Assembly (NCBI GenBank): GCA_001873435.1
Contig: MNZB01000004.1
Coordinates: forward strand, 239,538-303,537
Origin: Candidatus Pacebacteria bacterium CG2_30_36_39
GTDB taxonomy: Bacteria > Patescibacteriota > Microgenomatia > UBA1400 > PJMF01
DNA: 64,000 nt
Direction of reading: 5' to 3'
The notes below the pieces were generated by a model. That model saw only the letters and a program-made list of their open reading frames with translations. It ran no database searches and was not told where the DNA came from. The position numbers and the translations under genes were made by a program. This document shows positions 1 through 64,000 of this stretch, in pieces; position 1 is the first letter of the stretch, and every line of letters starts with the position of its first letter.

Positions 1-1068
1 TTTAATAATTGGTTGAGTAACCAAGACTGGCCTATCTGCTTCTTGAGTTTGTACTAAATCCAAAACCTCTTCAGCTACAGCCATTGAAGTATTCTCAACT
101 GAAGCGGTTAAATTGGTGGCTTCATCAGTTGCTGTTGCTGCTCCAGTAGTTATAGCTGGAAGATCAACGAAAGCAGCAAGATCTGCTAATGACTGAGCGC
201 TTGCATCATCATCAGCACTGGTGACTAATTTGTCAGCCAATTGCTCTGGAGTTTGAGGTAAAACCGCTTCTTCAACCATAGCAGAAGCAGAAGCTTCTTG
301 AACAACAGGTACTTGACCCAATACTACCTCAGCAACAGGTTGCGAAGCGGAAACTAGACTTGTAAAACTAGAGACTTTATTAGGTTCAACTCCTTGCACC
401 ACGATATTTAACAAACTTTGATCAGTTAACTCTGCATAGCCACTGCCATCTTGCTTTCTAGCATTTGATAAAGCCAAAGCCCAACTACCAGATGATTTAA
501 TTAATGTAGACATTTCTGCAACCCCATCAGCTTTGACAAAAACTACACTACCTTCTGCAGGAGCTCCTGCCTCAGTAGAAACCGTACCATAAACAGTCTT
601 GTTGGTTGGTGGAGCACCACTTGGCGTTGAATATGTTTTAGTTGAAAAAGGAATACCGCTATTATCAAAACTCGAACCAGAAGCAGTACCTAAAACAAAC
701 TTATAACTAGTATTTGGAGTAAGACCTCTAACAGTGACATGATGTAAACGATAATTACCAATAGAACCAGAAAGTTGATCTCTATCGTCGCTAGACTGAG
801 TCTTCATTGAATCTTCGCTAGTACCATATTTAATAAAACCATTGGTACTTTCATCTGTATAGAAAACTACCGTAAAAGACTTATCAGTCAAATTGGTAAC
901 CTTAACATTTTTTGGGGTTGTTTGCGGTGTTGCTCTTGGAGCAAAAACTCCAGTGCCATCGCCAAACATCAATAATCCGGCCACAAGAGAAATAAGCAAA
1001 ACCCCAAGACCAAGTATGGTTGGGATTTGTTTCTTGGCTAATGGTGTTTTCTTTACTACAGGTTGCAT
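1..1068 (-). CDS. Secreted/membrane-anchored protein with an Fn3-like beta-sandwich domain. The 5' end is at ATG 1066-1068 and the 3' end runs off the window start (partial).
   Basis: The minus-strand frame is open from position 1 to ATG 1068 (MQPVVKKTPLAKKQIPTILGLGVLLISLVAGLLMF...). There is an N-terminal hydrophobic anchor and then an Fn3/PAP-N-like block '...FTVVFYTDESTNGFIKYGTSEDS...YRLHHVTVRGLTPNTSYKFVLGT'. It is absent from the ORF track because there is no stop inside the window. It is the last gene of the murJ-pilN-pilO string. Confidence 0.6.
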   Translation of the reverse strand, partial: MQPVVKKTPLAKKQIPTILGLGVLLISLVAGLLMFGDGTGVFAPRATPQTTPKNVKVTNLTDKSFTVVFYTDESTNGFIKYGTSEDSMKTQSSDDRDQLSGSIGNYRLHHVTVRGLTPNTSYKFVLGTASGSSFDNSGIPFSTKTYSTPSGAPPTNKTVYGTVSTEAGAPAEGSVVFVKADGVAEMSTLIKSSGSWALALSNARKQDGSGYAELTDQSLLNIVVQGVEPNKVSSFTSLVSASQPVAEVVLGQVPVVQEASASAMVEEAVLPQTPEQLADKLVTSADDDASAQSLADLAAFVDLPAITTGAATATDEATNLTASVENTSMAVAEEVLDLVQTQEADRPVLVTQPIIK

Positions 1069-1205
1069 ATAAAACAAAAGTGTTAAAACACTCCTGCTAA
1101 TACTCTAGTGAAATTTTAATAAAACTACAAGGCGAATAAAACACAAAGTTAAATAATACACATATCTGGCGAGCTTCAAAGTTTCTCAACATAAAAATCT
1201 ATTAA

Positions 1206-1604
1206 CTAAAAATTATCAACAGAAGCTGTTGCGTCTTCCGTTGGGCTGACATCAGCCCTAGGAGCTGGTGTTGGCTGACCATCCAGAGGTATTCCCTTGC
1301 GCATGTCTATTCTCTCTAGTTTCCCAGCGTTTTGATACATTACATAAATTGGAAAATCCTGTAGTTCATAATCAGAAAATTTTCTTTTTTGCTCAATCTT
1401 ATCCAAAGTATCAATATCAATATTTGGAGTTAATGGTGCAGACATTTTCTTTTGCTCTGGAGTAATACCTAGCTTCTGTTGAGAAGTAAACAATCCCAAA
1501 CCAATCCAAAATATGACAATTACAAACAAAAACAACAAAATAATCAAAATTTCTTTGCGCTGTTTCAATTTGCCAATTTGGTCTTTTATTGGGTTATTTG
1601 CCAT
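1206..1604 (-). CDS. Small single-pass membrane protein in the PilP position of the pilN/pilO string (hypothetical).
   Basis: 132-aa ORF with one N-terminal TM helix (ILIILLFLFVIVIFWIGLGLF). It is co-directional and nearly abutting pilO. Confidence 0.4.
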   Translation of the reverse strand: MANNPIKDQIGKLKQRKEILIILLFLFVIVIFWIGLGLFTSQQKLGITPEQKKMSAPLTPNIDIDTLDKIEQKRKFSDYELQDFPIYVMYQNAGKLERIDMRKGIPLDGQPTPAPRADVSPTEDATASVDNF

Positions 1605-1606
1605 GT

Positions 1607-2227
1607 TTATTTACTTCCAAAATATGGTGCTGTAACCAACAAGGTTGCTTCTAACGACTTTTGTCCTCGATTGTCTTCTGTTGAAAAAGTAATTCTATCA
1701 ACCACAAAACTTCTTCTAGAGTTTCTTAATCCCTCCACAAAACCACGAATAGAATTATATGAACCAACAACAGTTAGCTGAACAGGCATCGCCTTTCTCT
1801 CTAGCTCTGCCAATGAAGAATTTGGCTTAGGATCTGGTGGCAAGTCTAATAAAGTTAGATTATTAATTACTAAGTCTTGTTCACTTGCTACCAACTCAAT
1901 TATTTTTAAAGTTTGAGTTACTTTGGCCCCCAAGGGTAAAGCCTCGCTCAATACCGGCAAGCGCTGTTCTACACCAAGATATTGTGCTTGAGCTGTTGTT
2001 AAAGCAGCCACTTTTTGTGCCATTTGAGTATTGAGCTTTCTCTTATCTTCAATTTCTTTAATTAGTTCTGACATTGTTAATAAGGTTGGCCTAATAGCAA
2101 AAACTGCAAAGAAAATTACCACTGAAATTGAAAGAAATAATTCAAATGAAACAATTGCAACTGGATTGTGATAAAAACTATCCAATAACTGTGCCAATTG
2201 TTCTTGTCTAGTATTTTTTGGTGGCAT
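1607..2227 (-). CDS. pilO: Type IV pilus inner-membrane assembly protein, PilO-like.
   Basis: 206 aa with a short cytoplasmic N-terminus, one TM helix, then a coiled-coil/periplasmic domain. There is a 1-nt gap to pilN. Confidence 0.55.
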   Translation of the reverse strand: MPPKNTRQEQLAQLLDSFYHNPVAIVSFELFLSISVVIFFAVFAIRPTLLTMSELIKEIEDKRKLNTQMAQKVAALTTAQAQYLGVEQRLPVLSEALPLGAKVTQTLKIIELVASEQDLVINNLTLLDLPPDPKPNSSLAELERKAMPVQLTVVGSYNSIRGFVEGLRNSRRSFVVDRITFSTEDNRGQKSLEATLLVTAPYFGSK

Positions 2228-2228
2228 A

Positions 2229-2819
2229 TTATTTTTTGTTACCCGTGGGAACTACCTTTTGCGTTACTTCCTCTTTAGTTGAAGCCGTTAATTGAAAAAC
2301 AAATCCAGAGGCTTGGGTTCCATCAGACTCTATTGTGCTTACTGATACGTTATGGAATTTTGGTGAGATCTGCAAATTATTAATTAAAACATTCAATGAT
2401 TTTTGTGATATCACCGTACCCTTTATTGCTATCTTATCAACATAAATTACCAATTCATCTAATTTTATCCCTGTTGGAATTACCTCAGCCAATGCCGGAA
2501 ATGTATCAACAATGTTTTCTTCTTGTTCTATTTGTTGATATTGAGATAAGCGCTCCTGCACATCTCTAAGCCTAACTTCAAAATCTCCAAATGACTTAAT
2601 AACGGCTTCTTTTTGAAACAAATCTCTATTTAAATCTGTCACCTGACGATCAAGATAAAAACGAGTAACAAAACTCAAAACAACTATCAACTCTGTAAAC
2701 ATTACAATGTAACGTCCAGCAGAAAGAGCCCACTTCAAGCCACGACCCAAGAGAGTCTCAAAAAAAGGATCTTTTGGAACTAAATTAATATCAATAGTAG
2801 CTGTTTTTTTAGCTGGCAT
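2229..2819 (-). CDS. pilN: Type IV pilus assembly protein PilN.
   Basis: The N-terminal 'IDINLVP' matches the conserved PilN INLLP PilM-binding motif. It is followed by one TM helix and a periplasmic domain, 196 aa in total. Confidence 0.65.
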   Translation of the reverse strand: MPAKKTATIDINLVPKDPFFETLLGRGLKWALSAGRYIVMFTELIVVLSFVTRFYLDRQVTDLNRDLFQKEAVIKSFGDFEVRLRDVQERLSQYQQIEQEENIVDTFPALAEVIPTGIKLDELVIYVDKIAIKGTVISQKSLNVLINNLQISPKFHNVSVSTIESDGTQASGFVFQLTASTKEEVTQKVVPTGNKK

Positions 2820-2874
2820 AAGGGCAGTAATCTGTCTTTATTGTAGGCTGTTTCACCATAACTAACAAGAAAAA

Positions 2875-4563
2875 CTAAACTTCATTGCCTTCTACGCTAG
2901 TATCAAGCAAAATTTCTTTCGAGTCAGCCAACAAAGGTTTCCACTTGGTTACTTTGGAAAATATTTTAGCCAAATATCCAAGTTCTTTAATATCAAATAA
3001 ATACGAAAAATAAACATAAACCAACATTCCAATAGTGCCAGTTGAAGCAGTTAAAGCAACTAATTCCAAAGTTCTTGATGTGTCAAAAACAACTTCATCC
3101 AAGATGCGAAAAGGTAAATAAAGAAACACTGCCATCAAGAAGCTAGCACCAACCATTTTTAATTGAGGCCACCAAAAACCAGAACCACTAAAACAACCCA
3201 CTCTCTTATTTAGCAAGAGTATAAATAAAATTAATTCCAAATAGGCACTTAAGGTTGTAGCCCAGGCTAAACCGATCACACCAAGATTAGTGAAGAAAAC
3301 AAAATAACCACTAACGGCAAAATACATTAAAACAGTAATTATAGTTATGTAAAAAGGAGTTTTGGTGTTCTTCAAAGCATAAAAAGCTCTGATTAATAGC
3401 TGAACCATTGCCTGAGCTGCTACTGAAATTGCCAAGATAGCCACTACTTTTCCAGTTAAAACAGTTGATTTCCAAGGAAAATTATCTGTGCCAAAAACCA
3501 AACGTACAATTGGAATCCTTAAAATTAATAATAGAACTGAGGCTGGTAGAGCAAAAAATGATATTTGATGTAAAGATTGATTCACTAAAGAACCAAAACG
3601 TTTTTTTTCTTCATCATTAGTTTCTTGAGAAAAAAATGGCAATGAAGCCTGACCAATAGGTACACCAAACAATCTAATTGGAATTGTCATTAAACGCAGG
3701 CCAAGTCTAATTACTACAAAACTCAAACCACCTATAGTAGTAGCAAAAAAACCCAAACCTAAATTTTGTAATTCAGAAATACTTAAAGCCATTATTCTTG
3801 GAGGCATCATTCTAAATAATTTTTTCACCGACCAATCCTTAAAATCCAAAGTAAAGCTATAGCGAAAACCAAGTTTTTTTACAGATGGAAGTTGAACTAA
3901 CATGTGAAGGAAGGCGCCAATAATTACACCTACTCCAGCAGAGTAAATACCCAAGGAATCTTTAAATAAAATTACACCAAGAATAATGCCAAAATTATAA
4001 AAAATAGGCGCCATGGCTGAAACAATAAAGCGTTGATAAGACTGCAACATGCCAGTCAAAAAATTAGAAATTGCAAAGAATATTTGAGAAAACAACATGA
4101 GTCTAGTTAAACCAACAGCAATCATTATTTGTTCTGCAGTAAATTCAGGACCAGTGCGCCATCTGGTTAATGGTTCAGCAAAAATAGCCACAAAAGCTGC
4201 AAAAAAGATAAAAACAATCAATAAAATATTCATTACTGATGAAGTAAAGCGAAAAGCACTTTTTTCATCATTATTCTTAAGATCGGTAAATAGTGGGATA
4301 AAAGCTGCAGATACAGCTCCCAAAACAATCAATTGAAACAACATGTCTGGAATCTGAAAAGCAATTTGAAAAGCTTCATATGCTTGTTGTGATCCTAAAG
4401 AATCAAAAAAATGAGCTATTAAAAGACGCTCTCTTAAAAGTCCTGCAACTGAAGATGAGATATTGGCCAAAGTAATAATAAAAGCGGCAGATAAAATAGA
4501 AGTTTGCTGTTTCTCCAACCATTGGGTATTTTTGTTAAAAAAACGTGATATTTGCAGAAACAT
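2875..4563 (-). CDS. murJ: Lipid II flippase MurJ (MviN family).
   Basis: 562 aa, polytopic (~14 TM), with a MATE-like MurJ/MviN sequence pattern throughout. Confidence 0.85.
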   Translation of the reverse strand: MFLQISRFFNKNTQWLEKQQTSILSAAFIITLANISSSVAGLLRERLLIAHFFDSLGSQQAYEAFQIAFQIPDMLFQLIVLGAVSAAFIPLFTDLKNNDEKSAFRFTSSVMNILLIVFIFFAAFVAIFAEPLTRWRTGPEFTAEQIMIAVGLTRLMLFSQIFFAISNFLTGMLQSYQRFIVSAMAPIFYNFGIILGVILFKDSLGIYSAGVGVIIGAFLHMLVQLPSVKKLGFRYSFTLDFKDWSVKKLFRMMPPRIMALSISELQNLGLGFFATTIGGLSFVVIRLGLRLMTIPIRLFGVPIGQASLPFFSQETNDEEKKRFGSLVNQSLHQISFFALPASVLLLILRIPIVRLVFGTDNFPWKSTVLTGKVVAILAISVAAQAMVQLLIRAFYALKNTKTPFYITIITVLMYFAVSGYFVFFTNLGVIGLAWATTLSAYLELILFILLLNKRVGCFSGSGFWWPQLKMVGASFLMAVFLYLPFRILDEVVFDTSRTLELVALTASTGTIGMLVYVYFSYLFDIKELGYLAKIFSKVTKWKPLLADSKEILLDTSVEGNEV

Positions 4564-4640
4564 ATTATTTTTAATTATAAGAGTTGTCCTGGCAAACTTC
4601 CATTGCTAAAAATAAGTTTTCCCTGTATAATTCCAGATCT

Positions 4641-4955
4641 ATGCCTATCTTACACAATGCAAAAAAAGCCTTAAGAGTTAGTAAGAAAAAAACTACTCGC
4701 AATAAAGTTACTAAATCACGCACTAAATCTGCCGTGGATAAAGTCAAGAAAACTCCAACCATGGAATTCTTAGCTGCTGCTTACTCTGCTATCGATAAAG
4801 CCGTTAAGAAAAATATTTTTCATGCGAACAGAGCTGCTCGCTTGAAAACTCAATTAGCCAAACTAGTTAAGCCAGCTAAAATCGAAAAAAAAGTTGCTCC
4901 TAAAAAAGCCGTGAAAACTGCTCCTAAAAAAGCAACCAAAAAAGCTGCAAAGTAA
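4641..4955 (+). CDS. rpsT: 30S ribosomal protein S20 with a K/A-rich histone-H1-like C-terminal extension.
   Basis: 'MPILHNAKKALRVSKKKTTRNKVTKSRTKSAVDKVKK...FHANRAARLKTQLAKLV' matches the S20 consensus. The C-terminus is 'KPAKIEKKVAPKKAVKTAPKKATKKAAK'. The start is taken at the ATG at 4641, internal to track ORF 4584. Confidence 0.8.
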   Translation: MPILHNAKKALRVSKKKTTRNKVTKSRTKSAVDKVKKTPTMEFLAAAYSAIDKAVKKNIFHANRAARLKTQLAKLVKPAKIEKKVAPKKAVKTAPKKATKKAAK

Positions 4956-4967
4956 CAGCTTTTCACT

Positions 4968-6761
4968 ATGGTAACACCACTGTCCCAGATTCGAAACTTC
5001 TCGATCATCGCTCATATAGATCATGGTAAGACTACCCTAACTGATGCTTTTCTCCACGCCACCCATACTATTTCTGACTTAGAAACCAGAGAACGAGTTA
5101 TGGACTCCAATCCAATAGAACAAGAAAAGGGAGTTACTATTAAACTAGCTCCTGTTCGCATGGATTATAATTATCAAGGACAAGATTACGTTTTAAATCT
5201 CATTGATACTCCTGGCCATGTCGACTTTGGTTATGAAGTCAACAGATCTCTTGCTGCTTGTGAAGGAGCTCTTCTTTTAATTGACGCCACTCAAGGAGTT
5301 CAAGCTCAAACCTTAGCCAACTTTGAAAAAGCCAAAAACTTAGGTTTAAAAATCATTCCAGTGATCAATAAGATTGATTTACCATCTGCTGACATTGATC
5401 AAGTGATGTTGGAAATTATGGATTTGCTTGGAGCGGCAGAAAATGAAATTTATAAAACTTCTGCAAAAAATAATCTAGGTATAACAGAAGTATTAGCTGC
5501 AATTATTGAAAAAATTCCAGCTCCAGTTGGAGATGCAAATAAACCAGCCAAAGCTATGATTATTACCTCTTTATTTGATAATCACCAAGGTGGAATTGCC
5601 TACGTTCGCATCATGGATGGAACATTAATAAAAGCACCATCCTATTTGCTTTCCACAAAAACAGTTTTTCAACCAGTTGAAATTGGTGTTTTCAAACCAG
5701 AAAGACAAAAAAGAGATCAACTAACCGCTGGAGAAGTTGGTTATATTTCTACAGGACTTAAAGATATTTCCAATTTAAAAGTTGGTGATACTCTAACTCT
5801 TCAAAAAGATAAAGATTTAATTGAAAAAGTTCCTGGCTATAAAGAACCAACTCCAATGGTCTATATGGAACTTTATCCAATCGATGCTGATGATTTTCCA
5901 GCTTTAAAAGATGCTTTTGAAAAACTTTCTTTACATGACTCAGCCCTCAGAAGCAAACCAACCCACTCTGTCGCCCTTGGTAATGGACTAAGAGTTGGCT
6001 TTTTGGGAATTTTCCATGCTGAAATTGTTAGAGAACGTTTGAGCCGGGAATTTGATCTTGATTTAATTGCCACTGCTCCATCAGTTAGTTATCAACTTGA
6101 TACCAAACATCACGAAACAATTACAGTTAACAGTCCAGCAGAATTTCCTGATCCCAGTCTTATTGATGGTATTAGTGAACCAGTAGTAAAAGCAATGATT
6201 TTTACCCCAGAAAAATATGTGAGTTCTGTTTATAAATTAGCTAGAGAAAAACGTGGGATCTTAACTAATACTCAAAGCACTGGCACTAGAGTAAGACTAG
6301 AATATACAATTCCTTTAGCAGAATTAATTACAGATTTTCATGATCAATTAAAATCTGTAACTTCTGGATTTGCTTCACTTGAATATGAATTATCTGGCTA
6401 TCAAAAGGTCGATGCTATCAAAGTTGATATTGTAATTCATGGTGAACCAATAGAAGCTTTGAGTTTTGTTACTGTTAAAGATAAGGTTGATCAAAAAGGT
6501 CGAGATTTGGTTAAAAAACTCAAAGAGGTTGTTCCTCGTCAAATGTTTGAAGTACCAATTCAAGCTACTATTGGTGGCAAAGTAATTGCTCGAGAAACTA
6601 TTAAAGCTTATCGCAAGGATGTTACTGCCAAACTTTATGGTGGCGATGTTACTCGCCGTATGAAACTTTTGCGCAAACAAAGTCGCGGTAAGAAAAAAAT
6701 GAAATCTATTGGTAAGGTTGAACTCAATCAAGAAACTTTTTTGGCTGTTTTGAAAACCTAA
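4968..6761 (+). CDS. lepA: Elongation factor 4 (LepA).
   Basis: 'NFSIIAHIDHGKTTLTD' G1 motif, 'DTPGHVDF' G3 motif, and a 597-aa LepA-type C-terminal domain. Confidence 0.95.
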   Translation: MVTPLSQIRNFSIIAHIDHGKTTLTDAFLHATHTISDLETRERVMDSNPIEQEKGVTIKLAPVRMDYNYQGQDYVLNLIDTPGHVDFGYEVNRSLAACEGALLLIDATQGVQAQTLANFEKAKNLGLKIIPVINKIDLPSADIDQVMLEIMDLLGAAENEIYKTSAKNNLGITEVLAAIIEKIPAPVGDANKPAKAMIITSLFDNHQGGIAYVRIMDGTLIKAPSYLLSTKTVFQPVEIGVFKPERQKRDQLTAGEVGYISTGLKDISNLKVGDTLTLQKDKDLIEKVPGYKEPTPMVYMELYPIDADDFPALKDAFEKLSLHDSALRSKPTHSVALGNGLRVGFLGIFHAEIVRERLSREFDLDLIATAPSVSYQLDTKHHETITVNSPAEFPDPSLIDGISEPVVKAMIFTPEKYVSSVYKLAREKRGILTNTQSTGTRVRLEYTIPLAELITDFHDQLKSVTSGFASLEYELSGYQKVDAIKVDIVIHGEPIEALSFVTVKDKVDQKGRDLVKKLKEVVPRQMFEVPIQATIGGKVIARETIKAYRKDVTAKLYGGDVTRRMKLLRKQSRGKKKMKSIGKVELNQETFLAVLKT

Positions 6762-6807
6762 TAAATACCGAATTAATTATTTAATTATAATTACTCAATA
6801 AGAACAG

Positions 6808-6837
6808 AAAACCCCGCCGTAGCGGGGTTTTGTATTT
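6808..6837. terminator. Bidirectional intrinsic terminator between convergent lepA and the SurA-like gene.
   Basis: Hairpin aaaCCCCGC-cgta-GCGGGGttt flanked by an A-run and a T-run. Confidence 0.8.
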
Positions 6838-6849
6838 CGGTAAAAAATA

Positions 6850-7674
6850 TTATTTATTTGTAAGCTTAGTATCGTATTCTTTTAAATAAATAATCTTAGC
6901 TTCATCTTGCAAACCCTGCACCCAAGTTTGAATCTCTTGGTTGAGTTTTGAAGAATAAATTTGTTGTCTAACAGTTTCGCGGAATGATTCTGGATCAGAA
7001 TCAGCTGGAAAATAATCAGCATTGTCTTTAAGGTACTGTGAAATTTCATCATCAGTGACAACAACTTTGTCAGCAACAATTTTCTCTGCACTTTTTTGCA
7101 TCACAATATCTTCAATGAGAGCGGCTCTAGTCATACCCTGCTCTTGCAAGGCTGCATCAAGAGTTAAGCCTTGAGCCACAATTCTATCTTCAAGTTCTTT
7201 AATTGCTGCATCGATATCCACTTGATCAACTGTTACCTTGGATTTATCAATAGCTTGTCTTACTAGGGTTTCAACTATTAATGAGTCAAGAACTTGCTTA
7301 CCACCCTGCTCTTCTAATTTATTAATCATTGTCCAACGGTAAATAGGCTTACCATTTACCATAGCAACAACAACTTGATCTTTGGCTAAATAAACTACAC
7401 CCATAATCAATAAAGCACCAAGAACTAAAACAACATTTTTCTTCTTAGAAAAAAATTTCTGTACATTAATCAATGGATTGGCCATCTTCATCATTGGCTC
7501 TACTTTGGAAACAACAGTTTTGGTTACTGGTTTCTTAACAGTCTTAATTACTTTACTAACTTTTTTAGCTACTGGTTTTACAGCTGCTTTTGAAGGTATT
7601 TTTTTCATTTGTTTTTTTTCTGCTCCAGCGATCTTTTTTGTACGAGTTGGAGCTTTTTTGGTTGTTTTTGACAT
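6850..7674 (-). CDS. Membrane-anchored SurA-N-domain chaperone (PpiD/PrsA-like, no parvulin domain) with a lysine-rich N-terminal tail.
   Basis: The K-rich N-terminus is 'KKAPTRTKKIAGAEKKQMKKIPSKAAVKPVAKKVSK...', followed by one TM helix and a SurA_N-like helical chaperone region (…LIVETLVRQAIDKSKVTVDQVDIDAAIKELEDR…). Confidence 0.55.
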   Translation of the reverse strand: MSKTTKKAPTRTKKIAGAEKKQMKKIPSKAAVKPVAKKVSKVIKTVKKPVTKTVVSKVEPMMKMANPLINVQKFFSKKKNVVLVLGALLIMGVVYLAKDQVVVAMVNGKPIYRWTMINKLEEQGGKQVLDSLIVETLVRQAIDKSKVTVDQVDIDAAIKELEDRIVAQGLTLDAALQEQGMTRAALIEDIVMQKSAEKIVADKVVVTDDEISQYLKDNADYFPADSDPESFRETVRQQIYSSKLNQEIQTWVQGLQDEAKIIYLKEYDTKLTNK

Positions 7675-7702
7675 GCCTAGACTGTATCAAACCTCAAGCA
7701 AA

Positions 7703-8461
7703 ATGCATAGTCCTGATTTACTCAAGATGCAGTATAATAAAAATATGCCTGAAATCTTTAATGCTAGCCAGGCCCAGGAAGACAAAATAATGTCATCTCC
7801 ATCTATTCCCACCACAACACCTGAAAAAGAAAAAGAAATTATTAGTAAAAAAGCTAGGAATGTTGATGACTATTCCGAAATCATGAGACGTGAAAAACCA
7901 AGCAGCAACTGTCTTCAATCTTTCTTACCAAAACCAATTAAATTTGGTTTTGATACCCAATTAAATCAAGAAAAAGTTATTTTAGTTTTAAGACAACATC
8001 CAATTACTTTATTGAAAAAAATAGGAATTATTATTTTTGGCATAATATTTCCACTGTTCTTTTCTCAATTCCCTTTTACAGATTTCTTTCCTACTTCATA
8101 CCAATTCGCTATGATTGTCGGTTGGTACACCATCACCATGGGCTTGGCTTTGGAAACTTTTTTAGTTTGGTTTTTTAGCGTCTATATTATTACAGATGAA
8201 AGAATTATCGATGTAGATTTTATTTCTTTACTATTTAAAGATGTTTCTTCTGCAAAACTAGATGATATTCAAGATATTAGCTCGAAAACTGGTGGCTTGT
8301 TGGCTACAGTAGTAGATTATGGAACAGTTTATATTCAAACTGCTGGAGAAAAAACAGAAATTGAATTTGAAAATGTACCTCAACCAGCAAAAGTAGCAGC
8401 TATTCTAAATGAATTACTCCTAGAAGAAGAACGAGAGAAAATTGAAGGGAGGGTAAGTTAA
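7703..8461 (+). CDS. bPH_2/DUF304-domain membrane protein (YdbT-like).
   Basis: Two TM helices followed by a PH-like '...DERIIDVDFISLLFKDVSSAKLDDIQDISSKTGGLLATVVDYGTVYIQTAGEKTEIEFENVPQP' block. The start is placed at the internal ATG 7703, because the track ORF start 7478 overlaps the divergent gene. ATG 7727 or 7745 are alternative starts. Confidence 0.5.
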   Translation: MHSPDLLKMQYNKNMPEIFNASQAQEDKIMSSPSIPTTTPEKEKEIISKKARNVDDYSEIMRREKPSSNCLQSFLPKPIKFGFDTQLNQEKVILVLRQHPITLLKKIGIIIFGIIFPLFFSQFPFTDFFPTSYQFAMIVGWYTITMGLALETFLVWFFSVYIITDERIIDVDFISLLFKDVSSAKLDDIQDISSKTGGLLATVVDYGTVYIQTAGEKTEIEFENVPQPAKVAAILNELLLEEEREKIEGRVS

Positions 8462-8700
8462 TGAATCCAAATTTTGGCTCCATTGGTTCTAGCTTTTCAC
8501 TCCTATTATTATTCAAAGTTTTAATCATTATTTTATCTGGTTTTTATGTGCTATTTTCTATTATTGTAGTACGACAAATAGCTGTAATGAAAAAAACTTT
8601 AATCACTCCCTTCTCGGCAAACATAACTGTTTTGGGTTGGTTGCACTTTCTTTTCGCAACTGGTGTTTTATTACTTTTTCTTTTCTTTGTACAACCATAG
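8461..8700 (+). CDS. Small 2-TM membrane protein (hypothetical).
   Basis: 79-aa hydrophobic ORF whose start overlaps the stop of the upstream gene. Confidence 0.3.
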   Translation: MNPNFGSIGSSFSLLLLFKVLIIILSGFYVLFSIIVVRQIAVMKKTLITPFSANITVLGWLHFLFATGVLLLFLFFVQP

Positions 8701-8728
8701 TTATTAGTATTGTTTTACCAGATGAAAC

Positions 8729-10435
8729 TTGACTATAATGAAGTGTTTCATGGAAAGAAATTCTTCAATACAATCAGCTCCAAACTACTCAGATAATAGT
8801 AATTTAATTAATAAAAAGTTTTCTGTTCAAAACCCTCGTTCTAATAATCATTTTTCAAAAAAAATATTTATTAGCTTAATTACTTTTTTTATTCTTTTTA
8901 TTGGTGGGGTTGCTGCTTTTTTCTTATTGCAAATTAATCAAGACATTAGACAACAAGCAAGTGATGGTGCTTATATTAATCCTGTTGTTGCTAATGCCAA
9001 CGATCCAGGAAATGCAGAATTTGGCTGGAATTATAATACGAACAAACCTGCTACAGCTGAAGATTGGACTAAAATATATGATGAAAATGGCAAAGAAATA
9101 CAAATAGCTGGAACATATATTCACTGCCAAGAAGGTAAATGTGAAAGATATGTTGTTAATTTACCGGCTACTCATAATGCTTTAAACCAATATGCTAGTT
9201 CTCACCAACAAGTTGGTGCTGAGTGTGTTAAAACTCTAGAAGGTGTTTGTGTAGCCTGGAAAGATAGACCAAAACCAACTGCTACACCAGTGCCAACAAT
9301 CAAACCCCAGCCAACTGCTGCCGCCTCGCCTACTGCTTCACCCACTGCCGCACCAATCTCTAGATGTTCTGGATTGAGTTCTACAGCATGTGGATTTGGA
9401 AGAGCTTGTGTTTATACACCCTATGGATATTACTGCCAAGATATTTCAACAATTACTACTGCCGAAGGAACCAAACAATGTGACGGAGATATAGTCATGG
9501 AATTCAAAAGTAACTCTTGGAGCAAAAAATATACTTGCATGTATGGTTGCGCCAATGGCCAATGCAATACTGCTCCAGTGGCAACAGCCACTCCAAAACT
9601 AACAGCTACTCCAATTCCAATTGATTATAGTAATTATCCTGATTGGAATGAAACATGCCATCAATCATGTCAACCTGGTCTTAAGTGTGTAAATAATAAA
9701 TGTATTGCTGATTGTCCAACTTCTCCGTCTGGAGATTGCAATAATTTTGGGTTACTTTGTGAAGACACAACAGATAGATTGATTAATAATTGGGAAGGAA
9801 ATATGTATATTTGTAATGGTGGTTCTTGGACTCAAAAAGGAGAGTTGAGAATTAATTTTGATAGTAGTTGTTCAGAAGAAGATAAAAGTGTTTATAGGGA
9901 GTCTTTTGCCCATGCTCCAGAGAACCTACTACCAAAAGAACATATTGATGTTTCCTGTGGAGATCCACCTCCAATAACAACAACCATTGATGGAGTTGAT
10001 TATGAAGGTGTGGCTTGTGGGCAGTATTCAACTGACAATTATAATTCAGATCACCTTTACCTATATTGTAATGATCCTCAGTGTCATATTCCTGAAGCTG
10101 GCTATGATTGCGATTACACGACCACTCATGAGTTAGTCCATAATCAGGCCAATGAAACTCAATGGCTTGGATCCGCAGAAGTTACTAGTTTTAATGAAGC
10201 AATTGGTTGTAAGAGTGCTGGAAAAGGAAAATTTGAGTTTTCAGAAAACCCAGTCACTACGTATGGAAGAGCTAATTGTGCTGAAGCCTATGCAGAGTTG
10301 GTTACTGTTTATTCAGAAAACCCGTGTTATATAAAGAATAGTGGCGAATATCAGAATCAACATAATTGGCTTATGACAAGCAATGATTCTCCTTACCAAG
10401 GACAAGATAATTGTCAGGAAGGAGGAAAAGGATAA
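8729..10435 (+). CDS. Cys-rich secreted/signal-anchored protein with an 'INQDIRQQA' post-TM motif, a P/T/A linker and a C-terminal HELVH motif.
   Basis: N-terminal TM helix (ISLITFFILFIGGVAAFFLLQ) followed by INQDIRQQA. Many Cys residues, the linker 'PKPTATPVPTIKPQPTAAASPTASPTAAP', and HELVH at nt 10127-10141. Confidence 0.6.
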   Translation: MTIMKCFMERNSSIQSAPNYSDNSNLINKKFSVQNPRSNNHFSKKIFISLITFFILFIGGVAAFFLLQINQDIRQQASDGAYINPVVANANDPGNAEFGWNYNTNKPATAEDWTKIYDENGKEIQIAGTYIHCQEGKCERYVVNLPATHNALNQYASSHQQVGAECVKTLEGVCVAWKDRPKPTATPVPTIKPQPTAAASPTASPTAAPISRCSGLSSTACGFGRACVYTPYGYYCQDISTITTAEGTKQCDGDIVMEFKSNSWSKKYTCMYGCANGQCNTAPVATATPKLTATPIPIDYSNYPDWNETCHQSCQPGLKCVNNKCIADCPTSPSGDCNNFGLLCEDTTDRLINNWEGNMYICNGGSWTQKGELRINFDSSCSEEDKSVYRESFAHAPENLLPKEHIDVSCGDPPPITTTIDGVDYEGVACGQYSTDNYNSDHLYLYCNDPQCHIPEAGYDCDYTTTHELVHNQANETQWLGSAEVTSFNEAIGCKSAGKGKFEFSENPVTTYGRANCAEAYAELVTVYSENPCYIKNSGEYQNQHNWLMTSNDSPYQGQDNCQEGGKG

Positions 10436-11193
10436 TGAAAATGAAAAAAGCTTGGCTGTTCTTATTATTTATAATTTTTTTAGGATTGCCTCAAAAAGCA
10501 ATTGCAAAAGATCTATTTCCTGAACTAGAAAGTCTAGAAATAGACCAGAAATTACCACAAGAAATTCAAGATCTTGGTAAAGAAACTAAAGATGATGTGC
10601 CTGAAACTATATTTTTAGAATTTGAATCAAGTTCAAAATCCTATCCACATTATATAGAAATTACTCCAATGGGAAAAATTGTTTATATGGAACTTAAAAT
10701 TCCAGATACTCATGTAGAAATTTATCAGAATATATTAACTTCACTTGGAGAACCAGAAACAAAAGAAGAAACCACGCCATCATATGTCTTGCTTGCATAT
10801 CCAAGCAAAGGAATAGGTTTTATTGTTAATGAGAGAAATAGAAATTTTCTTATGCAAACTAGATTTCCTAAGAAATCTGTTACCAATTTAAAAGCCAATG
10901 AAGCTAAAAACTTTATTCAAGTTTCTCAACTAGCCACCTTTCCCACAGGGATATTAAGTCCAATACCAACTGAACCACCAATTCCAAAAGATTTAGCTAT
11001 TATTAATGAGCAAAATCAAGGAAGAAATAATTTAATCAAATATGTTTTGTATACAATTATTGGACTAATAGTGCTTTGGGCAATTGAATTAGTAGGATCA
11101 TACTTTAAACGAAAGAAACAAGATCCACCCAAACCTAAAATACCTCCTACTCCTCCAATGCCGATAGATCCACCGATAATATTGGAACAATAA
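10435..11193 (+). CDS. Secreted protein with a Sec signal peptide and a C-terminal TM anchor plus a Pro-rich tail.
   Basis: ATG at 10435 is preceded by AGGAGG 9 nt upstream. The signal peptide is MKMKKAWLFLLFIIFLGLPQKAIA|KD. The C-terminus is 'YVLYTIIGLIVLWAIELVG...PPKPKIPPTPPMPIDPP'. The track start at 10411 is a TTG. Confidence 0.6.
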   Translation: MKMKKAWLFLLFIIFLGLPQKAIAKDLFPELESLEIDQKLPQEIQDLGKETKDDVPETIFLEFESSSKSYPHYIEITPMGKIVYMELKIPDTHVEIYQNILTSLGEPETKEETTPSYVLLAYPSKGIGFIVNERNRNFLMQTRFPKKSVTNLKANEAKNFIQVSQLATFPTGILSPIPTEPPIPKDLAIINEQNQGRNNLIKYVLYTIIGLIVLWAIELVGSYFKRKKQDPPKPKIPPTPPMPIDPPIILEQ

Positions 11194-11240
11194 AAAAATG
11201 TATTGGAAAATAGTGTTTTAGGCGCAAAAAAAGCGCTTTA

Positions 11241-11358
11241 TTCTGGCCTCGACCTATCTTCGCGTCCCAACGAGGGGATACTATTGTCGGCGCTGAGGCG
11301 TTTCAAGACTCTGTTCGGGATGGGAAGAGTTGGTTCCACCTCGCTCCGGAGACCAGAA
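11241..11358 (-). rRNA. rrf: 5S rRNA.
   Basis: The reverse complement reads '...GGUGGAACCACUCUUCCCAUCCCGAACAGAGUCUUGAAACGCCUCAGCGCCGACAAUAGUAUCCCC...'. This matches the conserved 5S loop B/C/helix III-IV consensus, and the terminal helix UCUGGUCUC/GAGGCCAGA closes it. Confidence 0.85.
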
Positions 11359-11467
11359 TAAAACGCTTTTTGTTAATTTTAGGTTATGTTCCCTAAAAGG
11401 TGAAGAGAAATTGTCATCTGCCAGTAAAAAATTGAGAATTCATTTTTAACGCATCTTTATATACTAA

Positions 11468-14378
<2,911 letters not shown>

Positions 14379-14584
14379 AATTAGCGAAATTTGCATTTTT
14401 TTATAAATTCTCGACGAATTTACTATTAGATGACATATCTCTTCACTTTTTAAAGAACAATTCTAAACAAGAAGCTTCCGCTCCTTGTTGTTCGCCCCGA
14501 GTAGTCAAGATTTCTCTCAAAAACCCATGAACGAATAACAAAAAGCCGATCTTAGTTATTCTTGTTTATGTTAATTTGCTTCTG

Positions 14585-14658
14585 TGGACCCTAAGGGGCT
14601 CGAACCCTTGGCCTCTACATTGCAAATGTAGCGCTCTAGCCAACTGAGCTAAGGGCCC
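14585..14658 (-). tRNA. tRNA-Ala (anticodon UGC), immediately upstream of the 23S rRNA.
   Basis: The reverse complement is GGGCCCTTAGCTCAGTTGGCTAGAGCGCTACATTTGCAATGTAGAGGCCAAGGGTTCGAGCCCCTTAGGGTCCA. It forms a cloverleaf, the anticodon loop is TTTGCAA, and the Ala-identity G3:U70 pair is present. Confidence 0.9.
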
Positions 14659-14846
14659 TCTTAAAGATCTTAGTTAGCCACAAAAAAAATCTTGGCCAAC
14701 TACTTTTGGTTTTATTCACTTGTAAAAATCGGGTGAGGGATTCTTCCGCTTTAAAGCGAGCAAGAATGTCTATTTGCTGTTTTCCCGAACAGAGGAGGTT
14801 ATTATAATCAGAGACCTCCTATTTTGCAATAGAGAGAAAATACTAT

Positions 14847-15482
14847 TTATCTCCCTGGTAGAGCTATTGGTTTGAGACCAATTTTTTCTAAAATTTGCAA
14901 ATTCTTTTGAGCAATTTTTTCACCAAGACTACCATTCAAATCATAGAATAATGGTAATTCTCTTTTGGAAAGAGCTCGATAATATTCAATTTGAGGCATA
15001 ATTACTTCTTCAGCAACTTTTGGAGAAGCTGCGTGCAGCCAATCTGCAGAAATTTGAAAACAACCTAAATTGAAAATATTTTCTCCGCCACCGAGAGTAA
15101 AACAAATTTTATTGGCAATATGGACACCCTTTGGTCTTACCATATGACCTTTAATACCTTCTCCAAGTTTCTTTGGATCAGTAAAAGGAATAAAACCAAT
15201 AAAATCCAATTTTTCTCTATCAGCCAAAGCTTCAACTTGTTGTTGCATTGAGGCATCAGCTTGCTCAAAATCAGCTAACTTCAACTTTGTTTTCACCCAA
15301 TCATTTTCTTGGCTTGCAGCAATAGAAATCTTAGAGCCAAAGGTCTTCTTTAAAGCAACCACTGCTTTAGAAAATCCTGGCAATTCAAGTCCAGCCCCAG
15401 CAAAGGATAAACGAGTGCCTTCATTAATTTGAACGCCTTCATCTCCACAGGTGATAACATAAGAGGCTTGAGTATCTGTCAT
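14847..15482 (-). CDS. Hypothetical protein of 211 aa with no family recognised.
   Basis: Clean ORF with ordinary codon usage and no TM helix. Motifs present: 'GHMVRPKGVHIANKICFTLGGGENIFNLGCF'. Confidence 0.5.
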   Translation of the reverse strand: MTDTQASYVITCGDEGVQINEGTRLSFAGAGLELPGFSKAVVALKKTFGSKISIAASQENDWVKTKLKLADFEQADASMQQQVEALADREKLDFIGFIPFTDPKKLGEGIKGHMVRPKGVHIANKICFTLGGGENIFNLGCFQISADWLHAASPKVAEEVIMPQIEYYRALSKRELPLFYDLNGSLGEKIAQKNLQILEKIGLKPIALPGR

Positions 15483-15525
15483 AGAAGCCTTTCTTCCTAA
15501 GACCTATATAGTCATGGGCAAGGGA

Positions 15526-15744
15526 CTATTTTTCAGTACCTTCTTCTAAATGAGACATGGCTTGAATCGAGGCTAGATATTGATTCATATCATTTTCGAC
15601 TTTTTCCCAGTCTCCACCAGCTTCTCGGATTGCATTAAAAAGCAAATCCATATCTATTAAAAGTTGGTCATCGGTAACAATCATTCTTTGTTTTGCCATA
15701 GTTGTATTATACCATTTTCTAGAGAAAAAATTCGATGAAATCAA
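15526..15744 (-). CDS. Small hypothetical protein. The start is possibly at the internal ATG (MAKQRMIV...) near 15699.
   Basis: 72-aa ORF between the rpsA terminator and the 14847 gene. Confidence 0.35.
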   Translation of the reverse strand: MISSNFFSRKWYNTTMAKQRMIVTDDQLLIDMDLLFNAIREAGGDWEKVENDMNQYLASIQAMSHLEEGTEK

Positions 15745-15792
15745 TTTTTTTTAAAAACGAGCTCCTGTTCTCATTTGAGTAGGCAGGAGCTC
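15745..15792 (-). terminator. Intrinsic terminator/attenuator downstream of rpsA.
   Basis: 9-bp stem GAGCTCCTG...CAGGAGCTC at 15759-15792. On the minus-strand transcript it is followed by GTTTTTAAAAAAAA. Confidence 0.5.
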
Positions 15793-15832
15793 ATCTAAAT
15801 TTCTTTTACCGATTTTAACTCTAGTTAAAATC

Positions 15833-17089
15833 CTACTTATAGCCCATTGGAGCTTCAGTTAGCACGATACTTAAACTCATGCGACGTTGCTCTGGTACTA
15901 CATTCTCTACATTCACAGTAACATCTTCACCAACTTTTAGTTCTTTGTCAGCATCAAGCTTACTAGAGTGAATTAAACCATCAACCCCAGGCTCAACATT
16001 TACAAAAACACCAAAAGATTCAACTCTTGTTACTTTGCCAGTAAAGGTTGTTCCAACTGCATAACGATCACCAATGGTAATCCAAGGATCATTAATTAGT
16101 TGTTTGATAGAGAGATTAAGTTTATTGGTTTTTTCATCAATACCCAACACTTTAACCTTAATTCTGTCTCCTACGCTGTGATAATCCTTTGGATGATTAA
16201 CTTTTTCCCAACTGATTTCAGATATATGAACTAAACCTTCAACATAACCAATGTTAGAAGCTTTACCCTCTTTATCCTTTGATTCATCAACTGGAATTTC
16301 AACAGTTACAAATAAACCAAAGTGCATTACACCAGAGACTACACCTTCGTAGATTTCTCCAGATTTCACTTTGTCTAAAGCTTGATCTTTTTGAGCCAAC
16401 TCTTTGGCTTCACTTACGTGACGCTCAGAGAAGATCAAACGATTTTTTTCACGATCAACTTCAATTACTTTAACTTGAAAAGCTTCACCTTTGAGATTAT
16501 TAACTTTACCGACAAAATCTCGACCAAATTGACTGGAAGGTACAAAACCTCTCACTCCATTGACCACCACGATTAAGCCGCCTCGGTTAGTTTCAACACC
16601 TTTAGCATCAAGAATTTCTTCTTTTTCAAAAGCTTCTTCAAAATATTCCCATTTGGCATCAGAAGCTGCACCTCTTAATGAGAGCACTACCTGTCCACGG
16701 TCATTTTCTGAAGAAACAACTAAAGCAGAAACTTCATCACCTACATTAAGTTCTTTAATGAACTCTGAAGCGAAATCATATTCTTTTTCTGAAACAATAC
16801 CTTCGGTTTTTGCACCCAAATCAATTACTAAAGCTTTTTTGCTTTTAGCAGTAATTAAACCTTTAAGTGAATCACCTTTTTGAGGAACAACCAATTTGTA
16901 TTTAGAATCAGCCAACAAATCCTCCATAGTTTTTGGTTTTGTAGCTGCTTTTTCAACTTTTTTATCTTCTTTAACTTCAACAGTTTTTTCAACTTTTTCT
17001 TCTTGAATAACTTCAGCTGGCTTGTCTGCAACAGCCTCCGTTTTTTCAATTTTTTTATCTTCTTGTACTTTCTTTGTAGCCATACACAA
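15833..17089 (-). CDS. rpsA: 30S ribosomal protein S1 with a K/E-rich N-terminal extension.
   Basis: Repeated S1 OB-fold motifs (…GDEVSALVV…, …GEIYEGVVSGVMHFGLFVTVE…, …GTTFTGKVTRVESFGVFVNV…). The N-terminus is 'KKVQEDKKIEKTEAVADKPAEVIQEEKVEK...'. The start may be Met3 at 17083. Confidence 0.85.
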   Translation of the reverse strand: MCMATKKVQEDKKIEKTEAVADKPAEVIQEEKVEKTVEVKEDKKVEKAATKPKTMEDLLADSKYKLVVPQKGDSLKGLITAKSKKALVIDLGAKTEGIVSEKEYDFASEFIKELNVGDEVSALVVSSENDRGQVVLSLRGAASDAKWEYFEEAFEKEEILDAKGVETNRGGLIVVVNGVRGFVPSSQFGRDFVGKVNNLKGEAFQVKVIEVDREKNRLIFSERHVSEAKELAQKDQALDKVKSGEIYEGVVSGVMHFGLFVTVEIPVDESKDKEGKASNIGYVEGLVHISEISWEKVNHPKDYHSVGDRIKVKVLGIDEKTNKLNLSIKQLINDPWITIGDRYAVGTTFTGKVTRVESFGVFVNVEPGVDGLIHSSKLDADKELKVGEDVTVNVENVVPEQRRMSLSIVLTEAPMGYK

Positions 17090-17166
17090 TAAATCCCCTT
17101 TCTTTTGGAATCCATGAAGTATATCATACTGATATTATTTTTTCACAAGAGTTCCAGAGAAAAAAC

Positions 17167-17778
17167 ATGACACCAATTAGCACTCACTACTTCTCTCTTT
17201 CAAAGAGAACATTTGATTTTTCTCTAGCTATTTTCCTTGCTATCTTCTTATCTCCATTACTATTATTAATTGCTATTACTATTTTAATAAGTTCTGGTAT
17301 GCCAATCATTTTTACTCAGAAAAGAACTGGAAAAGATGGTAAAACCTTTACCATTTACAAATTTAGAACAATGAAAAAAAATGCTTCACTACTCAAGCAT
17401 AAATATCTAGAATTCAATGAAGCACCTTCTCCAATGTTTAAAATTCACAATGACCCAAGATTTGTTGGCATTGGAAAATTATTATCTCAAAGCGGTTTTG
17501 ATGAACTCCCTCAATTAGTTAACATCATTAAAGGTGAAATGAGCTTTGTTGGACCAAGACCATTGCCTGTTCAAGAAGCCGCCTCCCTTAATCAAAACTG
17601 GAAATCTTTTAGAGAACAAGTAAAACCAGGTGTTTTTTCAGAATGGACTCTTTCAAGCAATAGACATTCAACTCTAAAAAAATGGCAAGAACTAGAAGAA
17701 AAAACTCTATCGTATAGTAATTTAAAAAATGATTTAGAAGTCATGATTAAAGTCATGCTCAAACAACACAATCCCTAA
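17167..17778 (+). CDS. Initiating polyprenyl-phosphate hexose-1-phosphate transferase (bacterial sugar transferase, PglC/WbaP C-terminal type).
   Basis: One TM helix followed by 'PIIFTQKRTGKDGKTFTIYKFRTM...FDELPQLVNIIKGEMSFVGPRPL'. Confidence 0.85.
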   Translation: MTPISTHYFSLSKRTFDFSLAIFLAIFLSPLLLLIAITILISSGMPIIFTQKRTGKDGKTFTIYKFRTMKKNASLLKHKYLEFNEAPSPMFKIHNDPRFVGIGKLLSQSGFDELPQLVNIIKGEMSFVGPRPLPVQEAASLNQNWKSFREQVKPGVFSEWTLSSNRHSTLKKWQELEEKTLSYSNLKNDLEVMIKVMLKQHNP

Positions 17779-17830
17779 ATAAATTTAATCCTAAAACTTA
17801 GGATTAGCAGATGATGCTATTATTAAAATA

Positions 17831-20422
17831 GTGTCAAATATCCTTAAGTTTTTAGCTGGTTCAGCATTATTAATAATTTATTTATTATTAATCTTCTTAT
17901 TAGGTGAATCATTTCTGCAATATGTTCTTTTTGGGATGGGGGCGATCATTTGCCTTTATTTATCATTTGCTCTGGGAAATTGGTCTTCATTAATTAAATA
18001 CCCCTTAATTCTGGCTGGCTGGATATTATTTGTTTTGAGCTTGGCAATAAGCACTATTTCTACTGTGAATCTACCGCTAACTTTGAGTTATTTAGCATTT
18101 TATGGATTAAGCTATTTAACATTTATTACGATTTTGGTTTTACCTAAAAAAATAAAAAGTATTTGGGTAATTTTCACAACATTACTAGCAATTTTTATAG
18201 TTACTCTAATTAGTATCTTTTTTCAGTTATTTCCAGAAATGGCCAAATCATTACCAACAATGAACTTGATTTATTCAACTTTTGGCCATAACCATTTAGC
18301 AGCCATACTATTACTAATTATTCCCATGAGCTGGTGGTTTGCCATCAATAAAAAACACGAGCTAAGTGAAGTTTTTCCAAATATTTTTTTTCAAATTGTT
18401 CCCTTTTTTTTCTCAATAGTTTTGCTTTTTAGCTTTGGAAGAATAGCTATTTTGTTGGGTTTATTTGAGTTTTTAATTATTAAATTTTTATTAAATAAAC
18501 AAAAAGTATCTCCAACAAAAATTATTAAAAATGAACTACGCCTATTACAAATCTTATTTTTCTCAATCTTAATTATTAAAATCATCTTCTCAGTAGTTGA
18601 AATATTTAATCCTGGCTATATATGTCCTATTCAAGAAAAAGAAAAGCAATTATGTAAATCTATTTCAAATGAAAGAAGACCGCTCTACTGGGATCAAGCC
18701 TGGAAAGTAATCAAGGAATACCCGCCAATTGGTTCTGGACCAGGTACTTTTAGTGTTTCTGGAGCTAAATACAGCCAAGCCCCTCTATATAGAACATCTT
18801 TTGCTCATAACGCTTTCCTAGAAAACTACAGCACTTTGGGAATTATCGGAGGTAGCATCTTCATATTTTTAATGTTTAACATGTTATTTAAAGTAAGTCG
18901 TGCAAAAGAAATAAAAATAAATTCAAAAGAAGAATTGATTAATGGCAGTAATAGTTGGCAATTTTTCAGTTTAATTTCTTTATGTGCAATTTATGTTGAT
19001 GTTCTATTTGATTTTGATTGGAATTTTTCAGGAATCTTCATTTTAACGCTCATCTTAATTGCAACCATGCTTCGAGAAACTACTATAAATAAAGATCTAA
19101 ATTTTCTTAACAAAAGAAAGAGTGAAAAAATAGCTAAAGCAACTAAAAACATATTTGTTTTTATTAGTTTTTGTTTAATCACCCTATCTGGAACATATTT
19201 GGTTGTTGAATTTAAAATCAAACAACAAAAAACCAATGAAGCATTTGAGTTTTTCCCCTACTTCCACTGGCATCGTAAAATTTTTGAAACAGAACTATCT
19301 TCAGAAAACTACCCCAAACTCTTAAGTATTTATAAAAATTATCCAGAACACTACATATTTTTAATCAGCAAAGAAATTGATCCAAACAAAACAGCTCTCC
19401 TAAAAAAAAGACTGGGAGAACTGAGTCCTTGGGACAAAATTAAGGAAAATAACATTGAATACTATTTAAATGAAAATCAATATGACTTGGCTCAACAAGA
19501 ACTAGAAACAATTCATGAACTTTATCAAAAAAGCTTAAAAACAAGCGATGACTGGATTTTTAGCTATAGCGATATAAAAAGACTATCTCAACAGACCCTT
19601 AGATTTGCAGACAAAATATGGCTTCAAAACCCCTTATTAGCCGCTGATTTTTACACTAAAGCTCAAAAAATAGATTCATGGACTTGGCAAGAAAATAGCT
19701 TGGGTATTTTAAATGATAAATTTGACCAATATTTTCAACAAAGATTAGAATTTATGAGAAATTTTCCAAATGAAAAATATGATTATTTAGGCACTAATCG
19801 TAACACTTATGCCAAAAAATATTTATTGGCTTTAAATGAATTTTTAAAATCACAAGAAAACCCTCAAAATATTCATAATGATCTAAACAATATTTTAAAT
19901 ATGGCTAACTGGCTTTCTGTTTATGCTTGGGCTGACCTAAATGAAATTTACCAATTAAAAATAACCCAAACCTTACAAACAAACAAAATAAATGAAGTTA
20001 GTAGTTTAATTTCAGAATGGAAAAAAACCTCAGAAACAATCCAAAAATACAACAAAGATCTTTCGTGGGATTATAAACTAAAAATTAACTTAGTTAAAAA
20101 ACTGCAAAAAAAAGCTACTGAATTATTAAACAATAATAAAGCTGAAAATCTTACAGATGAAATAAGAAGCCAAGTCATGGATTTGGTTTCTTTAATGAAC
20201 CAAGTTTTACCAGAAAATTATTGGGTCATAGTACAGCCAGGAAATCTATATACCTATTTTGGCCAAATTGAGACAGCAAAAAAGGCTTTTCAATATTGTT
20301 TAGACAACTATTATGATCCAGGAAAACATGTAGATTGTGAGAATGGATTATTAAATTTAAATCAAGAAATACCAAATAAGAACCGCTATTTTGAAGTATC
20401 TAAAACCATCCTCAGCCAATAA
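17831..20422 (+). CDS. Wzy_C-family membrane protein (O-antigen ligase / O-oligosaccharyltransferase-like) with a ~450-aa C-terminal alpha-helical soluble domain.
   Basis: About 10 N-terminal TM helices. The motif '...RTSFAHNAFLENYSTLGIIGG' is the Wzy_C signature. The long K/N/E-rich C-terminus is probably TPR-like. Confidence 0.7.
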   Translation: MSNILKFLAGSALLIIYLLLIFLLGESFLQYVLFGMGAIICLYLSFALGNWSSLIKYPLILAGWILFVLSLAISTISTVNLPLTLSYLAFYGLSYLTFITILVLPKKIKSIWVIFTTLLAIFIVTLISIFFQLFPEMAKSLPTMNLIYSTFGHNHLAAILLLIIPMSWWFAINKKHELSEVFPNIFFQIVPFFFSIVLLFSFGRIAILLGLFEFLIIKFLLNKQKVSPTKIIKNELRLLQILFFSILIIKIIFSVVEIFNPGYICPIQEKEKQLCKSISNERRPLYWDQAWKVIKEYPPIGSGPGTFSVSGAKYSQAPLYRTSFAHNAFLENYSTLGIIGGSIFIFLMFNMLFKVSRAKEIKINSKEELINGSNSWQFFSLISLCAIYVDVLFDFDWNFSGIFILTLILIATMLRETTINKDLNFLNKRKSEKIAKATKNIFVFISFCLITLSGTYLVVEFKIKQQKTNEAFEFFPYFHWHRKIFETELSSENYPKLLSIYKNYPEHYIFLISKEIDPNKTALLKKRLGELSPWDKIKENNIEYYLNENQYDLAQQELETIHELYQKSLKTSDDWIFSYSDIKRLSQQTLRFADKIWLQNPLLAADFYTKAQKIDSWTWQENSLGILNDKFDQYFQQRLEFMRNFPNEKYDYLGTNRNTYAKKYLLALNEFLKSQENPQNIHNDLNNILNMANWLSVYAWADLNEIYQLKITQTLQTNKINEVSSLISEWKKTSETIQKYNKDLSWDYKLKINLVKKLQKKATELLNNNKAENLTDEIRSQVMDLVSLMNQVLPENYWVIVQPGNLYTYFGQIETAKKAFQYCLDNYYDPGKHVDCENGLLNLNQEIPNKNRYFEVSKTILSQ

Positions 20423-20486
20423 TAAATCTTAAATAATAAAAAACTATGGCTAGTGGTTATTTTTCTATGATAAGATCGAGCCTATT

Positions 20487-21464
20487 ATGAATACTAAGAA
20501 ACGAGCAAGGGTTTTAGTTGCAGGCGGTGGTGGCTTTATTGGTGGTCACTTAATTAAATATCTTAAAAAACAAGGTTATGAAAAAATCAGAGCTGTAGAC
20601 ATCAAACCACTGTCTGAGTGGCAACAGCTAGATTCTAAAGTTGAAAACATTTCCCTAGATCTTAAAGATAAAAACAACTGTATCGAAGCAGTTAAAGGAA
20701 TTGATGAAGTTTATAACCTAGCAGCTGATATGGGTGGCATTGGTTTTATCGAAAATAATAAGGCCAGTTGTATGCTGAGCGTTTTAATAAACACTCACTT
20801 ATTATTAGCAGCCAAAAATAACAAAGTTAAACGTTTTTTCTTTGCTTCATCAGCTTGTGTTTATGCTGCTGACAAACAAACAGAAACTCAAAATAAGGGC
20901 TTAAAAGAAAGCGATGCTTATCCAGCCATGGCTGAAGATGGTTACGGTTGGGAAAAGTTATTCAGTGAAAGAATGTGTCGCCACTTTGCAGAAGATTTCG
21001 GCTTAAAAACAAGAGTAGCTAGATTTCATAATGTTTATGGCCCATTCGGTGATTACAACACCGGCCGTGAAAAAGCTCCTGCTGCTTTAACTAGAAAAAT
21101 CATTGCTGCTGAAAAAACAAAGAAAAAAGAAATTGAAATTTGGGGAGATGGTGAGCAAACTAGAAGCTTTATGTATATTGATGACTGTGTAAAAGGCATC
21201 GACCTAATTATGCACAGTAATATTAAGGAGCCAGTCAACTTGGGTAGTGAAGAAATGGTTTCCATTAATCAATTGGTAGAGATATTAGAAAAAATTGCCA
21301 AAATAACTGTCAAAAGAAAGTATTTGCTTAACGCACCAAAAGGAGTTAGAGGTAGGAGTAGTGATAATACTCTGCTTAGAAAATATCTGAGTTGGGAACC
21401 ATCTATTTCTCTCAAAAGAGGTATGAGCAAACTATATCAGTGGATCAAACAAGTAGAAAAGTAA
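20487..21464 (+). CDS. GDP-mannose 3,5-epimerase (GME; NAD-dependent epimerase/dehydratase family).
   Basis: Near-identical blocks to plant and bacterial GME: 'AGGGGFIGGHL', 'YNLAADMGGIGFIENN', 'KRFFFASSACVYAADKQTETQNKGLKESDAYPA...GYGWEKL', 'RFHNVYGPFGDYNTGREKAPAA', 'EIWGDGEQTRSF.YIDDCV', 'EPVNLGSEEMVSIN', 'KGVRGRSSDN'. Confidence 0.8.
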   Translation: MNTKKRARVLVAGGGGFIGGHLIKYLKKQGYEKIRAVDIKPLSEWQQLDSKVENISLDLKDKNNCIEAVKGIDEVYNLAADMGGIGFIENNKASCMLSVLINTHLLLAAKNNKVKRFFFASSACVYAADKQTETQNKGLKESDAYPAMAEDGYGWEKLFSERMCRHFAEDFGLKTRVARFHNVYGPFGDYNTGREKAPAALTRKIIAAEKTKKKEIEIWGDGEQTRSFMYIDDCVKGIDLIMHSNIKEPVNLGSEEMVSINQLVEILEKIAKITVKRKYLLNAPKGVRGRSSDNTLLRKYLSWEPSISLKRGMSKLYQWIKQVEK

Positions 21465-21517
21465 TCTTATTGACAGACCATAACGCATAGATTAGTTTAA
21501 CATAGAGAAATATCATT

Positions 21518-21805
21518 ATGATGCATTTTATTAATCAACTTAAAAACCAATTAATGGATTTTTTTCAAAGCAAAAAAACCCTAATGAAATATTTAAAAAA
21601 AATTAACTTTTATTTTAAAAAATTTCAAACAATAGTGAACTTTCTTATTTCCTTTATAAGCTTACTATTCACTTATATTGTTGGCATTGGAATTACTAGC
21701 TTAGTTGCAAAGATAGTGGGCAAAAAATTTCTTGGCAAAAAAGCCACTGATTCTCAATGGGTAGCGGTAGATTATTCAGATAAATTTAATCAGAAAATGT
21801 CCTAA
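21518..21805 (+). CDS. Small membrane protein (hypothetical).
   Basis: 95 aa with one TM helix (IVNFLISFISLLFTYIVGIGITSLVA). Its stop is 2 nt before the carbamoyltransferase start. Confidence 0.3.
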   Translation: MMHFINQLKNQLMDFFQSKKTLMKYLKKINFYFKKFQTIVNFLISFISLLFTYIVGIGITSLVAKIVGKKFLGKKATDSQWVAVDYSDKFNQKMS

Positions 21806-21807
21806 AA

Positions 21808-23538
21808 ATGAAAACACTAGGTATTTCAGCTTTTTACCATGATTCAGCAGTTTGTTTAATAATTGATGGAAAAATCATTGCGGCGGCTGCAGAAGAACGT
21901 TTTACTAGAATAAAACATGATAATAATTTTCCCCATCGAGCCATTAAATACTGCTTGGAAGAAGCAAACATATCTATTAATGATTTAGATGCTATTGCTT
22001 TCTACGAAAAGCCAATCTGGAAATTTGAAAGACTGCTCAGTCAGCATCTCGAGTACTTTCCCCTTAGCATTAAGGTCTTTTTAGAAAACACCGGTTCTTG
22101 GCTGAATCAAAAACTAAATGTAGAAAACATTGTAAAAAAAGAACTCAAATACAATGGCAAAATATTTTTCAGTCCTCATCACCTTTCGCATGCTGCCAGT
22201 GCCTATTATCTTTCAGATTTTGAAGATTCAGTAATTGTTACGGTTGATGGAGTTGGAGAATGGGCCACTACTACTGTTGGTAGAGCAACTAAAAACAAAA
22301 TTAAAATAGATAAAGAAATCAGATTTCCTCACTCTCTTGGTTTGCTTTATAGCACCTTAACTGGTTATTTAGGTTTCAAAGTTAATGATGCTGAATATAA
22401 AGTCATGGGCCTTGCTGCTTATGGTGACTACAAACCATTTTTAAAGAAATTCGACCAATTAATCAAAATGCATAAAGACGGAAGTTATTCCTTAAATATG
22501 GAATATTTTGATTATGGTTGGGCAGAACATATGCCATCAGCAAAAATGGCTAAATTATTTGGTTATCCTATTAGAAAACCAGAATCAAAAATAGAACGAC
22601 ATCACGAAAACATTGCTGCTGCCTTGCAATACAAAACAGAACAAGTAGTTTTTAATTTACTTAAAAAAGCTCACCAAGAATACAAATGCGATAATCTTTG
22701 CATGGCTGGCGGTGTAGCTTTAAACTCTGTCTTAAATGGCAAAATATTGACAAATACTCCATTTAAAAAAATCTATATTCCCCCGGCTCCCAGCGATGCT
22801 GGTGGAGCCATGGGAGCTGCTTTATATCTAGATCAAAACCCAGAATTAATTGGTTTAAAGAAAAACACCAAAACAACCCATTTGGCCTTAGCTAAAAACT
22901 TCACTCCATACTTGGGTCCAGCTTATAGCCAAGATAGAATTCTAAAGGCTATTAAAGATTCCAAGCTAAAATATAAGTTATATAAAAGTGAAAAAGATTT
23001 ATTAGACTTTATTAGTGATTTAATCATTGATAAAAAAGTAATTGGCTGGTATCAAGGCAGGATGGAATGGGGGCCAAGAGCTTTGGGTAGTCGTAGTATT
23101 CTTGCTGCTGCCACCAGTAAAGACATGAAAGATATTTTGAATTTAAAAGTTAAAAAAAGAGAATTATTTAGACCTTTTGCCCCAGTTATTTTGGAAAAAT
23201 ATGCCCACGAATTCTTTGAAGCAGATAAGCCATTGCCTCCACTAGCCAAATACATGTTGCTTGTATATCAATTTACCAAAAAGGGAGCCAAAGACATTCC
23301 TTCTGTGGTTCATGTCAACGGTAGTGGAAGATTACAAAGCATCAATTGCAAAGAAAATCCTCTTTATTATGATCTTATTGATACTTATAGAAAAAAGACT
23401 GGAGTACCAGTTATCATCAATACTTCTTTTAATGTTCGCGGAGAACCAATTATCGATTCTCCAGAAAGCGCTATTAACTGCTTTTTAACAACAGAAATAG
23501 ATTGTTTAGTGATGGATCGCTATATAGTATTAAAGTAG
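21808..23538 (+). CDS. Carbamoyltransferase (NodU/CmcH family).
   Basis: 'MKTLGISAFYHDSAVCLI.DGKIIAAAAEERFTRIKHD..FP' N-terminal Kae1-like ASKHA fold plus a C-terminal YrdC-like domain, 576 aa. Confidence 0.85.
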   Translation: MKTLGISAFYHDSAVCLIIDGKIIAAAAEERFTRIKHDNNFPHRAIKYCLEEANISINDLDAIAFYEKPIWKFERLLSQHLEYFPLSIKVFLENTGSWLNQKLNVENIVKKELKYNGKIFFSPHHLSHAASAYYLSDFEDSVIVTVDGVGEWATTTVGRATKNKIKIDKEIRFPHSLGLLYSTLTGYLGFKVNDAEYKVMGLAAYGDYKPFLKKFDQLIKMHKDGSYSLNMEYFDYGWAEHMPSAKMAKLFGYPIRKPESKIERHHENIAAALQYKTEQVVFNLLKKAHQEYKCDNLCMAGGVALNSVLNGKILTNTPFKKIYIPPAPSDAGGAMGAALYLDQNPELIGLKKNTKTTHLALAKNFTPYLGPAYSQDRILKAIKDSKLKYKLYKSEKDLLDFISDLIIDKKVIGWYQGRMEWGPRALGSRSILAAATSKDMKDILNLKVKKRELFRPFAPVILEKYAHEFFEADKPLPPLAKYMLLVYQFTKKGAKDIPSVVHVNGSGRLQSINCKENPLYYDLIDTYRKKTGVPVIINTSFNVRGEPIIDSPESAINCFLTTEIDCLVMDRYIVLK

Positions 23539-23550
23539 AATAAAAATAAT

Positions 23551-23694
23551 ATGTTTAAAGAATTAATTAAATATTTATGGAAAAATAAATCTTGGTGGAT
23601 TATCCCACCAGTAATTATTTTAATTATCTTTGGCGCATTAGTGGTTTTTTCTCAAACATCTCCACTTAGTCCATTTATCTACGTCTTATTTTAA
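23551..23694 (+). CDS. 47-aa membrane protein of the small family that typically follows carbamoyltransferases (DUF5989-like).
   Basis: ATG at 23551, 13 nt after the carbamoyltransferase stop. The sequence is MFKELIKYLWKNKSWWIIPPVIILIIFGALVVFSQTSPLSPFIYVLF. It is too short for the ORF track. Confidence 0.55.
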   Translation: MFKELIKYLWKNKSWWIIPPVIILIIFGALVVFSQTSPLSPFIYVLF

Positions 23695-24917
23695 AGTTTT
23701 TCAATAGCTTTAATCACCATTGGAGTTAGTTTTTTGGCAACTATTTCATAACCTTTATCTGACGTATGAATGTGATCAATATAAATATCTTCTGAAAATT
23801 CATTATAAAAATCTGTGCCATCAATAATTGTTTTATCCAAAAATAATTTGGATTTAAGCAAATAGTCATAAGCAGAAGAAAAATACTTCTCTGCCCCAGG
23901 AAAAACCCCCACAAATCTTTCCTTAATTCTTATTTCTTCAGTTGAAAAAGATTTATTACCCCAAAAAATAGTTGGTTGAAAAACAAATAATACAGGAGTT
24001 TTTGTTTTACTCGCTATTGCGTTAATATAGTCAACACTTTCTTCATATTTTTTTGCTGAATCAATTGCAACATTCCCTTGTTCTAAAATATTCTCAGCTT
24101 TATTAAGATTTGATTTTTGCAAATGATATCTAAAAAAACCAAGTAATTCACTCTTATTTAAACGATTTTTAACTTCTTCTTCTATTAATGACCAAGCAGC
24201 ACCCAATTTTTTCTTGGTCAAAGCATTCTCATTAATACCAGGCAAATTTGACCCTACTTTATAAATAAAACCAGCATAAAGATCATTAAAACCACCATAG
24301 TGAATAACTAAATCTGGTTGGTAGGCACTAATTTCTTTCCACATCAATAATTCTTGAGTAGAAACATAGCCTGGCTGGCCTAGATTTAGCACTTCTATTT
24401 TATTGGCTACTAAATTTATTTTTTTCTCTGCCAACTTGTTATTTAGCTCTTTCTCTAGATAGCCAATAATAGTTTTATCATCAGCCGTTGCTCCCTGACC
24501 CCAAACTGAAGAACCGCCCAATATGATGATTCTAAAAGTTCCAGCTTGTTTTTCTCCCCAGTCATTACCCCTATAGCCTAATGAGTTGGTAGAAACGACT
24601 CCGTTGTCTTGATTTGGATCAGATGCCCACAACAAAAATGGCTTATATGAATATTTAATATTCTCATACTGTTTAGTAACAAAATCCTGTTCTTCCAAAC
24701 TAGAAAAAGTAGAAAAATATAAACGATCAACATTCTTCACTCGATGAATAAATCTTAGTGTTAACTCACCAGCAATTAAAAATAAAAAAACAATCAAACA
24801 AGAAATTAAAACTAGAAACAATTTATTTATTTTAAAAGCAAACTTATTATCAGCTTCTAATACTATTTTTTCTCTAGAATTAACAGATTCTTTTTTCTCA
24901 GACCTAACACTAAACAT
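23691..24917 (-). CDS. Membrane-anchored SGNH/GDSL-family hydrolase (possible glycan O-acetyl esterase/transferase).
   Basis: N-terminal TM helix. Block I 'IIILGGSSVWGQGA' contains the catalytic Ser. Block III is 'VIHYGGFNDL'. The late 'DHIHTSDKGYE' supplies the Asp/His. Confidence 0.55.
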   Translation of the reverse strand: MFSVRSEKKESVNSREKIVLEADNKFAFKINKLFLVLISCLIVFLFLIAGELTLRFIHRVKNVDRLYFSTFSSLEEQDFVTKQYENIKYSYKPFLLWASDPNQDNGVVSTNSLGYRGNDWGEKQAGTFRIIILGGSSVWGQGATADDKTIIGYLEKELNNKLAEKKINLVANKIEVLNLGQPGYVSTQELLMWKEISAYQPDLVIHYGGFNDLYAGFIYKVGSNLPGINENALTKKKLGAAWSLIEEEVKNRLNKSELLGFFRYHLQKSNLNKAENILEQGNVAIDSAKKYEESVDYINAIASKTKTPVLFVFQPTIFWGNKSFSTEEIRIKERFVGVFPGAEKYFSSAYDYLLKSKLFLDKTIIDGTDFYNEFSEDIYIDHIHTSDKGYEIVAKKLTPMVIKAIEKL

Positions 24918-24992
24918 AGGCCAGATTGTACTATAATAATTAAACGATTAACAAACAGCTAATAAATATTATTTCAAGAAAAATTTAAACCA

Positions 24993-26120
24993 ATGAAGAT
25001 AATAACAAGAATAAAACATTTTTTTAGAAATCTTCTTTTTGGAATATTTGCCTCTATCTTTACATCATTGCTTATTTTAGTTGCAATCAATCTTTTTCTT
25101 GAAAAAATATACCTTCGTAATAATTTACCCCAGCATGATTGGACGGTTTTATTTACTACTTATGATCCTAGGTATGTTTTTTGGCAAAACTGCCTTGATG
25201 AATTCTGTCCAGAAAAATTTGGACAAAATTATCCACTGGATAAAATAGGAATTTATACCAATAAATTTAATTCTGAAAAAAATAAAGAAGCCAATTCTTG
25301 TTTAAAAATTTTGTTCCTTGGAGATTCTTTTTCTTCTTCTCCATTCTCAGATCATAGTTATTCATATTATTTTGCAGATTCACTGGCAAAAAACTCTAGT
25401 TTTTGTGTAGAAACAATTAGCATTGCCTCTGGAGGAGCTGGAAATAGTCAAGAATTAGCAAGACTTGAAGATGTAATAGAACAAGCCAAACCGAATGCAG
25501 TAATATGGCAATTCTACTGGAATGATTTTTTCGACAACATTAGATTTTCTCTTTTTGAAATTAACAATGAAGAACTAATTAGAAAAAAAGCTTGGGATAG
25601 CTCAGCCTTTTGGTCTGGATACATTAATCAAAAAATTCATCTTCTTGAAGATTCAACCTTGGGAAAATTCATCTCTACTAAAATGTTTTATAACGATCTT
25701 TTTCATAGCCAACCAGCAGATGATCGAGATTTTGCAAAAGTTATTGAATATAACCAAAAATTTATTCCTTTGGCAATTAAAAGAGTAGAAAAATTGGGAG
25801 AAAAAAATAATTTCAAACTATTTACCACCCTATCTCCCATGGAATGTCAATTTAATACTAATTCAACCTGTGAAAAATGGGCTATTAATTTCCAAGATCA
25901 ATTGAGAAAAATACTTTCAGAAAACAATAATTATTTATCAATGGAAAAAGAATTTATAATAAACGATCAAGAAAAAACCATTGAAGAATCCCAAAACAAA
26001 GAAATTCTTTTTGCAGAAAATGATAAACTCACAACTAAGGGAATCAGACACTTATCAGATGATGGAGAAAAATATTTTGGTGGAATTTTATTGCAAAATT
26101 TCTTAAACAAAATTAGTTAA
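24993..26120 (+). CDS. Second SGNH-like hydrolase, transcribed divergently.
   Basis: N-terminal TM helix, then 'ILFLGDSFSSS' (GDS motif) and 'AVIWQFYWNDF'. Confidence 0.45.
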   Translation: MKIITRIKHFFRNLLFGIFASIFTSLLILVAINLFLEKIYLRNNLPQHDWTVLFTTYDPRYVFWQNCLDEFCPEKFGQNYPLDKIGIYTNKFNSEKNKEANSCLKILFLGDSFSSSPFSDHSYSYYFADSLAKNSSFCVETISIASGGAGNSQELARLEDVIEQAKPNAVIWQFYWNDFFDNIRFSLFEINNEELIRKKAWDSSAFWSGYINQKIHLLEDSTLGKFISTKMFYNDLFHSQPADDRDFAKVIEYNQKFIPLAIKRVEKLGEKNNFKLFTTLSPMECQFNTNSTCEKWAINFQDQLRKILSENNNYLSMEKEFIINDQEKTIEESQNKEILFAENDKLTTKGIRHLSDDGEKYFGGILLQNFLNKIS

Positions 26121-26125
26121 ACATA

Positions 26126-26857
26126 ATGAAAATAATTATAGATCAATTAAATTTTATAATTGGAAATTTTGATCAAGTAATAGTAGCCATTCAAAACAAA
26201 TTTAAAACCAGAGGCATTACGGTTTTACCCTGCTCTCTCAACGATCTCGCAACTAAAAAATTCAATCCAAATTACGAAATTTATTATCAAAACGTTGATG
26301 TTTGCACAACTGATAGTATGATTTTAACCAAATGGTTGAGTTATAAACTCGGCTTAAAAATAGAAAGAGTTTACGGGCCAGATCTTTTATTAGCATTATT
26401 CAAAAAAACAAATTTAGAACCTGGTAAGACATTTTTTTTAGGTGCTAATAAGCAAATGCTGGAACAACTAAAAAATAAACTAGCAATTAAAAATAACAAC
26501 CAATTTAACTTTATAACCTTATCAAAAACTGCTACTGAAAAAGAGGAGGAGCTGGTTTTAACAACAATAATAAAAGCAAAACCGAATTTTTTGTGGTTAG
26601 GAATTGGCTCTCCAAAACAAATAGAACTAGCCTACAAATTAAGAAAGCAATTACCCAAAACACATATTTTCTGCGTTGGGGCTGCTCTAGATTTTATTAG
26701 TGGTAACAAAAAACAAGCACCTATTTGGATGCAAAAAAATGGTCTCGAATGGCTATTTAGATTAATCTCCGAACCACAGAGACTATGGAATAGATATTTA
26801 ATCAGCATACCAAAATATATTTTTCTAAAATTAATAGAAAAACTCTTGTTAAAATAA
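26126..26857 (+). CDS. WecG/TagA/CpsF-family (GT26) glycosyltransferase.
   Basis: 'GPDLL..L......FFLGA', 'NFLWLGIGSPKQIELA', 'VGAALDFISGNKKQAPIWMQKNGLEWLFRL..EP.RLWNRYL'. Confidence 0.85.
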   Translation: MKIIIDQLNFIIGNFDQVIVAIQNKFKTRGITVLPCSLNDLATKKFNPNYEIYYQNVDVCTTDSMILTKWLSYKLGLKIERVYGPDLLLALFKKTNLEPGKTFFLGANKQMLEQLKNKLAIKNNNQFNFITLSKTATEKEEELVLTTIIKAKPNFLWLGIGSPKQIELAYKLRKQLPKTHIFCVGAALDFISGNKKQAPIWMQKNGLEWLFRLISEPQRLWNRYLISIPKYIFLKLIEKLLLK

Positions 26858-26862
26858 CAATT

Positions 26863-28026
26863 ATGAATGTCATTTTTTCTACTTATGAAACTAAAGAAAT
26901 AGGCGGCAGCTACCTTAGATCCCTCTCCCTAGCTCAGGGCTTGAGCAAGTTGGGCCATAAAGTAACCCTTTGGACTAGTGCAAAAACAATTTGCTTGAAA
27001 CCAAAAATATCATTTGAAGAAAATGTTAAAGTAATTGAATCTATTGGCATTTTTCCTTACAGATTTAGAAAAGGTGGATATGATCCACTAGATTTAGTCT
27101 TTCGCACTTTAGCTATTTTGTTCTCACCAGCTGAAATAATTCATAGCTTTAACCACCGTCCTACTGCATCAATACCTGGATTAATAAAATCTTTGTTTTC
27201 AAAAACAAAATGGTTTGTTGACTGGGCAGATCTATGGGGAAGAGGTGGAATTGCCGATCGAAGATATGGATTATTTAGCTTCATTACCTCAAGAGTAGAT
27301 CACTATTCTGAACAATTAATTATAAAATTAGCAAATTATGTAACTCCAATAAGTGATGACTTGGTTAGAAAAGCAAAAAATATTAGAAATTCTAATAAAA
27401 ATATATATTTTTTAGCTGTGGGCGCAAACATTGATCATATTTCTCCATTAAAAAAAGAAGTTGCTAGAAATAAATTAAAACTTTCTTTAAAAAATAAGAT
27501 TTTAGTCTATCTATACGTTGGCACCTATGATGAAATCTTATTAGCTCAGATGTTTATTGAATTGAGAAAAATAAGATCAGATGTTAGCTTACTTTTACTT
27601 GGCCCAAATATCCCAGATTTTTATCAAGAATTTAATAAAAATAAAGAGTATTTAAAAAACGTAATTCATCCAGGAATAGTTTCTAGAGAAATGTTAACTT
27701 GGTATTTGGCAGCTGGGGATATTATGATGATGCCTTTTGCTAATAAAGAAATTAATCTAGGAAAATTTCCCAATAAACTTGGAGATTATTTAGCCGCTGG
27801 AAGACCAATTTTAGGCAATCCAACTGGAGAAGTTAAAAAACTATTAGAAAAAGAAAATGTAGGAGTTCTTGCATCAGAAGAACCTAAAAAATTCGCTAAA
27901 GCAGCAGACAAATTACTTAATGATAAACAAAAACTATTGGTACTTGGAAAAAATGCTCGTAAAGCAGCTGAACTACTTTCTTGGAAGGCTGTCGCTCAAC
28001 AACTTGAAAGTTTTTACCTCAAATAA
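26863..28026 (+). CDS. GT4 (GT-B) glycosyltransferase.
   Basis: 387 aa. The C-terminal half has a GT1/GT4-type pattern (…ILLLGPNIP…DIMMMPF…GRPILGNPTGE…). Confidence 0.7.
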   Translation: MNVIFSTYETKEIGGSYLRSLSLAQGLSKLGHKVTLWTSAKTICLKPKISFEENVKVIESIGIFPYRFRKGGYDPLDLVFRTLAILFSPAEIIHSFNHRPTASIPGLIKSLFSKTKWFVDWADLWGRGGIADRRYGLFSFITSRVDHYSEQLIIKLANYVTPISDDLVRKAKNIRNSNKNIYFLAVGANIDHISPLKKEVARNKLKLSLKNKILVYLYVGTYDEILLAQMFIELRKIRSDVSLLLLGPNIPDFYQEFNKNKEYLKNVIHPGIVSREMLTWYLAAGDIMMMPFANKEINLGKFPNKLGDYLAAGRPILGNPTGEVKKLLEKENVGVLASEEPKKFAKAADKLLNDKQKLLVLGKNARKAAELLSWKAVAQQLESFYLK

Positions 28027-28839
28027 ATTTTTTCTAAACTGCCACTGAAGCTTATCTTGGTCATAATAAATACTTGGATTAATTTTTGTATGATTTGCTA
28101 ATTTTGCAATTTGCCTCCAAGCAATTTTACCAATCAAACTAATTTTTTCAGGAACCCAAGCGTTTATCTCTCGATAATACTTTTGATGGTTATCATTATT
28201 CTTACGATTTGGATTCAAACGATAAGAAGCCAAACAGGCCTCAACACAATAAAGTCTTTCATGCTTTGCAAAAGATTGCCACAACTTGAGATCCATCGAA
28301 TAAGGAACCTCCGCCAAACCTCCACCTGCTTTATTCCAAAGCGAACGACGCCAAAAAGTCCCCTCTTGCATCACAAAACCCATGAATTTTCTTGTGTACC
28401 AGCCTCTTTTAATAAAAGACTGAATATAGAATGGTGGTTGGGCTAAATAAAGTTGATAGCCTTGATCATTAATAGTAGATGGCAAACTAGTTAGCCAACT
28501 CACTTCTTTTAATTGGGCAAAAATACTTCCAACTAGCTGTAAAGCTCCTGGCCTTAAAATATCATCACTATTTAACCAAGCCATAACTTGTCCATTTGTT
28601 CTTGCAAAACCCTTATTAATGGCATGTGACTGCCCACGGTCGGCAACACTTTCCCAATGAGCCAAATATTTTTCATATTTCTTAATAATTTTTTTACTAC
28701 CATCGGTAGAACCACCATCAATAATCACATATTCTAAATTTGGGTAATTTTGATCAAGAATAGAACAAATGGTTTTTTCTAAAAATTCACCTTGATTGTA
28801 AGACGGAGTAACAATGGAAATTTTAGGAAGATTTTTCAT
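27973..28839 (-). CDS. GT2 glycosyltransferase.
   Basis: 'ISIVTPSYNQGEFLEKTICSILDQNYPNLEYVIIDGGSTDGS'. Confidence 0.8.
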   Translation of the reverse strand: MKNLPKISIVTPSYNQGEFLEKTICSILDQNYPNLEYVIIDGGSTDGSKKIIKKYEKYLAHWESVADRGQSHAINKGFARTNGQVMAWLNSDDILRPGALQLVGSIFAQLKEVSWLTSLPSTINDQGYQLYLAQPPFYIQSFIKRGWYTRKFMGFVMQEGTFWRRSLWNKAGGGLAEVPYSMDLKLWQSFAKHERLYCVEACLASYRLNPNRKNNDNHQKYYREINAWVPEKISLIGKIAWRQIAKLANHTKINPSIYYDQDKLQWQFRKNLFEVKTFKLLSDSLPRK

Positions 28840-29729
28840 TAATTTTCAACAACTGGTTCTACAAATGAAATTTTACCAATGACAGAAATATTATCAAAAA
28901 TTAAATATAATTTACTATCAACCAATAGTGGAGATTCTTTACGATAATAGTAATTGCCATTAATTTCTTCTCCAAGAATTTCTAAAGTTAAAGTAGTTTT
29001 AGTTCTTTCTGGATCTACTACAGAATAATAATTACCAGCTTCTACAAAACTTCTTTTACCTGGTTGAGTTTTAATTGAAACAATTTTCACTAATTCCGAT
29101 CCTTTGGCATCAGCAATGTTCATTCCTTCTTTTAATGCCCTAAGAACATGGTTTTCAATTCCTTCGATTAAAGCATTGCTGTTATTTTGAAAGTCTGGAG
29201 ATACTCCTTGAGCGTCGAGTTCCAAAGTAACTAAAAACTTTTTAAATATCTTTTCTTTAGTACCCAAGTCAACTATTTCTCCAGCTAAAAGCAAGTCTCC
29301 AACTTTAAAAGATCGGATGTCATGAATTAACAATGGACTACCATTAAAAACATACTGGCCAGTAACATTATTTTTTAGGGCCCTAAGACGAACAGTTACA
29401 TAAACATCATGATAAATAGATGGACCTGGATACTGATATACATCAACTATTTCAATTAATGATCTTCCCAATCCATCAACTTGTTTTTTCCCAGTTGTCA
29501 CCTGCTCAACATACCAAGATCTTGGTTTATTTTGTCCAAATGAATATTCTGGCCCCTCATAACTAAGTAAGCGAACTGTTAAATCAAGATATTCAACTTT
29601 ACGACTTAAAAAGAAATAAGCAGAACCCATTAAAAAAACCACTAAAAACACCCCCACGAAATCTAGGGCACTGGCATTTCTAAGCTTTTTTAAAAATATA
29701 GATATTAGTTTATGAAGTTGTTTTTTCAT
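28839..29729 (-). CDS. Membrane-anchored hypothetical protein in the glycan locus.
   Basis: 296 aa with one N-terminal TM helix. It is start/stop-coupled to its neighbours. Confidence 0.4.
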   Translation of the reverse strand: MKKQLHKLISIFLKKLRNASALDFVGVFLVVFLMGSAYFFLSRKVEYLDLTVRLLSYEGPEYSFGQNKPRSWYVEQVTTGKKQVDGLGRSLIEIVDVYQYPGPSIYHDVYVTVRLRALKNNVTGQYVFNGSPLLIHDIRSFKVGDLLLAGEIVDLGTKEKIFKKFLVTLELDAQGVSPDFQNNSNALIEGIENHVLRALKEGMNIADAKGSELVKIVSIKTQPGKRSFVEAGNYYSVVDPERTKTTLTLEILGEEINGNYYYRKESPLLVDSKLYLIFDNISVIGKISFVEPVVEN

Positions 29730-31212
29730 AATGTAGAACTAATAGAATAGCCAAAATATTAAAGCTAAAAAGATTTATAAATGGATGAAACAACATCATA
29801 ATAAATCCCGCAGCGATACTTGAGTATATCATGGCTAAAGCAAGCGGACTAAACAAAATTTTCCTAACTTTTTTCAATAATAAACCAAAGAATACCAAAC
29901 AAAAAACTCCAGCTACCAAACCTCTTTCAACTAAAAACAAAATAAAACCATTATGAATTTCCTCTGGAAAATATTTCATTATCCCCTCTGGAAAGAGCTC
30001 AAAAGAAACTGGAATAAACATTCCAGAACCAAAACCCAAAAATGGAGATTTTCCTAAAACACCAAAAGCTTCTTGTGTTTGAGAAATTCTAGTCGTTACC
30101 CCGCCAGTAGGAGAAAAAGAAGAAAAACTATTGAATAAACGATAAGACATTTTGAATATTAATACTGAACTAGCAAATAAAAATATTAATTTTATCCAAG
30201 GGTTTATTTTTTTAACTTCAACATTAATTTTTTTAATAAAGCTAAAAATATTTTTATCTCTAAAATAATAAAAAGAATAAAATCCGCAACTAACAATAAA
30301 AGCCAAGAAAGCTGATCTGCTTAATGAAATAAATGTTACAAAAACAAGAATTCCAATGATTAATAAATAAATAATTTTATTAGCTTCTTTAGAAAATACA
30401 TTCTTTAAATAATTAACAAAAACCAGAGCTCCCAAAGCCATCATGAGCTGTTCGTTGGCCAAACTATTAGCATGTGGGTGCCAACCGAATGGCCTAAATC
30501 CTCCCCCCTGTTCATCTGAGCCAAGCCCAAAAACTGGAATTATCTCAGCTTTTTCTATCATTAAACCTAATGCTGAATTTTTAATCAATTGAGCAAAGAC
30601 AAGAAAATTTTCAAAAGACAAAGTAACTAATAAAATTAAAATTAAAGTAGCTAAAACCTTGTTTCTTTGCACTTTTAAATTAGCAGTAGCTATTAGTAAA
30701 TACATAAACCAAATAAGAATTAAACTTTCTCTAAGAGAAAAAATCGTGCTTAAAAAAGGAAAAGGAGCTATCCAAAATGATGAAAAAATAAAAATAAACG
30801 GCAAAATTAACAATATTTTTTCATAAGTTAATAACTTTATTCTCGATTTAAAATAGTAAAATGGTAGTAATAATCCAGCAGCAAATAAAATTACCAAATG
30901 AGGTGAAAGAATGAACAACAATTGCCTTCCCTCCCAATATTGAATTGAACCTATGTCAGCAGCAGACATAACAGGAAAAGCATAAATTTGCCCAACTGTT
31001 AATGAAAGAAAAATTGGAACACTATAGATAACTGCCCTGGGAAAAGAGTAATAAAAAGCCAAAAAAATAAAGTAAAAAAAACTAACTACAAAATATATTT
31101 TTACTGATGGAATTAAAAATACCATGGCACAAAATAAAAAAGTAGCAATCACTGCCATCTGGTCAGTGGGTTTGATGAGGCTTGCTAGAAATTGTTTAAT
31201 TTTTTGCAACAT
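29710..31212 (-). CDS. Wzy-like polymerase / O-antigen-ligase-family polytopic membrane protein.
   Basis: 500 aa with more than 10 TM helices. Large loop with 'SRSAFLAFIVSCGFYSF'. Confidence 0.55.
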   Translation of the reverse strand: MLQKIKQFLASLIKPTDQMAVIATFLFCAMVFLIPSVKIYFVVSFFYFIFLAFYYSFPRAVIYSVPIFLSLTVGQIYAFPVMSAADIGSIQYWEGRQLLFILSPHLVILFAAGLLLPFYYFKSRIKLLTYEKILLILPFIFIFSSFWIAPFPFLSTIFSLRESLILIWFMYLLIATANLKVQRNKVLATLILILLVTLSFENFLVFAQLIKNSALGLMIEKAEIIPVFGLGSDEQGGGFRPFGWHPHANSLANEQLMMALGALVFVNYLKNVFSKEANKIIYLLIIGILVFVTFISLSRSAFLAFIVSCGFYSFYYFRDKNIFSFIKKINVEVKKINPWIKLIFLFASSVLIFKMSYRLFNSFSSFSPTGGVTTRISQTQEAFGVLGKSPFLGFGSGMFIPVSFELFPEGIMKYFPEEIHNGFILFLVERGLVAGVFCLVFFGLLLKKVRKILFSPLALAMIYSSIAAGFIMMLFHPFINLFSFNILAILLVLHYEKTTS

Positions 31213-32107
31213 AACCTAAGACATAAAAACGTTCAAAAACTCTAATTAGAACTATAGTTAACATTTTTGTAAACAAGCCACCATTGATATAAGGACTATA
31301 TTGATCAAAATCTTTGGAAAAATGTTTAATTAATCTAATTAACCATAAAATAAATATTTTGTCTTTGAGATTGACAAAATCATTGTTTAATTGCCATTTG
31401 CCTTTTAGAAAATGAATTAATTTTCCTCTAGCAAAGGCTCTATTAATAAACCTAAAAAATCTACCTGTTTCTTCATGATAAAGTTTCATTTCCTGGCAGT
31501 AGCTTCCTAAACAATTAAATTTTGCTAACTGCAATCCCATATCAAAATCTGCTATGTCATAAAACCCTATTTGGCAATTTTCATCAAATTTAATTTTTTT
31601 CTTTTTAAGTTCAGATATATCTAAAATTACATTTTTAGTATCAAAAACTTCTTTAGAACTTCTTGGAGATTTCTTAAAACCTTCAATTCTCCAATATGTA
31701 TCTCTAGAAAACTGAGCATTGGCAAAAATATTATTAGTATTTAATAAAAGAGAATTACCTAAAACAAAAACATCTTTTTTAGTTGAAATTATTCTATAGC
31801 CTTCTCTTAACCACTGTTTTGTTAGGACACAATCATCATCTATGAAAGCTAAATATTTAGTTTTTGCCTTACCAATAGCTAGATTTCTACAACCAGGAAC
31901 ATTTTTTTTGCAAAAAAAATAGCTAATATTCAAATCACTAAAAGCAGAATCTTTAATTACATCTTTTGCTGAAAAGTTTTCATCATTATCAATAACTATA
32001 ACTTCCAAGGGTTTAACAACCTGCTTCGTAACACTTGATAAGCAACGGCTCAATTCAATAGGCCTATTTTTTGTAACTATAGCCAACGAAATGTCTCTGT
32101 CCAACAT
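31196..32107 (-). CDS. GT2 glycosyltransferase.
   Basis: 'LAIVTKNRPIELSRCLSSVTKQVVKPLEVIVIDNDE' and 'FIDDDC'. Confidence 0.75.
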   Translation of the reverse strand: MLDRDISLAIVTKNRPIELSRCLSSVTKQVVKPLEVIVIDNDENFSAKDVIKDSAFSDLNISYFFCKKNVPGCRNLAIGKAKTKYLAFIDDDCVLTKQWLREGYRIISTKKDVFVLGNSLLLNTNNIFANAQFSRDTYWRIEGFKKSPRSSKEVFDTKNVILDISELKKKKIKFDENCQIGFYDIADFDMGLQLAKFNCLGSYCQEMKLYHEETGRFFRFINRAFARGKLIHFLKGKWQLNNDFVNLKDKIFILWLIRLIKHFSKDFDQYSPYINGGLFTKMLTIVLIRVFERFYVLGYVAKN

Positions 32108-32112
32108 ACCTT

Positions 32113-32790
32113 TTATTTTTGTACCACTCCCAAGCCATTTGAGCCTGGAAATTCAAAAGCTGGATACTTCTTCTTAAGCTCTTGCCAAAACTTATCAACT
32201 CCATAATCCAAATCATTTTCTAAATTAGTTTGCGTATCATGGAATGAAATAAAACCACCAGTTAATAAACTTGGCCAAAAATTATTAAAATCTTCCTTTA
32301 TTCCCTTGTAAGAATGATCACCGTCCAAATAAATATAACCCCACTCTCTTTTGGGAAATTTTTTCTTAAAATCCTGAGAAGTCATCACGTTCATTCTGAT
32401 ATAAGAATCTAGACCATATTTTGCAAAGTGTTTTTTAACATTATTTTCTCGCCAAAAACCCACTCCGCCCCAATGTCTTTTTTTATCAGCTACACTATTT
32501 TGAGAATACCCAGCATCTACAAAATCCACAATTCCTTGTTGATTATCTTTGCAAGCCAAAGCACATATGGCTGGAATAAATCCATACCTACTACCAACAC
32601 AAAGAACTCTCTTTGGCTTGAGTAATCTAATTAAAGAATAATGAATCCAACCATAACCCAGATTTGCTTTATCAATATCTAATTCATGCCAATTATCACC
32701 TTTGGAAAAATGATTGATAAAGTTTTTTATCGATCGACGATTTACTAAACTTTTACTCTGAAATATTTGAGGTATGATATGGGTCAACAT
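32113..32790 (-). CDS. Class I SAM-dependent methyltransferase (TylF/CmcI-like sugar O-methyltransferase candidate).
   Basis: 'VLCVGSRYGFIPAICA' and 'IYLDGDHSYKGIKEDFNNFWPSLLTGGFISFHD'. Confidence 0.45.
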   Translation of the reverse strand: MLTHIIPQIFQSKSLVNRRSIKNFINHFSKGDNWHELDIDKANLGYGWIHYSLIRLLKPKRVLCVGSRYGFIPAICALACKDNQQGIVDFVDAGYSQNSVADKKRHWGGVGFWRENNVKKHFAKYGLDSYIRMNVMTSQDFKKKFPKREWGYIYLDGDHSYKGIKEDFNNFWPSLLTGGFISFHDTQTNLENDLDYGVDKFWQELKKKYPAFEFPGSNGLGVVQK

Positions 32791-32792
32791 TT

Positions 32793-34019
32793 ATGGTTAA
32801 GTTTATCATCAAATCTCTCCTTAATAAGGCCCATTTTTTAAACTGGAATCAAGATGATTATTTAAAATATTTCCTATCAATTTCAAACAACAAAAATAAA
32901 ATTAAAACTATTCTTGCCAAAGAAAATACCCCTATTTTTATTGGAGATACAAAAATCATTGCTCAAAGACACCATGATTTAAAAAATGCCTTAGAAAAAA
33001 ACTGGCTAAATTATCAAATTAGTTATTCTTTCAAAACAAATTACTCAATTATCGAAAATAATTATTTTAAAAATAATTTTTGGGCTGAAGTTGTCTCAGC
33101 AAAAGAATACTTATTAGCTGAAAAAAATCAATATAAAAATATCATCTTTAATGGACCACTAAAAACAGAATCTTCTTTAAAACAAGCAATTAAAAATAAT
33201 TCAATTATTAATCTTGATCATGAATCAGAAATAACAAAAGTTGCAAAACATAATAACAAGACTAAAACAAATTTTGGTTTGAGACTAAATATTATTACAG
33301 ATCAAACTACTCAAAAAAGTAGATTTGGTTTTTCAATCGAAAATAAACAAGCTGAAAAAGCACTCAAGATAGCCAAGATTAATAATGTCTCTATTTCCGG
33401 ATTACATATTCACTTGGGAACAAATATTCCAAACTGTAAAAAATATCAACAGGCAGCTAAAAAAATTAGTGATTTTATTGTCAAAAACAAACTCACAAAA
33501 CAAATAAGATATATTGATTTTGGTGGTGGTTTTGTAAGTCATGCCAATCCACCAAACGACAGATTAAACTGGAATATTCCAGATATAGAAGAATATATCC
33601 AAGCAATTACAACCACATTGAAACAAGTTTTTCACCGAGAGAAAAAACCAATTTTGTTAGTAGAGCCAGGAAGATATTTGGTTGAAGATGCCATATCTTT
33701 ATTTTCCAGAATTGAAAATAAAAAAATTGAAAATCAAACACAATTAATTACTACTGACACCAGCATTAATATGCTACCCATAACTCATTATCGAAAACAT
33801 ATTGTGCAAATTGCAAAAGAAAACCTAAATATTAAAACTGGTAAAAAAATTAAAACCATCATTTATGGTGCAACCTGCCAAGAAGATGACATTCTATTTG
33901 AGGGTTATCTGCCAAAAATTTCAGAAAGTGATTATCTAATTTGGCACGCAACAGGAGCCTACAATGATTCCATGAACAGTAATTTTATTTTTGATAAACC
34001 AAAAACAGTTTTTATTTAA
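32793..34019 (+). CDS. Fold-III PLP-dependent decarboxylase (Orn/DAP/Arg decarboxylase family 2).
   Basis: 'SYSFKTN' contains the PLP lysine. Also 'GLHIHLGTN', 'YIDFGGGF' and 'LLVEPGRYLVEDA'. Confidence 0.75.
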   Translation: MVKFIIKSLLNKAHFLNWNQDDYLKYFLSISNNKNKIKTILAKENTPIFIGDTKIIAQRHHDLKNALEKNWLNYQISYSFKTNYSIIENNYFKNNFWAEVVSAKEYLLAEKNQYKNIIFNGPLKTESSLKQAIKNNSIINLDHESEITKVAKHNNKTKTNFGLRLNIITDQTTQKSRFGFSIENKQAEKALKIAKINNVSISGLHIHLGTNIPNCKKYQQAAKKISDFIVKNKLTKQIRYIDFGGGFVSHANPPNDRLNWNIPDIEEYIQAITTTLKQVFHREKKPILLVEPGRYLVEDAISLFSRIENKKIENQTQLITTDTSINMLPITHYRKHIVQIAKENLNIKTGKKIKTIIYGATCQEDDILFEGYLPKISESDYLIWHATGAYNDSMNSNFIFDKPKTVFI

Positions 34020-34031
34020 AAAAAAATAAAT

Positions 34032-34883
34032 ATGTTAAAAAAAGTAATCAACAAATTAAAAAAAGAAACAAAGAATCTTTTAGAGAAAAAGAAACTGCCT
34101 GATTATTTTAAATCAAATCAATTGGCCTGGAATACTGTCGCTCCATTGCATCAAGCTGCCAACCATCAATCTTTATTAAAAGAAGTACAACAACAAAAAT
34201 ATTCTTGTCTTAACCAAAATCAAATAACTGCCTTAAATGAAATTGGAGTTAAAAATAAGAAAGTTTTTCAACCAGCCTGCAATAACGGAATAGAGTTAAT
34301 ATCTATTAAAAAAATGGGTGCCAAAGAATGCGTCGGCTTTGATATCGCGGAAAAATTTATATTGCAAGCTCAAGAACTGGGAAAATCCGCCAATGTTGAT
34401 TGCCAATTTGTACAAAAAAATTTCTTTGATATTTCAGATAAACTAAAAAATCACTTCGACCTAGTGTTTGTTTCAGTCGGCACTCTCCCTTGGATGCTAG
34501 ATCTAAATAAGTTCATAAAAAATTCTAATAAGCTTCTCAAAAAAAGTGGCTACATTGTTATTAATGAGATGAACCCTTTGTTACATTGCCTAAACTATGA
34601 AAGCACCATAGAAAAAATTAAAATTGATAGATCATATTTTGCTGATCAACTTGATGTTAATAATATTTCCTTAGACTATTACAAACACAGCAAATATAAG
34701 GTTCCAACTCAATACTGCAAATACCACACCTTGGCAGAAATAATAAACACTCTAATCAAAAATAAGTTTAAAATAAACTTATATAATGAATATCCAGATG
34801 ATCCTTCATTGAGTTTCCAAAAATTAACTAGATCAAATAAAAAACTACCGATGAGCTACACTATAATTGCCCAAAAAATATAA
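34032..34883 (+). CDS. Class I SAM-dependent methyltransferase.
   Basis: 'VFQPACNNGIELISIKKMGAKECVGFDIAEKF' is SAM-binding motif I. 'LVFVSVGTL' is motif II. Confidence 0.6.
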   Translation: MLKKVINKLKKETKNLLEKKKLPDYFKSNQLAWNTVAPLHQAANHQSLLKEVQQQKYSCLNQNQITALNEIGVKNKKVFQPACNNGIELISIKKMGAKECVGFDIAEKFILQAQELGKSANVDCQFVQKNFFDISDKLKNHFDLVFVSVGTLPWMLDLNKFIKNSNKLLKKSGYIVINEMNPLLHCLNYESTIEKIKIDRSYFADQLDVNNISLDYYKHSKYKVPTQYCKYHTLAEIINTLIKNKFKINLYNEYPDDPSLSFQKLTRSNKKLPMSYTIIAQKI

Positions 34884-36156
34884 AATGAGCCCATTCTCTG
34901 CCCAGAACCTACTCAAAAAAATTAATCTATACAATCTAGCTTTGCTATTAATTGGTGTTTTTACTATCTTAAAAATAGCTAATATTACTCAAAGCACTCA
35001 TTATCATAGCGATGAATACTTTTCAATTTTATTAGTTAATAGCTACAAACCAATCGACTATTTCAAATTTAATACAGACGTGGGAAACCCGCCGTTTTAT
35101 TATTTAATGCTTGATAACTATTTATCTTTTTTTCCCACAAAAAATGAATTTGTTAGTAGATCATTATCAATAATATTTTTAATTGTTAGTTTGTTTTTTG
35201 TTATAAAAATTGCCGACAATATTTTTAAATCAAAATTAAATAAATTAGCCCTATTCACTCTTTTTTCTACCTCAGGAACAGTTATTAATTACTACACTCT
35301 AGCAAGGCCATACCCTCTGTATCTAACAATATTCATTATCATTATTTTTCTATTTACCAAAAAAAGAACAAATAAAATAAATTCAATGTTTATCATTATG
35401 TTAATTTTGGGCATGTTTACTCATTATGTTTTTTTTGTTATTTCAATTTGCTTTTTAATTTATTTTATCCTACAAAAAAATCTTAAAATGACCCTAGCCA
35501 TTGGGGCAAGTTTTTTAATTAGCTTTGGATTAAATGCAAAATATGTATATTTGTCGTTATTTGATAAAAACAATCAATATGCTTTTGACCAGTTTCAAGT
35601 ACAAACAATGAGCTTATTAGAACCAATCCGCGCTGCTTGGTTTAGAGGTTTTGTTTCATACCAAATCATTGCTATTTTATTAATAATATTGTTTTTCTAT
35701 TTGCTAAAAAATATCAAACATTCAAATATTAACTCTATAAATTATTCAATAATCAACATAACTATTATTAGTTATTTGGCATTTTTTATTCCACCCTTAT
35801 CAAGAATTTTTCCATCACTTACATATAAATTATCTTTAATTTTTCTATTGCAAATAGTTCTAATAAATTTATTTGATTCATTGCCAAACTTTAAAAGTAA
35901 AAAAATAATTGTTGGTCTATATATTGTTTGGTTAATTTTTACCTCTCCTCTAAAAAGGTTTGATGTCTTTCAACCAGAGATAGACGATTTATCTATGAAA
36001 CTAGATGCCATGAAAGCAAGTCAAGAAGTTCCGTGGGTTATAACTCAAAAATGCTTTGTTAATATGGTTCCATATTTCAAATATTATTTACCCAAAAACC
36101 AATTTAAATGTTTGGATAACCAAACCACCTTAGTAACTCCAATCATTCAGCAATAA
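34867..36156 (+). CDS. Polytopic membrane protein, GT-C-fold (ArnT/PMT-like) glycosyltransferase candidate.
   Basis: 429 aa with about 10 TM helices. An early loop has 'HYHSDEYFS', a DE motif. Confidence 0.4.
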   Translation: MPKKYKMSPFSAQNLLKKINLYNLALLLIGVFTILKIANITQSTHYHSDEYFSILLVNSYKPIDYFKFNTDVGNPPFYYLMLDNYLSFFPTKNEFVSRSLSIIFLIVSLFFVIKIADNIFKSKLNKLALFTLFSTSGTVINYYTLARPYPLYLTIFIIIIFLFTKKRTNKINSMFIIMLILGMFTHYVFFVISICFLIYFILQKNLKMTLAIGASFLISFGLNAKYVYLSLFDKNNQYAFDQFQVQTMSLLEPIRAAWFRGFVSYQIIAILLIILFFYLLKNIKHSNINSINYSIINITIISYLAFFIPPLSRIFPSLTYKLSLIFLLQIVLINLFDSLPNFKSKKIIVGLYIVWLIFTSPLKRFDVFQPEIDDLSMKLDAMKASQEVPWVITQKCFVNMVPYFKYYLPKNQFKCLDNQTTLVTPIIQQ

Positions 36157-36250
36157 AACTAATCACATCGAGTTAAAATAGCTAATATATTCTTTTTATA
36201 TGTGCTAATATTGTGGATATAAAGAAATCAAACAACATCCAAAGGAATAA

Positions 36251-37372
36251 ATGAAGTTTAATCAAAATATAACTGAAATCACTTTTGACGACGTTCTGCT
36301 TTTGCCTGGAAAATCAGATTTTTTGGTCGATAATGAAAAAAAAGTTGTTAATATCACTGGCAGAGTAACCAAAGATTTATTCCTCGAACTACCAATAATT
36401 TCAGCCCCAATGCCAGGAATCACCACCGCAGCAATGGCAATAGCCCTTGGAAAAGCTGGTGGCATGAGCGTTATCCACCCATTTCAATCAATTAAGAGCC
36501 AAGCTGAGCAAATCAGAATAGTTAAAGAAGCAAATGTAAAAGTTGCTGGCAGTATCTCTTTTAATAAAAACACTACTCTAAAAGATGTTGAAATATTATT
36601 AAAAGCAGGAGCTGATTTAATTTCAATTGAAACTGGCCATGCTCATAACCAACAAACCATAGAGTTTATTAGTAAAATTAAAAATACTTTCGAAAAAATT
36701 AGATTAAGTGCTTCTTTAGTAGTAACTGGAGAAGCCACTGAAGCCCTAATTAAAGCAGGCGCTGACAATATTAGAGTTGGAATTGGTGGTGGCTCACACT
36801 GTACCACCAGACTTGTTACTGGAGTTGGAAGACCACAACTTAGTGCCATTGAAGAATGTTATAAAGTAGCTAAAAAATATGACATCCCAATTATTTCTGA
36901 TACTGGCATTAAGTATTCCGGAGATTTACCAAAAGCTTTTGCTTTTGGAGCCGAAACAGTCATGATTGGTGGACTACTGGCTGGAACAGATGAGTGTCCT
37001 GGAGAAATAGTTGAAAAAGAAGGTAAAAAATATAAATATTCTTGGGGCATGTGCACTGATACTGCTTACAAACACAAAACTCCTTTTGAAAAACTGAAAC
37101 CAGAATACATTTTGCAATTAATTAAAAAAACCATCAAGAAAATTATTGGTAGAGCAGATTCTGATTCATTTAGAGAAAAAGACTTTGAAGAAGGAGTTGA
37201 AGCATTAGTTCCTTATCGTGGACCAGTTACCTCTATACTCAATCAACTAAGGGGCGGTCTCATTAGATCTATGTGGTATTTGGGTACAAAAAATATTAAG
37301 GAAATTGCCAAAAAAACCAGAGTGGTTATGGTTTCAAATAGCACTCCCCTAGAAAATATTCCTCGAATTTAA
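36251..37372 (+). CDS. IMP dehydrogenase/GMP reductase family enzyme without a CBS pair.
   Basis: '[15 protein letters not shown]'. Catalytic loop '[11 protein letters not shown]'. 373 aa. Confidence 0.8.
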
Positions 37373-37377
37373 AACAA

Positions 37378-38034
37378 ATGCTTAAATCAATTCTTAGAAA
37401 AACTAAGAAAATAATCGAAAAAAAACTAATCAAATATATAGTTTGGGATTTTGATGATACTTTGTATGTAAATCTCAAGCTTGGAACCAAACTAAAGAAA
37501 TGTTATCTAGATTATCTTAATGAAAAGAGTAAAGAAAATATTTCTTTTAGAGAATTTAATCTATTAACAAAAAATGGTTTGAGCTGGAGTGGTTTAGTCG
37601 CCAAAAAATTAAAAAAATCTGAAATTAAAATTATCAATGAAGTTGAAAAAAGATTTAATAAAAGCCAATATCTCAAAAAAAACTCATTACTGGTTAAACA
37701 ATTAGAAAAACTAACCAAATATCGTCACGTCATCTTGACTAATTCTCCAGCTTTTGAAGTAGAACAATGTCTTAAAAAAATTGGTTTTAAAAAGAAAAAT
37801 AATCTTGATTTTTTTCCTTTTGAAAAAATTATTGATTGTAATTTAAGTAAAAAATTAAAACCTGATTTAACTCCCTTTAAAAAAGTTACTGACTATACAA
37901 AAATTCATCCAATAAAACATTTAATGGTTGGCAATTCCTATCACAGTGATTTATTACCTGCAAAAAAAGCAGGTTTTCAAGCCATACTAATAGAAGAAAT
38001 TCCAGAATATTTAAAAATAAAACTCAAACAATGA
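37378..38034 (+). CDS. HAD-superfamily phosphatase (nucleotidase candidate).
   Basis: HAD motif I is 'VWDFDDTLY'. The gene sits 6 nt after the IMPDH-family gene. Confidence 0.6.
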   Translation: MLKSILRKTKKIIEKKLIKYIVWDFDDTLYVNLKLGTKLKKCYLDYLNEKSKENISFREFNLLTKNGLSWSGLVAKKLKKSEIKIINEVEKRFNKSQYLKKNSLLVKQLEKLTKYRHVILTNSPAFEVEQCLKKIGFKKKNNLDFFPFEKIIDCNLSKKLKPDLTPFKKVTDYTKIHPIKHLMVGNSYHSDLLPAKKAGFQAILIEEIPEYLKIKLKQ

Positions 38035-38972
38035 AAAAAAAACCTGAAATAATCATTGATACCGACGCTGGTGCAGATGATTTACTAGCAATAACACTTC
38101 TTTTTTCAGCCAATAGTTATTTAATTAAAAAAATTATTACTAGCTATGGCAGTTTTTCTCTAAAAGAATCTACTTCTAGAATTAATAAACTACTAAGCCT
38201 TATTGGAGCAGAAGATATTGCTGTCATAGAGACTGGTGCACAAAAACCCCTAAAAAGAAGCTTTGAACCCTATCACTTAATTCATGGTGATTTGTGGATT
38301 TCTGAAGAGCAAAAACATACAAAATTAAATATAAAAAAACTTGTTGATAATTTATTGCCAAAAACAGATTATTTTTGTCTAGGGCCTTTAACAAATCTAA
38401 GCAAGTTATTGGATGAAAAAGATTTTTTAAAAAAAATTAATAACATCTATATTATGGGTGGGGCAATTTCTTACCCTGGTAATGCTACACCATTAGCTGA
38501 AGCTAACTTTTTCTGGGATCCAGATGCTGTAGAAAAAGTTTTTAAATTGGCTAGTGAAAAAATTAGATTAATTCCCTTGAACATCACTGAACAAATTCAA
38601 CTTAATAATAAGGATATTAAATTCTTCAAAGAACAAAAAATTATTTCTGGATTTTTTAAACCATATTTGCACTATTACTTAAAAATTAAAAAATGGTTTT
38701 TAGATCCAAAAGATTATTTACAAAAAAAATACTCTGGAGCCTCAATTCATGACGTAGTAGCTGTTATTAGTTTGTTTGATAATAGAATTATCAACTTTAA
38801 GCCTATTTTGCTTGCTACTGATTTAATCAAAAAAGAACCAGGATTTATTTATCCAATTTTAAGACAAGAACAGCAATCAAATAAAAAAAATAGTTATAAA
38901 ATAATGACTGCAGTAAATATTAATCAAAAAGAGTTTTGGGAAACCTTTAATAAGGTATTGGTCTCTAGGTAA
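38031..38972 (+). CDS. Ribonucleoside hydrolase (IUNH family).
   Basis: N-terminal 'IIIDTDAGADDLLAI' is the DXDXXXDD Ca-binding motif. It overlaps the HAD gene by 4 nt. Confidence 0.85.
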   Translation: MKKKPEIIIDTDAGADDLLAITLLFSANSYLIKKIITSYGSFSLKESTSRINKLLSLIGAEDIAVIETGAQKPLKRSFEPYHLIHGDLWISEEQKHTKLNIKKLVDNLLPKTDYFCLGPLTNLSKLLDEKDFLKKINNIYIMGGAISYPGNATPLAEANFFWDPDAVEKVFKLASEKIRLIPLNITEQIQLNNKDIKFFKEQKIISGFFKPYLHYYLKIKKWFLDPKDYLQKKYSGASIHDVVAVISLFDNRIINFKPILLATDLIKKEPGFIYPILRQEQQSNKKNSYKIMTAVNINQKEFWETFNKVLVSR

Positions 38973-40203
38973 CAAAGTTTTTAATAAACAAATTTACTTC
39001 AGCTATTAAAGTATTTTTTCCATCAAAATCATGAAGTAATTTATCAACTGTCCTATATCTAGATTTGATTTCTCTCTTATGTTGTTCTTCTGTTTTAGCC
39101 AAAAACTTTAAAATTGAATTAACTAGCCTTTGTTGATTGGCTAAATAATATTTTAAACCTTCATATAAATAACCAACGTCTTCTGCATCTTTCTTGGGAT
39201 GATAAAAAGAAGCAGATAAACAACTATCACACTCAAAACCTTCTTTAAACATTTCATTAACATTTATAGTATGAGAAGTAGTTTGTTCTGGTAAAAGAAA
39301 TATTCTCTTTTTAAAATAAACTGATTCATAAATTCCGTTTTGACCTGGTTGCATAATTAAATAATCGCAATTAGCAATTAAGGACATATGCTCTTTAAAC
39401 GGCAGGGTTGTTATTATTTCTAAATTGTTAAATTTTTCTTGAATGTGACTTAGACTGGGCGTAACTTTTAAAACAATTCTGTAGTTATTTTTTGAATTTA
39501 CCTTATTCAAAACATTGCCAATTAAATTTGCGTAATCAACACTAAACTCATATCCAGTATTTGGATTTAACATTCCTCCCAACTGCACATAGATTAATTT
39601 TTTAGAATCTTTTTGATAAGTTTTGGGAAGTTTTTTTTCCGGAACCAAAGCACCAAATAATTCAATGCTGTGATTATATTTACTTAAAAAATCTACTCTT
39701 TTTTCTACCAATGTTCCAAATCGTTGAATTAGAGATTTGCTTGAGAATAAATGACCAAGAATAAATGGATAGTGTGTGTTTATATCAACTAATTCTGCTA
39801 ATTTTTTACCAAACAAAGCTGGAGTTTCTTTTTTAAGAGCAATAATTTTTCTATACAAATCAATAACTTTTTTTTCATCATATTGCCAAAACCACAAACA
39901 ATTATCGATATATAAACTAGGAATTCCTAGTTGCCATGATTTAATAACCAAAATTGGATCAAAACAAGAAATAACTGCTTCCACAGATCTCTCTGCCAAA
40001 GCTTTTTCCATATTTTCAGCTAAATCTACCCTGTAACCTTGTTGTTTAAAAAAGTTTTTCTGTTTTTCAGTTCCTAAAAATGAAAAATTCTGTTGTTTTT
40101 TGTTATCAACCAAAGATTGAGCCAAAATTGAAGTGGGACCCAAGCCAAAATCATGAGCACTTATTAAAATCTTGTGCTTTGGTTTGAAGAAACGAAAATT
40201 CAT
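38965..40203 (-). CDS. GT-B-fold glycosyltransferase (GT1/MGT/MurG-like).
   Basis: 'ISAHDFGLGPTS', 'VQLGGM', 'ANCDYLIMQPGQNGIYESVYFKKRIFLLP'. Confidence 0.5.
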   Translation of the reverse strand: MNFRFFKPKHKILISAHDFGLGPTSILAQSLVDNKKQQNFSFLGTEKQKNFFKQQGYRVDLAENMEKALAERSVEAVISCFDPILVIKSWQLGIPSLYIDNCLWFWQYDEKKVIDLYRKIIALKKETPALFGKKLAELVDINTHYPFILGHLFSSKSLIQRFGTLVEKRVDFLSKYNHSIELFGALVPEKKLPKTYQKDSKKLIYVQLGGMLNPNTGYEFSVDYANLIGNVLNKVNSKNNYRIVLKVTPSLSHIQEKFNNLEIITTLPFKEHMSLIANCDYLIMQPGQNGIYESVYFKKRIFLLPEQTTSHTINVNEMFKEGFECDSCLSASFYHPKKDAEDVGYLYEGLKYYLANQQRLVNSILKFLAKTEEQHKREIKSRYRTVDKLLHDFDGKNTLIAEVNLFIKNFVT

Positions 40204-41813
40204 TTGTGTTTTTTATTAAATCTTTGCAAATCTTTTATAAAATAATAAAAATAACTAGTAATTTTTTCTGGTTTGGTTAAGATTTGTCTTAAGTAATATT
40301 TGGGGAAAACAAAAAGATCATGAGCTCTCTGTTTTAATGCCAAAGCAGCTCTAAGTTTTTGATTTTGACGATCAGCCTCAATCAAGCTCTCTGTCCAACC
40401 TGGAATACTTTCCCATTTTTGCTGAACATGATTTGAAAGTTTGGCAAATTTTGCCCAAATCTTTTCCGTATCTCTATCTGAATAATCATTATAGAAAAAT
40501 ATTTTTGTCATATCTCTATCACCAGATGATAAATCAAACATTAAAAAGTCATCCCAAACCAGCTTGTCAGTATCAAGTATTCCCATGTCTACAGCCTCTG
40601 TCCAAAGTTTAGTCCCAGGATATGGAGTAGTAACAGAATAACCCAGTGATAAAGCATTTTTTTGGTTTGCAAACCACTTTGCAAGTTGATATGTTTCTTC
40701 AGTTTCTTCTTTGGTTTCAGTTGGTGCAAAAAGCATAAAACTACCAAAAACAAAGATATTATATTTACCAAATAGTTTTGTTGAGTTTTTTACTTGCTCA
40801 TTTGTTAATTGACCATCTTTATATCGCTTTAAAAGTCTTGCGCTACCAAACTCAATACCAATAAAAACTGAAATTGCTCCAAATTCTTTAAGAATCTGCA
40901 CAAACTCCTCATCAATTAGATTGGCTCGAATAAAAAGATGAGAGAAAAACACTTTACCCAGCAGATTTCTTTCTTTTAATTCTCTAATCAAGTCTCTTGC
41001 TCTTGGCTTTGATATGGCAAAGGTATCATCCATGATTTGGAAGGATTGAACACCATAATCCTTATATAAGGCCTCGATTTCATCTACCACTTTTTTAGCA
41101 CTAAAGTATCTCACCCCAGTCCAAACAACTCGGTGGGCACAAAATGCACAATTATAAGGGCAACCTCTGGCTGAATAAATTCTTACAGTTTTAAATACTT
41201 GAGGTTTACCATCGACTAAAAATACTTGATTTTGAAAGATCTTTTCAGCGTGCAGCAAACTCCAATCCAATGCGTCTGCTTTTTTTGTATCAATTGCTAA
41301 ACGAATCTGAGTTTTAACTATTTTTCCCAATTTATTAATAAAAGTTATACCTGGAATTTTCTCTAATTTGGCATCACTAACAGATGTTTTATTTTTCTTA
41401 AAAACACTCACCAACTCTGCCAATGTAGCTTCTCCTTCTCCCAAAACACCAATATCAAATGGCTGTTTTAGTTTTTCTGGCAAAGAAGAGATGTGATAGC
41501 CACCTATTATTGTTGTAACTGGATATTTTTCTTTAATTTTGTTTGCAATATCTGCTGCAAGTGAGTAAAAAGCTGTAATTACAGAAAAACCAATTAGGTT
41601 TGGTTCGAATTTCTCCACAATTTTAACTGGATCCTCAAAATCTAAATCAATAATTCTAATTTGTTTTCTAGATAAAATCTTATTTTTTACCAAATAATCA
41701 GCCAAATACAATAAATTAAGAGGAGCCTCATCTAAATAACTACGATCAACTACATTAATTAAACAAAGTCTGAATTCTTTACTATTAATTTTATTAACTG
41801 GAAATGATTTCAT
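40200..41813 (-). CDS. Cobalamin-binding radical SAM enzyme (class B).
   Basis: N-terminal Rossmann B12-binding region. The 'RGCPYNCAFCAH' CxxxCxxC cluster is present. 537 aa. Confidence 0.8.
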   Translation of the reverse strand: MKSFPVNKINSKEFRLCLINVVDRSYLDEAPLNLLYLADYLVKNKILSRKQIRIIDLDFEDPVKIVEKFEPNLIGFSVITAFYSLAADIANKIKEKYPVTTIIGGYHISSLPEKLKQPFDIGVLGEGEATLAELVSVFKKNKTSVSDAKLEKIPGITFINKLGKIVKTQIRLAIDTKKADALDWSLLHAEKIFQNQVFLVDGKPQVFKTVRIYSARGCPYNCAFCAHRVVWTGVRYFSAKKVVDEIEALYKDYGVQSFQIMDDTFAISKPRARDLIRELKERNLLGKVFFSHLFIRANLIDEEFVQILKEFGAISVFIGIEFGSARLLKRYKDGQLTNEQVKNSTKLFGKYNIFVFGSFMLFAPTETKEETEETYQLAKWFANQKNALSLGYSVTTPYPGTKLWTEAVDMGILDTDKLVWDDFLMFDLSSGDRDMTKIFFYNDYSDRDTEKIWAKFAKLSNHVQQKWESIPGWTESLIEADRQNQKLRAALALKQRAHDLFVFPKYYLRQILTKPEKITSYFYYFIKDLQRFNKKHK

Positions 41814-41835
41814 ATTATTGATTAATCTTATTTAA

Positions 41836-42561
41836 CTAACTAATATTTTTACTTTTTTTATAATTTTTAATCACCTCTTTGCCACCATCACCAAGGATTT
41901 CACCATTCTCCAACCAAATAATTCTTTCACAGGATTTGGAAATAAAATCAATCAGGTGACTTACTATTACTACCACTTTTCCTTTTTTTAAAAAAGAATC
42001 AACTCTTTTAGCGGTTTTAATCTTAAACTCTTCGTCCCCTACAGCAATCATTTCGTCTAAAAGAAAAATATCTGGATCACTATTAATTGCCACAGCAAAA
42101 CCTAATCTTAATTTCATGCCTTTGGAATAAGTAAAAAGAGGTTCATCTATAAACCTACCGATATCAGCAAAACCAATGATCTCATCCATTTTCGCGTTAA
42201 TCTCTTTCTTATTCATTCCCAAAACCATGCCATTAATCATAATATTTTCTCTACCAGATAAATCTGGGTGAAAACCAGCTTCTAGATCAATTACAGAAAC
42301 AACTTTACCAATTACTTTTAGTTCGCCGGATGTTGGTTGTGAAATATCAGAGATAATCTTAAGAATGGTTGTTTTTCCAGATCCATTTGGACCAACTATT
42401 CCCACTTTTTGTCCTTTAAAAATATCTAAATTAATTCTATTTAAAGCAACTAGTTTTTCTGGCCTAGATCTACCGATTATCTGCTCTATAAGAGTAGGAC
42501 GGTGTCCTAGTAGAACATATTCTTTAGTAATGTTTCTTAGTGAGATAACTGGTTTATTCAT
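41836..42561 (-). CDS. ABC transporter ATP-binding protein, polysaccharide/teichoic-acid exporter type (Wzt/TagH-like).
   Basis: Walker A 'GIVGPNGSGKTT', signature 'YSKGMKLRL', Walker B 'IFLLDE'. Confidence 0.85.
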   Translation of the reverse strand: MNKPVISLRNITKEYVLLGHRPTLIEQIIGRSRPEKLVALNRINLDIFKGQKVGIVGPNGSGKTTILKIISDISQPTSGELKVIGKVVSVIDLEAGFHPDLSGRENIMINGMVLGMNKKEINAKMDEIIGFADIGRFIDEPLFTYSKGMKLRLGFAVAINSDPDIFLLDEMIAVGDEEFKIKTAKRVDSFLKKGKVVVIVSHLIDFISKSCERIIWLENGEILGDGGKEVIKNYKKSKNIS

Positions 42562-42563
42562 AA

Positions 42564-43397
42564 TTAAACATAATCACTAAAATTTTTACTATCTTTATAA
42601 AAGATATAGAAACCAACTATAAAAAATAAGCTCGCCGACAATAAACTAAACATCCAGATTGGTTCTGGAGCTGAATTTGAAATAAAAAATATATTTCTCA
42701 TCATAACCACAACCAAACTCAGTGGATTTAAAAATAATACCCATCTAATAAATTCTGGGATTACGTTTTGAGAATAAATAATTGGAGTTAAATAAAATCC
42801 TAATGGCAATGAGGCTTGCATAATAAAACTAACATCTCTAAATCTGATATTAAGAGATGAAACTAATAGCCCTAAGCCACTGGTAAAAATAACTAAACAA
42901 ATTATGGCTAATAATAGAAGAAGGAGATTAATAAAAATAACATGTTGCCAAACGGCTACGAATAAATACAACAATACAAATGAAATTAATAAGTGAAACA
43001 AATTAGCAGCAACTATTGATAAAACTAATATTTCTCTAGGAAAATTTGCTTTCTGTAAAAGAAATCTTTGATGAACAAAAACTGGAGTGATCTGGTTTAA
43101 GCTTGAAGAAAAGAAATTCCAAATTAATAAACCAACAAATAAAAATAAGAAGTAGTTTTCTGTTTTTACTGGCATGAAAAACTGAAAAACGGCTCCAATA
43201 ACAAACATTTGTAGTATTGGATTAATAATCATCCAGGCAAAACCCAAGCCAGCATTCTTATATCTAGCCTTTATTTCTTTCTCTGTCATCGTCCATAGAA
43301 AATCCAACCAATATTGTTGTTTATCATTTAGTTTAAATAGTTTTGATTCACTAAATACCATATCGAGACTTAATTTTAACAGAATATTGGACAACAA
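42564..43397 (-). CDS. ABC-2-type permease (Wzm/TagG-like).
   Basis: 277 aa with 6 TM helices. It is directly upstream of, and stop-start coupled to, the ATPase. Confidence 0.7.
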   Translation of the reverse strand: MLSNILLKLSLDMVFSESKLFKLNDKQQYWLDFLWTMTEKEIKARYKNAGLGFAWMIINPILQMFVIGAVFQFFMPVKTENYFLFLFVGLLIWNFFSSSLNQITPVFVHQRFLLQKANFPREILVLSIVAANLFHLLISFVLLYLFVAVWQHVIFINLLLLLLAIICLVIFTSGLGLLVSSLNIRFRDVSFIMQASLPLGFYLTPIIYSQNVIPEFIRWVLFLNPLSLVVVMMRNIFFISNSAPEPIWMFSLLSASLFFIVGFYIFYKDSKNFSDYV

Positions 43398-43469
43398 ATA
43401 TGTTATTTATATCACCAATATAATTATGCTAGACTATACTCACTTTTATTATCTCAATATGATCGACCT

Positions 43470-44159
43470 ATGATAAATATCATTGATTCAGCCAATATCA
43501 CCAATAATAGCCAAGAAGGCTCTAAAGACAATCCTCCTCAAATTAAGCTCCCTGATGCCACTGGTGTTGCTTCAGCTCAATTTCAAAAAAAGTTTTCTGA
43601 AAAACCACAGAGAAAAGGCTTATCCAAATATTTAATTGCCGGAATTCTCTTGTTACTTTTGGCCATCGGAGGCGGAGCAAGTCTTTATTTAATGAGTATT
43701 AATCAAGACCTTAGACAACAAGCTGATCAAGGAGATTACACTAATCCAACTGATCCACCAGAAGAGCCTACAACTGCCCCGACCACTGCCCCAACTACTG
43801 AACCTACTGGCGAACCAACTACCGAACCTACAACTGAACCCACTGGTGAACCAACTACCGAACCTACGGGCGAACCAACGGATGGGCCAACTGGTGAACC
43901 TACCACTGAACCCACTGGTGAACCTACAACTGAACCAACCACAGATCCTGGAAACGGTGGTGGTGGAAGTAGCAGTTCTTCAAGTTCATCATCAAGTAGT
44001 ACGGCTGTTGTAAATATCAATAATGGAAGCACCACAATAAGAGTTCAACCAACTCTGCCTCCTCAATTGCCACAAACTGGACCAGAAGATTGGCTAAAAT
44101 ATTTACAAGTAGGCTTGGGAGCCTTAGGAGTTGGAGCCTTATTCCTACTCTTCTTATAA
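43470..44159 (+). CDS. Surface protein with an N-terminal TM + INQDLRQQA motif, a TEPTGEP tandem repeat, a poly-Ser run and a C-terminal LPQTG + hydrophobic tail.
   Basis: '...LYLMSINQDLRQQAD', (PTTEPTGE)n, 'GGGGSSSSSSSSSSSS', 'LPQTGPEDWLKYLQVGLGALGVGALFLLFL*'. Confidence 0.65.
   Translation: MINIIDSANITNNSQEGSKDNPPQIKLPDATGVASAQFQKKFSEKPQRKGLSKYLIAGILLLLLAIGGGASLYLMSINQDLRQQADQGDYTNPTDPPEEPTTAPTTAPTTEPTGEPTTEPTTEPTGEPTTEPTGEPTDGPTGEPTTEPTGEPTTEPTTDPGNGGGGSSSSSSSSSSSTAVVNINNGSTTIRVQPTLPPQLPQTGPEDWLKYLQVGLGALGVGALFLLFL
43765..43940 (+). repeat. In-frame imperfect tandem repeat (~24-nt unit) encoding the (P-T-T/G-E-P-T) linker.
   Basis: 'gaacctactggcgaaccaactaccgaacctacaactgaacccactggtgaaccaactaccgaacctacgggcgaacc...' recurs. 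Confidence 0.7.
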
Positions 44160-44180
44160 AACAATTAGAAATAAATTTAA

Positions 44181-44208
44181 AAGCCTAGCCAAAAGCTAGG
44201 CTTTTTTA
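44181..44208 (+). terminator. Intrinsic terminator after the 43470 gene.
   Basis: 9-bp stem AAGCCTAGC-caaaa-GCTAGGCTT followed by TTTTTT. Confidence 0.8.
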
Positions 44209-44295
44209 ATATTTTAACAATTAAAACCAAACTTTCACCGAAAAAACAAATAATCTCTCATTGACCAGCAAATAACAAAGGCTGTATTCTAGATA

Positions 44296-45384
44296 GTGAC
44301 TAGATTAACTAGTTACAGTTCTATGGATTTTAATCAACCAAATATTAGCAAAATCCAAGATAGACCAGAAGAAAATAAAAGTGACTCTGGTTTAATTTTT
44401 CGTCCAAAAAAACCAAACAACTCAAAGATATTTTTTGGTCTAATCTCCCTCTTCGTTTTGGCAGTTGGAGGTCTAGTTGGAACATACCTAATTGGCATTA
44501 ATCAAGACCTTAGACAACAAGCCGACTCTGGCACTTATGTTAATGGCCAATGTGAGCCAAATTACTGGTCAGTTAATGGCCAATGCGTTTTGGAAAACTG
44601 TGATGACTATGATAATGACGGAATTATTGTTTGTGGTGTTGGTCATGGAATTTGTACTGAAGATAGTCTTGGTGGAGATTGGTGTGACAATCCAAACACC
44701 ACCGATCATGTTGAAACATGCGGAGAAACAGGACAAATTCGCTGCCAATGTGGACCGGGAAGTGACCAAGGATATTGGGTAATTGGCTCTGGAACAGGTA
44801 GTTGTGACGATCTCTGTGAAGACGCCAATGTTATTTGTACTGACTGTCCACCAGAAGAGCCTCCAGAAATTACCAATCCTCCAGAAGAACCAACTGCAAC
44901 TCCTCCTATTACTATATATACTCCTACACCAACTCCTACTGTTAATCCTAGTATAACTATAACCCCTACCCCAACCACTCCTCCAGGCGTAACTCTGACT
45001 CCCACACCTACAACTCCAATTGGACCACAATGTCGCAATATTGAGATGTACAACACAACAGGAGGAACAAGTACAATAATGGAAGAAAATGACGACGCTG
45101 CTTTAGTGCCTAATCAAAGCTCTGTTAGATTCGTCTGTAGTAATTTTCAAGAGAATAATTTACCAACTGGTTACTTCTATGCCTTTAGAATCTTTGAGCC
45201 TTGCGGTAGTGAAAACCATGAGACTCCTCTAGAGTTTGTAAATGCAGAAGGAGAAAATGGCATTAGTTACAACATTGAACTCAGTGGAGACTATATGGCC
45301 CAATGCTCAGTTTGTACTGTTGATGATGCAGGAGATACTGTTTGTGACTGGGAAAGCTTAACACCACAAGAATGTGGAAACTAA
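44296..45384 (+). CDS. Cys-rich secreted/signal-anchored protein with the same INQDLRQQA post-TM motif and a P/T-rich linker.
   Basis: '...TYLIGINQDLRQQADSGTYVNGQCEPNYW...', many Cys, 'TPTPTPTVNPSITITPTPTTPPGVTLTPTPTTP'. Confidence 0.6.
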   Translation: MTRLTSYSSMDFNQPNISKIQDRPEENKSDSGLIFRPKKPNNSKIFFGLISLFVLAVGGLVGTYLIGINQDLRQQADSGTYVNGQCEPNYWSVNGQCVLENCDDYDNDGIIVCGVGHGICTEDSLGGDWCDNPNTTDHVETCGETGQIRCQCGPGSDQGYWVIGSGTGSCDDLCEDANVICTDCPPEEPPEITNPPEEPTATPPITIYTPTPTPTVNPSITITPTPTTPPGVTLTPTPTTPIGPQCRNIEMYNTTGGTSTIMEENDDAALVPNQSSVRFVCSNFQENNLPTGYFYAFRIFEPCGSENHETPLEFVNAEGENGISYNIELSGDYMAQCSVCTVDDAGDTVCDWESLTPQECGN

Positions 45385-45387
45385 AAA

Positions 45388-46374
45388 ATGACTGACTGGA
45401 ATAAAAAACCACTAGCTGAAATGCCAGAAACTGCAAAGAAAGAATCTTCTAGCGTGCCTCAGTTTTCTCAATCACCTATAAAAAAGAGTGATCCAAAGAA
45501 AACAATTTTTGCTATTTTAGGCCTAGTCTCATTCTTTATTCTCGGTGTTGCTGGTGTATTAATCTCTCAAAAACAATATTTAGACAAAAATGTTACTGCT
45601 CCCAATGCCCCAGGATCTCAACCAGCTGCTTATATAAACAAAGCTAGTTGTCATCTAACCTTTACAGTCGGAACACCAACAACAGTAGTCAAAACTGCTT
45701 GTGGATTTAGTCCTTGTGAAACTGATAACGACTGTATTGATGGTTTAAGCTGTGTTACTAGCTCTGGCGACTCTATCGGAGAAGGTGCAAAATACTGTTC
45801 TCAACCTGAATTTGAAGATGCCTGTATTCTTAATCCAGGAGTAGATGCTTGTTGTACCGAGCCAACTCCAGTGCCAGGAGAATGTGCTGCCGAATGTGTA
45901 AGCGATACTGACTGTGACACTGGTTTAACTTGTGTTGGACCGGAAGATGGGGCTAAGTTCTGTTCAGAGCCAGAATTTGAAGATGCCTGTATCAACAACC
46001 CAAGCTCTGAATCTTGTTGTACCGAGCCAACTCCAACCATAACTGGCAATCCAACTGCAACCCCGAATCCAACTACAACTCCTAACCCAACTAATCCTCC
46101 AGGCGGTGGAAGCTCATCTAGCTCAAGTTCTTCATCTAGTTCATCAGTTGTTGTAAATGTTGATAACAGCACTACTACAAACACCACTACTCAAAACACT
46201 ACAACAAAACCTGGAACTACCACAAAAACCACTACTCCAAAAACCACCACCAAAGGTGCTCAACCAGAATATCCAGAAGAACTTCCAAAAACTGGACCAG
46301 AAGAATGGCTACAATATCTCCAAGTTGGCCTAGGCGCACTAGGAGTTGGAGCCTTATTACTGCTCTTCTTATAA
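45388..46374 (+). CDS. Cys-rich surface protein with an internal ~50-aa duplicated Cys module, a poly-Ser run and a C-terminal LPKTG + hydrophobic tail.
   Basis: N-terminal TM helix. The duplicated module is '...GAKYCSQPEFEDACILNPGVDACCTEPTP' / 'GAKFCSEPEFEDACINNPSSESCCTEPTP'. 'GGGSSSSSSSSSSSS'. C-terminus 'LPKTGPEEWLQYLQVGLGALGVGALLLLFL*'. Confidence 0.65.
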   Translation: MTDWNKKPLAEMPETAKKESSSVPQFSQSPIKKSDPKKTIFAILGLVSFFILGVAGVLISQKQYLDKNVTAPNAPGSQPAAYINKASCHLTFTVGTPTTVVKTACGFSPCETDNDCIDGLSCVTSSGDSIGEGAKYCSQPEFEDACILNPGVDACCTEPTPVPGECAAECVSDTDCDTGLTCVGPEDGAKFCSEPEFEDACINNPSSESCCTEPTPTITGNPTATPNPTTTPNPTNPPGGGSSSSSSSSSSSSVVVNVDNSTTTNTTTQNTTTKPGTTTKTTTPKTTTKGAQPEYPEELPKTGPEEWLQYLQVGLGALGVGALLLLFL

Positions 46375-46449
46375 ACAAACTATTCTCTAGAAATTGATTA
46401 AAACCAGGTTATAATAAGAAATCTTATTGAAAGTATTTAATAGGAAAAT

Positions 46450-46522
46450 GCGTGCGTAGCTCAATCGGCAGAGCTCCAAGCTTATACCTTGGTGGTTCTA
46501 GGTTCAAGTCCTAGCGCACGCA
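46450..46522 (+). tRNA. tRNA with anticodon UAU (tRNA-Ile(UAU)-type, decoding AUA).
   Basis: GCGTGCGTAGCTCAATCGGCAGAGCTCCAAGCTTATACCTTGGTGGTTCTAGGTTCAAGTCCTAGCGCACGCA folds as a canonical cloverleaf: acceptor stem 7 bp, D stem 4 bp, anticodon stem CCAAG/CTTGG with loop C-U-UAU-A-C, T stem 5 bp with TTCAAGT. CCA is not encoded. Confidence 0.8.
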
Positions 46523-46563
46523 CCCAAAGTAATTTAAAAGACTATAATTTAAAACGAATAAAT

Positions 46564-47610
46564 ATGAAAAAAATAATTAAAAAACTCTCAAATCCCTTGA
46601 TTAACTTATGGAAAACTAAAAAATGGTTAGTTATAGGTATTGTTATTTTATTACTAATAGCTGGAAATAATTTCTATAAACAAGCAAAAAATAAAACAGT
46701 TTTATCCTTTGTTCATCCTAGTATTCAAACTATTACAAAAACCCTAGACGTATCTGGAATCATTGATGCTAAAGAAAAAGCCAACCTACATTTTGCAGCT
46801 GGTGGAAAATTAATTTATTTGGGAGCAAAAGAAGGCAGTTGGGTAAAAAAGTGGCAAAACATCGCCACTATTGACCAACGAGCTGCTGTTAAAACCCAAG
46901 AAAAATCCCTCAATAACTATGCAAAAGAAAGATTGGATTGGGACCAACGCCAAAGCGACATTGGAGATGGAACCACGGTAGATGAAGAATTAAAAAGAAC
47001 CATTGATAAAGAACAATATGACCTCAATAATTCAGTATTAGATGTCGAGCTTTCTGCCATATCAACTACCAACAACACAATGTCTGCTCCATTTGAAGGC
47101 ATTTTAGTAAGCAGCCCAACAACTGTTACTGGAATTCAACTATCAGCCACAGATTCTTTTTTACTTGTAAATCCAAAAACATTAACCTTTAAAGCTTTAG
47201 TAGATGAATCTGACATTGCCTTAATTGCTCAAAACCAAACAGCAACATTAGAATTTGATGCTTATCCAAATGAAAAGCTACAAAGTTTTGTAAACTATAT
47301 CTCATTCCAAAGCGTTCCATCCTCAAGTGGAACTGCTTTTATTGTTGAATTACCAGTAGAAGCTAGTGATTTAAATAAGTTTCGCTTGGGCATGAACGGT
47401 GACGCCAAAATTGAACTAGAAACAAAACAAAATGTTTTAACTATTCCAGTGGTTGCTGTTAAAGAACGAGATGGTAAAGCATATGTTGAAATTAAAACTG
47501 GTAAAAATACTGCTGAAGAAAAAGAAATCTCAGTTGGCCTAGAAACAGATGACTACATTGAAGTCATTGGTGGCCTAACTGAAAATGATGAAATAGTGGT
47601 ACCAGAATAA
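46564..47610 (+). CDS. Efflux-pump periplasmic adaptor (HlyD/MacA family).
   Basis: The internal ATG in the track frame gives MKKIIKKLSNPL. The upstream part of track ORF 46489 overlaps the tRNA. One TM helix then a beta-barrel/lipoyl adaptor pattern. Confidence 0.75.
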   Translation: MKKIIKKLSNPLINLWKTKKWLVIGIVILLLIAGNNFYKQAKNKTVLSFVHPSIQTITKTLDVSGIIDAKEKANLHFAAGGKLIYLGAKEGSWVKKWQNIATIDQRAAVKTQEKSLNNYAKERLDWDQRQSDIGDGTTVDEELKRTIDKEQYDLNNSVLDVELSAISTTNNTMSAPFEGILVSSPTTVTGIQLSATDSFLLVNPKTLTFKALVDESDIALIAQNQTATLEFDAYPNEKLQSFVNYISFQSVPSSSGTAFIVELPVEASDLNKFRLGMNGDAKIELETKQNVLTIPVVAVKERDGKAYVEIKTGKNTAEEKEISVGLETDDYIEVIGGLTENDEIVVPE

Positions 47611-47625
47611 CCAGTCTAAAAAAAT

Positions 47626-48318
47626 ATGCCACGTAAAAATGCCAACATCGTGCTCGAGCTTCAAGATGTAACCAAGGAATATTTAATTGGTTCTCAAAAA
47701 ATTCATGCTTTGAACGGGATTTCTCTCAAAGTCAGAGAAGGAGATTTTTTATCTGTCATGGGACCGTCTGGATCTGGAAAGTCAACATTTTTACAGGTAG
47801 CTAGTATCCTGGCCACAGTTAGTTCTGGAAAAATACTAATTAATGGCAAAGACACCTCAAAATATGACGAAGTAGCCCGTGCTCACTTAAGAAACAAAGA
47901 AATTGGCTTTATTTTTCAAAACTTCAACCTGCTCCCCAAAACCTCAGCCTTAGAAAATGTTGCTTTACCATTGGTATATGCCGGCATAGATGAAGCTACT
48001 AGGTTGGAAATGGCAAAAGATATGTTGGAAAAAGTTGGACTTGGAGATAGGCTGCATAACACCCCAGCTCAGTTATCTGGAGGCCAACAACAAAGAGTGG
48101 CCGTGGCCAGAGCTTTAATCAACAACCCCGCTATTATTTTTGCTGATGAGCCAACTGGAAATTTAGATTCAAAATCTGGCAAGGAAGTTGAAAAAATCCT
48201 TGGAAAATTAAGCAAAGAAGGCAAAACCATTATTATGGTTACCCACGAACCAACTATTGCAAAAATAGCCACCTCGCACATCGAGATTCACGATGGAAAG
48301 ATCAAACATGAATCTTAA
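47626..48318 (+). CDS. ABC transporter ATP-binding protein (MacB/LolD-type).
   Basis: Walker A 'GPSGSGKST', signature 'LSGGQQQRVAVARAL', Walker B 'IIFADEPTGNLD'. Confidence 0.9.
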   Translation: MPRKNANIVLELQDVTKEYLIGSQKIHALNGISLKVREGDFLSVMGPSGSGKSTFLQVASILATVSSGKILINGKDTSKYDEVARAHLRNKEIGFIFQNFNLLPKTSALENVALPLVYAGIDEATRLEMAKDMLEKVGLGDRLHNTPAQLSGGQQQRVAVARALINNPAIIFADEPTGNLDSKSGKEVEKILGKLSKEGKTIIMVTHEPTIAKIATSHIEIHDGKIKHES

Positions 48319-49516
48319 AAGCACCTTTCTTGTCGCTATCAAAGCCATCATGGTCAATAAAGGCCGATCTTTTTTAACTATGCTTGGCGTCATCATTGGA
48401 GTTTCATCCGTAGTTCTTCTAACCTCAATTGGCACTGGTTTACAAGCCTATGTAACACAACAATTTGAAGAGCTAGGCTCCAACAATGTAATTGTCTTTC
48501 CTGGAGATATCTTTGGCGAAGGAGGTGGATTTAGTCGAGAATCACAATCAAATGCTCTATTAAATAACAAACTAAAACTTAGTGATGTAAATGATATTGA
48601 AAAACTTCGTGAATACGTGGAGTTTGCTCTACCAATGAACACAAGATCTGATAAAGCCTCATATAGGGATGAAACAAAAACTATTACCGTGATAGGCACA
48701 CACTATCAATATGATAAGTTCATCACTGGCATAGAGAAAGGCCGTTTTTTCAATAAAACAGAAGACCAAAGCGCAGAAAGAGTTGTTGTCTTAGGCTGGG
48801 AAATAGCCGATAAACTTTTTGGCAAAATAGATCCAATCGGGAAAAAAATTAAGCTCGGAACTCAAACCTTCAAAGTCGTTGGTGTTGCTGAAAAACAAGG
48901 CGGTGGTTTTGGAGGACCTTCTTTTGACACTTATGTCTATATGCCTTTGGAAACTAATTTTAGAATCTATGATACAAACCAAATTGTTGAAATCATGGTT
49001 AGAGTTAGAAACAAAGATCAAATGCCAGAAGCAATTAAGGCTATTGAACAAACAATGGGTAAAAGACTCAAAGATGATGAATTCAGTGTTTTTGATCAAA
49101 CAGAAATCTTAAATACCATTAATAGTATTTTGGGAGTTTTAACTGCTGGACTTGGTGGTATCGCTGCAATTTCCTTAGTAGTTGGAGGTATTGGCATTAT
49201 GAATATTATGTTGGTCTCAGTCACAGAAAGAACTAGAGAAATTGGACTTAGAAAAGCTCTAGGAGCTACTCCAAAACAAATATTGTTTCAATTTTTAATT
49301 GAATCTGCTCTGCTATCAATTCTTGGAGGCTTAATTGGACTTTTAATAGCTTATCTCGGATCGCTAGCCCTACAAGCAGTTTTCCCTGCAAAAGTTACTA
49401 TGGGAGCAATTATGCTGGCTTTTAGTGTTTCGGCACTAGTTGGTGTAATCTTTGGGGTTGCTCCTGCAAGAAAAGCAGCTAATCTCTCCCCAATCGAGGC
49501 TTTGCGCTACGAATAA
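48308..49516 (+). CDS. FtsX-like ABC permease (MacB-type).
   Basis: 4 TM helices with a large extracytoplasmic loop between TM1 and TM2. C-terminal 'GIMNIMLVSVTERTREIGLRKALGA'. The start is at the internal ATG 48308. The track starts at 48293. Confidence 0.8.
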   Translation: MNLKSTFLVAIKAIMVNKGRSFLTMLGVIIGVSSVVLLTSIGTGLQAYVTQQFEELGSNNVIVFPGDIFGEGGGFSRESQSNALLNNKLKLSDVNDIEKLREYVEFALPMNTRSDKASYRDETKTITVIGTHYQYDKFITGIEKGRFFNKTEDQSAERVVVLGWEIADKLFGKIDPIGKKIKLGTQTFKVVGVAEKQGGGFGGPSFDTYVYMPLETNFRIYDTNQIVEIMVRVRNKDQMPEAIKAIEQTMGKRLKDDEFSVFDQTEILNTINSILGVLTAGLGGIAAISLVVGGIGIMNIMLVSVTERTREIGLRKALGATPKQILFQFLIESALLSILGGLIGLLIAYLGSLALQAVFPAKVTMGAIMLAFSVSALVGVIFGVAPARKAANLSPIEALRYE

Positions 49517-49537
49517 AACTTATCTATACTGATCATA

Positions 49538-49906
49538 GTGAAAAAAAGAATCTTCATTATAATTTTGATTTTATTGTTGGTTGGAATTGGCTATGTTTAT
49601 GCTTCCGATCAGGGATGGTTGCCCAAAAATGCTCCAAAACTACCAATAAAAAACCTCCCAAAAATATCTACTGATTCCGCATCATTAAACACAATCCAAA
49701 AAAATGCTGGTTCAGGATTATCCACTCTCTCTGAAAGAGCTCAAGAACTTGGAGAAAATGCAAAAAATGCTCTACAAACTGGAATTCAAGTTGATAGCGA
49801 GCAGCCAGTTCACGAAAGAGTTATTGAATATGGACAGTATGTTTACTGTAAACAAGTAGTTGAAGAATTTGAAAAAAACATAATTTCTCCAACTCCAACA
49901 CCTTAA
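49538..49906 (+). CDS. Small signal-anchored protein (hypothetical).
   Basis: 122 aa with N-terminal 'IFIIILILLLVGIGYVYA'. Confidence 0.4.
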   Translation: MKKRIFIIILILLLVGIGYVYASDQGWLPKNAPKLPIKNLPKISTDSASLNTIQKNAGSGLSTLSERAQELGENAKNALQTGIQVDSEQPVHERVIEYGQYVYCKQVVEEFEKNIISPTPTP

Positions 49907-50715
49907 TAAATCTTAGTGCCAACCCAATTTTCACCCGCTATTAATTTATATAAATTATTATCTTTTCCAGCAATTACATAAGAAATAACTTGGTGTTTTT
50001 TAGCTAAATCCAAAGATTCTTCAATTTTTAATTCCATTCCCCCAGTAACATCCACTCCTCTGGTTTTAGTTAAAAACTTTTTTAACTCAGGCCAATTCTG
50101 TTGCTCTATATTTTCAATTATTTGTCCATCATCATCCAAAAAACCAGCTACCTCTGTTAGGTGAATAACTTTATCAATAAGATATCCAGTTTCAATAAAT
50201 TTGGAAGCTAAATAATTCAAAATTATATCCGTTGACCAAATAGTGCAGCCTACTTTTGAATCCACCAAAACATCTCCATAAGTAATAGGAAAAAGCCCCT
50301 GATTTAATTGTTCTTCTAAAAGAGCAAAAAAATTACTTTTTTCATTGCGATTATCCGTAATTACAGTATTACTAACAGCAAAAGTTACCGCTGGAATTTC
50401 CTGACTTAAAAACTCCTCGACTACTAAACGATTCAGCTGAGCAGCCTTATCTTGAACAATAGCCATTCCCAATCGACTATTTTCATTAATAAAACCACTC
50501 ATAGTTTCATATTTTTTTGCTGGAACATGGGCAAAGCTTCCTTGGCCATGACCAATTATTAGTTGAATCCCTGGAAAATCATTCCTAATTTTTTTAATCT
50601 GACTAATTAAATCTTTTAAAACCTCTTTCTTAACCGAAGCATCTATCTCTTTGTTGGTTATTAAAGAACCGCCAAGCTTGACTAATATCAATGGAGTTTT
50701 TTTGTTAAATGACAT
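49903..50715 (-). CDS. Isopentenyl phosphate kinase (amino-acid-kinase fold).
   Basis: 'ILVKLGGSLIT' and 'IGHGQGSFAH', which is IPK's GHGxGSFxH motif. 270 aa. Confidence 0.7.
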   Translation of the reverse strand: MSFNKKTPLILVKLGGSLITNKEIDASVKKEVLKDLISQIKKIRNDFPGIQLIIGHGQGSFAHVPAKKYETMSGFINENSRLGMAIVQDKAAQLNRLVVEEFLSQEIPAVTFAVSNTVITDNRNEKSNFFALLEEQLNQGLFPITYGDVLVDSKVGCTIWSTDIILNYLASKFIETGYLIDKVIHLTEVAGFLDDDGQIIENIEQQNWPELKKFLTKTRGVDVTGGMELKIEESLDLAKKHQVISYVIAGKDNNLYKLIAGENWVGTKIY

Positions 50716-50719
50716 ATTT

Positions 50720-51340
50720 TTATTCTTTACGCTTATTTCCTAATTGATAAACTTTTTTTAAAGCTAATCTATTGGCAGGGCGAATTTTACCAATATTTTC
50801 CTGATAAAAATGTTCCAAGCCATCATCTGGAACCAAAACTACCGGAACCTTTTGTTGTAAATCTCCGATTTGATTATCACGCAAAATTACTTGAGTTATC
50901 ACCCATAATAAAAAATGAACTTCCTTATCATTTCTAATCTGTTCTACTCTTCCAACTGGAAAAACATTTAATTGTGAAATATCTAAATTTGCAGATAAAT
51001 CTATTCCGTATTCCTCAACTCCTTCCCTAATCAATTCATCTCTTAATAACCTAGCCTTATTTAATCTATCTAGCGCAAATAAATTAATGGATTTTTCTAC
51101 CGCACCACTTACAAAACCAAGCATTCCTTGTTGTAATAAAGTCCAATCTGTTTCTAATTTACCAATTCTCTCTCGCTTTGGAAATTTTTCCAACAACGGA
51201 TCATTGGTAAAATCTTCATCTGGAAGAGGCAGTAATACCACTCCATTTTCATATCTTAATATGCCAGTAACACCTTGTCTTAATTTAGTTATTTCCACAA
51301 CTCCTTTTATTAGCGAACAACCATATATATGTAGTCGCAA
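50720..51340 (-). CDS. Hypothetical protein co-transcribed upstream of IPK.
   Basis: 206 aa with no family recognised. There is a 4-nt gap to the IPK gene. Confidence 0.45.
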   Translation of the reverse strand: MRLHIYGCSLIKGVVEITKLRQGVTGILRYENGVVLLPLPDEDFTNDPLLEKFPKRERIGKLETDWTLLQQGMLGFVSGAVEKSINLFALDRLNKARLLRDELIREGVEEYGIDLSANLDISQLNVFPVGRVEQIRNDKEVHFLLWVITQVILRDNQIGDLQQKVPVVLVPDDGLEHFYQENIGKIRPANRLALKKVYQLGNKRKE

Positions 51341-51371
51341 AAAAGTGAAAAATCACGCAGAAAAACAAAAA

Positions 51372-52592
51372 TTAATATGATAATTTATCTTTAACCAAAG
51401 ATCTGGCCAGAGGAACAACTGTCAAAATAGTTAGCAAACCCAAGAAAGTGTACATCAATCTCGTTGTCCCAAAAGCAATGATTGGACCAGAAGCAAAAGT
51501 TAAAATTGTAAAAAAGACACCAATAATCATGCTTAGGGTAGAAATTGCTGTAGCTCTATATTTGGAAGAAAAATGTTCATTAGTCATTCTACCCAAAATG
51601 ATCCATCTGGCTGTAGATGCCACCATAGAACCAGCCACAAATGGTGTGGCCCACCATCCTTGTAAAAATAATCCTGGTAATAAAGAGATAATCATAATAA
51701 TGGGGAAAAATAAGATTGAATTTCTCTCAGAAAACACTTTTTTATTCTTCAACAACTTAGTTAATAACAATATATTTACTAATCTCAAAGCACCAATAAT
51801 AAATCCACGAATATCATCAGAAAAACCAAGATCAACCATTAAAGAATTATTAAAATAAAGAGCACATGTCCAAGTAATGCTTCCCACAGCAATATAAAAC
51901 CAAGAAAGTTTTTTTAAGAAAGAATTTTTAAATGCTTCTTTGGCGCCTTGTTTCATCTGAAAAATATAATTTTTTAAGGTAAAAACTTCAGAATCAACAT
52001 CTGGTTCTATTAATTGAAAAGCAATAATACCACCCAAAAGAAAAAAACTTCCTTCAACTATGAATGGAGCATAAATATTCCATTTATATAACAAACCACC
52101 CAAAGCTGTACTAATTACCAAACCTATTTGGTAATTAAAACTTTGTCTTGCCTGAACATGGGCGTATTCACTATCTCGACCATCTTGTTTGAGAGAATCA
52201 TAAATCATGGCATCAGTGGAGCCAGATAGAAATGAATCAGCCAGACCAATTAACCCAGCTAGATACAAATAGTGCCAAAAATTAGAAGCTAATGGAAACA
52301 GCAATGAGCTAGCTGAAAATAATAAAAAGCCAACAATAATTGAAACTTTTTTACCTAGAATATCTGCAAAAGCACCAGTTGGTAATTCGGAAATAATCTG
52401 AACAATATATTGAAAACCAACTAAAAAAGAAATTTGTTCAATTGAAATAACTCGACGATAAAACACAATCCAAATAGGAATGGAAAAAATTAAAGAATGA
52501 CAAAACTGCATTAAGATAAATACAGCGATATTGTTGTCAGAAATAGTATTTTTGCGTAAAAACCCAAACATAAAAACAAAAAAGGCAACCAA
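51372..52592 (-). CDS. MFS transporter.
   Basis: 406 aa with 12 predicted TM helices in a 6+6 arrangement. Confidence 0.7.
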   Translation of the reverse strand: MVAFFVFMFGFLRKNTISDNNIAVFILMQFCHSLIFSIPIWIVFYRRVISIEQISFLVGFQYIVQIISELPTGAFADILGKKVSIIVGFLLFSASSLLFPLASNFWHYLYLAGLIGLADSFLSGSTDAMIYDSLKQDGRDSEYAHVQARQSFNYQIGLVISTALGGLLYKWNIYAPFIVEGSFFLLGGIIAFQLIEPDVDSEVFTLKNYIFQMKQGAKEAFKNSFLKKLSWFYIAVGSITWTCALYFNNSLMVDLGFSDDIRGFIIGALRLVNILLLTKLLKNKKVFSERNSILFFPIIMIISLLPGLFLQGWWATPFVAGSMVASTARWIILGRMTNEHFSSKYRATAISTLSMIIGVFFTILTFASGPIIAFGTTRLMYTFLGLLTILTVVPLARSLVKDKLSY

Positions 52593-52654
52593 AAATGTTT
52601 GATGCCAATCATTTATTATAACTTCTACTCAAGAAAAGTGGAAAGATCGGTAAT

Positions 52655-54991
52655 TTATAACCTAGCTCTTACCTGAATCTCAGCTTCCACCACTTCTCTA
52701 TCCTTACCGTATTTGAGTCTAGAAAGTTGTTTCACCATTTCCGCAAGCTTTGGATTCATACGAGCCTTAACAGCATCCATATCTTTTTCTAAAGACATAC
52801 TGAAGGCTGGAACAGGCTCATTATTAACAATAGTTTTAATATATACATGGAATTTCTCAACATTTGTTAAGTCATTTTCAGTGAATGTTGGAGTAAATTC
52901 ATGTTGCAAGAAATTTGCATCTGTCACGCCAACACGGAAAGAAACTATAGTTCCAACGTTACCAAAAACAGCATTCTTAACTTCTTCATCTATCTGACCA
53001 ATAAACTGATTAGCAACAATCAAATTCAACTTATATTTACGGGCCTCAGAAAGAATGGTAGCAAAATCCTCAGTAGCATAGTTTTGAAACTCATCTACAT
53101 ATAAGAAAAAGTCAGTACGTTGATCCATAGGAATATCCTGGCGACTCATGGCAGCAGTTAAAACCTTAGGCACTAAAATCAAACCCAAAAACTTAGCATC
53201 TTCTTCTCCCAAAATACCTTTGGATAAGTTACATAAGATAATTTTCTTTTCATCCATTGCTTTGCGGAAATTAAAAGCACTATAAGGCTGACCGATAATA
53301 TTACGCATTGTCTTATTCGTAACAAATCTACCAAACTTAGAAACAATGTAATCTAAAACTTCTGATTTATGAAAGTCACTTGTTTGAGCCATTTGATCAG
53401 TCCAGTAGCGTTTGACCACTGGGTCTTTAACAAAGGGCAAAAGTTCTTCAACAAACTTTTGATCAGTTAAAGCACGCACTAATTCGATAAAAGTAGTTCC
53501 TTCACGGGACATAATCGTTAACATAGCATTACGAATTGCATGTTCAAAACGGGGACCAATAATACCAGTACGATGTGGATCATAAAGCTTATACATCAAG
53601 CCAATAACAGAACTAACCACAAAATGGCGCTGCTCTTCGCTATCAGCTTCCATCATGTTTAAGCCCATAGGTCTAGTTAAATCTGAAGGATTAAAATAAA
53701 TAATATCTTCTGCTCTCTCTGGTGGAACTAGCTGTAAAATATCTTCCACAAACTCGCCATGAGGATCAATGGCGCAAACTCCTTGGCCATTTTCAATATC
53801 CTGCATAATCATTTCTTTTAGAAACTCGGATTTACCAGTACCAGTCTTACCAATGATATACATATGGCGCTGACGATCTTTAAGATTCATATAGACATTG
53901 CGAATATCACCGCGGTAGATAGATTTACCCAAAAACAATCCTTTGGTAGGAATTAAATTTGGAGCCGGAGCGTTTTTGGCTGTTAACCATTTAATATGAT
54001 GAGTTTCAACTGTTTTATTTGGGAAATGGAATATTGTTGCCAATTCCTCAGTGTTCAAAATACAGGTACCAAAATTAAATAAGGGCATATATCGATAAAT
54101 AAAATCAATCATGAAAAGATGTTTAATAAAAAACCAAGGTTTTTTAAACTCATTGTAGGCAGAAGAAAACTGAGCAAATGCTCCAGTTAGATTACTCAAA
54201 TGAGAATCAGCATCAACATCCTTTGGCGAAGAAACAACCATTCTAATTGAAACGCGGAAACCTGGTTTCTCAACCTTGGTTGTGATTGCTTCCATTTCTT
54301 TTGGATCATGACCGTAGGTAGCTTTTTGAGGATCAGCCTCTCTCTTTTTCTCGTTTTTAATGTAATTTCTACCTTTTTTCTGCCAACCATTACCTTCTGG
54401 ATAAATTAAGATTTGTAAAATAGCTCCATCACCATCCCCCATCTTAGAGAAACCAGAAGTAATTAAAGAAAGACCATCTGTTGGCAAATCTTTGTAGGTT
54501 TTAATTGGCAAATAGTTGGCTTGTTTAAATTTCAAAGAAGTAAAGGCAACTCGACCTTTTTCATTAAAAATATTTACCTCATCCTGTTCCTTAATATCTG
54601 CAAATGGATAAGCTCCATGAATTTGTTTCTCAACCAAATCTCTAATCCTTTTTGTACAACTAACATAAAAAGAGATTTCTTCCTTTAAGCCAACAATTTC
54701 AAAACTAATTAATTCTTCTGGCTGTAAAAATGAAAATAGACCATATTTTTTTAATGAGTGTAATCCAGCAAACATCTGTTCTGCTGCATCGATTTTAATT
54801 TCATTGTCCTTTGGAAGACGAACCAAGAGGGTGACAAAGTCTAGAGAATAGTCTTCTCGCTTTCTATGCTTAAACCACTGGAAAAATGTATATCCCAAAA
54901 AGGATAGGGCAATTAATAGAATAATTACTAGAAAAAAATTCATGAAAAACAACGAGGCTTGAGTAATAAAGTTGGCTGAACCAAAGGTCAC
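52655..54991 (-). CDS. Type IV coupling-protein-like P-loop ATPase (VirD4/TraG/TraD family-like).
   Basis: N-terminal TM helix. Walker A 'IIGKTGTGKS' is followed by 'AIDPHGE'. The C-terminal 'YVDEFQNYATEDFATILSEARKYKLNLIVANQFIGQI' is a Walker B/T4CP-type block. 778 aa. Confidence 0.65.
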   Translation of the reverse strand: MTFGSANFITQASLFFMNFFLVIILLIALSFLGYTFFQWFKHRKREDYSLDFVTLLVRLPKDNEIKIDAAEQMFAGLHSLKKYGLFSFLQPEELISFEIVGLKEEISFYVSCTKRIRDLVEKQIHGAYPFADIKEQDEVNIFNEKGRVAFTSLKFKQANYLPIKTYKDLPTDGLSLITSGFSKMGDGDGAILQILIYPEGNGWQKKGRNYIKNEKKREADPQKATYGHDPKEMEAITTKVEKPGFRVSIRMVVSSPKDVDADSHLSNLTGAFAQFSSAYNEFKKPWFFIKHLFMIDFIYRYMPLFNFGTCILNTEELATIFHFPNKTVETHHIKWLTAKNAPAPNLIPTKGLFLGKSIYRGDIRNVYMNLKDRQRHMYIIGKTGTGKSEFLKEMIMQDIENGQGVCAIDPHGEFVEDILQLVPPERAEDIIYFNPSDLTRPMGLNMMEADSEEQRHFVVSSVIGLMYKLYDPHRTGIIGPRFEHAIRNAMLTIMSREGTTFIELVRALTDQKFVEELLPFVKDPVVKRYWTDQMAQTSDFHKSEVLDYIVSKFGRFVTNKTMRNIIGQPYSAFNFRKAMDEKKIILCNLSKGILGEEDAKFLGLILVPKVLTAAMSRQDIPMDQRTDFFLYVDEFQNYATEDFATILSEARKYKLNLIVANQFIGQIDEEVKNAVFGNVGTIVSFRVGVTDANFLQHEFTPTFTENDLTNVEKFHVYIKTIVNNEPVPAFSMSLEKDMDAVKARMNPKLAEMVKQLSRLKYGKDREVVEAEIQVRARL

Positions 54992-55806
54992 TTCTTTTCC
55001 TCCTCAAATCGATAAACTACTTTACCAGAAAAAATCTTCATTACTTTGTGGCTCCATTCTACTAGCCAGCGAATGCTAAAACGAGGGTTCTTATGAGCTC
55101 CCTGCTTTTCTATTTCTGGTGTAATTGGCAAAACAACCACTGGTTGAGACGGATATTGATGATCATTTGGTTGAGTTTGTGAACCATCAGCAATCACAAT
55201 TTCCTGGGGGGCTGTTTCTTGGTGTTGTTCAACTTTTTGTAAATAGCTCTCAACTTCTGGGGGAATTTCTGGACTTGGCTCAACCTCAACTTGTTGAGCT
55301 CCCCTTGCTGCATCGATAGCTATTTGCTCAAGAGAAACATTTTTTGTAGCTTCTTTACCACCAATTGATGAAACAGATTTTGGATTCAAAGTATCAGTAG
55401 CGTCCCTAATCACTTGGGGCATTACCTGAGAAATTAAGCCCGTTTGATCTTCAGTTGAGTTTTCTTGAACAATTGGATCTTTAGGCAAAGATTGTTTATC
55501 AACCAAACCAACCAAAGCATCCAGAGCAGAATCTCCACTGTCTTCTAAATTTAGATCATCACGATGAGTTTCTACCGAAGCAATCGCTTGATCCAAAACA
55601 TCCAAATCAACGGCCTGATCTATTGGAGTTGTTGGTATTAAAACTTGATCTTGAACAACATTTGAGTTGACTACTTGAGGGGTTGTGGCACTATTTGCAG
55701 CTGACCCCTGCATTCCCCTTCTCAACAAACTCCCAATCGTAGATTGTTGATTAGCAACAAAACGACCGGCCATTCCCGTTGATGTTTGGGCAGGGTTATC
55801 AGACAC
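54988..55806 (-). CDS. Acidic, Q/S/P-rich disordered protein with a structured C-terminal ~60 aa (hypothetical). It is translationally coupled to the ATPase.
   Basis: Its start overlaps the stop of the upstream ATPase by 4 nt (ATGA). Low-complexity N-terminus; C-terminal '...RFSIRWLVEWSHKVMKIFSGKVVYRF'. Confidence 0.45.
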   Translation of the reverse strand: MSDNPAQTSTGMAGRFVANQQSTIGSLLRRGMQGSAANSATTPQVVNSNVVQDQVLIPTTPIDQAVDLDVLDQAIASVETHRDDLNLEDSGDSALDALVGLVDKQSLPKDPIVQENSTEDQTGLISQVMPQVIRDATDTLNPKSVSSIGGKEATKNVSLEQIAIDAARGAQQVEVEPSPEIPPEVESYLQKVEQHQETAPQEIVIADGSQTQPNDHQYPSQPVVVLPITPEIEKQGAHKNPRFSIRWLVEWSHKVMKIFSGKVVYRFEEEKK

Positions 55807-55847
55807 CCTTCTATAATACTTGTTTTCTCAAGCAGAAGAAAGAGTCT

Positions 55848-56321
55848 TTAAGGTAACAAAATATCTTTGTTTGTTGGAATTTCTAAAACCATATCCACCA
55901 TGCCTGGAGAATAATAAACTTTCATAGTCTCTTGACTGTTTAAATCATTTGGTGGCAACATATTTTTTTCCACTCCAACAATTTGTTCATTTGCAATCCA
56001 ATATAAATCGATTGGAAACAGCATATCTTTCATCCAAAAACTAGTTGTCACTGGTGATGGAAAAACAAACAACATACCATCAACATTAAGATTTTCTCTA
56101 CCACCAAGACCACGACTGATGCTATCTGCTTTGTTCACAACTTCAACCTTAATTGTTTTACCCGCTATTTGATATTTAATAACTGAGTGATCTGGCAAAT
56201 TTATTAAGGAAGTATTATTCCTTTTAATCAATAAAAACAACCAAACTAATAAGCTAGTAATGATTAATAACAAGAAAAAATTTTTAATAGTTATTTTTTT
56301 CTTCATCTTTATGCAATCCAA
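55848..56321 (-). CDS. DUF192-family protein.
   Basis: Signal anchor followed by 'GLGGRENLNVDGMLFVFPSPVTTSFWMKDMLFPIDLYWI'. Confidence 0.6.
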   Translation of the reverse strand: MDCIKMKKKITIKNFFLLLIITSLLVWLFLLIKRNNTSLINLPDHSVIKYQIAGKTIKVEVVNKADSISRGLGGRENLNVDGMLFVFPSPVTTSFWMKDMLFPIDLYWIANEQIVGVEKNMLPPNDLNSQETMKVYYSPGMVDMVLEIPTNKDILLP

Positions 56322-57036
56322 TATATAACAAAACTGGTAAGAAAATTAAAATTGTTAATTGGTTAAAACCCAAACCAAACCAAATAGAACCCCTATCTAT
56401 CCTCATAAAATCTAAACAAAACCTTCCTAACCCATAAAAAAACAAATAAAATGAGAAAAACTTTCCTGAACCAAATTTGGCTTTTTTATTTTTAAGTAAA
56501 ACATTGAGTACTAACAAACAAACTAACACCCAAATTATTTCGTAAAAAAACAAGGGATGAAAATAACCATTTTCTTGATAAAAATAAGGCCTATTTTCAG
56601 GTTTAATATAAATTGCCCAAGGCAAGTTTGTTGGCAAACCATATAACTCTTGATTTACCCAATTTGCAAATCTACCAACAGCTTGAGCCAATGGTAAACT
56701 AAAAGCAAAAGAATCTAAATAAATACCAAGATATTTTTGTTTTTTTGTTAAATAAAGCACTATTGGCAACACTATAATTCCGCCCAAAATTGCGCCAATA
56801 ATACTCATTCCACCAGACCAAATAAATAAAATATCTAATAAATTATTACTATATAAACCCCAATCAGTTAGCACGTGCCAAAGTCTTGCTCCAAACAATG
56901 CTCCTAATCCTATCCAAATAACTGTTTTACCAAAAAAAACATCGTCTATTCCAGCCGAAACAGCTTTCTTTTCAGCAACCAAATAACCAATGATTGCTGC
57001 CAAGCCAACAATTAAACCATACCAATGAAATTGCAT
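56284..57036 (-). CDS. lgt: Prolipoprotein diacylglyceryl transferase.
   Basis: 'MQFHWYGLIVGLAAIIGY', 'GRFANWVNQELYG' (Lgt signature G-x-x-N-x-x-N-Q-E-x-x-G), 7 TM helices. Confidence 0.75.
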   Translation of the reverse strand: MQFHWYGLIVGLAAIIGYLVAEKKAVSAGIDDVFFGKTVIWIGLGALFGARLWHVLTDWGLYSNNLLDILFIWSGGMSIIGAILGGIIVLPIVLYLTKKQKYLGIYLDSFAFSLPLAQAVGRFANWVNQELYGLPTNLPWAIYIKPENRPYFYQENGYFHPLFFYEIIWVLVCLLVLNVLLKNKKAKFGSGKFFSFYLFFYGLGRFCLDFMRIDRGSIWFGLGFNQLTILIFLPVLLYIGLHKDEEKNNY

Positions 57037-57039
57037 ATT

Positions 57040-57576
57040 TTAGAGAATAACAAAAAAATTTAAGAAAATAAAAAATAAAACACTACAAACCAACATCGTT
57101 TTCAAACTCTTTTGAGTTGGCTCAATTTTTACCCCTTGTAAAAACCTGTCAAAAAACAACAAAGGTTCTTTTAATTTTAAATACATTTCAGTAATCAAAT
57201 AAAGCATCATGCCAGAAATTATTCCTATCGCTAAAAAACTACCAGATGAAGTAAAAACAAAAATTGAAGTTGGAATTAAGGTGAGAAAATACAACACAGA
57301 ATGAGTAACATAAAAAGTTTTAGAAGTTTTATCTTCTTTGTCTTGATACCAATGATAAAGATATTTTTCATCGGCTGGAATTAAACTAAGACCTATGGCC
57401 AAACCAAGGAATAAAAGCACAAAACCTGAAATGCCATTGGTATAAAAATAGGCAAATGCTCCATAAATCACCACCATCAATAAATGAATAGTGTGATCCT
57501 TCACCAATTCTTGACCTAAATTAAGAATTTTTTTAGAATCTTTTTTGGCTGGAGAAATTGGTTGAGTTATTTCCAT
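57040..57576 (-). CDS. Polytopic membrane protein (hypothetical).
   Basis: 178 aa with about 5 TM helices. Confidence 0.4.
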   Translation of the reverse strand: MEITQPISPAKKDSKKILNLGQELVKDHTIHLLMVVIYGAFAYFYTNGISGFVLLFLGLAIGLSLIPADEKYLYHWYQDKEDKTSKTFYVTHSVLYFLTLIPTSIFVFTSSGSFLAIGIISGMMLYLITEMYLKLKEPLLFFDRFLQGVKIEPTQKSLKTMLVCSVLFFIFLNFFVIL

Positions 57577-57579
57577 AAA

Positions 57580-58749
57580 TTATTTAATTTCTTCAGGTAA
57601 TTTTAGATCTAAAATCTTAGCAACACTAGCTTCAACCTTAGCGCTAAACTCTGGTTCTTCCTGATATTTCATTGATAAATAATTAACAACTTGTTTAATT
57701 TCTTCCTGGCTTACTTTTTCACCAAAAACAACAACATGGTTACCAGCCTTAATAGCTAGATATGCTATTTCACCTAAGGTTTTTTCTTCACCATCTTCTG
57801 TAATTTGAGCAGAAGCCATTTCTAAAGCATCTGTAAACAATAAAACATCTGGAAAATGAACTGGAAATGGATTTAAACAAACCTCACTCAAACTGCAGGG
57901 AAGATTATCTGTTTTGCCAGCCACTATGACATGAGAACTCATTACTCCAATGTTTGGAAAGTCGGCCAATATTCTTTGAAATGGAGCTGTGTCTTGAGCT
58001 TCAATTGCTAATTCAGTTTTATAAAAATGCATGTCTTTGGTGGCAGAACCAATTCCTGGATAGTGCTTGATTACTGACAAAATACCTTGAGATCCAAAAG
58101 TTTTAATATAATCCTCTGCTGTAATTAAAGAATTTATTTGATTCTCACATGCTCTAGTTTTTAAAAATGAACCATCTCTTGGAACATCGACTATTGGGGC
58201 AAAAACAACATTAACTCCAGCCGACCTTAATTCTCTAGCAGAAGTTTCAAAAACATTTATCCTCAATCCCTCTGATTTTTCACACATGCTTTCCCACGAT
58301 TCTAATTTTGTAAAACCTTTTCCAGTTAAACGCTGAACTGTTCCACCCTCATGGTCTACAGCAATTAGTGGCACATAGCCTCCCAAAGAAACTGGAAGGG
58401 AATTAGTAAAATTTCTTGTTGTTTCTAATGAAATATTTTTACCAAAAATAGTAATAAATCCAGGATTTACTTGACTAATAAACTTAGTTTCAGTGCTAGC
58501 CTCAGAGTCATTATCTAAAGAAATTGGAATACTTATTAGTTGCCAGATTTTTTCTTCAACTGAAAGATTATTTATGGTTTTTTGCAAATTACTAATAGTT
58601 GGTTCTGGAGTAATATTGGATAAAATGGCTTCAGCAGCCTTTTGTGCTTCAAATTTTTTCAAGAACGGACGATAAAAATAATTGTAACCACTCAGAAGAG
58701 TTAAAATAAAAAGAATTAAAATAATTGTTTTAGTAGAATTACTTTTCAT
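57580..58749 (-). CDS. Glycoside hydrolase family 3 N-terminal domain protein (NagZ-like beta-N-acetylhexosaminidase), membrane-anchored.
   Basis: 'PLIAVDHEGGTVQRL' and 'KHYPGIGSATKDMHF'. Confidence 0.8.
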   Translation of the reverse strand: MKSNSTKTIILILFILTLLSGYNYFYRPFLKKFEAQKAAEAILSNITPEPTISNLQKTINNLSVEEKIWQLISIPISLDNDSEASTETKFISQVNPGFITIFGKNISLETTRNFTNSLPVSLGGYVPLIAVDHEGGTVQRLTGKGFTKLESWESMCEKSEGLRINVFETSARELRSAGVNVVFAPIVDVPRDGSFLKTRACENQINSLITAEDYIKTFGSQGILSVIKHYPGIGSATKDMHFYKTELAIEAQDTAPFQRILADFPNIGVMSSHVIVAGKTDNLPCSLSEVCLNPFPVHFPDVLLFTDALEMASAQITEDGEEKTLGEIAYLAIKAGNHVVVFGEKVSQEEIKQVVNYLSMKYQEEPEFSAKVEASVAKILDLKLPEEIK

Positions 58750-59092
58750 GATCCTTCTTTTCTTCTTTTATTTGCTTTACTTTCCACATAAATAATCTTG
58801 CTTTATTCTTTGCATTTGCATCGCTAACAAAAGAAAGAGCTTGTTCCAAAATTCCCCTATTTTCCCTCTTTGCCAACCTCATATATAAGCTAGTTCTAGC
58901 CAAATCATCAAGCTCAACAGCCATCCTATAACCAAAATCCTGAAACTCTTGAGTTATGTAACCACCCTTGTCTTTAATTTTAAACTTATCAAATAAAGTT
59001 CCAACTGATTGAAAGCCGACTTTTCTATCAACAACAGTTTCTTTTTTTGGCACATCTTTTGGAGAAAGCTGAGAAAACAAATCATCGGTCAT
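58739..59092 (-). CDS. Hypothetical 117-aa protein.
   Basis: ORF only. Confidence 0.4.
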   Translation of the reverse strand: MTDDLFSQLSPKDVPKKETVVDRKVGFQSVGTLFDKFKIKDKGGYITQEFQDFGYRMAVELDDLARTSLYMRLAKRENRGILEQALSFVSDANAKNKARLFMWKVKQIKEEKKDHEK

Positions 59093-59111
59093 ACAGCTTT
59101 ATTCTACCAGG

Positions 59112-60347
59112 TTAATCTTCATGTTTTCTGCTGATCAATAAACTCATTAAAGTACCGATGGCAGCAATTACAAACATACCTTGCCATTCCAAATTGGTAA
59201 ATAAAAATACTCCAGCAAATATCGCCCAAAATATTAAAGATCCAAAACTAGCAATCATTTCTCTATAAGTGAAATATGAAAAAGCTTCTCTTCCCTTACC
59301 ACGATTCATCAAAATTCTATCGAAAAACAACCAATGAAAATTCCCAGTAATTTTATCTGCTGCATCAATTGCTGCTATTGACCAAAAATTAAAAATACTA
59401 GACCTAATTATCCAAAGAAAAGAAAGAATTCCACCAGAAATAATAAATGGTCTCTTCTTAATTTCATGATCTAACTGGATTCCAATAAACAAACTCATAA
59501 TCATTGATGCCAAAAAAGACAAACTATAAACAATTCCAACTTTTTCTGTATTACCCAAAATTAAAAACACATAAAGTGGCCAAATATACAAAGCATAGTC
59601 ATAAATAGACTTGCCTATAATCGAAACTCCTAATTTAAAAAAATGACCATCGCCCATCCAAAAAGCCAACTCTTTAAAAGAAATTGAGTCTTTTTCTTGA
59701 GGAAAATCAATAAAAAATGAAAGTAATGAACCAAAAGCCACCATTGCAACACCAATAGAAAATACTATTTCATAACCAAAGACATAAATTATAAAACCAC
59801 TCAACGCTGGAGCCACCAACCAAGTCATATTTAATAAAACTTGCAAGAAACCCAAATCTTTACCCATTCTAGATCTTCTCGCTCCCTTGGAAAGCAGGGT
59901 GTTAAAACCACCCCACATTAAACCAGTGGCAACTCCATCGGCTGGTAAAGCAAGCCACAACCACTGGGGATCTGCTGCTGAAAACCTTAAAGCAATTAAT
60001 TCAACAGCATAGGCTAAAAAAGACAACATAAATGCTGCTGAAAAACCATATTTTTTCATAAATTTTCCAGCAGGAATCAAGAAAAAAAATGTTACCAACT
60101 TAGCACTAGCCATAAAAACAGATAACAAAACAATTCCACTTTGAAAAGGAGTTAGCCCCCATCCTGATAAAAAACCATTTTCTTGACCAAGTTGAAAAAG
60201 AAAAACCGGGAGAAAAAATAAAGCAAATTTGTTTGCTAATTCACGAACAACTCTAATACCAAACAACAACTTCATGTTTTTGGAACCATCAATAGAAACA
60301 CGCGGAAAATTAAATAGATGGGAGTGATTAAAGTTGATGCTGGGCAT
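59112..60347 (-). CDS. MFS transporter. The start is probably the internal Met (MKLLFGIRV) near 60275.
   Basis: About 12 TM helices. Confidence 0.6.
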   Translation of the reverse strand: MPSINFNHSHLFNFPRVSIDGSKNMKLLFGIRVVRELANKFALFFLPVFLFQLGQENGFLSGWGLTPFQSGIVLLSVFMASAKLVTFFFLIPAGKFMKKYGFSAAFMLSFLAYAVELIALRFSAADPQWLWLALPADGVATGLMWGGFNTLLSKGARRSRMGKDLGFLQVLLNMTWLVAPALSGFIIYVFGYEIVFSIGVAMVAFGSLLSFFIDFPQEKDSISFKELAFWMGDGHFFKLGVSIIGKSIYDYALYIWPLYVFLILGNTEKVGIVYSLSFLASMIMSLFIGIQLDHEIKKRPFIISGGILSFLWIIRSSIFNFWSIAAIDAADKITGNFHWLFFDRILMNRGKGREAFSYFTYREMIASFGSLIFWAIFAGVFLFTNLEWQGMFVIAAIGTLMSLLISRKHED

Positions 60348-60349
60348 GG

Positions 60350-60874
60350 CTACCTTGTATATGGTAGCAATTTTTGCACTATTTGCGTAACCAAATCTTG
60401 CAAAGTCTTTTCTTCCTCAGGCTTAAAAGAGGCTAAAATATAATCTGCTCCTGGTATTGATCGATCTCCAGCTCTGTTATCCACTCCAACTCTAATATGC
60501 AAAAAATCCTGATTTCCTAGATGTTGATAAATGGAAAGCAGTCCATTGTGAACCTTGGGCCCAGTTCCTTGCTGAATTTTTACAGCTCCAAACTCTAAAT
60601 CCAAATCATCGTGAACTACAACCAAATCTTTTGCAGAATCAATATTAAAATAATCGCAAGCAGCTCTTACTGATCTACCAGAATCATTCATAAAGGTTTG
60701 TGGTTTTAATATCAAAATATCTTGAGATTTGGCAACATGGCCAAAAAGTTTTGGAGAAGTATTAAAACTTAAACCCAACTGATCAGCTAAAACTTCTACT
60801 ATTCTAAATCCAATATTATGTCTGGTTTTAATATATTTTTCACCAGGATTTCCTAACCCAACAATAAGTTTCAT
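60350..60874 (-). CDS. pth: Peptidyl-tRNA hydrolase.
   Basis: 'MKLIVGLGNPGEKYIKTRHNIGF' and 'HDDLDLEFGAVKI'. Confidence 0.9.
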   Translation of the reverse strand: MKLIVGLGNPGEKYIKTRHNIGFRIVEVLADQLGLSFNTSPKLFGHVAKSQDILILKPQTFMNDSGRSVRAACDYFNIDSAKDLVVVHDDLDLEFGAVKIQQGTGPKVHNGLLSIYQHLGNQDFLHIRVGVDNRAGDRSIPGADYILASFKPEEEKTLQDLVTQIVQKLLPYTR

Positions 60875-60945
60875 ACCATCAATTGTAGCAATCTGTTTTA
60901 CAATGTACGAACTAAAATAATAAAAAGGCTAATTACACTAAAAAT

Positions 60946-61806
60946 ATGTTAAGAAAACCATTTTTTTCTATTGTCACTCCCACACTCAATGAAGAAAAAT
61001 ACTTTCCTCTGCTCTTAGAAGATCTTTCAAAACAAACTTTTACCGATTTTGAAGTAATTCACATAGATGCCAATTCAGAGGATTTAACCATTAAAAAAGC
61101 TCAGGTTTGGAGAAGAAAAATTAATCTAAAAACTGAAAAAGTTAAAATTCGTAATGTTGCTTTTCAACGTAATTTAGGAGCCAAAAAAGCTAGAGGCCAA
61201 TGGGTAATCTTTATGGATGCTGACAATAGATTGCCAACGTATTTTTTACAAGGATTACGTTACAGAATTGATAAAAATCCAGAAATAGGAGTTTTTACTA
61301 CTTGGATTCAAGTAGAAAATGACGTGCCACTAAGCAAAACCATAGAAAATGCCATTAATCTTGGCTATGAAGCTTATTCTCTTGTAGGTAAAGATGGTGC
61401 CATGGGAGCTCTAATTGGTGCCAAAAAAGAAGTGGTAGAAAATGTCAAATTCAGAGAGAAAGCAAAAATATTTGAAGATTCATTTTTTGTCCAAGATGCT
61501 AATAAACTTGGATATAAATTTGAAATATTTAGAGATCCTAAATATTTTTTCTCCCTTCGTCGGTTAAAAAAAGAGGGTGGATTAAAAATGTTTAATATTA
61601 TCGCCAAAGCTCAAATTGATTACATTATCCTGGGCAAATCATTTGAAACCAATAATCACGGTTATGTCATGAAAGGCGGTGGTTATTATGATGAAGAAAA
61701 ACACTCCCCCTTAAAAAACCTACAAAAATTTATAGAAAAAGCCTCAAAAGAACAACTAGATAAAGCTAAAAAAATTCTTCGTGACTTACAAGAACAATTT
61801 GAATAA
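60946..61806 (+). CDS. GT2 glycosyltransferase.
   Basis: 'FSIVTPTLNEEKYFPLLLEDLSKQTFTDFEVIHIDANSED' and 'FMDADN'. Confidence 0.75.
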   Translation: MLRKPFFSIVTPTLNEEKYFPLLLEDLSKQTFTDFEVIHIDANSEDLTIKKAQVWRRKINLKTEKVKIRNVAFQRNLGAKKARGQWVIFMDADNRLPTYFLQGLRYRIDKNPEIGVFTTWIQVENDVPLSKTIENAINLGYEAYSLVGKDGAMGALIGAKKEVVENVKFREKAKIFEDSFFVQDANKLGYKFEIFRDPKYFFSLRRLKKEGGLKMFNIIAKAQIDYIILGKSFETNNHGYVMKGGGYYDEEKHSPLKNLQKFIEKASKEQLDKAKKILRDLQEQFE

Positions 61807-61807
61807 A

Positions 61808-63595
61808 TTAAACCAAGTGAGTTATTGTTTCTAATTCACTTTGTTGTGTTGCTTGAATAACATTTTTATCGTCTCTAAAACGAACTAATCTTGGAAATCT
61901 TAGTGCCTTGCCGGCGGAGTGGATTGGCGACTTAGTAATTTCATCAGCAGCAATTTCAACAATTAAAGATGGCTCTACCCAAACGTCTGGAACTAGATTT
62001 TTGTGTACCAAATATGCTTGAGGCTTATTTTTAACAATCAAAGAATCAGTTCTTTTTTTAAATTCACCAAATTGAACATCTGTTAAACCAGTGCCAACTT
62101 TGGCTACTGTTAAAATTTCACCGTTATCAGCTACAACCCCAACAAGAAAAGCCCCCAAACCAAAATCTACCCGCTTGCCTTTACCCTTGTAATAACCCAT
62201 TACAACACAATCCAACGTATCATTAAGCTTTCCTTGAGATCCTTCTTCTTCTTTAATTTTGACCCAACGCCAACCCTTACGACCACTTTTGTATAAAGAG
62301 TCTTGTTTTTTCATCACAGCGCCCTCTAGTCCTTGGACCAACTGCTCTTCATGAAATTCTTTTAATTCTTGAGGGTCTGAGGTAATAATATATGGAGTAG
62401 GAATAAAAATTTCTGCCCCATTGGTAATCTGACGTAATAAGTCTTTTCGATAATTTAGAGGTTCATCCAAGAGTGATCTTCCATCTTTTTCTAAAACATC
62501 AAAAACATAAAAATGAGCTGGAATTTCAGCGGCTTTTTCATCAACCCCATGTTTTCTTCTTCTAGTAGAAGTCTCCTGAAAAGGAAGAATTTCTCCAGTA
62601 ACTTTATCTATTCCAACAATTTCTCCATCTAAAATGCAACTTTTACAATTTAGTTCAGAAAGAGCTCTTTTTAATTCTGGAAACATATGAGATGTTTCCT
62701 CAAGATTTCTTGTAAAAGATCTTACTAATTTAGTTTCTTTATCGACATGAATTTGAATACGCAAACCATCATATTTTGGTTCAGCAATAACAGTTTGCAT
62801 TTTTTCGATAATTTCGTGAGTAGAGTTTAAACGCTGACAAAGAGCTGGAATAACCGGAATTCCTAAGCTTGCTTGATATTTTGCCATTAGTTCATCGTTG
62901 GATTTTGTTCCTTTTAAATACATCTGTGCCAAAATTCCCAAGTCGGCTTTGCGTTGAAATAGTTCTTCCAAAAAAGAAGCATCACTCTTATCACCTCTTT
63001 TTACCCAAGATAAAGCATCTATTATTGTCATTGTTGAAAAACCCAAACGAAGTTTTCCAATAACCATTCTTGCGATGAAACGAGCCGACAAAGCATCAAC
63101 TTGCTGCATTAATTTTAATAATTGAGAAACTTTTCTATCCTGAGATCCAGCTCCCCCCTCTAAAGCAATTTTTTTCAAAGCCTCAAAGGTTTCCAATAAA
63201 CTAAGCTTAATTTCTCTTTGGGTATTGGTGTTGGCAAATACTTGCTGAGTTGTTTCACCTATATCACCTGTTTTTTTATAAATTTCATCTACTTTTTTTT
63301 CATATAAACCATCGTCTGCCTCTGAAAACAAATTGCTGACTGGCAAACCATCTCCAAATTTTTCGGGGTTCTGTACCATTTGCTGGACTAAAACGCGTAA
63401 TACCATTTTTGATGATAGCTGAAATTCTAAAGATAAATATTCTGGGGTTAATCTGCCAAGTAATAAATAAATACTAAGGGGAATTTCTTCAAAATTTAAT
63501 TGATTAAATAATCGAGCCAACTGCTCAGTCATTTCCAAACGAGATGGAGTTTTTTCTAGTTTTTGCAAATATAAAGAAAAGTCAGTAATCAACAT
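61808..63595 (-). CDS. ATP-dependent DNA ligase (Lig1/archaeal-eukaryal type, with an N-terminal DNA-binding domain).
   Basis: 'AEPKYDGLRIQIHV' is motif I KxDG. Adenylation and OB domains are present, 595 aa. No Ku/LigD polymerase or nuclease domains. Confidence 0.85.
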   Translation of the reverse strand: MLITDFSLYLQKLEKTPSRLEMTEQLARLFNQLNFEEIPLSIYLLLGRLTPEYLSLEFQLSSKMVLRVLVQQMVQNPEKFGDGLPVSNLFSEADDGLYEKKVDEIYKKTGDIGETTQQVFANTNTQREIKLSLLETFEALKKIALEGGAGSQDRKVSQLLKLMQQVDALSARFIARMVIGKLRLGFSTMTIIDALSWVKRGDKSDASFLEELFQRKADLGILAQMYLKGTKSNDELMAKYQASLGIPVIPALCQRLNSTHEIIEKMQTVIAEPKYDGLRIQIHVDKETKLVRSFTRNLEETSHMFPELKRALSELNCKSCILDGEIVGIDKVTGEILPFQETSTRRRKHGVDEKAAEIPAHFYVFDVLEKDGRSLLDEPLNYRKDLLRQITNGAEIFIPTPYIITSDPQELKEFHEEQLVQGLEGAVMKKQDSLYKSGRKGWRWVKIKEEEGSQGKLNDTLDCVVMGYYKGKGKRVDFGLGAFLVGVVADNGEILTVAKVGTGLTDVQFGEFKKRTDSLIVKNKPQAYLVHKNLVPDVWVEPSLIVEIAADEITKSPIHSAGKALRFPRLVRFRDDKNVIQATQQSELETITHLV

Positions 63596-63631
63596 AATTC
63601 CCTTTCACTGCTCTACTCTAACAGAAAAAAC

Positions 63632-64000
63632 TTAAACCAAGGAGTAACGTACGCCCTTGGTTACACCCTCTTTTTTAATTACTCCCTTTTTGATCAAATC
63701 TCTTACATCACGTAAAATTGTATCGATAGAAATATCTGGTAGAACCTCTTGAGCATCATCAGAGGTTATCTCTCCCTGATTTTGTAATAACTCTAGCAAA
63801 ATAATTTGACGCTCAGACAATGCAACCTGTTTACCAAGTTCTTTCTTAAGCTTAAGATCTTTTGAAAGTTTCTGAACCTGTCTCTTAACCTTATCTATTT
63901 CAACAGCCAATCCATAGCAAAAATATTCCATCCAATAGGTCATGTCTGCATCAGCTTGTTGCTGAACAGACAATAAAGCTTTGTAATATTGTTCTACATC
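63632..64000 (-). CDS. C-terminal winged-helix domain of a larger protein (partial; N-terminus lies beyond the window end).
   Basis: The frame stays open past 64000. The C-terminus is '...ITSDDAQEVLPDISIDTILRDVRDLIKKGVIKKEGVTKGVRYSLV', a wHTH as found at the C-terminus of Fic/AAA-type regulators. Confidence 0.4.
   Translation of the reverse strand, partial: DVEQYYKALLSVQQQADADMTYWMEYFCYGLAVEIDKVKRQVQKLSKDLKLKKELGKQVALSERQIILLELLQNQGEITSDDAQEVLPDISIDTILRDVRDLIKKGVIKKEGVTKGVRYSLV

Follow-up and report, generated by a model that had tools for sequence, protein, structure and literature searches.

What would enzymes of purine nucleotide chemistry do inside an island of genes for an exported cell-surface polymer? 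The question is raised by three genes at positions 36251-38972 of a 64,000 nt stretch (here called the window) of contig MNZB01000004.1 from Candidatus Pacebacteria bacterium CG2_30_36_39. A preliminary description had assigned them to a CBS-less enzyme of the IMPDH/GMP reductase (GMPR) family, a HAD phosphatase and a nucleoside hydrolase, and Pfam matches and motifs bear these identities out. All three ORFs were found at these coordinates in the ORF listing and are co-directional (Table 1). The tight coupling described earlier holds for the 4-nt overlap (ATGA) between the second and third genes, while the gap between the first and second measures 5 nt (TAA aacaa ATG) and not six. The 3′ end of the hydrolase gene overlaps the convergent glycosyltransferase gene by 8 nt, and no terminator-like site was seen within the trio. 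Equally tight spacing recurs in the distant loci L001, L017, L023, L093 and L099, which supports a probable co-transcription of the three genes. The trio is far beyond chance: the three family matches come with conserved catalytic motifs and with identical database proteins, namely a 100% identical hydrolase in a public Candidatus Pacebacteria genome and a 100% identical database entry for the IMPDH-like protein.

Table 1. Genes of the trio and of the surrounding island, with positions in the window and assignments predicted from sequence.
Feature	Position	Strand	Assignment or match
296-aa protein and Wzy_C polymerase/ligase-like protein	28839..31212	-	Wzy_C E=7.6e-13
Methyltransf_24 methyltransferase	32113..32790	-	PF13578 E=1.6e-14; divergent from decarboxylase
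PLP-dependent decarboxylase, fold III, FslC-like	32793..34019	+	Orn_Arg_deC_N / Orn_DAP_Arg_deC
Methyltransf_11/25 methyltransferase	34032..34883	+	Pfam
Polytopic membrane protein, 429 aa	34867..36156	+	no Pfam or NCBIfam match
IMPDH-like gene	36251-37372	+	373 aa; CBS-less IMPDH/GMPR family, distinct 'island' subfamily
HAD gene	37378-38034	+	218 aa; HAD-IA phosphatase, probable 5′-nucleotidase
Hydrolase gene	38031-38972	+	313 aa; putative group-I (His-type) Ca2+-dependent nucleoside N-ribohydrolase
GT-B glycosyltransferase	38965..40203	-	distantly related to cytosylglucuronate (nucleobase + UDP-GlcA) synthase
B12-binding radical SAM enzyme	40200..41813	-	B12-binding + Radical_SAM; BchE/HpnJ/P-methylase-like
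ABC-2 polymer exporter	41836..43397	-	ATPase 41836-42561 ABC_tran; permease 42564-43397 ABC2_membrane

The IMPDH-like protein matches PF00478 (IMPDH, E=2.9e-99, residues 10-369) and is without the CBS pair of E. coli GuaB (~125 alignment columns). With GuaB and GuaC it shares the PF00478 (beta/alpha)8 barrel, the GSxCTTR Cys loop, the Thr and Glu of the proton relay, and the glycines and Asp that bind phosphate and ribose. The Cys/Thr/Glu triad is kept in its clade, and the subfamily shows no variation in [11 protein letters not shown] (Cys184, Thr186) or at Glu314. However, the Arg-Tyr dyad that is the hallmark of IMPDH, carried on a mobile flap where it activates water for the hydrolysis of E-XMP*, and that is present in E. 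coli GuaB (DRYFQ) and in canonical CPR IMPDHs (ERYGQ), is absent from all 17 subfamily members aligned, and the flap region does not align. 'ETxHAxN' stands in place of 'D(S/T)xHGH' and 'SWGMC' in place of 'YRGMGS'; the Asp for the nicotinamide ribose of NAD is replaced by Glu in the window protein and in most of the subfamily (D, F or S in others), and the 'SD' and 'GG' positions agree with E. coli GuaC, not GuaB. The motifs specific to the subfamily are MPG, GSHC, DTG, SWGMC and a C-terminal ENxPRI. In an NJ tree the clade is monophyletic and includes neither E. coli GuaB/GuaC nor the canonical CBS-less IMPDHs of CPR bacteria. Its members show 32-42% identity to GuaB and 28-34% to E. coli GuaC, whereas the canonical CBS-less CPR enzymes keep MDTV, DSGHGH, GSICTTR, YRGMGS and the Arg-Tyr dyad and show 48-51% identity to GuaB.

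The window protein scored below cutoff for all NCBIfam IMPDH/GMPR equivalogs, with 293.6 bits against 481.5 for TIGR01302 (IMPDH), a shortfall partly due to the missing CBS pair, and with 215.5 against 397 and 198.8 against 492 bits for the GMPR models NF003470 and TIGR01305. An assignment to GuaB is contradicted by the missing dyad, the TIGR01302 score and the replaced Asp of D(S/T)xHGH; for GuaC, a triad without the dyad would fit, yet the equivalog scores and the separate clade do not. The preliminary description had left the choice between GuaB-like and GuaC-like to the active-site residues, and these point to neither, although some positions are GuaC-like. Judged by alignment and tree, the protein represents an undescribed branch of the IMPDH/GMPR family. 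Its homologues are labelled 'GMP reductase' by NCBI.

The HAD protein is probably a 5′-nucleotidase. It matches HAD_2 (E=4.4e-10) and Hydrolase (E=5.6e-06) in Pfam and contains HAD motifs I-IV: WDFDDT (DxDxT), LTN(S), K161-P162 and G-(D/N)-S-x3-D191. Among 16 orthologues D24, D26, T28, K161, P162, G185 and D191 are invariant and N122 and D186 nearly so. A HAD that is a sugar phosphatase unrelated to nucleotides had been named as a finding that would speak against the earlier proposal; the best characterised full-length PDB matches of the ortholog profile are instead nucleotidases, namely the XMP phosphatase of A. thaliana (7ef6, full length, E=2.5e-11), Sdt1p (E=1.7e-08) and YfnB, with uncharacterised HADs scoring slightly above 7ef6 and Sdt1p. 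The score against the Sdt1 family model TIGR01993 is 44.2 bits (cutoff 142.9).

The hydrolase matches IU_nuc_hydro (PF01156, E=5.6e-48, residues 7-304) and conserves DTDAGADD, HG, LGPLTN, AEANFxWDP and IHD. All Ca2+, ribose and acid residues are kept, DTDAGADD, LGPLTN, PGNATPLAEANFxWDP and D241 being invariant or nearly so, and the group-I catalytic His (in IHD of the window protein) is found in 11 of 12 aligned subfamily members. Best PDB matches are the plant enzymes NRH3/NRH1; among the equivalogs RihA, RihB, RihC and UriH, RihC gives 100 bits (cutoff 382) and RihA 94.6 (cutoff 433). Base specificity is unreadable from the sequence. Every close homologue examined adjoins an IMPDH-like gene, forming a small dedicated subfamily. 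With hydrolase residues intact and the HAD matching nucleotidases, the chemistry proposed earlier, a base step on a nucleoside monophosphate followed by 5′-dephosphorylation and N-ribosidic hydrolysis, appears plausible.

The genes around the trio suggest synthesis and export of a polymer. The exporter is by its family scores of the polysaccharide/teichoic-acid type (Wzm/Wzt, TagGH): the ATPase reaches 188.9 bits with Wzt/RfbE and 168-171 with TagH against 115 with DrrA in NCBIfam, and the permease matches Wzm/KpsM, with galactan Wzt/Wzm and TagH as the best NCBIfam models overall, all below equivalog cutoffs. The decarboxylase has N-citrylornithine decarboxylase 7kh2 as best PDB match (E=2.1e-48), and a nearby epimerase/reductase scores best as GDP-fucose synthase. 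For the GT-B protein, TIGR04467 (CGA_synthase) is the sole NCBIfam match (E=9e-05, 21.7 bits) and also the top match of all 5 homologues, the best being that of L091 (E=1.5e-24, 86.8 bits, nearly full length); all six members are below the cutoff of 300 bits. The family conserves a GG loop and PGxxxxxE. An AF2 model (pLDDT 68.6) shows a GT-B fold with two Rossmann-like halves, whose best Foldseek matches are GT1 small-molecule and natural-product glycosyltransferases (E down to 1.9e-10). Of the 7 lineages with a hydrolase, 3 also have a GT-B gene, as opposed to 0 of 13 hydrolase-less IMPDH-like loci, a context in which a free nucleobase may be the acceptor; outside IMPDH-like loci, GT-B homologues also lack a hydrolase or IMPDH-like gene (L095-L097). 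The Methyltransf_11/25 gene co-occurs with GT-B in L011, L091, L092 and L096, and the radical SAM orthologue of L097 adjoins the GT-B gene.

We compared 20 independent loci with an IMPDH-like gene (some neighbour counts are over 19) with 65 loci that carry other CBS-less IMPDH homologues and served as controls. In 18/20 loci a HAD gene adjoins the IMPDH-like gene. PLP decarboxylases, which come in two folds, are near it in 16/20, a Methyltransf_24 gene occurs in 17/20, nearly always beside the decarboxylase, and a Wzm/Wzt-type ABC-2 exporter in 18/20. HAD, hydrolase, decarboxylase and Methyltransf_24 genes were each found in none of the 65 controls. In 7 loci the fold-III decarboxylase is replaced by a fold-I enzyme similar to HDC/DABA decarboxylases, a non-orthologous replacement between unrelated folds. 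In 10/19 loci a radical SAM gene, of the B12 or the SPASM type, lies no more than 3.5 kb from the IMPDH-like gene, and the 296-aa protein recurs in 12/19; the equivalent of the Wzy_C neighbour is a DUF4330 match in L007 (weak) and L008 (faint), and the 429-aa membrane protein has orthologues only in the closest relatives L001/L011. By this gene-order comparison the trio belongs, as a conserved element, to the gene clusters for cell-surface polymers of ultra-small (CPR) bacteria, although all the loci probably stem from related CPR lineages and the conservation could thus partly reflect shared ancestry. The association, kept in ~20 independent loci and absent from the controls, together with a uniform composition, does not agree with the odd insertion into a glycan island that had been supposed. 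The decarboxylase and Methyltransf_24 are the most faithful neighbours, with roles that the cassette reading set out below leaves unexplained.

The hydrolase is an accessory part of this cassette, present in 7/20 loci. About 13/20 loci have the IMPDH-like and HAD genes without a base-releasing enzyme, so that a free base cannot be the universal product. In L008/L021, where the HAD gene is missing, a DUF4406 protein adjoins the IMPDH-like gene; from its Pfam clan we take it to be perhaps NDT-like, in which case it would offer another route to the free base. L099 holds a co-directional operon with 4-nt overlaps that runs through GT2, Methyltransf_24, decarboxylase, IMPDH-like, HAD, hydrolase, AP_endonuc_2 and PRT genes. 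In L099 and L007, PRPP-synthetase-like and PRT-like genes belong to the same cluster as the IMPDH-like gene, and for the PRTase adjoining it in L007 the HGPRT/XPRT models give the highest scores, an indication of a 6-oxopurine substrate.

We tentatively favour the reading that the trio represents, in the form that includes the hydrolase, a CPR cassette dedicated to the island in which a purine nucleotide is edited and its base released, and that it does not serve general carbon scavenging; a purine-derived building block appears the more likely output. From its conserved residues, the IMPDH-like enzyme would bind a 6-oxopurine nucleoside 5′-monophosphate, and Cys184 would attack C2 to form the covalent intermediate, of the E-XMP* type, through which both IMPDH and GMP reductase work. 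A GMP-reductase-like reaction, or a new variant, seems likelier than IMP to XMP because the dyad is lost and the triad and the GuaC-like 'SD' and 'GG' positions are kept. The XMPP/Sdt1-like HAD phosphatase would then take off the 5′-phosphate, and the Ca2+-dependent hydrolase, with its catalytic residues intact, would yield free purine base and ribose. The context suggests that the edited base or nucleoside, not ribose, would be the useful product, handed to co-encoded re-glycosylating or tailoring enzymes: in the window the CGA-synthase-like GT-B, the methyltransferases and the B12 radical SAM enzyme are candidates, and in other loci PRPP-synthetase-like, PRT-like and sugar-isomerase-like proteins. 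The product could end up on, or be exported with, the polymer of the Wzm/Wzt-type transporter.

It seems unlikely that the trio is a stand-alone catabolic line, from IMP/GMP over XMP/IMP and the nucleoside to base and ribose for carbon and energy, with its place in the island incidental. The entry into plant cytosolic purine nucleotide catabolism does use IMPDH, XMPP (a Sdt1-like HAD) and the nucleoside hydrolases NSH1/NSH2 (PMC8616923), which correspond to the trio family by family and in the order of the chemistry; the HAD profile matches XMPP, the best PDB matches of the hydrolase are plant NRHs, and L093 has the trio without recognisable decarboxylase, Methyltransf_24 or glycan genes. However, the plant genes are dispersed, housekeeping and include a canonical IMPDH, whereas the trio is a probable operon with a dyad-less family member in a polymer-export island that, unlike the plant route, carries a decarboxylase and methyltransferases. 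The decarboxylase, Methyltransf_24 and ABC-2 neighbourhood in 16-18/20 loci and none of the 65 controls, as well as the hydrolase missing from 13/20 loci, also speak against it. RuBisCO or R15P genes, which had been named as a check on salvage for carbon, were not found within the window, nor were genes for ribokinase or R15P isomerase, and no xanthine-degrading genes are near the trio. Salvage for carbon further conflicts with loci that invest PRPP in the same operon, since the PRPP-synthetase-like and PRTase genes of the L099 and L007 clusters would make ribose harvesting futile, and with a module that is co-operonic with glycosyltransferase, methyltransferase and decarboxylase genes. Rather less probable still is anabolic salvage in a purine-auxotrophic episymbiont, run in reverse order: the hydrolase would free bases from scavenged nucleosides, an adjacent or distant PRTase would make NMPs, and the IMPDH-like protein would be a housekeeping GuaC/GuaB substitute balancing G/I/X pools, its island linkage being historical. 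Hydrolase, PRT and IMPDH/GMPR are the classic salvage set of purine auxotrophs such as trypanosomatids, the NCBI label would agree, and PRPP-synthetase-like and HGPRT/XPRT-like PRTase genes do stand beside the IMPDH-like gene in L007 and L099. Yet the HAD, the partner found most regularly, has affinities to nucleotidases and would undo salvage, other CPR lineages have canonical CBS-less IMPDHs without this neighbourhood, many active-site positions are changed, the genes are co-operonic with GT2, Methyltransf_24 and decarboxylase, and a purine riboswitch was looked for and not found.

We consider it improbable that the trio clears by-products, a role already raised in the preliminary description for a nucleotide-sugar by-product, be it GMP/GDP from glycosyl transfer by GDP-sugars or SAM-derived MTA, 5′-deoxyadenosine or SAH with the hydrolase acting as nucleosidase. 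At least three methyltransferases and one radical SAM enzyme in the island, and the GDP-fucose-synthase-like neighbour, would fit such a role. SAM by-products are without a 5′-phosphate, however, so that an IMPDH/GMPR-type enzyme and a 5′-nucleotidase would be left unexplained; IU-type hydrolases normally need a 5′-OH, GDP/GMP is recycled by cells and not destroyed, and most radical-SAM-rich loci have no hydrolase. That decarboxylase and methyltransferase are almost always linked to the IMPDH-like and HAD genes, that the water-activating dyad is lost and that the flap is remodelled would all be accounted for if the IMPDH-like enzyme were an amine-capturing variant, in which an amine made by the decarboxylase intercepts E-XMP* to give an N2-alkyl-guanine nucleotide that is then dephosphorylated, methylated and in some loci de-ribosylated. 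This is pure inference without known precedent, the two decarboxylase folds need not have a common substrate, and we rate it very improbable.

A fuller version of the cassette reading, which we regard as possible but doubtful, is suggested by analogy: an edited free purine, made by the IMPDH/GMPR paralogue, nucleotidase and hydrolase, would be re-attached to a non-ribose sugar, in the window by the CGA/GGA-synthase-like glycosyltransferase and in other loci by PRPP-synthetase-like and PRT-like enzymes, much as sugars are swapped in nucleoside antibiotics, and would decorate, cap or accompany a Wzm/Wzt-exported envelope glycopolymer, with decarboxylase and methyltransferase adding an (N-methyl)amino-alkyl group and the IMPDH-like reaction being new to its family. 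We know of no precedent for a purine-decorated polymer, and a search of the literature brought up nothing on this cassette. If the cassette reading is correct, it would mean a new functional branch in one of the best-studied enzyme families, strongly conserved in spite of the lost dyad, and would link the chemistry of purine nucleotides to the synthesis of envelope polymers in the Candidate Phyla Radiation, whose surfaces mediate an episymbiotic lifestyle although their chemistry is hardly known. It would also provide a testable gene set (IMPDH-like, HAD, decarboxylase, Methyltransf_24 and ABC-2, with or without hydrolase, GT-B or PRT genes) and call for caution with 'GMP reductase' or purine salvage labels in CPR metabolic reconstructions. 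Should the trio serve ordinary salvage instead, the cost would be small and a widespread automatic annotation would still be corrected.

Parts of this chemistry resemble known nucleoside pathways. In pyranosyl nucleoside antibiotics the sugar is swapped by BlsM/MilB together with the CGA synthase BlsD/MilC, and MihI is the purine version, leading from GMP over guanine to guanylglucuronic acid (PMC11188666). The predicted base modification at the NMP level and release of the free base would be shared, as is a GT-B with family-level similarity to CGA synthase only; genes for radical SAM and PLP enzymes, methyltransferases and an exporter also lie alongside. By contrast, the base would here be released by a HAD and an IU-type hydrolase and not by an NDT-like nucleotide hydrolase (the DUF4406 protein of L008 being a possible exception), the genes lie in a Wzm/Wzt polymer island of CPR bacteria and not in an actinomycete antibiotic cluster, and the GT-B similarity to CGA synthase is far below the family cutoff, with GT-B also occurring without the hydrolase. 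Base release followed by re-glycosylation is also known from the angustmycin/psicofuranine pathway, with AgmA for base release, AgmB as HAD phosphatase, AgmC as PRPP synthetase, AgmD as epimerase/isomerase and AgmE as PRT (PMC8599513). L099 and L007 share with AgmA-E an isomerase/epimerase-like barrel, PRPP-synthetase-like and PRT-like proteins and a HAD phosphatase, and L099 also a base-releasing hydrolase. The families differ (AP_endonuc_2 versus the AlsE-like epimerase of Agm, IU-type hydrolase versus its LOG N-glycosidase), the IMPDH-like enzyme is an addition relative to AgmA-E, and the Agm-like accessory genes are not in the window itself. Pathways to 7-deazapurine nucleosides use GMP-reductase homologues, namely ToyE, with the phosphatase ToyI, and TubD. 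As is proposed here, a GMPR-family enzyme and a phosphatase (and a PRTase) are dedicated to a modified purine nucleoside and not to housekeeping. Of the 7-deazaguanine genes, FolE, QueD and QueE were not seen, and L014 alone has a weak partial match to QueC.

ORF calls and Pfam searches placed the three genes of the preliminary description, coding for an IMPDH-family protein, a HAD phosphatase and a nucleoside hydrolase (hereafter the trio), at exactly 36251-38972 and in the families claimed, and alignment to E. coli GuaB confirmed that the whole CBS insertion is missing from the IMPDH-like protein. The tight coupling reported for them held for the 4-nt overlap (ATGA) between the HAD and hydrolase genes, while the gap between the IMPDH-like and HAD genes is 5 nt and not 6 nt. 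The stop of the hydrolase gene shares 8 nt with the convergent downstream gene. A promoter and terminator scan found no terminator-like site within the trio; promoter-like sites were fewer than in shuffled sequences and uninformative. We infer that the trio is co-transcribed. The window is bacterial (23S and 5S rRNA genes, two tRNAs), with a GC content of approximately 30%. It belongs to a genome of the Candidate Phyla Radiation (CPR), since 'Candidatus Pacebacteria bacterium CG10_big_fil_rev_8_21' has proteins 100% identical to the hydrolase and to the glycosyltransferase encoded downstream.

The trio lies within an envelope-polymer island (approximately 17.8-43.4 kb) that encodes, in this order, two Wzy_C proteins, an epimerase/reductase, a NodU-like carbamoyltransferase, GDSL proteins, a WecG/TagA transferase, GT4 and GT2 transferases, a Methyltransf_24 protein, a PLP decarboxylase, a Methyltransf_11 protein, a membrane protein, the trio, a GT-B protein, a B12 radical SAM enzyme and an ABC-2 transporter, the latter scoring best against Wzt/Wzm and TagH, ahead of DrrA, a drug exporter. 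That the trio was recently inserted or horizontally acquired was considered and rejected: composition is uniform over 30-44 kb with the trio resembling its flanks, and the whole island is syntenic with loci L001/L011, whose IMPDH-like protein is 75% identical. Two O-antigen ligase/polymerase-like Wzy_C proteins occur in this one island, one of them unusually long (863 aa), and a perfect bidirectional terminator hairpin straight after the gene of a PT-repeat protein marks the right-hand limit of the island transcription units. The B12-binding radical SAM enzyme of this reduced CPR genome is BchE/HpnJ/P-methylase-like, and orthologues follow the HAD or the GT-B gene in loci L006, L015, L024 and L097.

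Features of the window discussed in the text
Feature	Positions	Strand	Details
5S rRNA	11241-11357	-	
23S rRNA	11464-14382	-	
tRNA-Ala	14584-14658	-	anticodon TGC
Protein ORF	14847-15482		
S1 protein	15833-17089		
Wzy_C protein	17831-20422		
Wzy_C protein	29710-31212		
PLP decarboxylase	32793-34019		beside Methyltransf_24 gene
CBS-less IMPDH-family ORF	36251-37372	+	373 aa; Pfam IMPDH E=2.9e-99, residues 10-369
HAD ORF	37378-38034	+	218 aa; Pfam HAD_2 E=4.4e-10, Hydrolase E=5.6e-06
Nucleoside hydrolase ORF	38031-38972	+	313 aa; Pfam IU_nuc_hydro E=5.6e-48
GT-B protein	38965-40203	-	convergent with hydrolase gene
B12-binding radical SAM enzyme	40200-41813	-	
PT-repeat protein	43470-44159		
Terminator hairpin	44179-44205		11-12 bp stem
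tRNA-Ile	46449-46526	+	anticodon TAT
HlyD-like ORF	46489-47610		called TTG start at 46489
TrwB/HerA-like coupling ATPase	52655-54991	-	
DNA ligase	61808-63595	-	ATP-dependent (archaeal/eukaryotic-type)

Relatives of the IMPDH-like protein form a family of approximately 120 database clusters (proteins of approximately 370 aa, 42-100% identity), mostly unnamed or automatically named 'GMP reductase'. The protein resembles solved IMPDH cores (255 bits to 1vrd) more closely than GMP reductases, and all curated IMPDH and GMPR equivalog models score it far below their own cutoffs. When aligned with GuaB and GuaC of E. coli and with further CBS-less homologues, the island subfamily proved to retain Cys184 and Thr186 in the GSxCTTR loop, Glu314, and the Asp and glycines that bind ribose and phosphate. 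It carries MPG where GuaB has MDT, ETxHAxN for D(S/T)xHGH, GSHC for GSIC, DTG for DGG and SWGMC(T/S) for YRGMGS. CBS-less IMPDHs of other CPR lineages (L025, L031, L078, L089) have all the canonical GuaB motifs, E-R-Y-G-Q among them, with 48-51% identity to E. coli GuaB. For the island subfamily, identity is only 32-42% with GuaB and 28-34% with GuaC, and its members form a monophyletic group in a neighbour-joining tree. The preliminary description had left the choice between GuaB-like and GuaC-like to the active-site residues, which fit neither cleanly: the Arg-Tyr dyad is absent, and two positions ('SD', 'GG') match GuaC and not GuaB. Because of the changed motifs, the lost dyad, the low identities and the monophyly, the subfamily is a separate and probably neofunctionalised branch. 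Judged by these residues the protein is not an ordinary IMPDH, and it looks built for covalent chemistry of a cysteine at C2 of a nucleoside monophosphate. Another CBS-less IMPDH-like clade lacking the dyad (approximately 325 aa, with GSHCTTR and SRGMA(T/S)) occurs in haloarchaea (L026-L090). Haloarchaeal and other CBS-less homologues were rejected as functional models, sharing none of the window's conserved neighbours.

Loci were gathered by relatives of the IMPDH-like protein and of the hydrolase, and their neighbours were scored by phmmer with the window proteins as queries. Among 20 independent loci, a HAD gene stands beside the IMPDH-like gene in 18, usually abutting or overlapping it, and an ABC-2 transporter is likewise found in 18. 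Methyltransf_24 occurs in 17 and nearly always adjoins a PLP decarboxylase, itself present in 16. The 296-aa DUF4330-like protein occurs in 12 loci, a radical SAM enzyme (B12 or SPASM) is encoded no more than 3.5 kb from the IMPDH-like gene in ten, and the nucleoside hydrolase is present in seven. In 65 control loci, whose CBS-less homologues are more distant (from haloarchaea and others), HAD, hydrolase, decarboxylase and Methyltransf_24 were all absent. The placement of the trio inside a glycan island, described as odd in the preliminary description, is therefore the rule, and the IMPDH-like/HAD pair is a core island component with the hydrolase as a recurrent accessory. The clearest case is L099, a co-directional array with 4-nt overlaps in the order GT2, Methyltransf_24, decarboxylase, IMPDH-like, HAD, hydrolase, AP_endonuc_2 and PRT, followed by a PRPP-synthetase-like gene and an ABC-2 pair. 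At the same cassette position the decarboxylase is fold-III FslC-like in nine loci and fold-I histidine/DABA-decarboxylase-like in seven, a non-orthologous replacement seen between the window and L002, L007, L014, L020, L091, L092 and L099. Such a swap between unrelated folds, and the frequency of rearrangement, point to functional selection and not to inherited synteny. Several closely matching loci from metagenome-assembled genomes bear titles such as 'uncultured Pseudomonadales/Gammaproteobacteria', 'Methanoperedens', 'Woesearchaeota' or 'Pacearchaeota' (L006, L011, L015, L016, L019, L021-L023; also the names of protein entries P0007 and P0051). Mistakes in binning or naming probably account for some of these titles, since the 'Methanoperedens' locus L006 is syntenic with L004 of Shapirobacteria.

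The HAD protein has all four motifs, conserved in 16 orthologues. A search with the single sequence matched uncharacterised structures only, and the ortholog profile matched the A. thaliana XMP phosphatase 7ef6 (E=2.5e-11, full length), YfnB, yeast Sdt1p and a few uncharacterised HADs. The Sdt1-type pyrimidine 5'-nucleotidase model of NCBIfam ranked second, below cutoff. The hydrolase keeps the DxDxxxDD motif, the Thr/Asn/Glu/Asn ligands and the group-I His-Asp pair, with plant NRH3 and NRH1 as its nearest solved relatives. Its subfamily is small (approximately 15 clusters, after which scores fall sharply), and in all examined contexts the gene lies within 2.6 kb of an IMPDH-like gene (the window, L001/L011, L002/L012, L023, L091, L092, L093, L099). 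In L098, a more remote hydrolase (31% identity) has a HAD gene as its sole partner and stands in a housekeeping context.

The GT-B protein has no Pfam family. TIGR04467, cytosylglucuronate synthase, is the sole NCBIfam match for it and its three closest database homologues, and the top match for the homologues in L091 (E=1.5e-24, nearly full length) and L092 (E=3.6e-11). This synthase uses a free nucleobase and UDP-glucuronic acid as substrates and links the two. The AlphaFold model has a GT-B fold (pLDDT 68.6) with GT1 small-molecule glycosyltransferases as best structural matches; a PDB profile search with the family gave only non-significant UDP-glucuronosyltransferase matches, and a metagenome scan added only two loci, both short. 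Within the set of IMPDH-like loci, GT-B genes occur in three of seven hydrolase lineages versus none of 13 hydrolase-less loci (one-sided Fisher p approximately 0.03, calculated by hand and uncorrected for phylogeny). The link is only suggestive, because GT-B also occurs in L095-L097 without the IMPDH-like gene or hydrolase. A related logic is known from MihI, where GMP is hydrolysed and guanine coupled to UDP-GlcA (PMC11188666).

Further accessories recur. An AP_endonuc_2 (sugar-isomerase-like) barrel, a PRPP-synthetase-like protein and a PRTase adjoin the IMPDH-like and HAD genes in L099 (3101-8293) and L007 (6998-11254). This set recalls the pathway of angustmycin (psicofuranosyl-adenine), in which adenine freed by AgmA is coupled by AgmE to an activated ketose phosphate made by AgmD and AgmC, and the HAD phosphatase AgmB removes the phosphate (PMC8599513). 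A small P-loop kinase is added in three loci. L008/L021 contain no HAD gene and encode a small DUF4406 protein, which we take from its Pfam clan to be nucleoside-deoxyribosyltransferase-like. PF03214 'RGP' proteins (UDP-arabinopyranose-mutase-like, GT75) in three related islands (L091, 16518-17513; L092, 13624-14601; L014, approximately 6 kb from the IMPDH-like gene) hint at furanose sugars in the polymers.

We tentatively propose, with rather less than even confidence, that the island carries out purine editing in four steps. A 6-oxopurine nucleoside monophosphate would be processed at C2 through a Cys184 adduct, in a GMP-reductase-like reaction or a new variant; the HAD enzyme would take off the 5'-phosphate; the hydrolase would release base and ribose; and the island would use the edited base or nucleoside and not the ribose, the product probably being re-glycosylated, tailored and then attached to or exported with the polymer. 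Genes, motifs, clade and neighbourhood are observed, and from them we infer every substrate, every product and its fate. The proposal is weakest in three respects: most loci have no base-releasing enzyme, it gives decarboxylase and Methyltransf_24 no role, and the glycosyltransferase similarity is weak. Purine nucleotide catabolism in plants starts with XMPP, an Sdt1-like HAD (PMC8616923). A plant-like catabolism for ribose, in line with the salvage role first suggested, would fit the chemistry, but neither the conserved context nor the PRPP-consuming genes in the same operons fit, and we consider it unlikely; RuBisCO and R15P-pathway genes were not found within the 64-kb window.

Anabolic salvage with a housekeeping GuaC-like enzyme agrees with the automatic annotation and with the PRT and PRPP-synthetase neighbours, but the constant nucleotidase-like partner and the altered active site speak against it and make it quite improbable in our judgement. 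Clearance of a by-product seems very unlikely, and capture of an amine at C2 less probable again. An MccD/MccE-type aminopropylation (methyltransferase-fold protein plus fold-III decarboxylase, with the hydrolase as MTA nucleosidase) found no supporting similarity and survives only within a low-ranked rival. While the three enzyme families and their chemical order are already known, the separate IMPDH clade without the dyad, the near-obligate association of this clade with HAD, decarboxylase, methyltransferase and polymer exporter in CPR genomes, and the recurring accessories of nucleobase re-glycosylation type appear undescribed; targeted literature searches found no description of the cassette.

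Several other ideas were set aside. The PRPP synthetase, PRT and HAD of L007 had suggested a ribofuranose-glycan pathway, which Kelly et al. are said to have described in 2022 as a PRPP-dependent gPRT plus HAD; the L007 PRTase scores HGPRT/XPRT-like, and the gPRT has a different fold, so this pathway was set aside. Caffeine-type logic (xanthosine, methylation, N-methylnucleosidase) was considered against the island methyltransferases, which gave generic matches only, and a 7-deazapurine pathway was dropped with one weak, partial QueC-like match in L014. PDB searches with Methyltransf_24, Methyltransf_11 and the 296-aa protein gave nothing useful. No purine or PRPP riboswitch was detected in the window at gathering threshold or in seven related loci, and at E<=1 over 31.5-44.5 kb there were only spurious eukaryotic matches.

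Elsewhere in the window, the rRNA region (11241-14658) contains no 16S gene, which appears unlinked from 23S-5S because protein ORFs stand upstream of tRNA-Ala. The tRNA-Ile gene overlaps the mechanically called start of a HlyD-like ORF, which probably begins further downstream. Genes for an ATP-dependent DNA ligase and a TrwB/HerA-like coupling ATPase are located close to the window's right end.

Follow-up and report, generated by a model that had tools for sequence, protein, structure and literature searches.

The analyzed window, a stretch of 64,000 nucleotides from an uncultured, tiny member of the Pacebacteria (Patescibacteria/CPR), contains four minus-strand open reading frames (ORFs) that together span exactly positions 38965 to 43397. 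In order of transcription, they encode a Wzm-like ABC-2 permease, a Wzt/TagH-like ABC ATPase, a B12-binding-domain radical SAM (rSAM) enzyme, and a 412-aa protein with a predicted GT-B fold (Table 1). The genes are separated by 2 nt (Wzm-Wzt) and 22 nt (Wzt-rSAM), while the rSAM stop codon overlaps the start codon of the 412-aa gene (ATGA); such tight gaps and overlap are typical of an operon. Because these are long ORFs in DNA of 30% G+C, with strong domain matches and conserved orthologs, chance ORFs can be excluded, and the co-oriented gene set of the preliminary description is real. The same description placed the rSAM gene directly upstream of the exporter, which is wrong: it lies downstream of the Wzm and Wzt genes. 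By G+C content, the rSAM gene does not look foreign. A scan for promoters and terminators returned nothing above shuffled-sequence expectation, and the promoter-like site in front of the Wzm gene is weak evidence because such sites are no more frequent than in shuffled sequence.

Table 1 Features of the operon and the surrounding region (positions within the 64,000-nt window)
Feature	Position	Strand	Basis or remark
Wzm-like ABC-2 permease, 277 aa, first operon gene	42564..43397	-	ABC2_membrane PF01061, 76 bits
Wzt/TagH-like ABC ATPase, 241 aa	41836..42561	-	ABC_tran PF00005, 84 bits
B12-binding-domain rSAM enzyme, 537 aa	40200..41813	-	PF02310 and PF04055
N-terminal Rossmann-type B12-binding domain, aa 21-135	41409..41753	-	PF02310, E = 1.4e-14
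CxxxCxxC [4Fe-4S]/SAM motif, CPYNCAFC, C218/C222/C225	41139..41162	-	Invariant in 27 orthologs
Ortholog-specific C-terminal helical domain, aa 446-533, basic, amphipathic	40215..40478	-	Length comparison, AF2 model
412-aa GT-B fold protein (GT1/GT28-like), last operon gene	38965..40203	-	Fold model; start overlaps rSAM stop
Methyltransf_24-type SAM methyltransferase, 225 aa	32113..32790	-	Homologs carry PF13578
Wzy_C (O-antigen ligase/O-oligosaccharyltransferase-type) membrane protein	29710..31212	-	PF04932, 48.9 bits
Surface protein, Pro/Thr repeats, poly-Ser tract, C-terminal LPQTG sorting signal	43470..44159	+	PF04886 PT repeat
Promoter-like site	43448..43476	-	Consensus match only; 72-nt gap upstream of Wzm

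The operon is set among glycan genes

The Wzm and Wzt proteins form an ABC-2 permease with a separate ATPase in a glycan-locus setting, as expected of a Wzm/Wzt-type glycan exporter. The top NCBIfam names are galactan_ABC_perm (Wzm/RfbD; 69 bits) and KpsM (38 bits) for Wzm, and galactan Wzt/RfbE (189 bits) and TagH (168-171 bits) for Wzt, all of them below the equivalog cut-offs. The ABC domain and its flanks fill the 241 aa of Wzt, which therefore has no extra domain: it consists of the nucleotide-binding domain, lacks a C-terminal carbohydrate-binding domain, and falls outside the cap-recognizing subclass of the Escherichia coli O8/O9a type.

Around the exporter, the window encodes WecG/TagA, GT2, and GT4 glycosyltransferases, an epimerase, a carbamoyltransferase, and, besides the Wzy_C protein in Table 1, a second one at 17831-20422. 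Homologs of the 225-aa methyltransferase occur in six related loci at 40-53% identity (L001, L002, L003, L086, L104, and L106) and, at 73-74% identity, in two Pacebacteria loci that have no rSAM gene (L088 and L089). The LPQTG surface protein is encoded divergently from the operon and occupies the same position in L088 and L089. Genes for a nucleoside hydrolase, a HAD nucleotidase, and an IMP dehydrogenase, which are typical salvage genes of CPR bacteria, abut the operon on the other strand and are equally conserved in the loci without rSAM.

The rSAM enzyme has a class B architecture and falls in a small ortholog group

Both domains of the rSAM enzyme score well above their Pfam cut-offs (B12-binding PF02310, 54.4 bits versus 32.1; Radical_SAM PF04055, 74.5 bits versus 29.5). 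The protein combines the CxxxCxxC motif within a partial TIM barrel, which defines the radical SAM superfamily, with the fused N-terminal Rossmann-type B12-binding domain that defines class B. The latter domain carries conserved GGYHIS and GEGE motifs, in which G104, H107, G125, E126, and E128 are invariant across 27 orthologs. Because the protein has just one further cysteine, we infer that it has neither an auxiliary cluster nor a SPASM domain. In the AF2 model (pLDDT 88.7), the barrel is predicted with high confidence, and all top Foldseek matches are B12-rSAM-type structures, of which the best are 9ccb (MgmA/QCMT; E = 1.7e-21), TsrM, OxsB, AprD4, CysS, and TokK. Domains and fold matches thus bear out the earlier identification of a class B enzyme. 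The model shows four helices in the C-terminal domain. In all 27 orthologs, the last 95 aa have a net charge of +3 to +20 and a maximum hydrophobic moment of 0.5-0.9, and no transmembrane segment was found in the sequence.

By sequence comparison, the enzyme is a member of a small, distinct ortholog group of about 28 clusters (P0001-P0028) among 5.8 billion proteins. Members score at least 383 bits over the full length, after which matches fall to 255 bits and 66-84% query coverage; the paralogs, at ~470 aa, are shorter than the 537-aa enzyme. The ortholog alignment has 36 invariant columns.

The subfamily assignment called for in the preliminary description does not put the enzyme in any of the equivalog families for peptides, tRNA, chlorophyll, or hopanoids. 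All 25 NCBIfam matches lie far under their cut-offs, and no curated equivalog family is reached; scores for BchE, HpnJ, PhpK, QCMT, ApyD, HpnR, BzaD, AprD4, and others are 3- to 30-fold too low. The best of them, BchE (128.2 bits versus 481), is rejected, and the JGI name "anaerobic Mg-protoporphyrin IX monomethyl ester cyclase", which some homologs carry, is an over-annotation because this cut-off is missed. HpnJ is likewise rejected (121.3 bits versus 577.6), with no hopanoid genes in the window or related loci, as are the RiPP families ApyD (103 bits versus 750) and TIGR03975, a RiPP C-methyltransferase (66 bits versus 282).

The last gene encodes a predicted GT-B fold protein

A PDB sequence search with the 412-aa protein gave no match even at E = 10, and fold comparison was used instead. 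The model, built from a four-sequence alignment, is of moderate confidence (pLDDT 68.6) and predicts two Rossmann-like domains with a nucleotide-sugar site in the C-terminal half, as in GT-B enzymes; the fold matches those of the GT1/GT28 enzymes CalG4, YojK, plant UGTs, and MurG at 8-15% identity. The transferase named in the preliminary description is thus supported at the level of a predicted GT1/GT28-like fold but not by curated-family membership, as the protein belongs to no Pfam or NCBIfam family. Its sole NCBIfam match, cytosylglucuronate synthase (E = 9e-5), is too weak for an identification (21.7 bits versus a cut-off of 300). It belongs to a very small family, with 296 representatives among 1.84 billion, and some distant homologs are fused to SLOG/LOG-type domains.

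The exporter is the conserved partner of the rSAM orthologs

A first contig profile search with the full-length alignment listed paralogs (26-33% identity), which were reused as a synteny control; the true orthologs were gathered by exact look-ups and by a metagenome scan with an ortholog-specific sub-alignment. Wzm/Wzt genes adjoin the rSAM ortholog or lie within 6 kb of it in 12 of 21 distinct loci (the window, L002, L003, L085, L087, L090, L094, L096, L099, L104, L105, and L106). The fraction rises to eight of nine among ortholog loci with at least 5 kb of sequence on both sides, compared with 3 of 45 paralog loci among the matches listed (Fisher's exact test, P = 1.3e-6). Wzm orthologs adjoin rSAM orthologs in 11 loci. 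The orthologs are always found amid glycosyltransferase and sugar-modifying genes (Bac_transf, GT1/GT2/GT4, WecG, DegT, GFO_IDH_MocA, carbamoyltransferase, Wzy_C, and methyltransferases), and the exporter is the sole partner conserved across loci. The preliminary description would have given up a glycan role for an enzyme of a non-glycan subfamily that is not syntenic with Wzm/Wzt in relatives; what we found instead is strong synteny.

Some loci have further neighbors. One sub-clade of orthologs is flanked by QueC-like, Vut_1, and QueF-like genes, but the window and most other loci lack QueC and Vut_1. A conserved Cys-rich ORF of 93 aa, zinc-ribbon-like and confined to one sub-clade, precedes the rSAM gene in L002 and L093.

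The rSAM and GT-B genes are not an obligate pair because the latter is present in 4 of the 21 rSAM loci (the window, L090, L091, and L085). The two Pacebacteria loci L088 and L089 are collinear with the window over 28.8-46.4 kb, and in them Wzt is followed directly by the 412-aa homolog; a tblastn search of both detected no rSAM gene. Since they keep Wzm, Wzt, and the GT-B gene, neither assembly nor export would require the rSAM enzyme. In the more distant L085, Wzm, Wzt, and rSAM occur together with a 412-aa homolog, which makes loss of rSAM in the L088/L089 lineage the parsimonious scenario. Among the window, L090, and L088, the Wzt proteins are equidistant (73-78% identity), while Wzm is 71% identical between the two rSAM-containing loci and 55-59% identical to those without rSAM, a pattern drawn from three lineages only. 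The absence of rSAM from L088 and L089 fits an optional tailoring step.

A proposed accessory glycan-tailoring enzyme and its alternatives

The substrate and reaction of the rSAM enzyme are deduced from gene neighborhood only. On that basis, we propose, with a probability of roughly 55%, that the operon is an accessory glycan-tailoring module in an ABC-transporter-dependent cell-surface glycan locus, in which the rSAM enzyme probably decorates the sugar coat in an unusual and optional way. Assembly of the glycan would take place on the cytoplasmic side of the membrane, with a lipid as carrier, and there the GT-B enzyme may add a residue, possibly a terminal one. Before export by Wzm/Wzt, the rSAM enzyme would modify an unactivated sugar carbon using its [4Fe-4S] cluster, SAM, and probably cobalamin, and its basic amphipathic C-terminal domain may keep it at the membrane or at an anionic lipid-linked substrate. 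Because a locus can lose the rSAM gene and retain its other genes, the modification would be a decoration rather than a step in polymerization or export.

The radical modification of an exported glycan, as put forward in the preliminary description, thus gains from the synteny and the subfamily outcome, but C-methylation specifically does not, nor does the upstream position. Reviews of class B enzymes conclude that methylases and non-methylases are not separable by sequence, and the two best family scores here belong to BchE and HpnJ, neither of which is a methylase. Among precedents, C-methylation is the most frequent and, by analogy with GenK, GenD1, and MoeK5, may be the likeliest single chemistry, to which we assign a little under half of the probability. 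The main alternative would be a rearrangement, dehydration, or epimerization of the HpnJ, OxsB, or AprD4 kind, with an HpnJ-like rearrangement foremost. Cobalamin use is also qualified: AprD4, one of the top matches by structure, and ArsL each have a B12-like Rossmann domain yet do not bind the cofactor. The suggested search for cobalamin genes, run within the window, revealed no uptake, transport, or salvage gene among 54 scanned ORFs.

The rSAM enzyme could instead make an unusual soluble NDP-sugar (C-branched, deoxygenated, or epimerized), with its closeness to Wzm/Wzt reflecting no more than a shared glycan locus. We regard this as unlikely, yet as deserving serious weight: most characterized sugar-acting rSAM enzymes take soluble substrates, this one lacks a transmembrane segment, and orthologs often lie near DegT, GFO_IDH_MocA, and further rSAM/SPASM genes (L002, L003, L087, L093, and L094). 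However, it is the exporter and no particular sugar-pathway gene that recurs, the strongly basic, amphipathic tail suggests contact with a membrane or polyanion, and loss of rSAM alone is easier to accommodate if the enzyme decorates late than if it supplies a building block on which a dedicated glycosyltransferase depends. A membrane substrate would also suit the tail if the enzyme modified, instead of the sugar chain, a lipid such as the polyprenyl carrier or a glycolipid anchor of the exported polymer. Matches to HpnJ, to a lipid biosynthesis B12-binding/radical SAM protein (89 bits), and to HpnR (70 bits) point that way, but they are far under cut-offs of 360-650 bits, and no lipid-synthesis gene recurs near the orthologs, which leaves a lipid target improbable. 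Moreover, the HpnJ precedent is itself sugar chemistry because the target of HpnJ is the glucosamine ring of a glycolipid.

Less probable again is a role of the rSAM and GT-B proteins in nucleobase or nucleoside chemistry (for example, on nucleoside-like or 7-deazapurine-derived compounds), with the GT-B protein as a base glycosyltransferase. The cytosylglucuronate synthase match, the SLOG/LOG fusions, the abutting nucleoside genes, and the QueC-like, Vut_1, and QueF-like genes of one sub-clade would all be in line with it; yet that match is far too weak, the nucleoside genes lie on the opposite strand and are conserved equally without rSAM, and QueC and Vut_1 are missing from the window and most ortholog loci. 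B12-rSAM proteins are also common RiPP tailoring enzymes, and ABC-2 transporters serve in peptide export and immunity, so that, given the ApyD and RiPP C-methyltransferase scores and the Cys-rich ORF of L002 and L093, the rSAM enzyme and transporter might be a RiPP maturation and export pair. This reading we consider highly improbable and have dropped on operon spacing and glycan context: in the window, a precursor gene would not fit into the 22-nt gap or the overlap, the transporter names are those of the glycan exporters Wzt/RfbE, TagH, Wzm, and KpsM, all loci are rich in glycosyltransferase and sugar-modifying genes, and the Cys-rich ORF is zinc-ribbon-like and limited to one sub-clade.

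Class B numbers upwards of 80,000 sequences, which fall into over 100 mostly uncharacterized groups, and the present ortholog group has a clear and testable pathway context. In the literature searched, we found no characterized B12-rSAM enzyme in a pathway for an exported cell-surface glycan, and nothing on radical SAM with cobalamin and Wzt, B12 rSAM with teichoic acid, or B12-binding rSAM with Patescibacteria; it was therefore fair to call such an enzyme rare in O-antigen and teichoic acid pathways. Extending the glycan-tailoring proposal, we tentatively suggest, at odds well short of even, that this group may be the first family of cobalamin-dependent radical SAM enzymes whose dedicated target is a cell-envelope glycan. 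A radical-derived modification (C-methyl or other) would be introduced on the lipid-linked chain at the exporter, followed by Wzm/Wzt export and Wzy_C-type attachment to the Pro/Thr-rich, sortase-anchored surface proteins encoded nearby. In these CPR bacteria, which depend on hosts, the coat would then differ according to whether a B12-requiring step had been gained or lost, and that step would rely on cobalamin scavenged from the community. If so, cobalamin-dependent radical chemistry, known from antibiotics, pigments, lipids, and peptides, would reach cell-envelope polysaccharides as well, and a new sugar structure would be predicted in Patescibacteria, whose envelopes are chemically almost uncharted. 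The window and L090, on one side, and L088 and L089, on the other, offer a natural presence/absence pair.

Comparison with known systems

Among the best matches to solved structures, by sequence profile and by fold, MgmA/QCMT (9ccb, the methyl-coenzyme M reductase glutamine C-methyltransferase), TsrM, OxsB, TokK, and CysS share the Rossmann domain and barrel with the window enzyme at only 14-20% identity, and in sequence the 9ccb alignment is confined to the barrel (profile positions 191-401). These enzymes act on proteins, tryptophan, nucleotides, or carrier-bound small molecules. Class B precedents on sugars or lipid-linked sugar are GenK, GenD1, Fms7, MoeK5, and HpnJ. GenK, GenD1/GntE, and Fms7 (aminoglycosides) and MoeK5 (the moenomycin phosphoglycolipid) have the same B12-binding Rossmann domain and CxxxCxxC barrel and are sugar C-methyltransferases that tailor unactivated sugar carbons late in their pathways. 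They belong to actinomycete antibiotic pathways and are compared here at the class level only, whereas the window enzyme carries a C-terminal helical domain specific to its group, and its link to Wzm/Wzt is conserved. HpnJ, also of class B and the second-best family match (aligned over aa 58-419), is a non-methylase whose sugar substrate is bound to a membrane lipid, with a proposed ring contraction of the glucosamine in bacteriohopanetetrol glucosamine. The window enzyme differs from it in its setting, which is Wzm/Wzt and glycosyltransferases in Patescibacteria and not hopanoid genes.

In gene order, the operon resembles loci in which exporter genes are followed by a chain-modifying enzyme. 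The order in E. coli O8/O9a is wzm-wzt-wbdD. In the S-layer glycan (slg) cluster of Geobacillus stearothermophilus, wzm-wzt is followed, with overlapping codons, by the gene for WsaE, which modifies and terminates the chain. The window has the same order of exporter genes and then a modifying enzyme, as well as a codon overlap, and, like Geobacillus, it has Wzy_C-type ligases or oligosaccharyltransferases in the region and Pro/Thr-rich surface proteins adjacent. The preliminary idea that a terminal cap is modified thus finds a positional parallel in wzm-wzt-wsaE, but the chain-terminating role is weakened by a Wzt without a cap-reading C-terminal domain. For E. coli O8/O9a, the C-terminal domain of Wzt is reported to set substrate specificity, whereas the window Wzt is an ATPase of 241 aa with no such domain. 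Terminators known so far are conventional SAM methyltransferases or kinases; in contrast, the enzyme that follows the exporter genes in the window is a radical enzyme.

A single operon carries the exporter and radical SAM genes

The interval 38965-43397 holds exactly four open reading frames (ORFs), all on the minus strand, which encode an ABC-2 permease (Wzm), its ATPase (Wzt), a B12-binding/radical SAM protein (rSAM), and a 412-aa protein. In transcription order, the genes are separated by 2 nt and 22 nt and joined by a 4-nt ATGA overlap, and therefore form a single translationally coupled operon, a real and well-delimited feature. The co-orientation of the rSAM and GT-B-like genes with Wzm/Wzt, pointed out in the preliminary description, is thus correct, but the rSAM gene that was placed upstream of the exporter lies downstream of it in the order of transcription. 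For the ATPase, NCBIfam gives galactan Wzt/RfbE (189 bits) and TagH (168-171 bits) as the best names; for the permease, it gives galactan Wzm/RfbD and KpsM. None of these scores reaches its equivalog cut-off. At its length, the ATPase has no room for the C-terminal carbohydrate-binding domain found in cap-reading Wzt proteins.

In this DNA (G+C, ~30%), a region of cell-surface glycan genes ends on its right-hand side with the operon. The 90%-identity clusters with rSAM and the 412-aa protein include COU63_05060 and COU63_05055, respectively, from a Candidatus Pacebacteria MAG, both deposited as hypothetical proteins.

Coordinates of features in the window and in the comparison loci (L-numbers; loci of rSAM orthologs)
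Locus	Feature	Position	Strand	Details
Window	5S rRNA gene	11241-11357	-	
Window	23S rRNA gene	11464-14382	-	complete
Window	tRNA	14585-14658		
Window	Wzy_C protein	17831-20422	+	863 aa
Window	Glycan region	~20.4-43.4 kb		NAD-dependent epimerase/dehydratase; NodU-like carbamoyltransferase; two GDSL/SGNH proteins; WecG/TagA-family, one GT4, and two GT2 transferases; Wzy_C protein; Methyltransf_24 methyltransferase; Orn/DAP-type PLP decarboxylase; second methyltransferase
Window	NodU/CmcH-type carbamoyltransferase	21808-23538	+	
Window	Wzy_C protein	29710-31212	-	500 aa
Window	Six-gene operon	32793-38972	+	Orn/DAP-type PLP decarboxylase (best name FslC, 196 bits); SAM methyltransferase; 429-aa protein without family; CBS-less IMP dehydrogenase/GMP reductase; HAD nucleotidase-like protein; nucleoside hydrolase
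Window	PLP decarboxylase	32793-34019		
Window	412-aa protein	40203-38965	-	no family above threshold
Window	rSAM, 537 aa	41813-40200	-	PF02310, 54.4 bits, aa 21-135; PF04055, 74.5 bits, aa 214-378
Window	CxxxCxxC motif of rSAM	41162-41139		CPYNCAFC
Window	Wzt, 241 aa	42561-41836	-	PF00005, 84 bits
Window	Wzm, 277 aa	43397-42564	-	PF01061, 76 bits
Window	Three paralogous membrane proteins	43470-46374	+	
Window	tRNA	46450-46522		
Window	HlyD-like/ABC ATPase/MacB-FtsX tripartite exporter	46489-49516	+	
Window	HerA/TrwB-like ATPase	52655-54991	-	778 aa
Window	ATP-dependent DNA ligase	61808-63595	-	
L002	Sub-clade flank	5347-7982		
L086	Sub-clade flank	9016-14263		
L093	Sub-clade flank	269-1302		
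L097	Sub-clade flank			
L098	Sub-clade flank	3105-4058		
L002	Second B12-rSAM paralog	11660-13090		
L086	Second B12-rSAM paralog	6061-7527		
L094	Second B12-rSAM paralog	2594-4276		
L095	Second B12-rSAM paralog	1044-3942		
L096	Second B12-rSAM paralog	7531-10738		
L106	Second B12-rSAM paralog	178-3314		
L001	PLP decarboxylase	6719-7975		
L002	PLP decarboxylase	2911-4194		
L086	PLP decarboxylase	14296-15438		
L106	PLP decarboxylase	8756-9838		

The radical SAM protein belongs to a dedicated ortholog group

The CxxxCxxC motif of rSAM is intact. In 27 orthologs it is invariant, as are a DDTF motif and, within the B12-type domain, GGYHIS and GEGE; further cysteine clusters are absent from the rSAM sequence. 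AlphaFold modelled the protein with high confidence (pLDDT 88.7, pTM 0.87), and each of the top matches of the model among solved structures has class B architecture (MgmA/QCMT 9ccb, TsrM, OxsB, AprD4, CysS, and TokK), the same list that a profile-sequence search of solved structures returned. Together with the two Pfam domains and the intact motif, these matches confirm a B12-type radical SAM protein of class B architecture. As a review notes for AprD4 and ArsL, a Rossmann domain alone does not prove cobalamin dependence, and no cobalamin uptake or salvage gene was found among the 54 window ORFs scanned. We rejected assignment of rSAM to the curated families with the highest scores, namely BchE (128 bits; cut-off, 481), HpnJ (121; 578), ApyD (103; 750), QCMT (94; 360), and PhpK (91; 600).

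Among 5.8 billion proteins, 28 full-length relatives score at least 383 bits (37-69% identity, 495-543 aa), below which scores drop abruptly to 255 bits, with ~470-aa proteins that cover 66-84% of rSAM. Within the region that these shorter paralogs leave uncovered, the model has four helices that form a C-terminal domain (aa 446-533). All orthologs have a basic tail (net +3 to +20 in the last 95 aa) with strongly amphipathic stretches and without a transmembrane segment. In the reviews and full-text literature searched, we found neither an earlier description of this group nor any O-antigen, teichoic acid, capsule, or S-layer glycan pathway with a characterised B12-rSAM, in line with the rarity previously claimed for O-antigen and teichoic acid pathways. 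Neither the class of enzyme nor the exporter is novel; new is the combination of a dedicated ortholog group, a C-terminal domain of its own, and an occurrence so far only on Patescibacteria-like contigs.

Searches of 5.8 billion proteins gave just four clusters (90% identity) for the 412-aa protein, and those of 1.84 billion gave 296 distant representatives. Its model, built from a four-sequence alignment (pLDDT 68.6), has two Rossmann-like halves, so that the proposed GT-B transferase holds at the level of the fold but corresponds to no defined GT family above threshold. A stretch that is invariant in the family (PG-NGIYES ... LLPEQ) resembles the nucleotide-sugar motif of GT1 enzymes. Because just 4 of the 21 rSAM loci encode the protein and two loci have it without rSAM, it does not form an obligate pair with rSAM. 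Its distant relatives from homolog searches include fusions to SLOG/LOG-like domains (P0133 and P0137) and to a GFO_IDH_MocA oxidoreductase (P0183), and a 959-aa protein whose C-terminal half has no assignment (P0125).

The exporter is the conserved partner of the radical SAM gene

We recovered 21 distinct ortholog loci through exact look-ups and by scanning metagenomes with a sub-alignment specific to the orthologs; in 12 of these loci, Wzm and Wzt homologs adjoin rSAM or lie at most 6 kb away. Where the locus extends at least 5 kb on both sides, Wzm/Wzt are found beside rSAM in eight of nine cases; the ninth (L086) has a divergent ABC ATPase and an unclassified 262-aa protein, and in the loci other than these nine a contig end lies close to the rSAM gene. 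Among 45 control loci, which are long loci around paralogous B12-rSAM genes (26-33% identity, among the matches listed), three have a Wzm-like permease. The difference is significant for the nine full loci (Fisher's exact test, P = 1.3e−6) and for all 21 (P = 1.6e−5), both values being optimistic in view of the common ancestry of related loci. Identity between the rSAMs of the syntenic loci and the window protein is just 38-52%, and the gene arrangement differs (same strand, convergent, or with genes between). Apart from the exporter, the neighbourhoods consist of glycan genes throughout (Bac_transf, GT1/GT2/GT4, WecG, DegT, GFO_IDH_MocA, carbamoyltransferase, and Wzy_C), and when all neighbouring ORFs were clustered, only Wzt (12 loci), Wzm (11), and a Methyltransf_24 protein (7) recurred widely. 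Therefore, rSAM is a glycan-locus enzyme with the exporter itself as its conserved partner, and the synteny seen in the window extends to its relatives. The lack of Wzm/Wzt synteny in relatives, which the preliminary description had named among the signs that would refute its idea, was thus not observed.

Loci without the radical SAM gene

Two loci from NCBI Pacebacteria assemblies, L088 (GCA_964412775.1) and L089 (GCA_020849455.1), are collinear gene for gene with window positions 28.8-46.4 kb. The common order is unknown proteins and a PT-repeat protein; Wzm, Wzt, and the 412-aa homolog; nucleoside hydrolase, HAD, IMPDH, an unknown protein, methyltransferase, and decarboxylase; and Methyltransf_24, GT2, Wzy_C, and an unknown protein. 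In both loci, the 412-aa homolog directly follows Wzt (gap of 15-40 nt), and tblastn found no rSAM within 10 kb. Because the loci of the closest rSAM orthologs (L090, 69%; L091, 71%) have the window order of rSAM and then the 412-aa homolog, the more distant L085 has Wzm-Wzt-rSAM with the 412-aa homolog adjoining, and rSAM divergence runs parallel to that of neighbour genes, loss of rSAM in the L088/L089 lineage is the simplest history. With either history, synthesis and export of the polymer evidently do not require rSAM, which argues for a dispensable decoration instead of a core step. A small hint comes from three lineages only (window, L088, and L090): Wzt is equally diverged among them (73-78% identity), whereas for Wzm, identity is 71% between the two loci that have rSAM and only 55-59% between these and the loci that lack it, as expected if the transported chain differs.

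Further features of the window and the ortholog loci

The two Wzy_C proteins (O-antigen ligase/O-oligosaccharyltransferase type) occur in an ABC-transporter-type glycan region, where a Wzy polymerase would not be needed, and recall the WsaB/PglL-type arrangement of protein O-glycosylation. Divergent from Wzm, the three paralogous membrane proteins have in common an N-terminal transmembrane helix and an INQDLRQQAD motif, and are kept beside Wzm in L088, L089, and L001. Repeats of (T/G)EPT, a poly-Ser tract, and an LPQTG sorting signal at the C-terminus characterise the first (229 aa); the second is rich in Cys and contains Pro/Thr tracts. These Pro/Thr-rich proteins are possible O-glycosylation acceptors for both Wzy_C proteins. 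The carbamoyltransferase has an ortholog (53% identity) in L086, and the window glycan may be O-carbamoylated. The tight six-gene operon combines genes of glycan type with genes of purine salvage and is conserved as a whole in L088 and L089.

In several loci, a PLP decarboxylase adjoins the Methyltransf_24 gene in one of two unrelated folds, Orn/DAP (window, L086, L106, L088, and L089) or Pyridoxal_deC (L001 and L002). A single step, perhaps one that yields an amine substituent, appears to have undergone non-orthologous replacement. A second B12-rSAM paralog, in tandem or nearby, occurs in many ortholog loci and points to two or more radical modifications of one product. One rSAM sub-clade is flanked by a QueC-like PP-loop protein and a Vut_1 (YhhQ-type) transporter, interspersed with GT2, DegT, and SPASM-rSAM genes; L086 additionally has a small QueF/GTP-cyclohydrolase-I-like ORF near rSAM, and a conserved Cys-rich, zinc-ribbon-like ORF (93 aa, 59% identity) lies directly upstream of rSAM in L002 and L093. 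Elsewhere in the window, the HlyD-like ORF is annotated with a TTG start that overlaps a tRNA, and an Rfam search of the 64 kb found no 16S rRNA gene, which is thus not linked to 23S-5S here.

Proposed role of the radical SAM protein

We propose, with a probability of about 55%, that rSAM tailors a glycan tied to the ABC pathway. The glycan would be assembled on a lipid carrier at the cytoplasmic membrane face, and the GT-B enzyme would add a residue. Reductive SAM cleavage at the [4Fe-4S] cluster of rSAM would give a 5'-deoxyadenosyl radical, and an unactivated sugar carbon would be modified by the radical, with methylcobalamin probably the methyl donor, before export by Wzm/Wzt. The basic amphipathic C-terminal domain may position rSAM at the membrane or on an anionic lipid-linked substrate.

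Within glycan tailoring, we give C-methylation somewhat less than an even chance. Methylation is the commonest reaction of B12-rSAM enzymes, with C-methyltransferases in every characterised group, and sugar C-methylation is established for GenK, GenD1, Fms7, and MoeK5. As HpnJ illustrates, rearrangement of the sugar ring of a lipid-linked substrate is another reaction open to the class, and HpnJ and BchE are the best NCBIfam scores of the window protein. Reviews hold the chemistries of the class to be inseparable by sequence. The preliminary description is partly supported, strongly in its context, through the Wzm/Wzt synteny, but not at all in its chemistry.

Four other explanations fit the exporter partnership and the gene-loss pattern less well than glycan tailoring does. 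Action of rSAM on a soluble nucleotide sugar is unlikely, and modification of a lipid is distinctly improbable. Chemistry related to nucleobases or nucleosides could draw on a weak CGA-synthase match of the 412-aa protein, the SLOG fusions of distant GT-B homologs, the nucleoside hydrolase/HAD/IMPDH genes that adjoin the operon, and the QueC/Vut_1/QueF-like genes around one ortholog sub-clade; it is very improbable. A RiPP maturase/exporter pair is scarcely credible.

If rSAM tailors the exported glycan, the modification could lie on a terminal cap, as suggested previously. The bare Wzt ATPase speaks against such cap recognition, but gene order lends the idea some colour. In E. coli O9a, the order is wzm-wzt-wbdD. 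In Geobacillus, the chain-terminating methyltransferase gene wsaE comes right after wzt, with overlapping codons, and the window rSAM gene, following wzm and wzt, has a position like that of wsaE.

Follow-up and report, generated by a model that had tools for sequence, protein, structure and literature searches.

A lineage-wide, tail-less LPXTG-like module at the C-terminus of predicted surface proteins of Pacebacteria

Two genes of a Pacebacteria genome, g1 and g3, both end in LP(Q/K)TGPE(D/E)WL(K/Q)YLQVGLGALGVGAL(F/L)LLFL and stop there, and we lean towards the reading that they belong to a family of modular, disulfide-rich surface proteins sorted by a Microgenomates sortase, the signal being tail-less and conserved in its helix. 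As far as its sequence tells, this LPXTG-type module is a lineage-wide variant that always stops right after its putative membrane helix.

The DNA analysed, a 64-kb stretch referred to as the window, comes from Candidatus Pacebacteria bacterium CG2_30_36_39 (GCA_001873435.1, contig MNZB01000004.1, 239,538–303,537, forward strand). The host is an ultra-small groundwater bacterium of the CPR (Microgenomates).

Results

A three-gene cassette of modular proteins

The genes g1 and g3 and the conserved gene between them, g2, make up a three-gene cassette that is conserved in Pacebacteria; the window's own copies are still listed as 'hypothetical protein' at NCBI. Their parts, and those of a further protein with the same N-terminal module, are as follows:

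43470–44159, + strand: g1, 229 aa, NCBI COU63_05075, beginning with a K/R-rich leader
43632–43691, + strand: TM helix of g1
43698–43739, + strand: N-module A of g1, 'INQDLRQQADQGDY'
43746–43952, + strand: PT repeat of g1 (PF04886)
43956–44000, + strand: G4S11 run of g1, ahead of the C-terminal module
44046–44156, + strand: 37-aa module at the C-terminus of g1, a putative sorting signal, QPTLPPQLPQTGPEDWLKYLQVGLGALGVGALFLLFL; LPQTG at 44067–44081, TAA stop at 44157–44159
44296–45384, + strand: g2, 362 aa, COU63_05080, 20 Cys
44440–44499, + strand: TM helix of g2
44497–44538, + strand: N-module A of g2, INQDLRQQADSGTY, followed by a Cys-rich region and a PT linker
about 45028–45360, + strand: C-terminal Ig/FN3-like sandwich of g2
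45388–46374, + strand: g3, 328 aa, COU63_05085, 17 Cys, beginning with a leader
45505–45564, + strand: TM helix of g3
45598–45630, + strand: N-module B of g3, 'APNAPGSQPAA'
45649–45669, + strand: 'CHLTFTV' of g3
45700–45855 and 45883–46020, + strand: two 8-Cys repeats of g3, followed by a PT linker
46102–46146, + strand: G3S12 run of g3
46147–46260, + strand: Thr-rich stalk of g3
46261–46371, + strand: 37-aa module at the C-terminus of g3, a putative sorting signal, QPEYPEELPKTGPEEWLQYLQVGLGALGVGALLLLFL; LPKTG at 46282–46296, TAA stop at 46372–46374
8729–10435, + strand: third N-module A protein, 568 aa, 31 Cys, with INQDIRQQASDGAY at 8933–8974 and HELVH at 10127–10141; C-terminal module absent

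The N-termini carry a K/R-rich leader of 40–55 aa, one TM helix preceded by three to six K/R within 15 residues and, as a conserved motif, either QDLRQQA or APNAPxS. The N-module comes in two lineage-specific variants, 'QD(I/L)RQQA' and 'APNAPxSxPxA...CxLxFxV', is unlike a canonical signal peptide and has no canonical AxA site near the helix; the leader of ∼45 aa and the TM helix would together act as a lineage-specific export module. Since the protein at 8729–10435 has N-module A and no C-terminal module, the N-module is used independently of the latter. A profile of N-module A found no match at E ≤ 1e-3 among 5.8 billion proteins, a database size for which the profile is too short. Tail-anchored membrane proteins were also considered and ruled out, because in g1–g3 a TM helix is also present at the N-terminus, and the disulfide-rich domains are necessarily extracytoplasmic.

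Behind the N-modules, the ectodomains are shuffled units (8-Cys knots, an Ig/FN3-like sandwich) that give way to a Pro/Thr, poly-Ser and Thr stalk. This is the layout of wall-anchored adhesins, with the folded domains N-terminal and the Pro/Thr/Ser stalk directly before the signal. The first-pass annotation had ascribed different Cys-rich N-terminal domains to both g1 and g3; g1 has no Cys at all, and the Cys-rich proteins are g3 and g2, the latter not mentioned there and lacking the C-terminal module. The 8-Cys repeats gave no significant PDB match in Foldseek (best E 1.2, knottin/Dickkopf-like noise) and none in Pfam/NCBIfam, the C-terminal domain of g2 gave generic Ig/FN3-like PDB matches only (Foldseek, best E 0.019), and no SLH or related S-layer Pfam domain was found in g1–g3. 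The Gly/Ser runs use mixed Ser codons and are therefore not slippage tracts. They had been described as preceding each module, and both are present, but in g3 a 38-residue Thr-rich stretch intervenes.

Cys-rich exports have a parallel in Peribacteria, another CPR group, for which sortase A, a disulfide-forming enzyme and numerous large exported proteins rich in Cys were described, whereas no C-terminal module was (PMC4736985). A CPR-enriched DsbA/MdbA-like oxidoreductase and VKOR have also been reported.

The module is conserved across the lineage

In the module, 19 hydrophobic residues follow GPEDWxx, and AF2 predicts one continuous helix for g3 (residues 304–327), starting directly after Gly-Pro (mean pLDDT 70–84 per 10-residue block). 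The copies in g1 and g3, first put at ∼85% nucleotide identity, are identical at 91 of 120 positions (76%; 44040–44159 versus 46255–46374), rising to 83% across the 90-nt core that starts at LPxTG and runs to the end; there 26 of 30 residues agree. Over this core, eight codon differences are synonymous and four non-synonymous, so the similarity is kept by selection on the protein; the abundance of synonymous differences rules out recent gene conversion between the two genes.

We searched for further copies using a hand-made degenerate DNA pattern that did not require a stop codon. The pattern matched exactly twice in the window, against 0.00 matches in 100 dinucleotide shuffles, which together with both translations confirms that the genes at 43470 and 45388 have a common C-terminal module. 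GTDB genomes gave 39 matches and metagenome contigs 38 (>70 genes), every one of them a true module at a C-terminus, and there was no match in 2.9 million viral contigs. Identical genes were seen on 23 contigs read, out of 56 indexed assembly blocks. Among proteins, the module ends 204 cluster representatives (about 200 protein clusters) from Pacebacteria/Patescibacteria genomes and metagenomes. It is thus not confined to these two genes, and the alignment of proteins ending in it supports the earlier proposal of a modular surface-protein family with a common sorting-type C-terminal module. Each genome has few such genes, often in tandem, which fits a dedicated substrate set; one family member, P0013, already bears the NCBI name 'LPXTG cell wall anchor domain-containing protein'.

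The module consensus is QPxLPxELPx(T/S/A)G-P(E/A)DWxx(Y/W)L(K/Q)xGLxxLGxGALLLL(F/L)L-COOH. Across 195 distinct C-termini, a set whose selection filter required the Gly, the pentapeptide is under selection (L 0.85, P 0.82, T/S/A 0.51/0.40/0.08), and the Gly is invariant in an unfiltered alignment of 29 modules. The whole QPxLPxELPx(T/S/A)G stretch is conserved at 0.7–1.0 per position, the helix is conserved as much as Leu-Pro or more (W16 0.89, G28 0.96, L33 0.96, L37 0.95), and a Lys on the outer side of the helix, at position 21, reaches 0.70. In a sub-family of 15 loci the motif reads PT(Q/E)(S/T)G, with Leu-Pro absent in register. P0019, a distant homologue with g3-type repeats, ends in LPSAG and an unrelated hydrophobic segment with no tail; LPx(T/S/A)G is therefore common to both helices.

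The cationic tail is absent throughout

The stop codon directly follows the last hydrophobic residue in g1, in g3 and in 60 of 60 distinct genomic instances (TAA in 45, TAG in 14, TGA in 1). A K/R tail was missing from all 30 homologues that end in the module and from the best 150 representatives; of the latter, two have extra residues past the module, non-cationic in both. What had been noted for two genes is thus a strictly conserved family trait. Read-through or recoding to a hidden basic tail was rejected, as all three stop codons (TAA, TAG and TGA) occur and reading on past them yields sequence that is neither K/R-rich nor conserved. Schneewind et al. are said to have shown in 1992–93 that precursor retention in Staphylococcus requires the cationic tail. 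In that genus the tail is needed to hold the precursor for sortase (PMC4591827).

Comparison with known sorting signals

TIGR01167 (LPXTG_anchor) matches g1 at 16.7 and g3 at 16.6 bits, marginally above its cutoff of 15.9; the isolated g3 module scores 21 bits, and 15 of 29 isolated modules match. The alignment covers model positions 1–29 of 34, leaving the tail positions 30–34 unmatched. TIGR01167 was the only sorting-signal model matched: besides it, the isolated modules hit three weak unrelated NCBIfam models at E ≤ 1, PF00746 reached 3 of 29 modules below the Pfam threshold (E ≥ 0.03), and the PEP-CTERM, PGF-CTERM and GlyGly-CTERM models matched none of the 29. The resemblance to a sortase signal suggested at first, LPQTG or LPKTG followed by a hydrophobic segment, therefore stands, if marginally above cutoff.

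Like an LPXTG signal, the module lies at the C-terminus and combines an LPxTG pentapeptide with a hydrophobic helix within a few residues and a Pro/Thr/Ser-rich, wall-spanning stalk upstream, in a lineage reported to carry sortase (PMC6744442). Unlike such a signal, it lacks the K/R tail in every member, accepts T, S or A at position 4, and is conserved in sequence in its flanks (QPxLPxE and GP(E/A)DW) and its Gly-zipper helix, while one sub-family has no Leu-Pro. With exosortase, archaeosortase and rhombosortase signals it shares a short motif joined to a conserved C-terminal TM helix, several paralogues per genome and restriction to a lineage. However, its motif reads LPx(T/S/A)G instead of PEP, PGF or GG, and PEP-CTERM, PGF-CTERM and GlyGly-CTERM signals end in an Arg/Lys cluster where the module has no basic tail. 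No exosortase, archaeosortase or rhombosortase enzyme was seen in the loci examined.

Sortase search

The statement that no sortase gene lies in the window proved correct: there is no TLxTC ORF, no Sortase Pfam match in the window or 7–10 kb past either end, and no candidate among unannotated window ORFs at E ≤ 1. No sortase turned up either when all ORFs of the window and of 75 loci with the module, about 680 kb, were scanned with a regex for TLxTC flanked by an upstream His and a downstream Arg, and by phmmer searches in which S. aureus SrtA, itself matching PDB 1ija at E 1.7e-96, was the query. More than half of CPR genomes are reported to carry sortase (PF04203, K07284), and in Microgenomates, where the same study places Pacebacteria, it is described as near-ubiquitous (PMC6744442); the supplementary tables of Meheust et al. 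hold no per-genome sortase entry for CG2_30_36_39. Since sortase is reported to be near-ubiquitous in Microgenomates and yet is not linked to the module genes in any of the 75 loci, its absence from the window carries little weight. The peptidoglycan machinery genes MurJ and class A PBP adjoin the window.

Genomic neighbourhood

The cassette is flanked by transport genes, and the window also contains a glycan-synthesis cluster:

17167–36156, strand not specified: glycan-synthesis cluster, with Bac_transf 17167–17778, Wzy_C 17831–20422 and 29710–31212, and an epimerase, carbamoyltransferase, WecG, GT1, two GT2 and methyltransferases
41836–42561, − strand: Wzt-like ABC ATPase, glycan/teichoic-acid-type exporter with the Wzm-like permease
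42564–43397, − strand: Wzm-like ABC-2 permease, divergent from g1
46449–46526, + strand: tRNA-Ile (anticodon UAU), located after g3 and ahead of the MacB-type operon
46564–47610, + strand: HlyD/RND-adaptor-like protein
47626–48318, + strand: MacB/LolD-like ABC ATPase
48293–49516, + strand: MacB-type permease
49538–49906, + strand: sm122, small conserved membrane protein, last gene of the MacB-type operon

The divergent Wzm/Wzt position is kept in many related loci. A '26-kb glycosylation island' had been proposed here; the region at 17–43 kb indeed includes an initiating phosphoglycosyl transferase, a pair of Wzy_C proteins, GT1/GT2/WecG, methyltransferases and Wzm/Wzt, but also unrelated IMPDH, HAD, nucleoside hydrolase and radical SAM genes. 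In the slg locus of Geobacillus stearothermophilus, WsaP is the initiating transferase, Wzm/Wzt the exporter and WsaB a Wzy_C-type oligosaccharyltransferase. The window resembles such Firmicutes S-layer O-glycosylation loci in its Bac_transf, two Wzy_C, GTs and methyltransferases, and in an ABC-2 exporter that directly adjoins Ser/Thr-rich surface-protein genes; it differs in that no S-layer domain was detected, and its Wzy_C may polymerise wall glycan rather than act on protein. A putative O-glycosylation of the g1/g3 stalk fits this setting and is plausible.

In 20 of 20 loci whose module reads L[P/Y]x[T/S/A]G (GC 29–50%), the final module gene is directly followed, in the same orientation, by the MacB-type operon, and the HlyD-ABC-MacB operon is absent in 15 of 15 loci with the Leu-Pro-less PT(Q/E)SG variant. 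The same synteny includes housekeeping genes (isopentenyl-phosphate kinase, mevalonate genes), so the linkage may be mere inherited gene order.

Discussion

In the reading towards which we lean, the 37-residue module of g1 and g3 would be a lineage-specific, tail-less LPXTG cell-wall sorting signal. After Sec export the precursor would be held in the membrane by its C-terminal helix, a housekeeping sortase would cut between T/S/A and G, two residues ahead of the helix, and the end of the stalk would be joined to peptidoglycan, with the N-terminal ectodomain displayed at the tip. In favour of a sortase count the TIGR01167 match, the selection on the pentapeptide, the LPSAG of P0019, the adhesin-like layout, the sortase reported for Microgenomates, the peptidoglycan genes beside the window, and the small, often tandem set of module genes per genome. 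Judged from the sequences, three features count against it: the K/R tail held necessary in Staphylococcus is absent in every member, the helix is conserved like Leu-Pro or more, which is uncommon in a part of the protein that sortase removes, and the 15-locus sub-family has no Leu-Pro. The N-terminal module, unlike a canonical signal peptide, also tells against it. That no sortase was seen in about 680 kb makes a plain membrane anchor or non-sortase sorting possible.

We consider it unlikely, if a serious contender, that the module is a permanent, uncleaved membrane anchor, in which the Gly-zipper helix (GLGxLGxGA) would serve oligomerisation or contact a membrane partner and the LPxTG-like stretch would be a juxtamembrane linker. 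The three features just named, with the GP(E/A)DW cap conserved alongside the helix, all point this way, as do the lack of a sortase in any of the 75 loci and the AF2 helix that runs unbroken from residue 304 to the end. However, an anchor would not need the strong conservation of QPxLPxELPx(T/S/A)G, and it leaves unexplained the above-cutoff TIGR01167 match and the LPSAG that P0019 keeps with a different helix; having nothing beyond the helix and, in most members, a Lys on its outer side would also be odd for a stable N-out/C-in protein.

Doubtful, in our estimation, is a new CPR-specific signal with a reader that is not a classical sortase, where the HlyD-like/MacB-type ABC system may extract the tail-less helix in a LolCDE-like manner, releasing the protein to the wall or S-layer or clearing the C-peptide. 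The 20/20 and 15/15 distribution of the operon speaks for this, its ATPase scores like MacB/LolD and its permease like MacB, the module is conserved as a unit, like signals read by membrane-embedded sorting enzymes, and the lack of charge past the helix is presumably what extraction from outside would need. Yet the 20/15 split probably goes back to one event in one clade, in the window g3 and the ABC operon have a tRNA gene between them, the cassette holds no candidate protease or transpeptidase, and MacB-type pumps have many unrelated substrates. The results speak neither for nor against the non-canonical sorting enzyme suggested at first. More doubtful again, and drawn by analogy with how LolCDE treats lipoproteins, is the specific proposal that the module is a distinct CPR-specific class of sorting signal whose Gly-zipper helix is read in the membrane, the obligatory absence of a tail letting the HlyD-like/MacB-type ABC extract the helix, of whole protein or cleaved C-peptide, from the outer leaflet.

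Chance, low complexity, recent gene conversion or truncated ORFs without tails have a negligible probability of explaining the module similarity: g1 and g3 are indeed rich in low-complexity Pro/Thr/Ser, but the empty shuffles and viral contigs, the C-terminal position of all 39 genome and 38 metagenome matches, the eight synonymous versus four non-synonymous codon differences, the identical genes on 23 contigs and the conserved stops refute this.

CPR/Patescibacteria make up a large share of bacterial diversity and live attached to other cells. To our knowledge, almost nothing is known of how they build and decorate their surface. The module marks, from sequence alone, a defined surface-displayed set in one CPR lineage, and the proteins that carry it probably contact hosts as adhesins or wall proteins. 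Should the module be a lineage-specific LPXTG flavour only, it would still improve annotation. That the tail is so strictly absent contradicts a supposedly required part of the sortase signal, and either CPR sortases retain their substrates differently or the signal has another reader. If ABC extraction of the tail-less helix were true, monoderm ultra-small bacteria would have a sorting route unlike classical sortase anchoring.

A surface-protein cassette built from exchangeable parts

Three co-directional genes occupy positions 43470-46374:

43470-44159 (+): g1, 229 aa; K/R-rich leader, TM helix, INQDLRQQADQGDY, PT repeat, G4S11 and the C-terminal module
44296-45384 (+): g2, 362 aa; N-terminal motif as in g1 (INQDLRQQADSGTY), 20 Cys, without the C-terminal module
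45388-46374 (+): g3, 328 aa; APNAPGSQPAA, then CHLTFTV; two 8-Cys repeats, PT linker, G3S12, Thr-rich stretch and the module

The first-pass annotation had assigned different Cys-rich N-terminal domains to g1 and g3, but g1 contains no cysteine, while g3 carries the two 8-Cys repeats; the PT repeat of g1 matches PF04886 (E 4.9e-12). The N-terminal motif of g3 also differs from that of g1 and g2. Almost every full-length member of the family has a long leader (median TM start at ∼residue 45) followed by either of two motifs beside the membrane, N-module A (QD(I/L)RQQA type, after the TM helix, as in g1 and g2) or N-module B (APNAPxS type with CxLxFxV). The ectodomains are shuffled among members, with the 8-Cys repeat of g3 type found in g2 orthologues and N-module A proteins as well. 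In the g3 model, pLDDT block means are 80-91 across these repeats (about residues 100-215) and dip to 68 in the short linker between them, and no PDB entry matches the repeats significantly; the C-terminal domain of g2 is confidently predicted as an Ig/FN3-like sandwich with only generic PDB matches. The conserved N-terminal strand of g3, C(T/H)L(T/S)F.V, holds an invariant extra cysteine, Cys88 (45649-45669), which brings the total to an odd number (17) and may be free or in an intermolecular bond. A 568-aa Cys-rich protein at 8729-10435 (+) likewise has N-module A at its N-terminus, so that this module acts as a general export element; this protein has 31 cysteines, a HELVH (HExxH) motif at 10127-10141 and no Pfam or NCBIfam match, and may be a secreted zinc metalloprotease.

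The window has a GC content of ∼33% and contains bacterial 23S and 5S rRNA with two tRNAs: tRNA-Ala, 23S and 5S lie at 11241-14658 (-), and a tRNA-Ile with anticodon UAU lies at 46449-46526 (+), between g3 and the HlyD-like gene, as ARAGORN and Rfam agree. In most bacteria AUA is read by a lysidine-modified CAU tRNA, and a UAU isoacceptor is uncommon. No 16S rRNA gene occurs anywhere in the 64 kb, and this gene is apparently not linked to the 23S-5S unit. A 274-kb contig from a groundwater metagenome (sample ERZ909571, run SRR1534154, PRJNA229517) carries the same DNA, as does NCBI assembly GCA_002772855.1; at NCBI, g1, g2 and g3 are COU63_05075, COU63_05080 and COU63_05085, all 'hypothetical protein' of Candidatus Pacebacteria bacterium CG10_big_fil_rev_8_21.

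A C-terminal module shared across the family

Of their final 30 residues, g1 and g3 have 26 in common. The two genes had been described as sharing modules of about 85% nucleotide identity; the similarity is real, but the figure is 76% over the stretches then compared (44040-44159 and 46255-46374) and 83% across the final 90 nt. Within those 90 nt, eight codons differ synonymously and four non-synonymously, indicating that the protein sequence is what is conserved.

We searched with a degenerate DNA pattern, GP..W..Y...G.G.LG.GA plus six hydrophobic codons, which does not require a stop codon. It matched the window exactly twice, at the ends of g1 and g3, against 0.00 matches in shuffled sequence and none in 2.9 million viral contigs. 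GTDB species genomes yielded 39 instances at 35 loci and JGI metagenome contigs 38 at 31 loci, all of them true modules. With a profile built from 29 modules we retrieved 204 cluster representatives (clusters at 50% identity) at E<=1e-3, 107 of them at E<=1e-10, so that restriction of the module to these two genes can be set aside. The match reaches the last residue in almost all representatives, the two exceptions having short non-cationic extensions. Among the 33 proteins found with g3, all those with a source name are from CPR, and 30 end in the module; P0019, a distant homologue, ends in a related tail-less signal (LPSAG), and the other two are partial sequences.

The consensus of 195 distinct C-termini is QPxLPxELPx(T/S/A)GP(E/A)DWxx(W/Y)L(K/Q)xGLxxLGxGALLLL(L/F)L, with frequencies of 0.85 for L, 0.82 for P and 0.51/0.40/0.08 for T/S/A in the motif, and of 0.83 for P13, 0.89 for W16, 0.96 for G28 and 0.96 for L33 in the flank and helix. 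The module occurs in MAGs labelled Pacebacteria, Paceibacterota or 'Patescibacteria group', apart from a few bins labelled otherwise. The cassette was also seen in MAGs labelled Pseudomonadales, Limisphaerales and Methylococcaceae; such differently labelled bins are probably mislabelled. One further locus (CP011212.1, 'candidate division TM6 bacterium GW2011_GWF2_28_16, complete genome') has a Pacebacteria-type module gene together with mevalonate-pathway genes and the small conserved membrane protein sm122, at a GC content of 39%; the name of the genome presumably denotes ∼28% GC, and the probable explanation is assembly chimerism or a transfer.

Module genes lie between two exporters

Over 40 related loci, ranging from 29% to 50% GC, share one gene order: Wzt and Wzm (leftward), an A-type module gene, a g2-like gene and a B-type module gene (rightward), HlyD-like, ABC, MacB-type permease and sm122 genes (rightward), and isopentenyl-phosphate kinase (leftward). 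The g2 orthologues never carry the module. The left exporter is Wzm/Wzt/TagH-like and the right MacB/LolD-like with an RND-type adaptor. Among loci in which the gene downstream of the last module gene can be seen, the MacB-type operon (HlyD-ABC-MacB; 46564-49516 in the window) comes next in 20/20 loci with L[P/Y]xxG modules and is missing in 15/15 with the Leu-Pro-less PT(Q/E)(S/T)G modules. This split is perfect and may stem from functional coupling or from a rearrangement in one clade; it probably reflects a single clade, and we treat it as a lead rather than as evidence.

One locus of the PT(Q/E)SG clade, L034, encodes on its minus strand (ORF offsets 4620-5688) a Wzt-like ABC ATPase with a C-terminal Peptidase_S24-like domain (24.7 bits versus a cutoff of 23.3), which is unusual in the ATPase of a glycan exporter. 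Separately, five tandem T4SS_pilin (PF18895) genes just past the right end of the window (L008, 2563-4739) and a VirD4/TrwB-like coupling ATPase (DUF87, TrwB_AAD_bind) at 52655-54991 (-) resemble a cluster for type IV secretion or a conjugation-like process near the surface-protein cassette.

A probable sorting signal without a basic tail

The reported absence of a K/R tail proved general: in every GTDB and JGI pattern instance the module runs straight into a stop codon (TAA 45, TAG 14 and TGA 1 among 60 distinct instances), and no homologue from the g3 search has K/R in its last eight residues. A basic tail hidden by read-through was rejected, as the downstream frames of the 60 instances are neither basic nor conserved. 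The sole recurrent model match is the LPXTG anchor TIGR01167, at 16.7 and 16.6 bits for full-length g1 and g3 (cutoff 15.9) and in 15 of the 29 isolated modules; only positions 1-29 of the 34 in the model are aligned, and its tail positions stay unmatched. Pfam Gram_pos_anchor hardly detects the module, and the PEP-CTERM, PGF-CTERM and GlyGly-CTERM models do not match it. AlphaFold2 predicts residues 304-327 of g3 as one helix starting right after Gly-Pro, which would place the putative scissile bond two residues ahead of the helix.

As first reported, the window contains no sortase gene, and none was found 7-10 kb past either end or in ∼680 kb of related loci. Meheust et al. (2019, PMC6744442) assign Pacebacteria to the Microgenomates within the CPR, and report that over half of all CPR genomes encode a sortase family (PF04203/K07284) that is near-ubiquitous in Microgenomates; sortase is also reported in Peribacteria (PMC4736985) and in a Microgenomates genome paper. 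From these reports the present genome would be expected to encode an unlinked housekeeping sortase. Genes for MurJ and a class A PBP adjoin the window, a sign of peptidoglycan synthesis.

We favour, with modest confidence, a sortase-type sorting signal: LPx(T/S/A)G is conserved, the LPXTG model matches, a stalk precedes the signal, and sortase is reported from the lineage. Unlike a canonical LPXTG signal, the module universally lacks the tail, its helix is conserved in sequence and one sub-family has no Leu-Pro, and these same features keep two other explanations alive: an uncleaved helix anchor, which we consider unlikely, and a non-sortase sorting route, possibly coupled to a pump, which seems less probable still. 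The Ser/Thr stalk may be O-glycosylated, a reasonable idea given the nearby glycan cluster and Wzm/Wzt exporter. Our literature search returned nothing that connects LPXTG to Microgenomates or Pacebacteria to sortase, and no discussion of a C-terminal sorting signal in the CPR papers checked.
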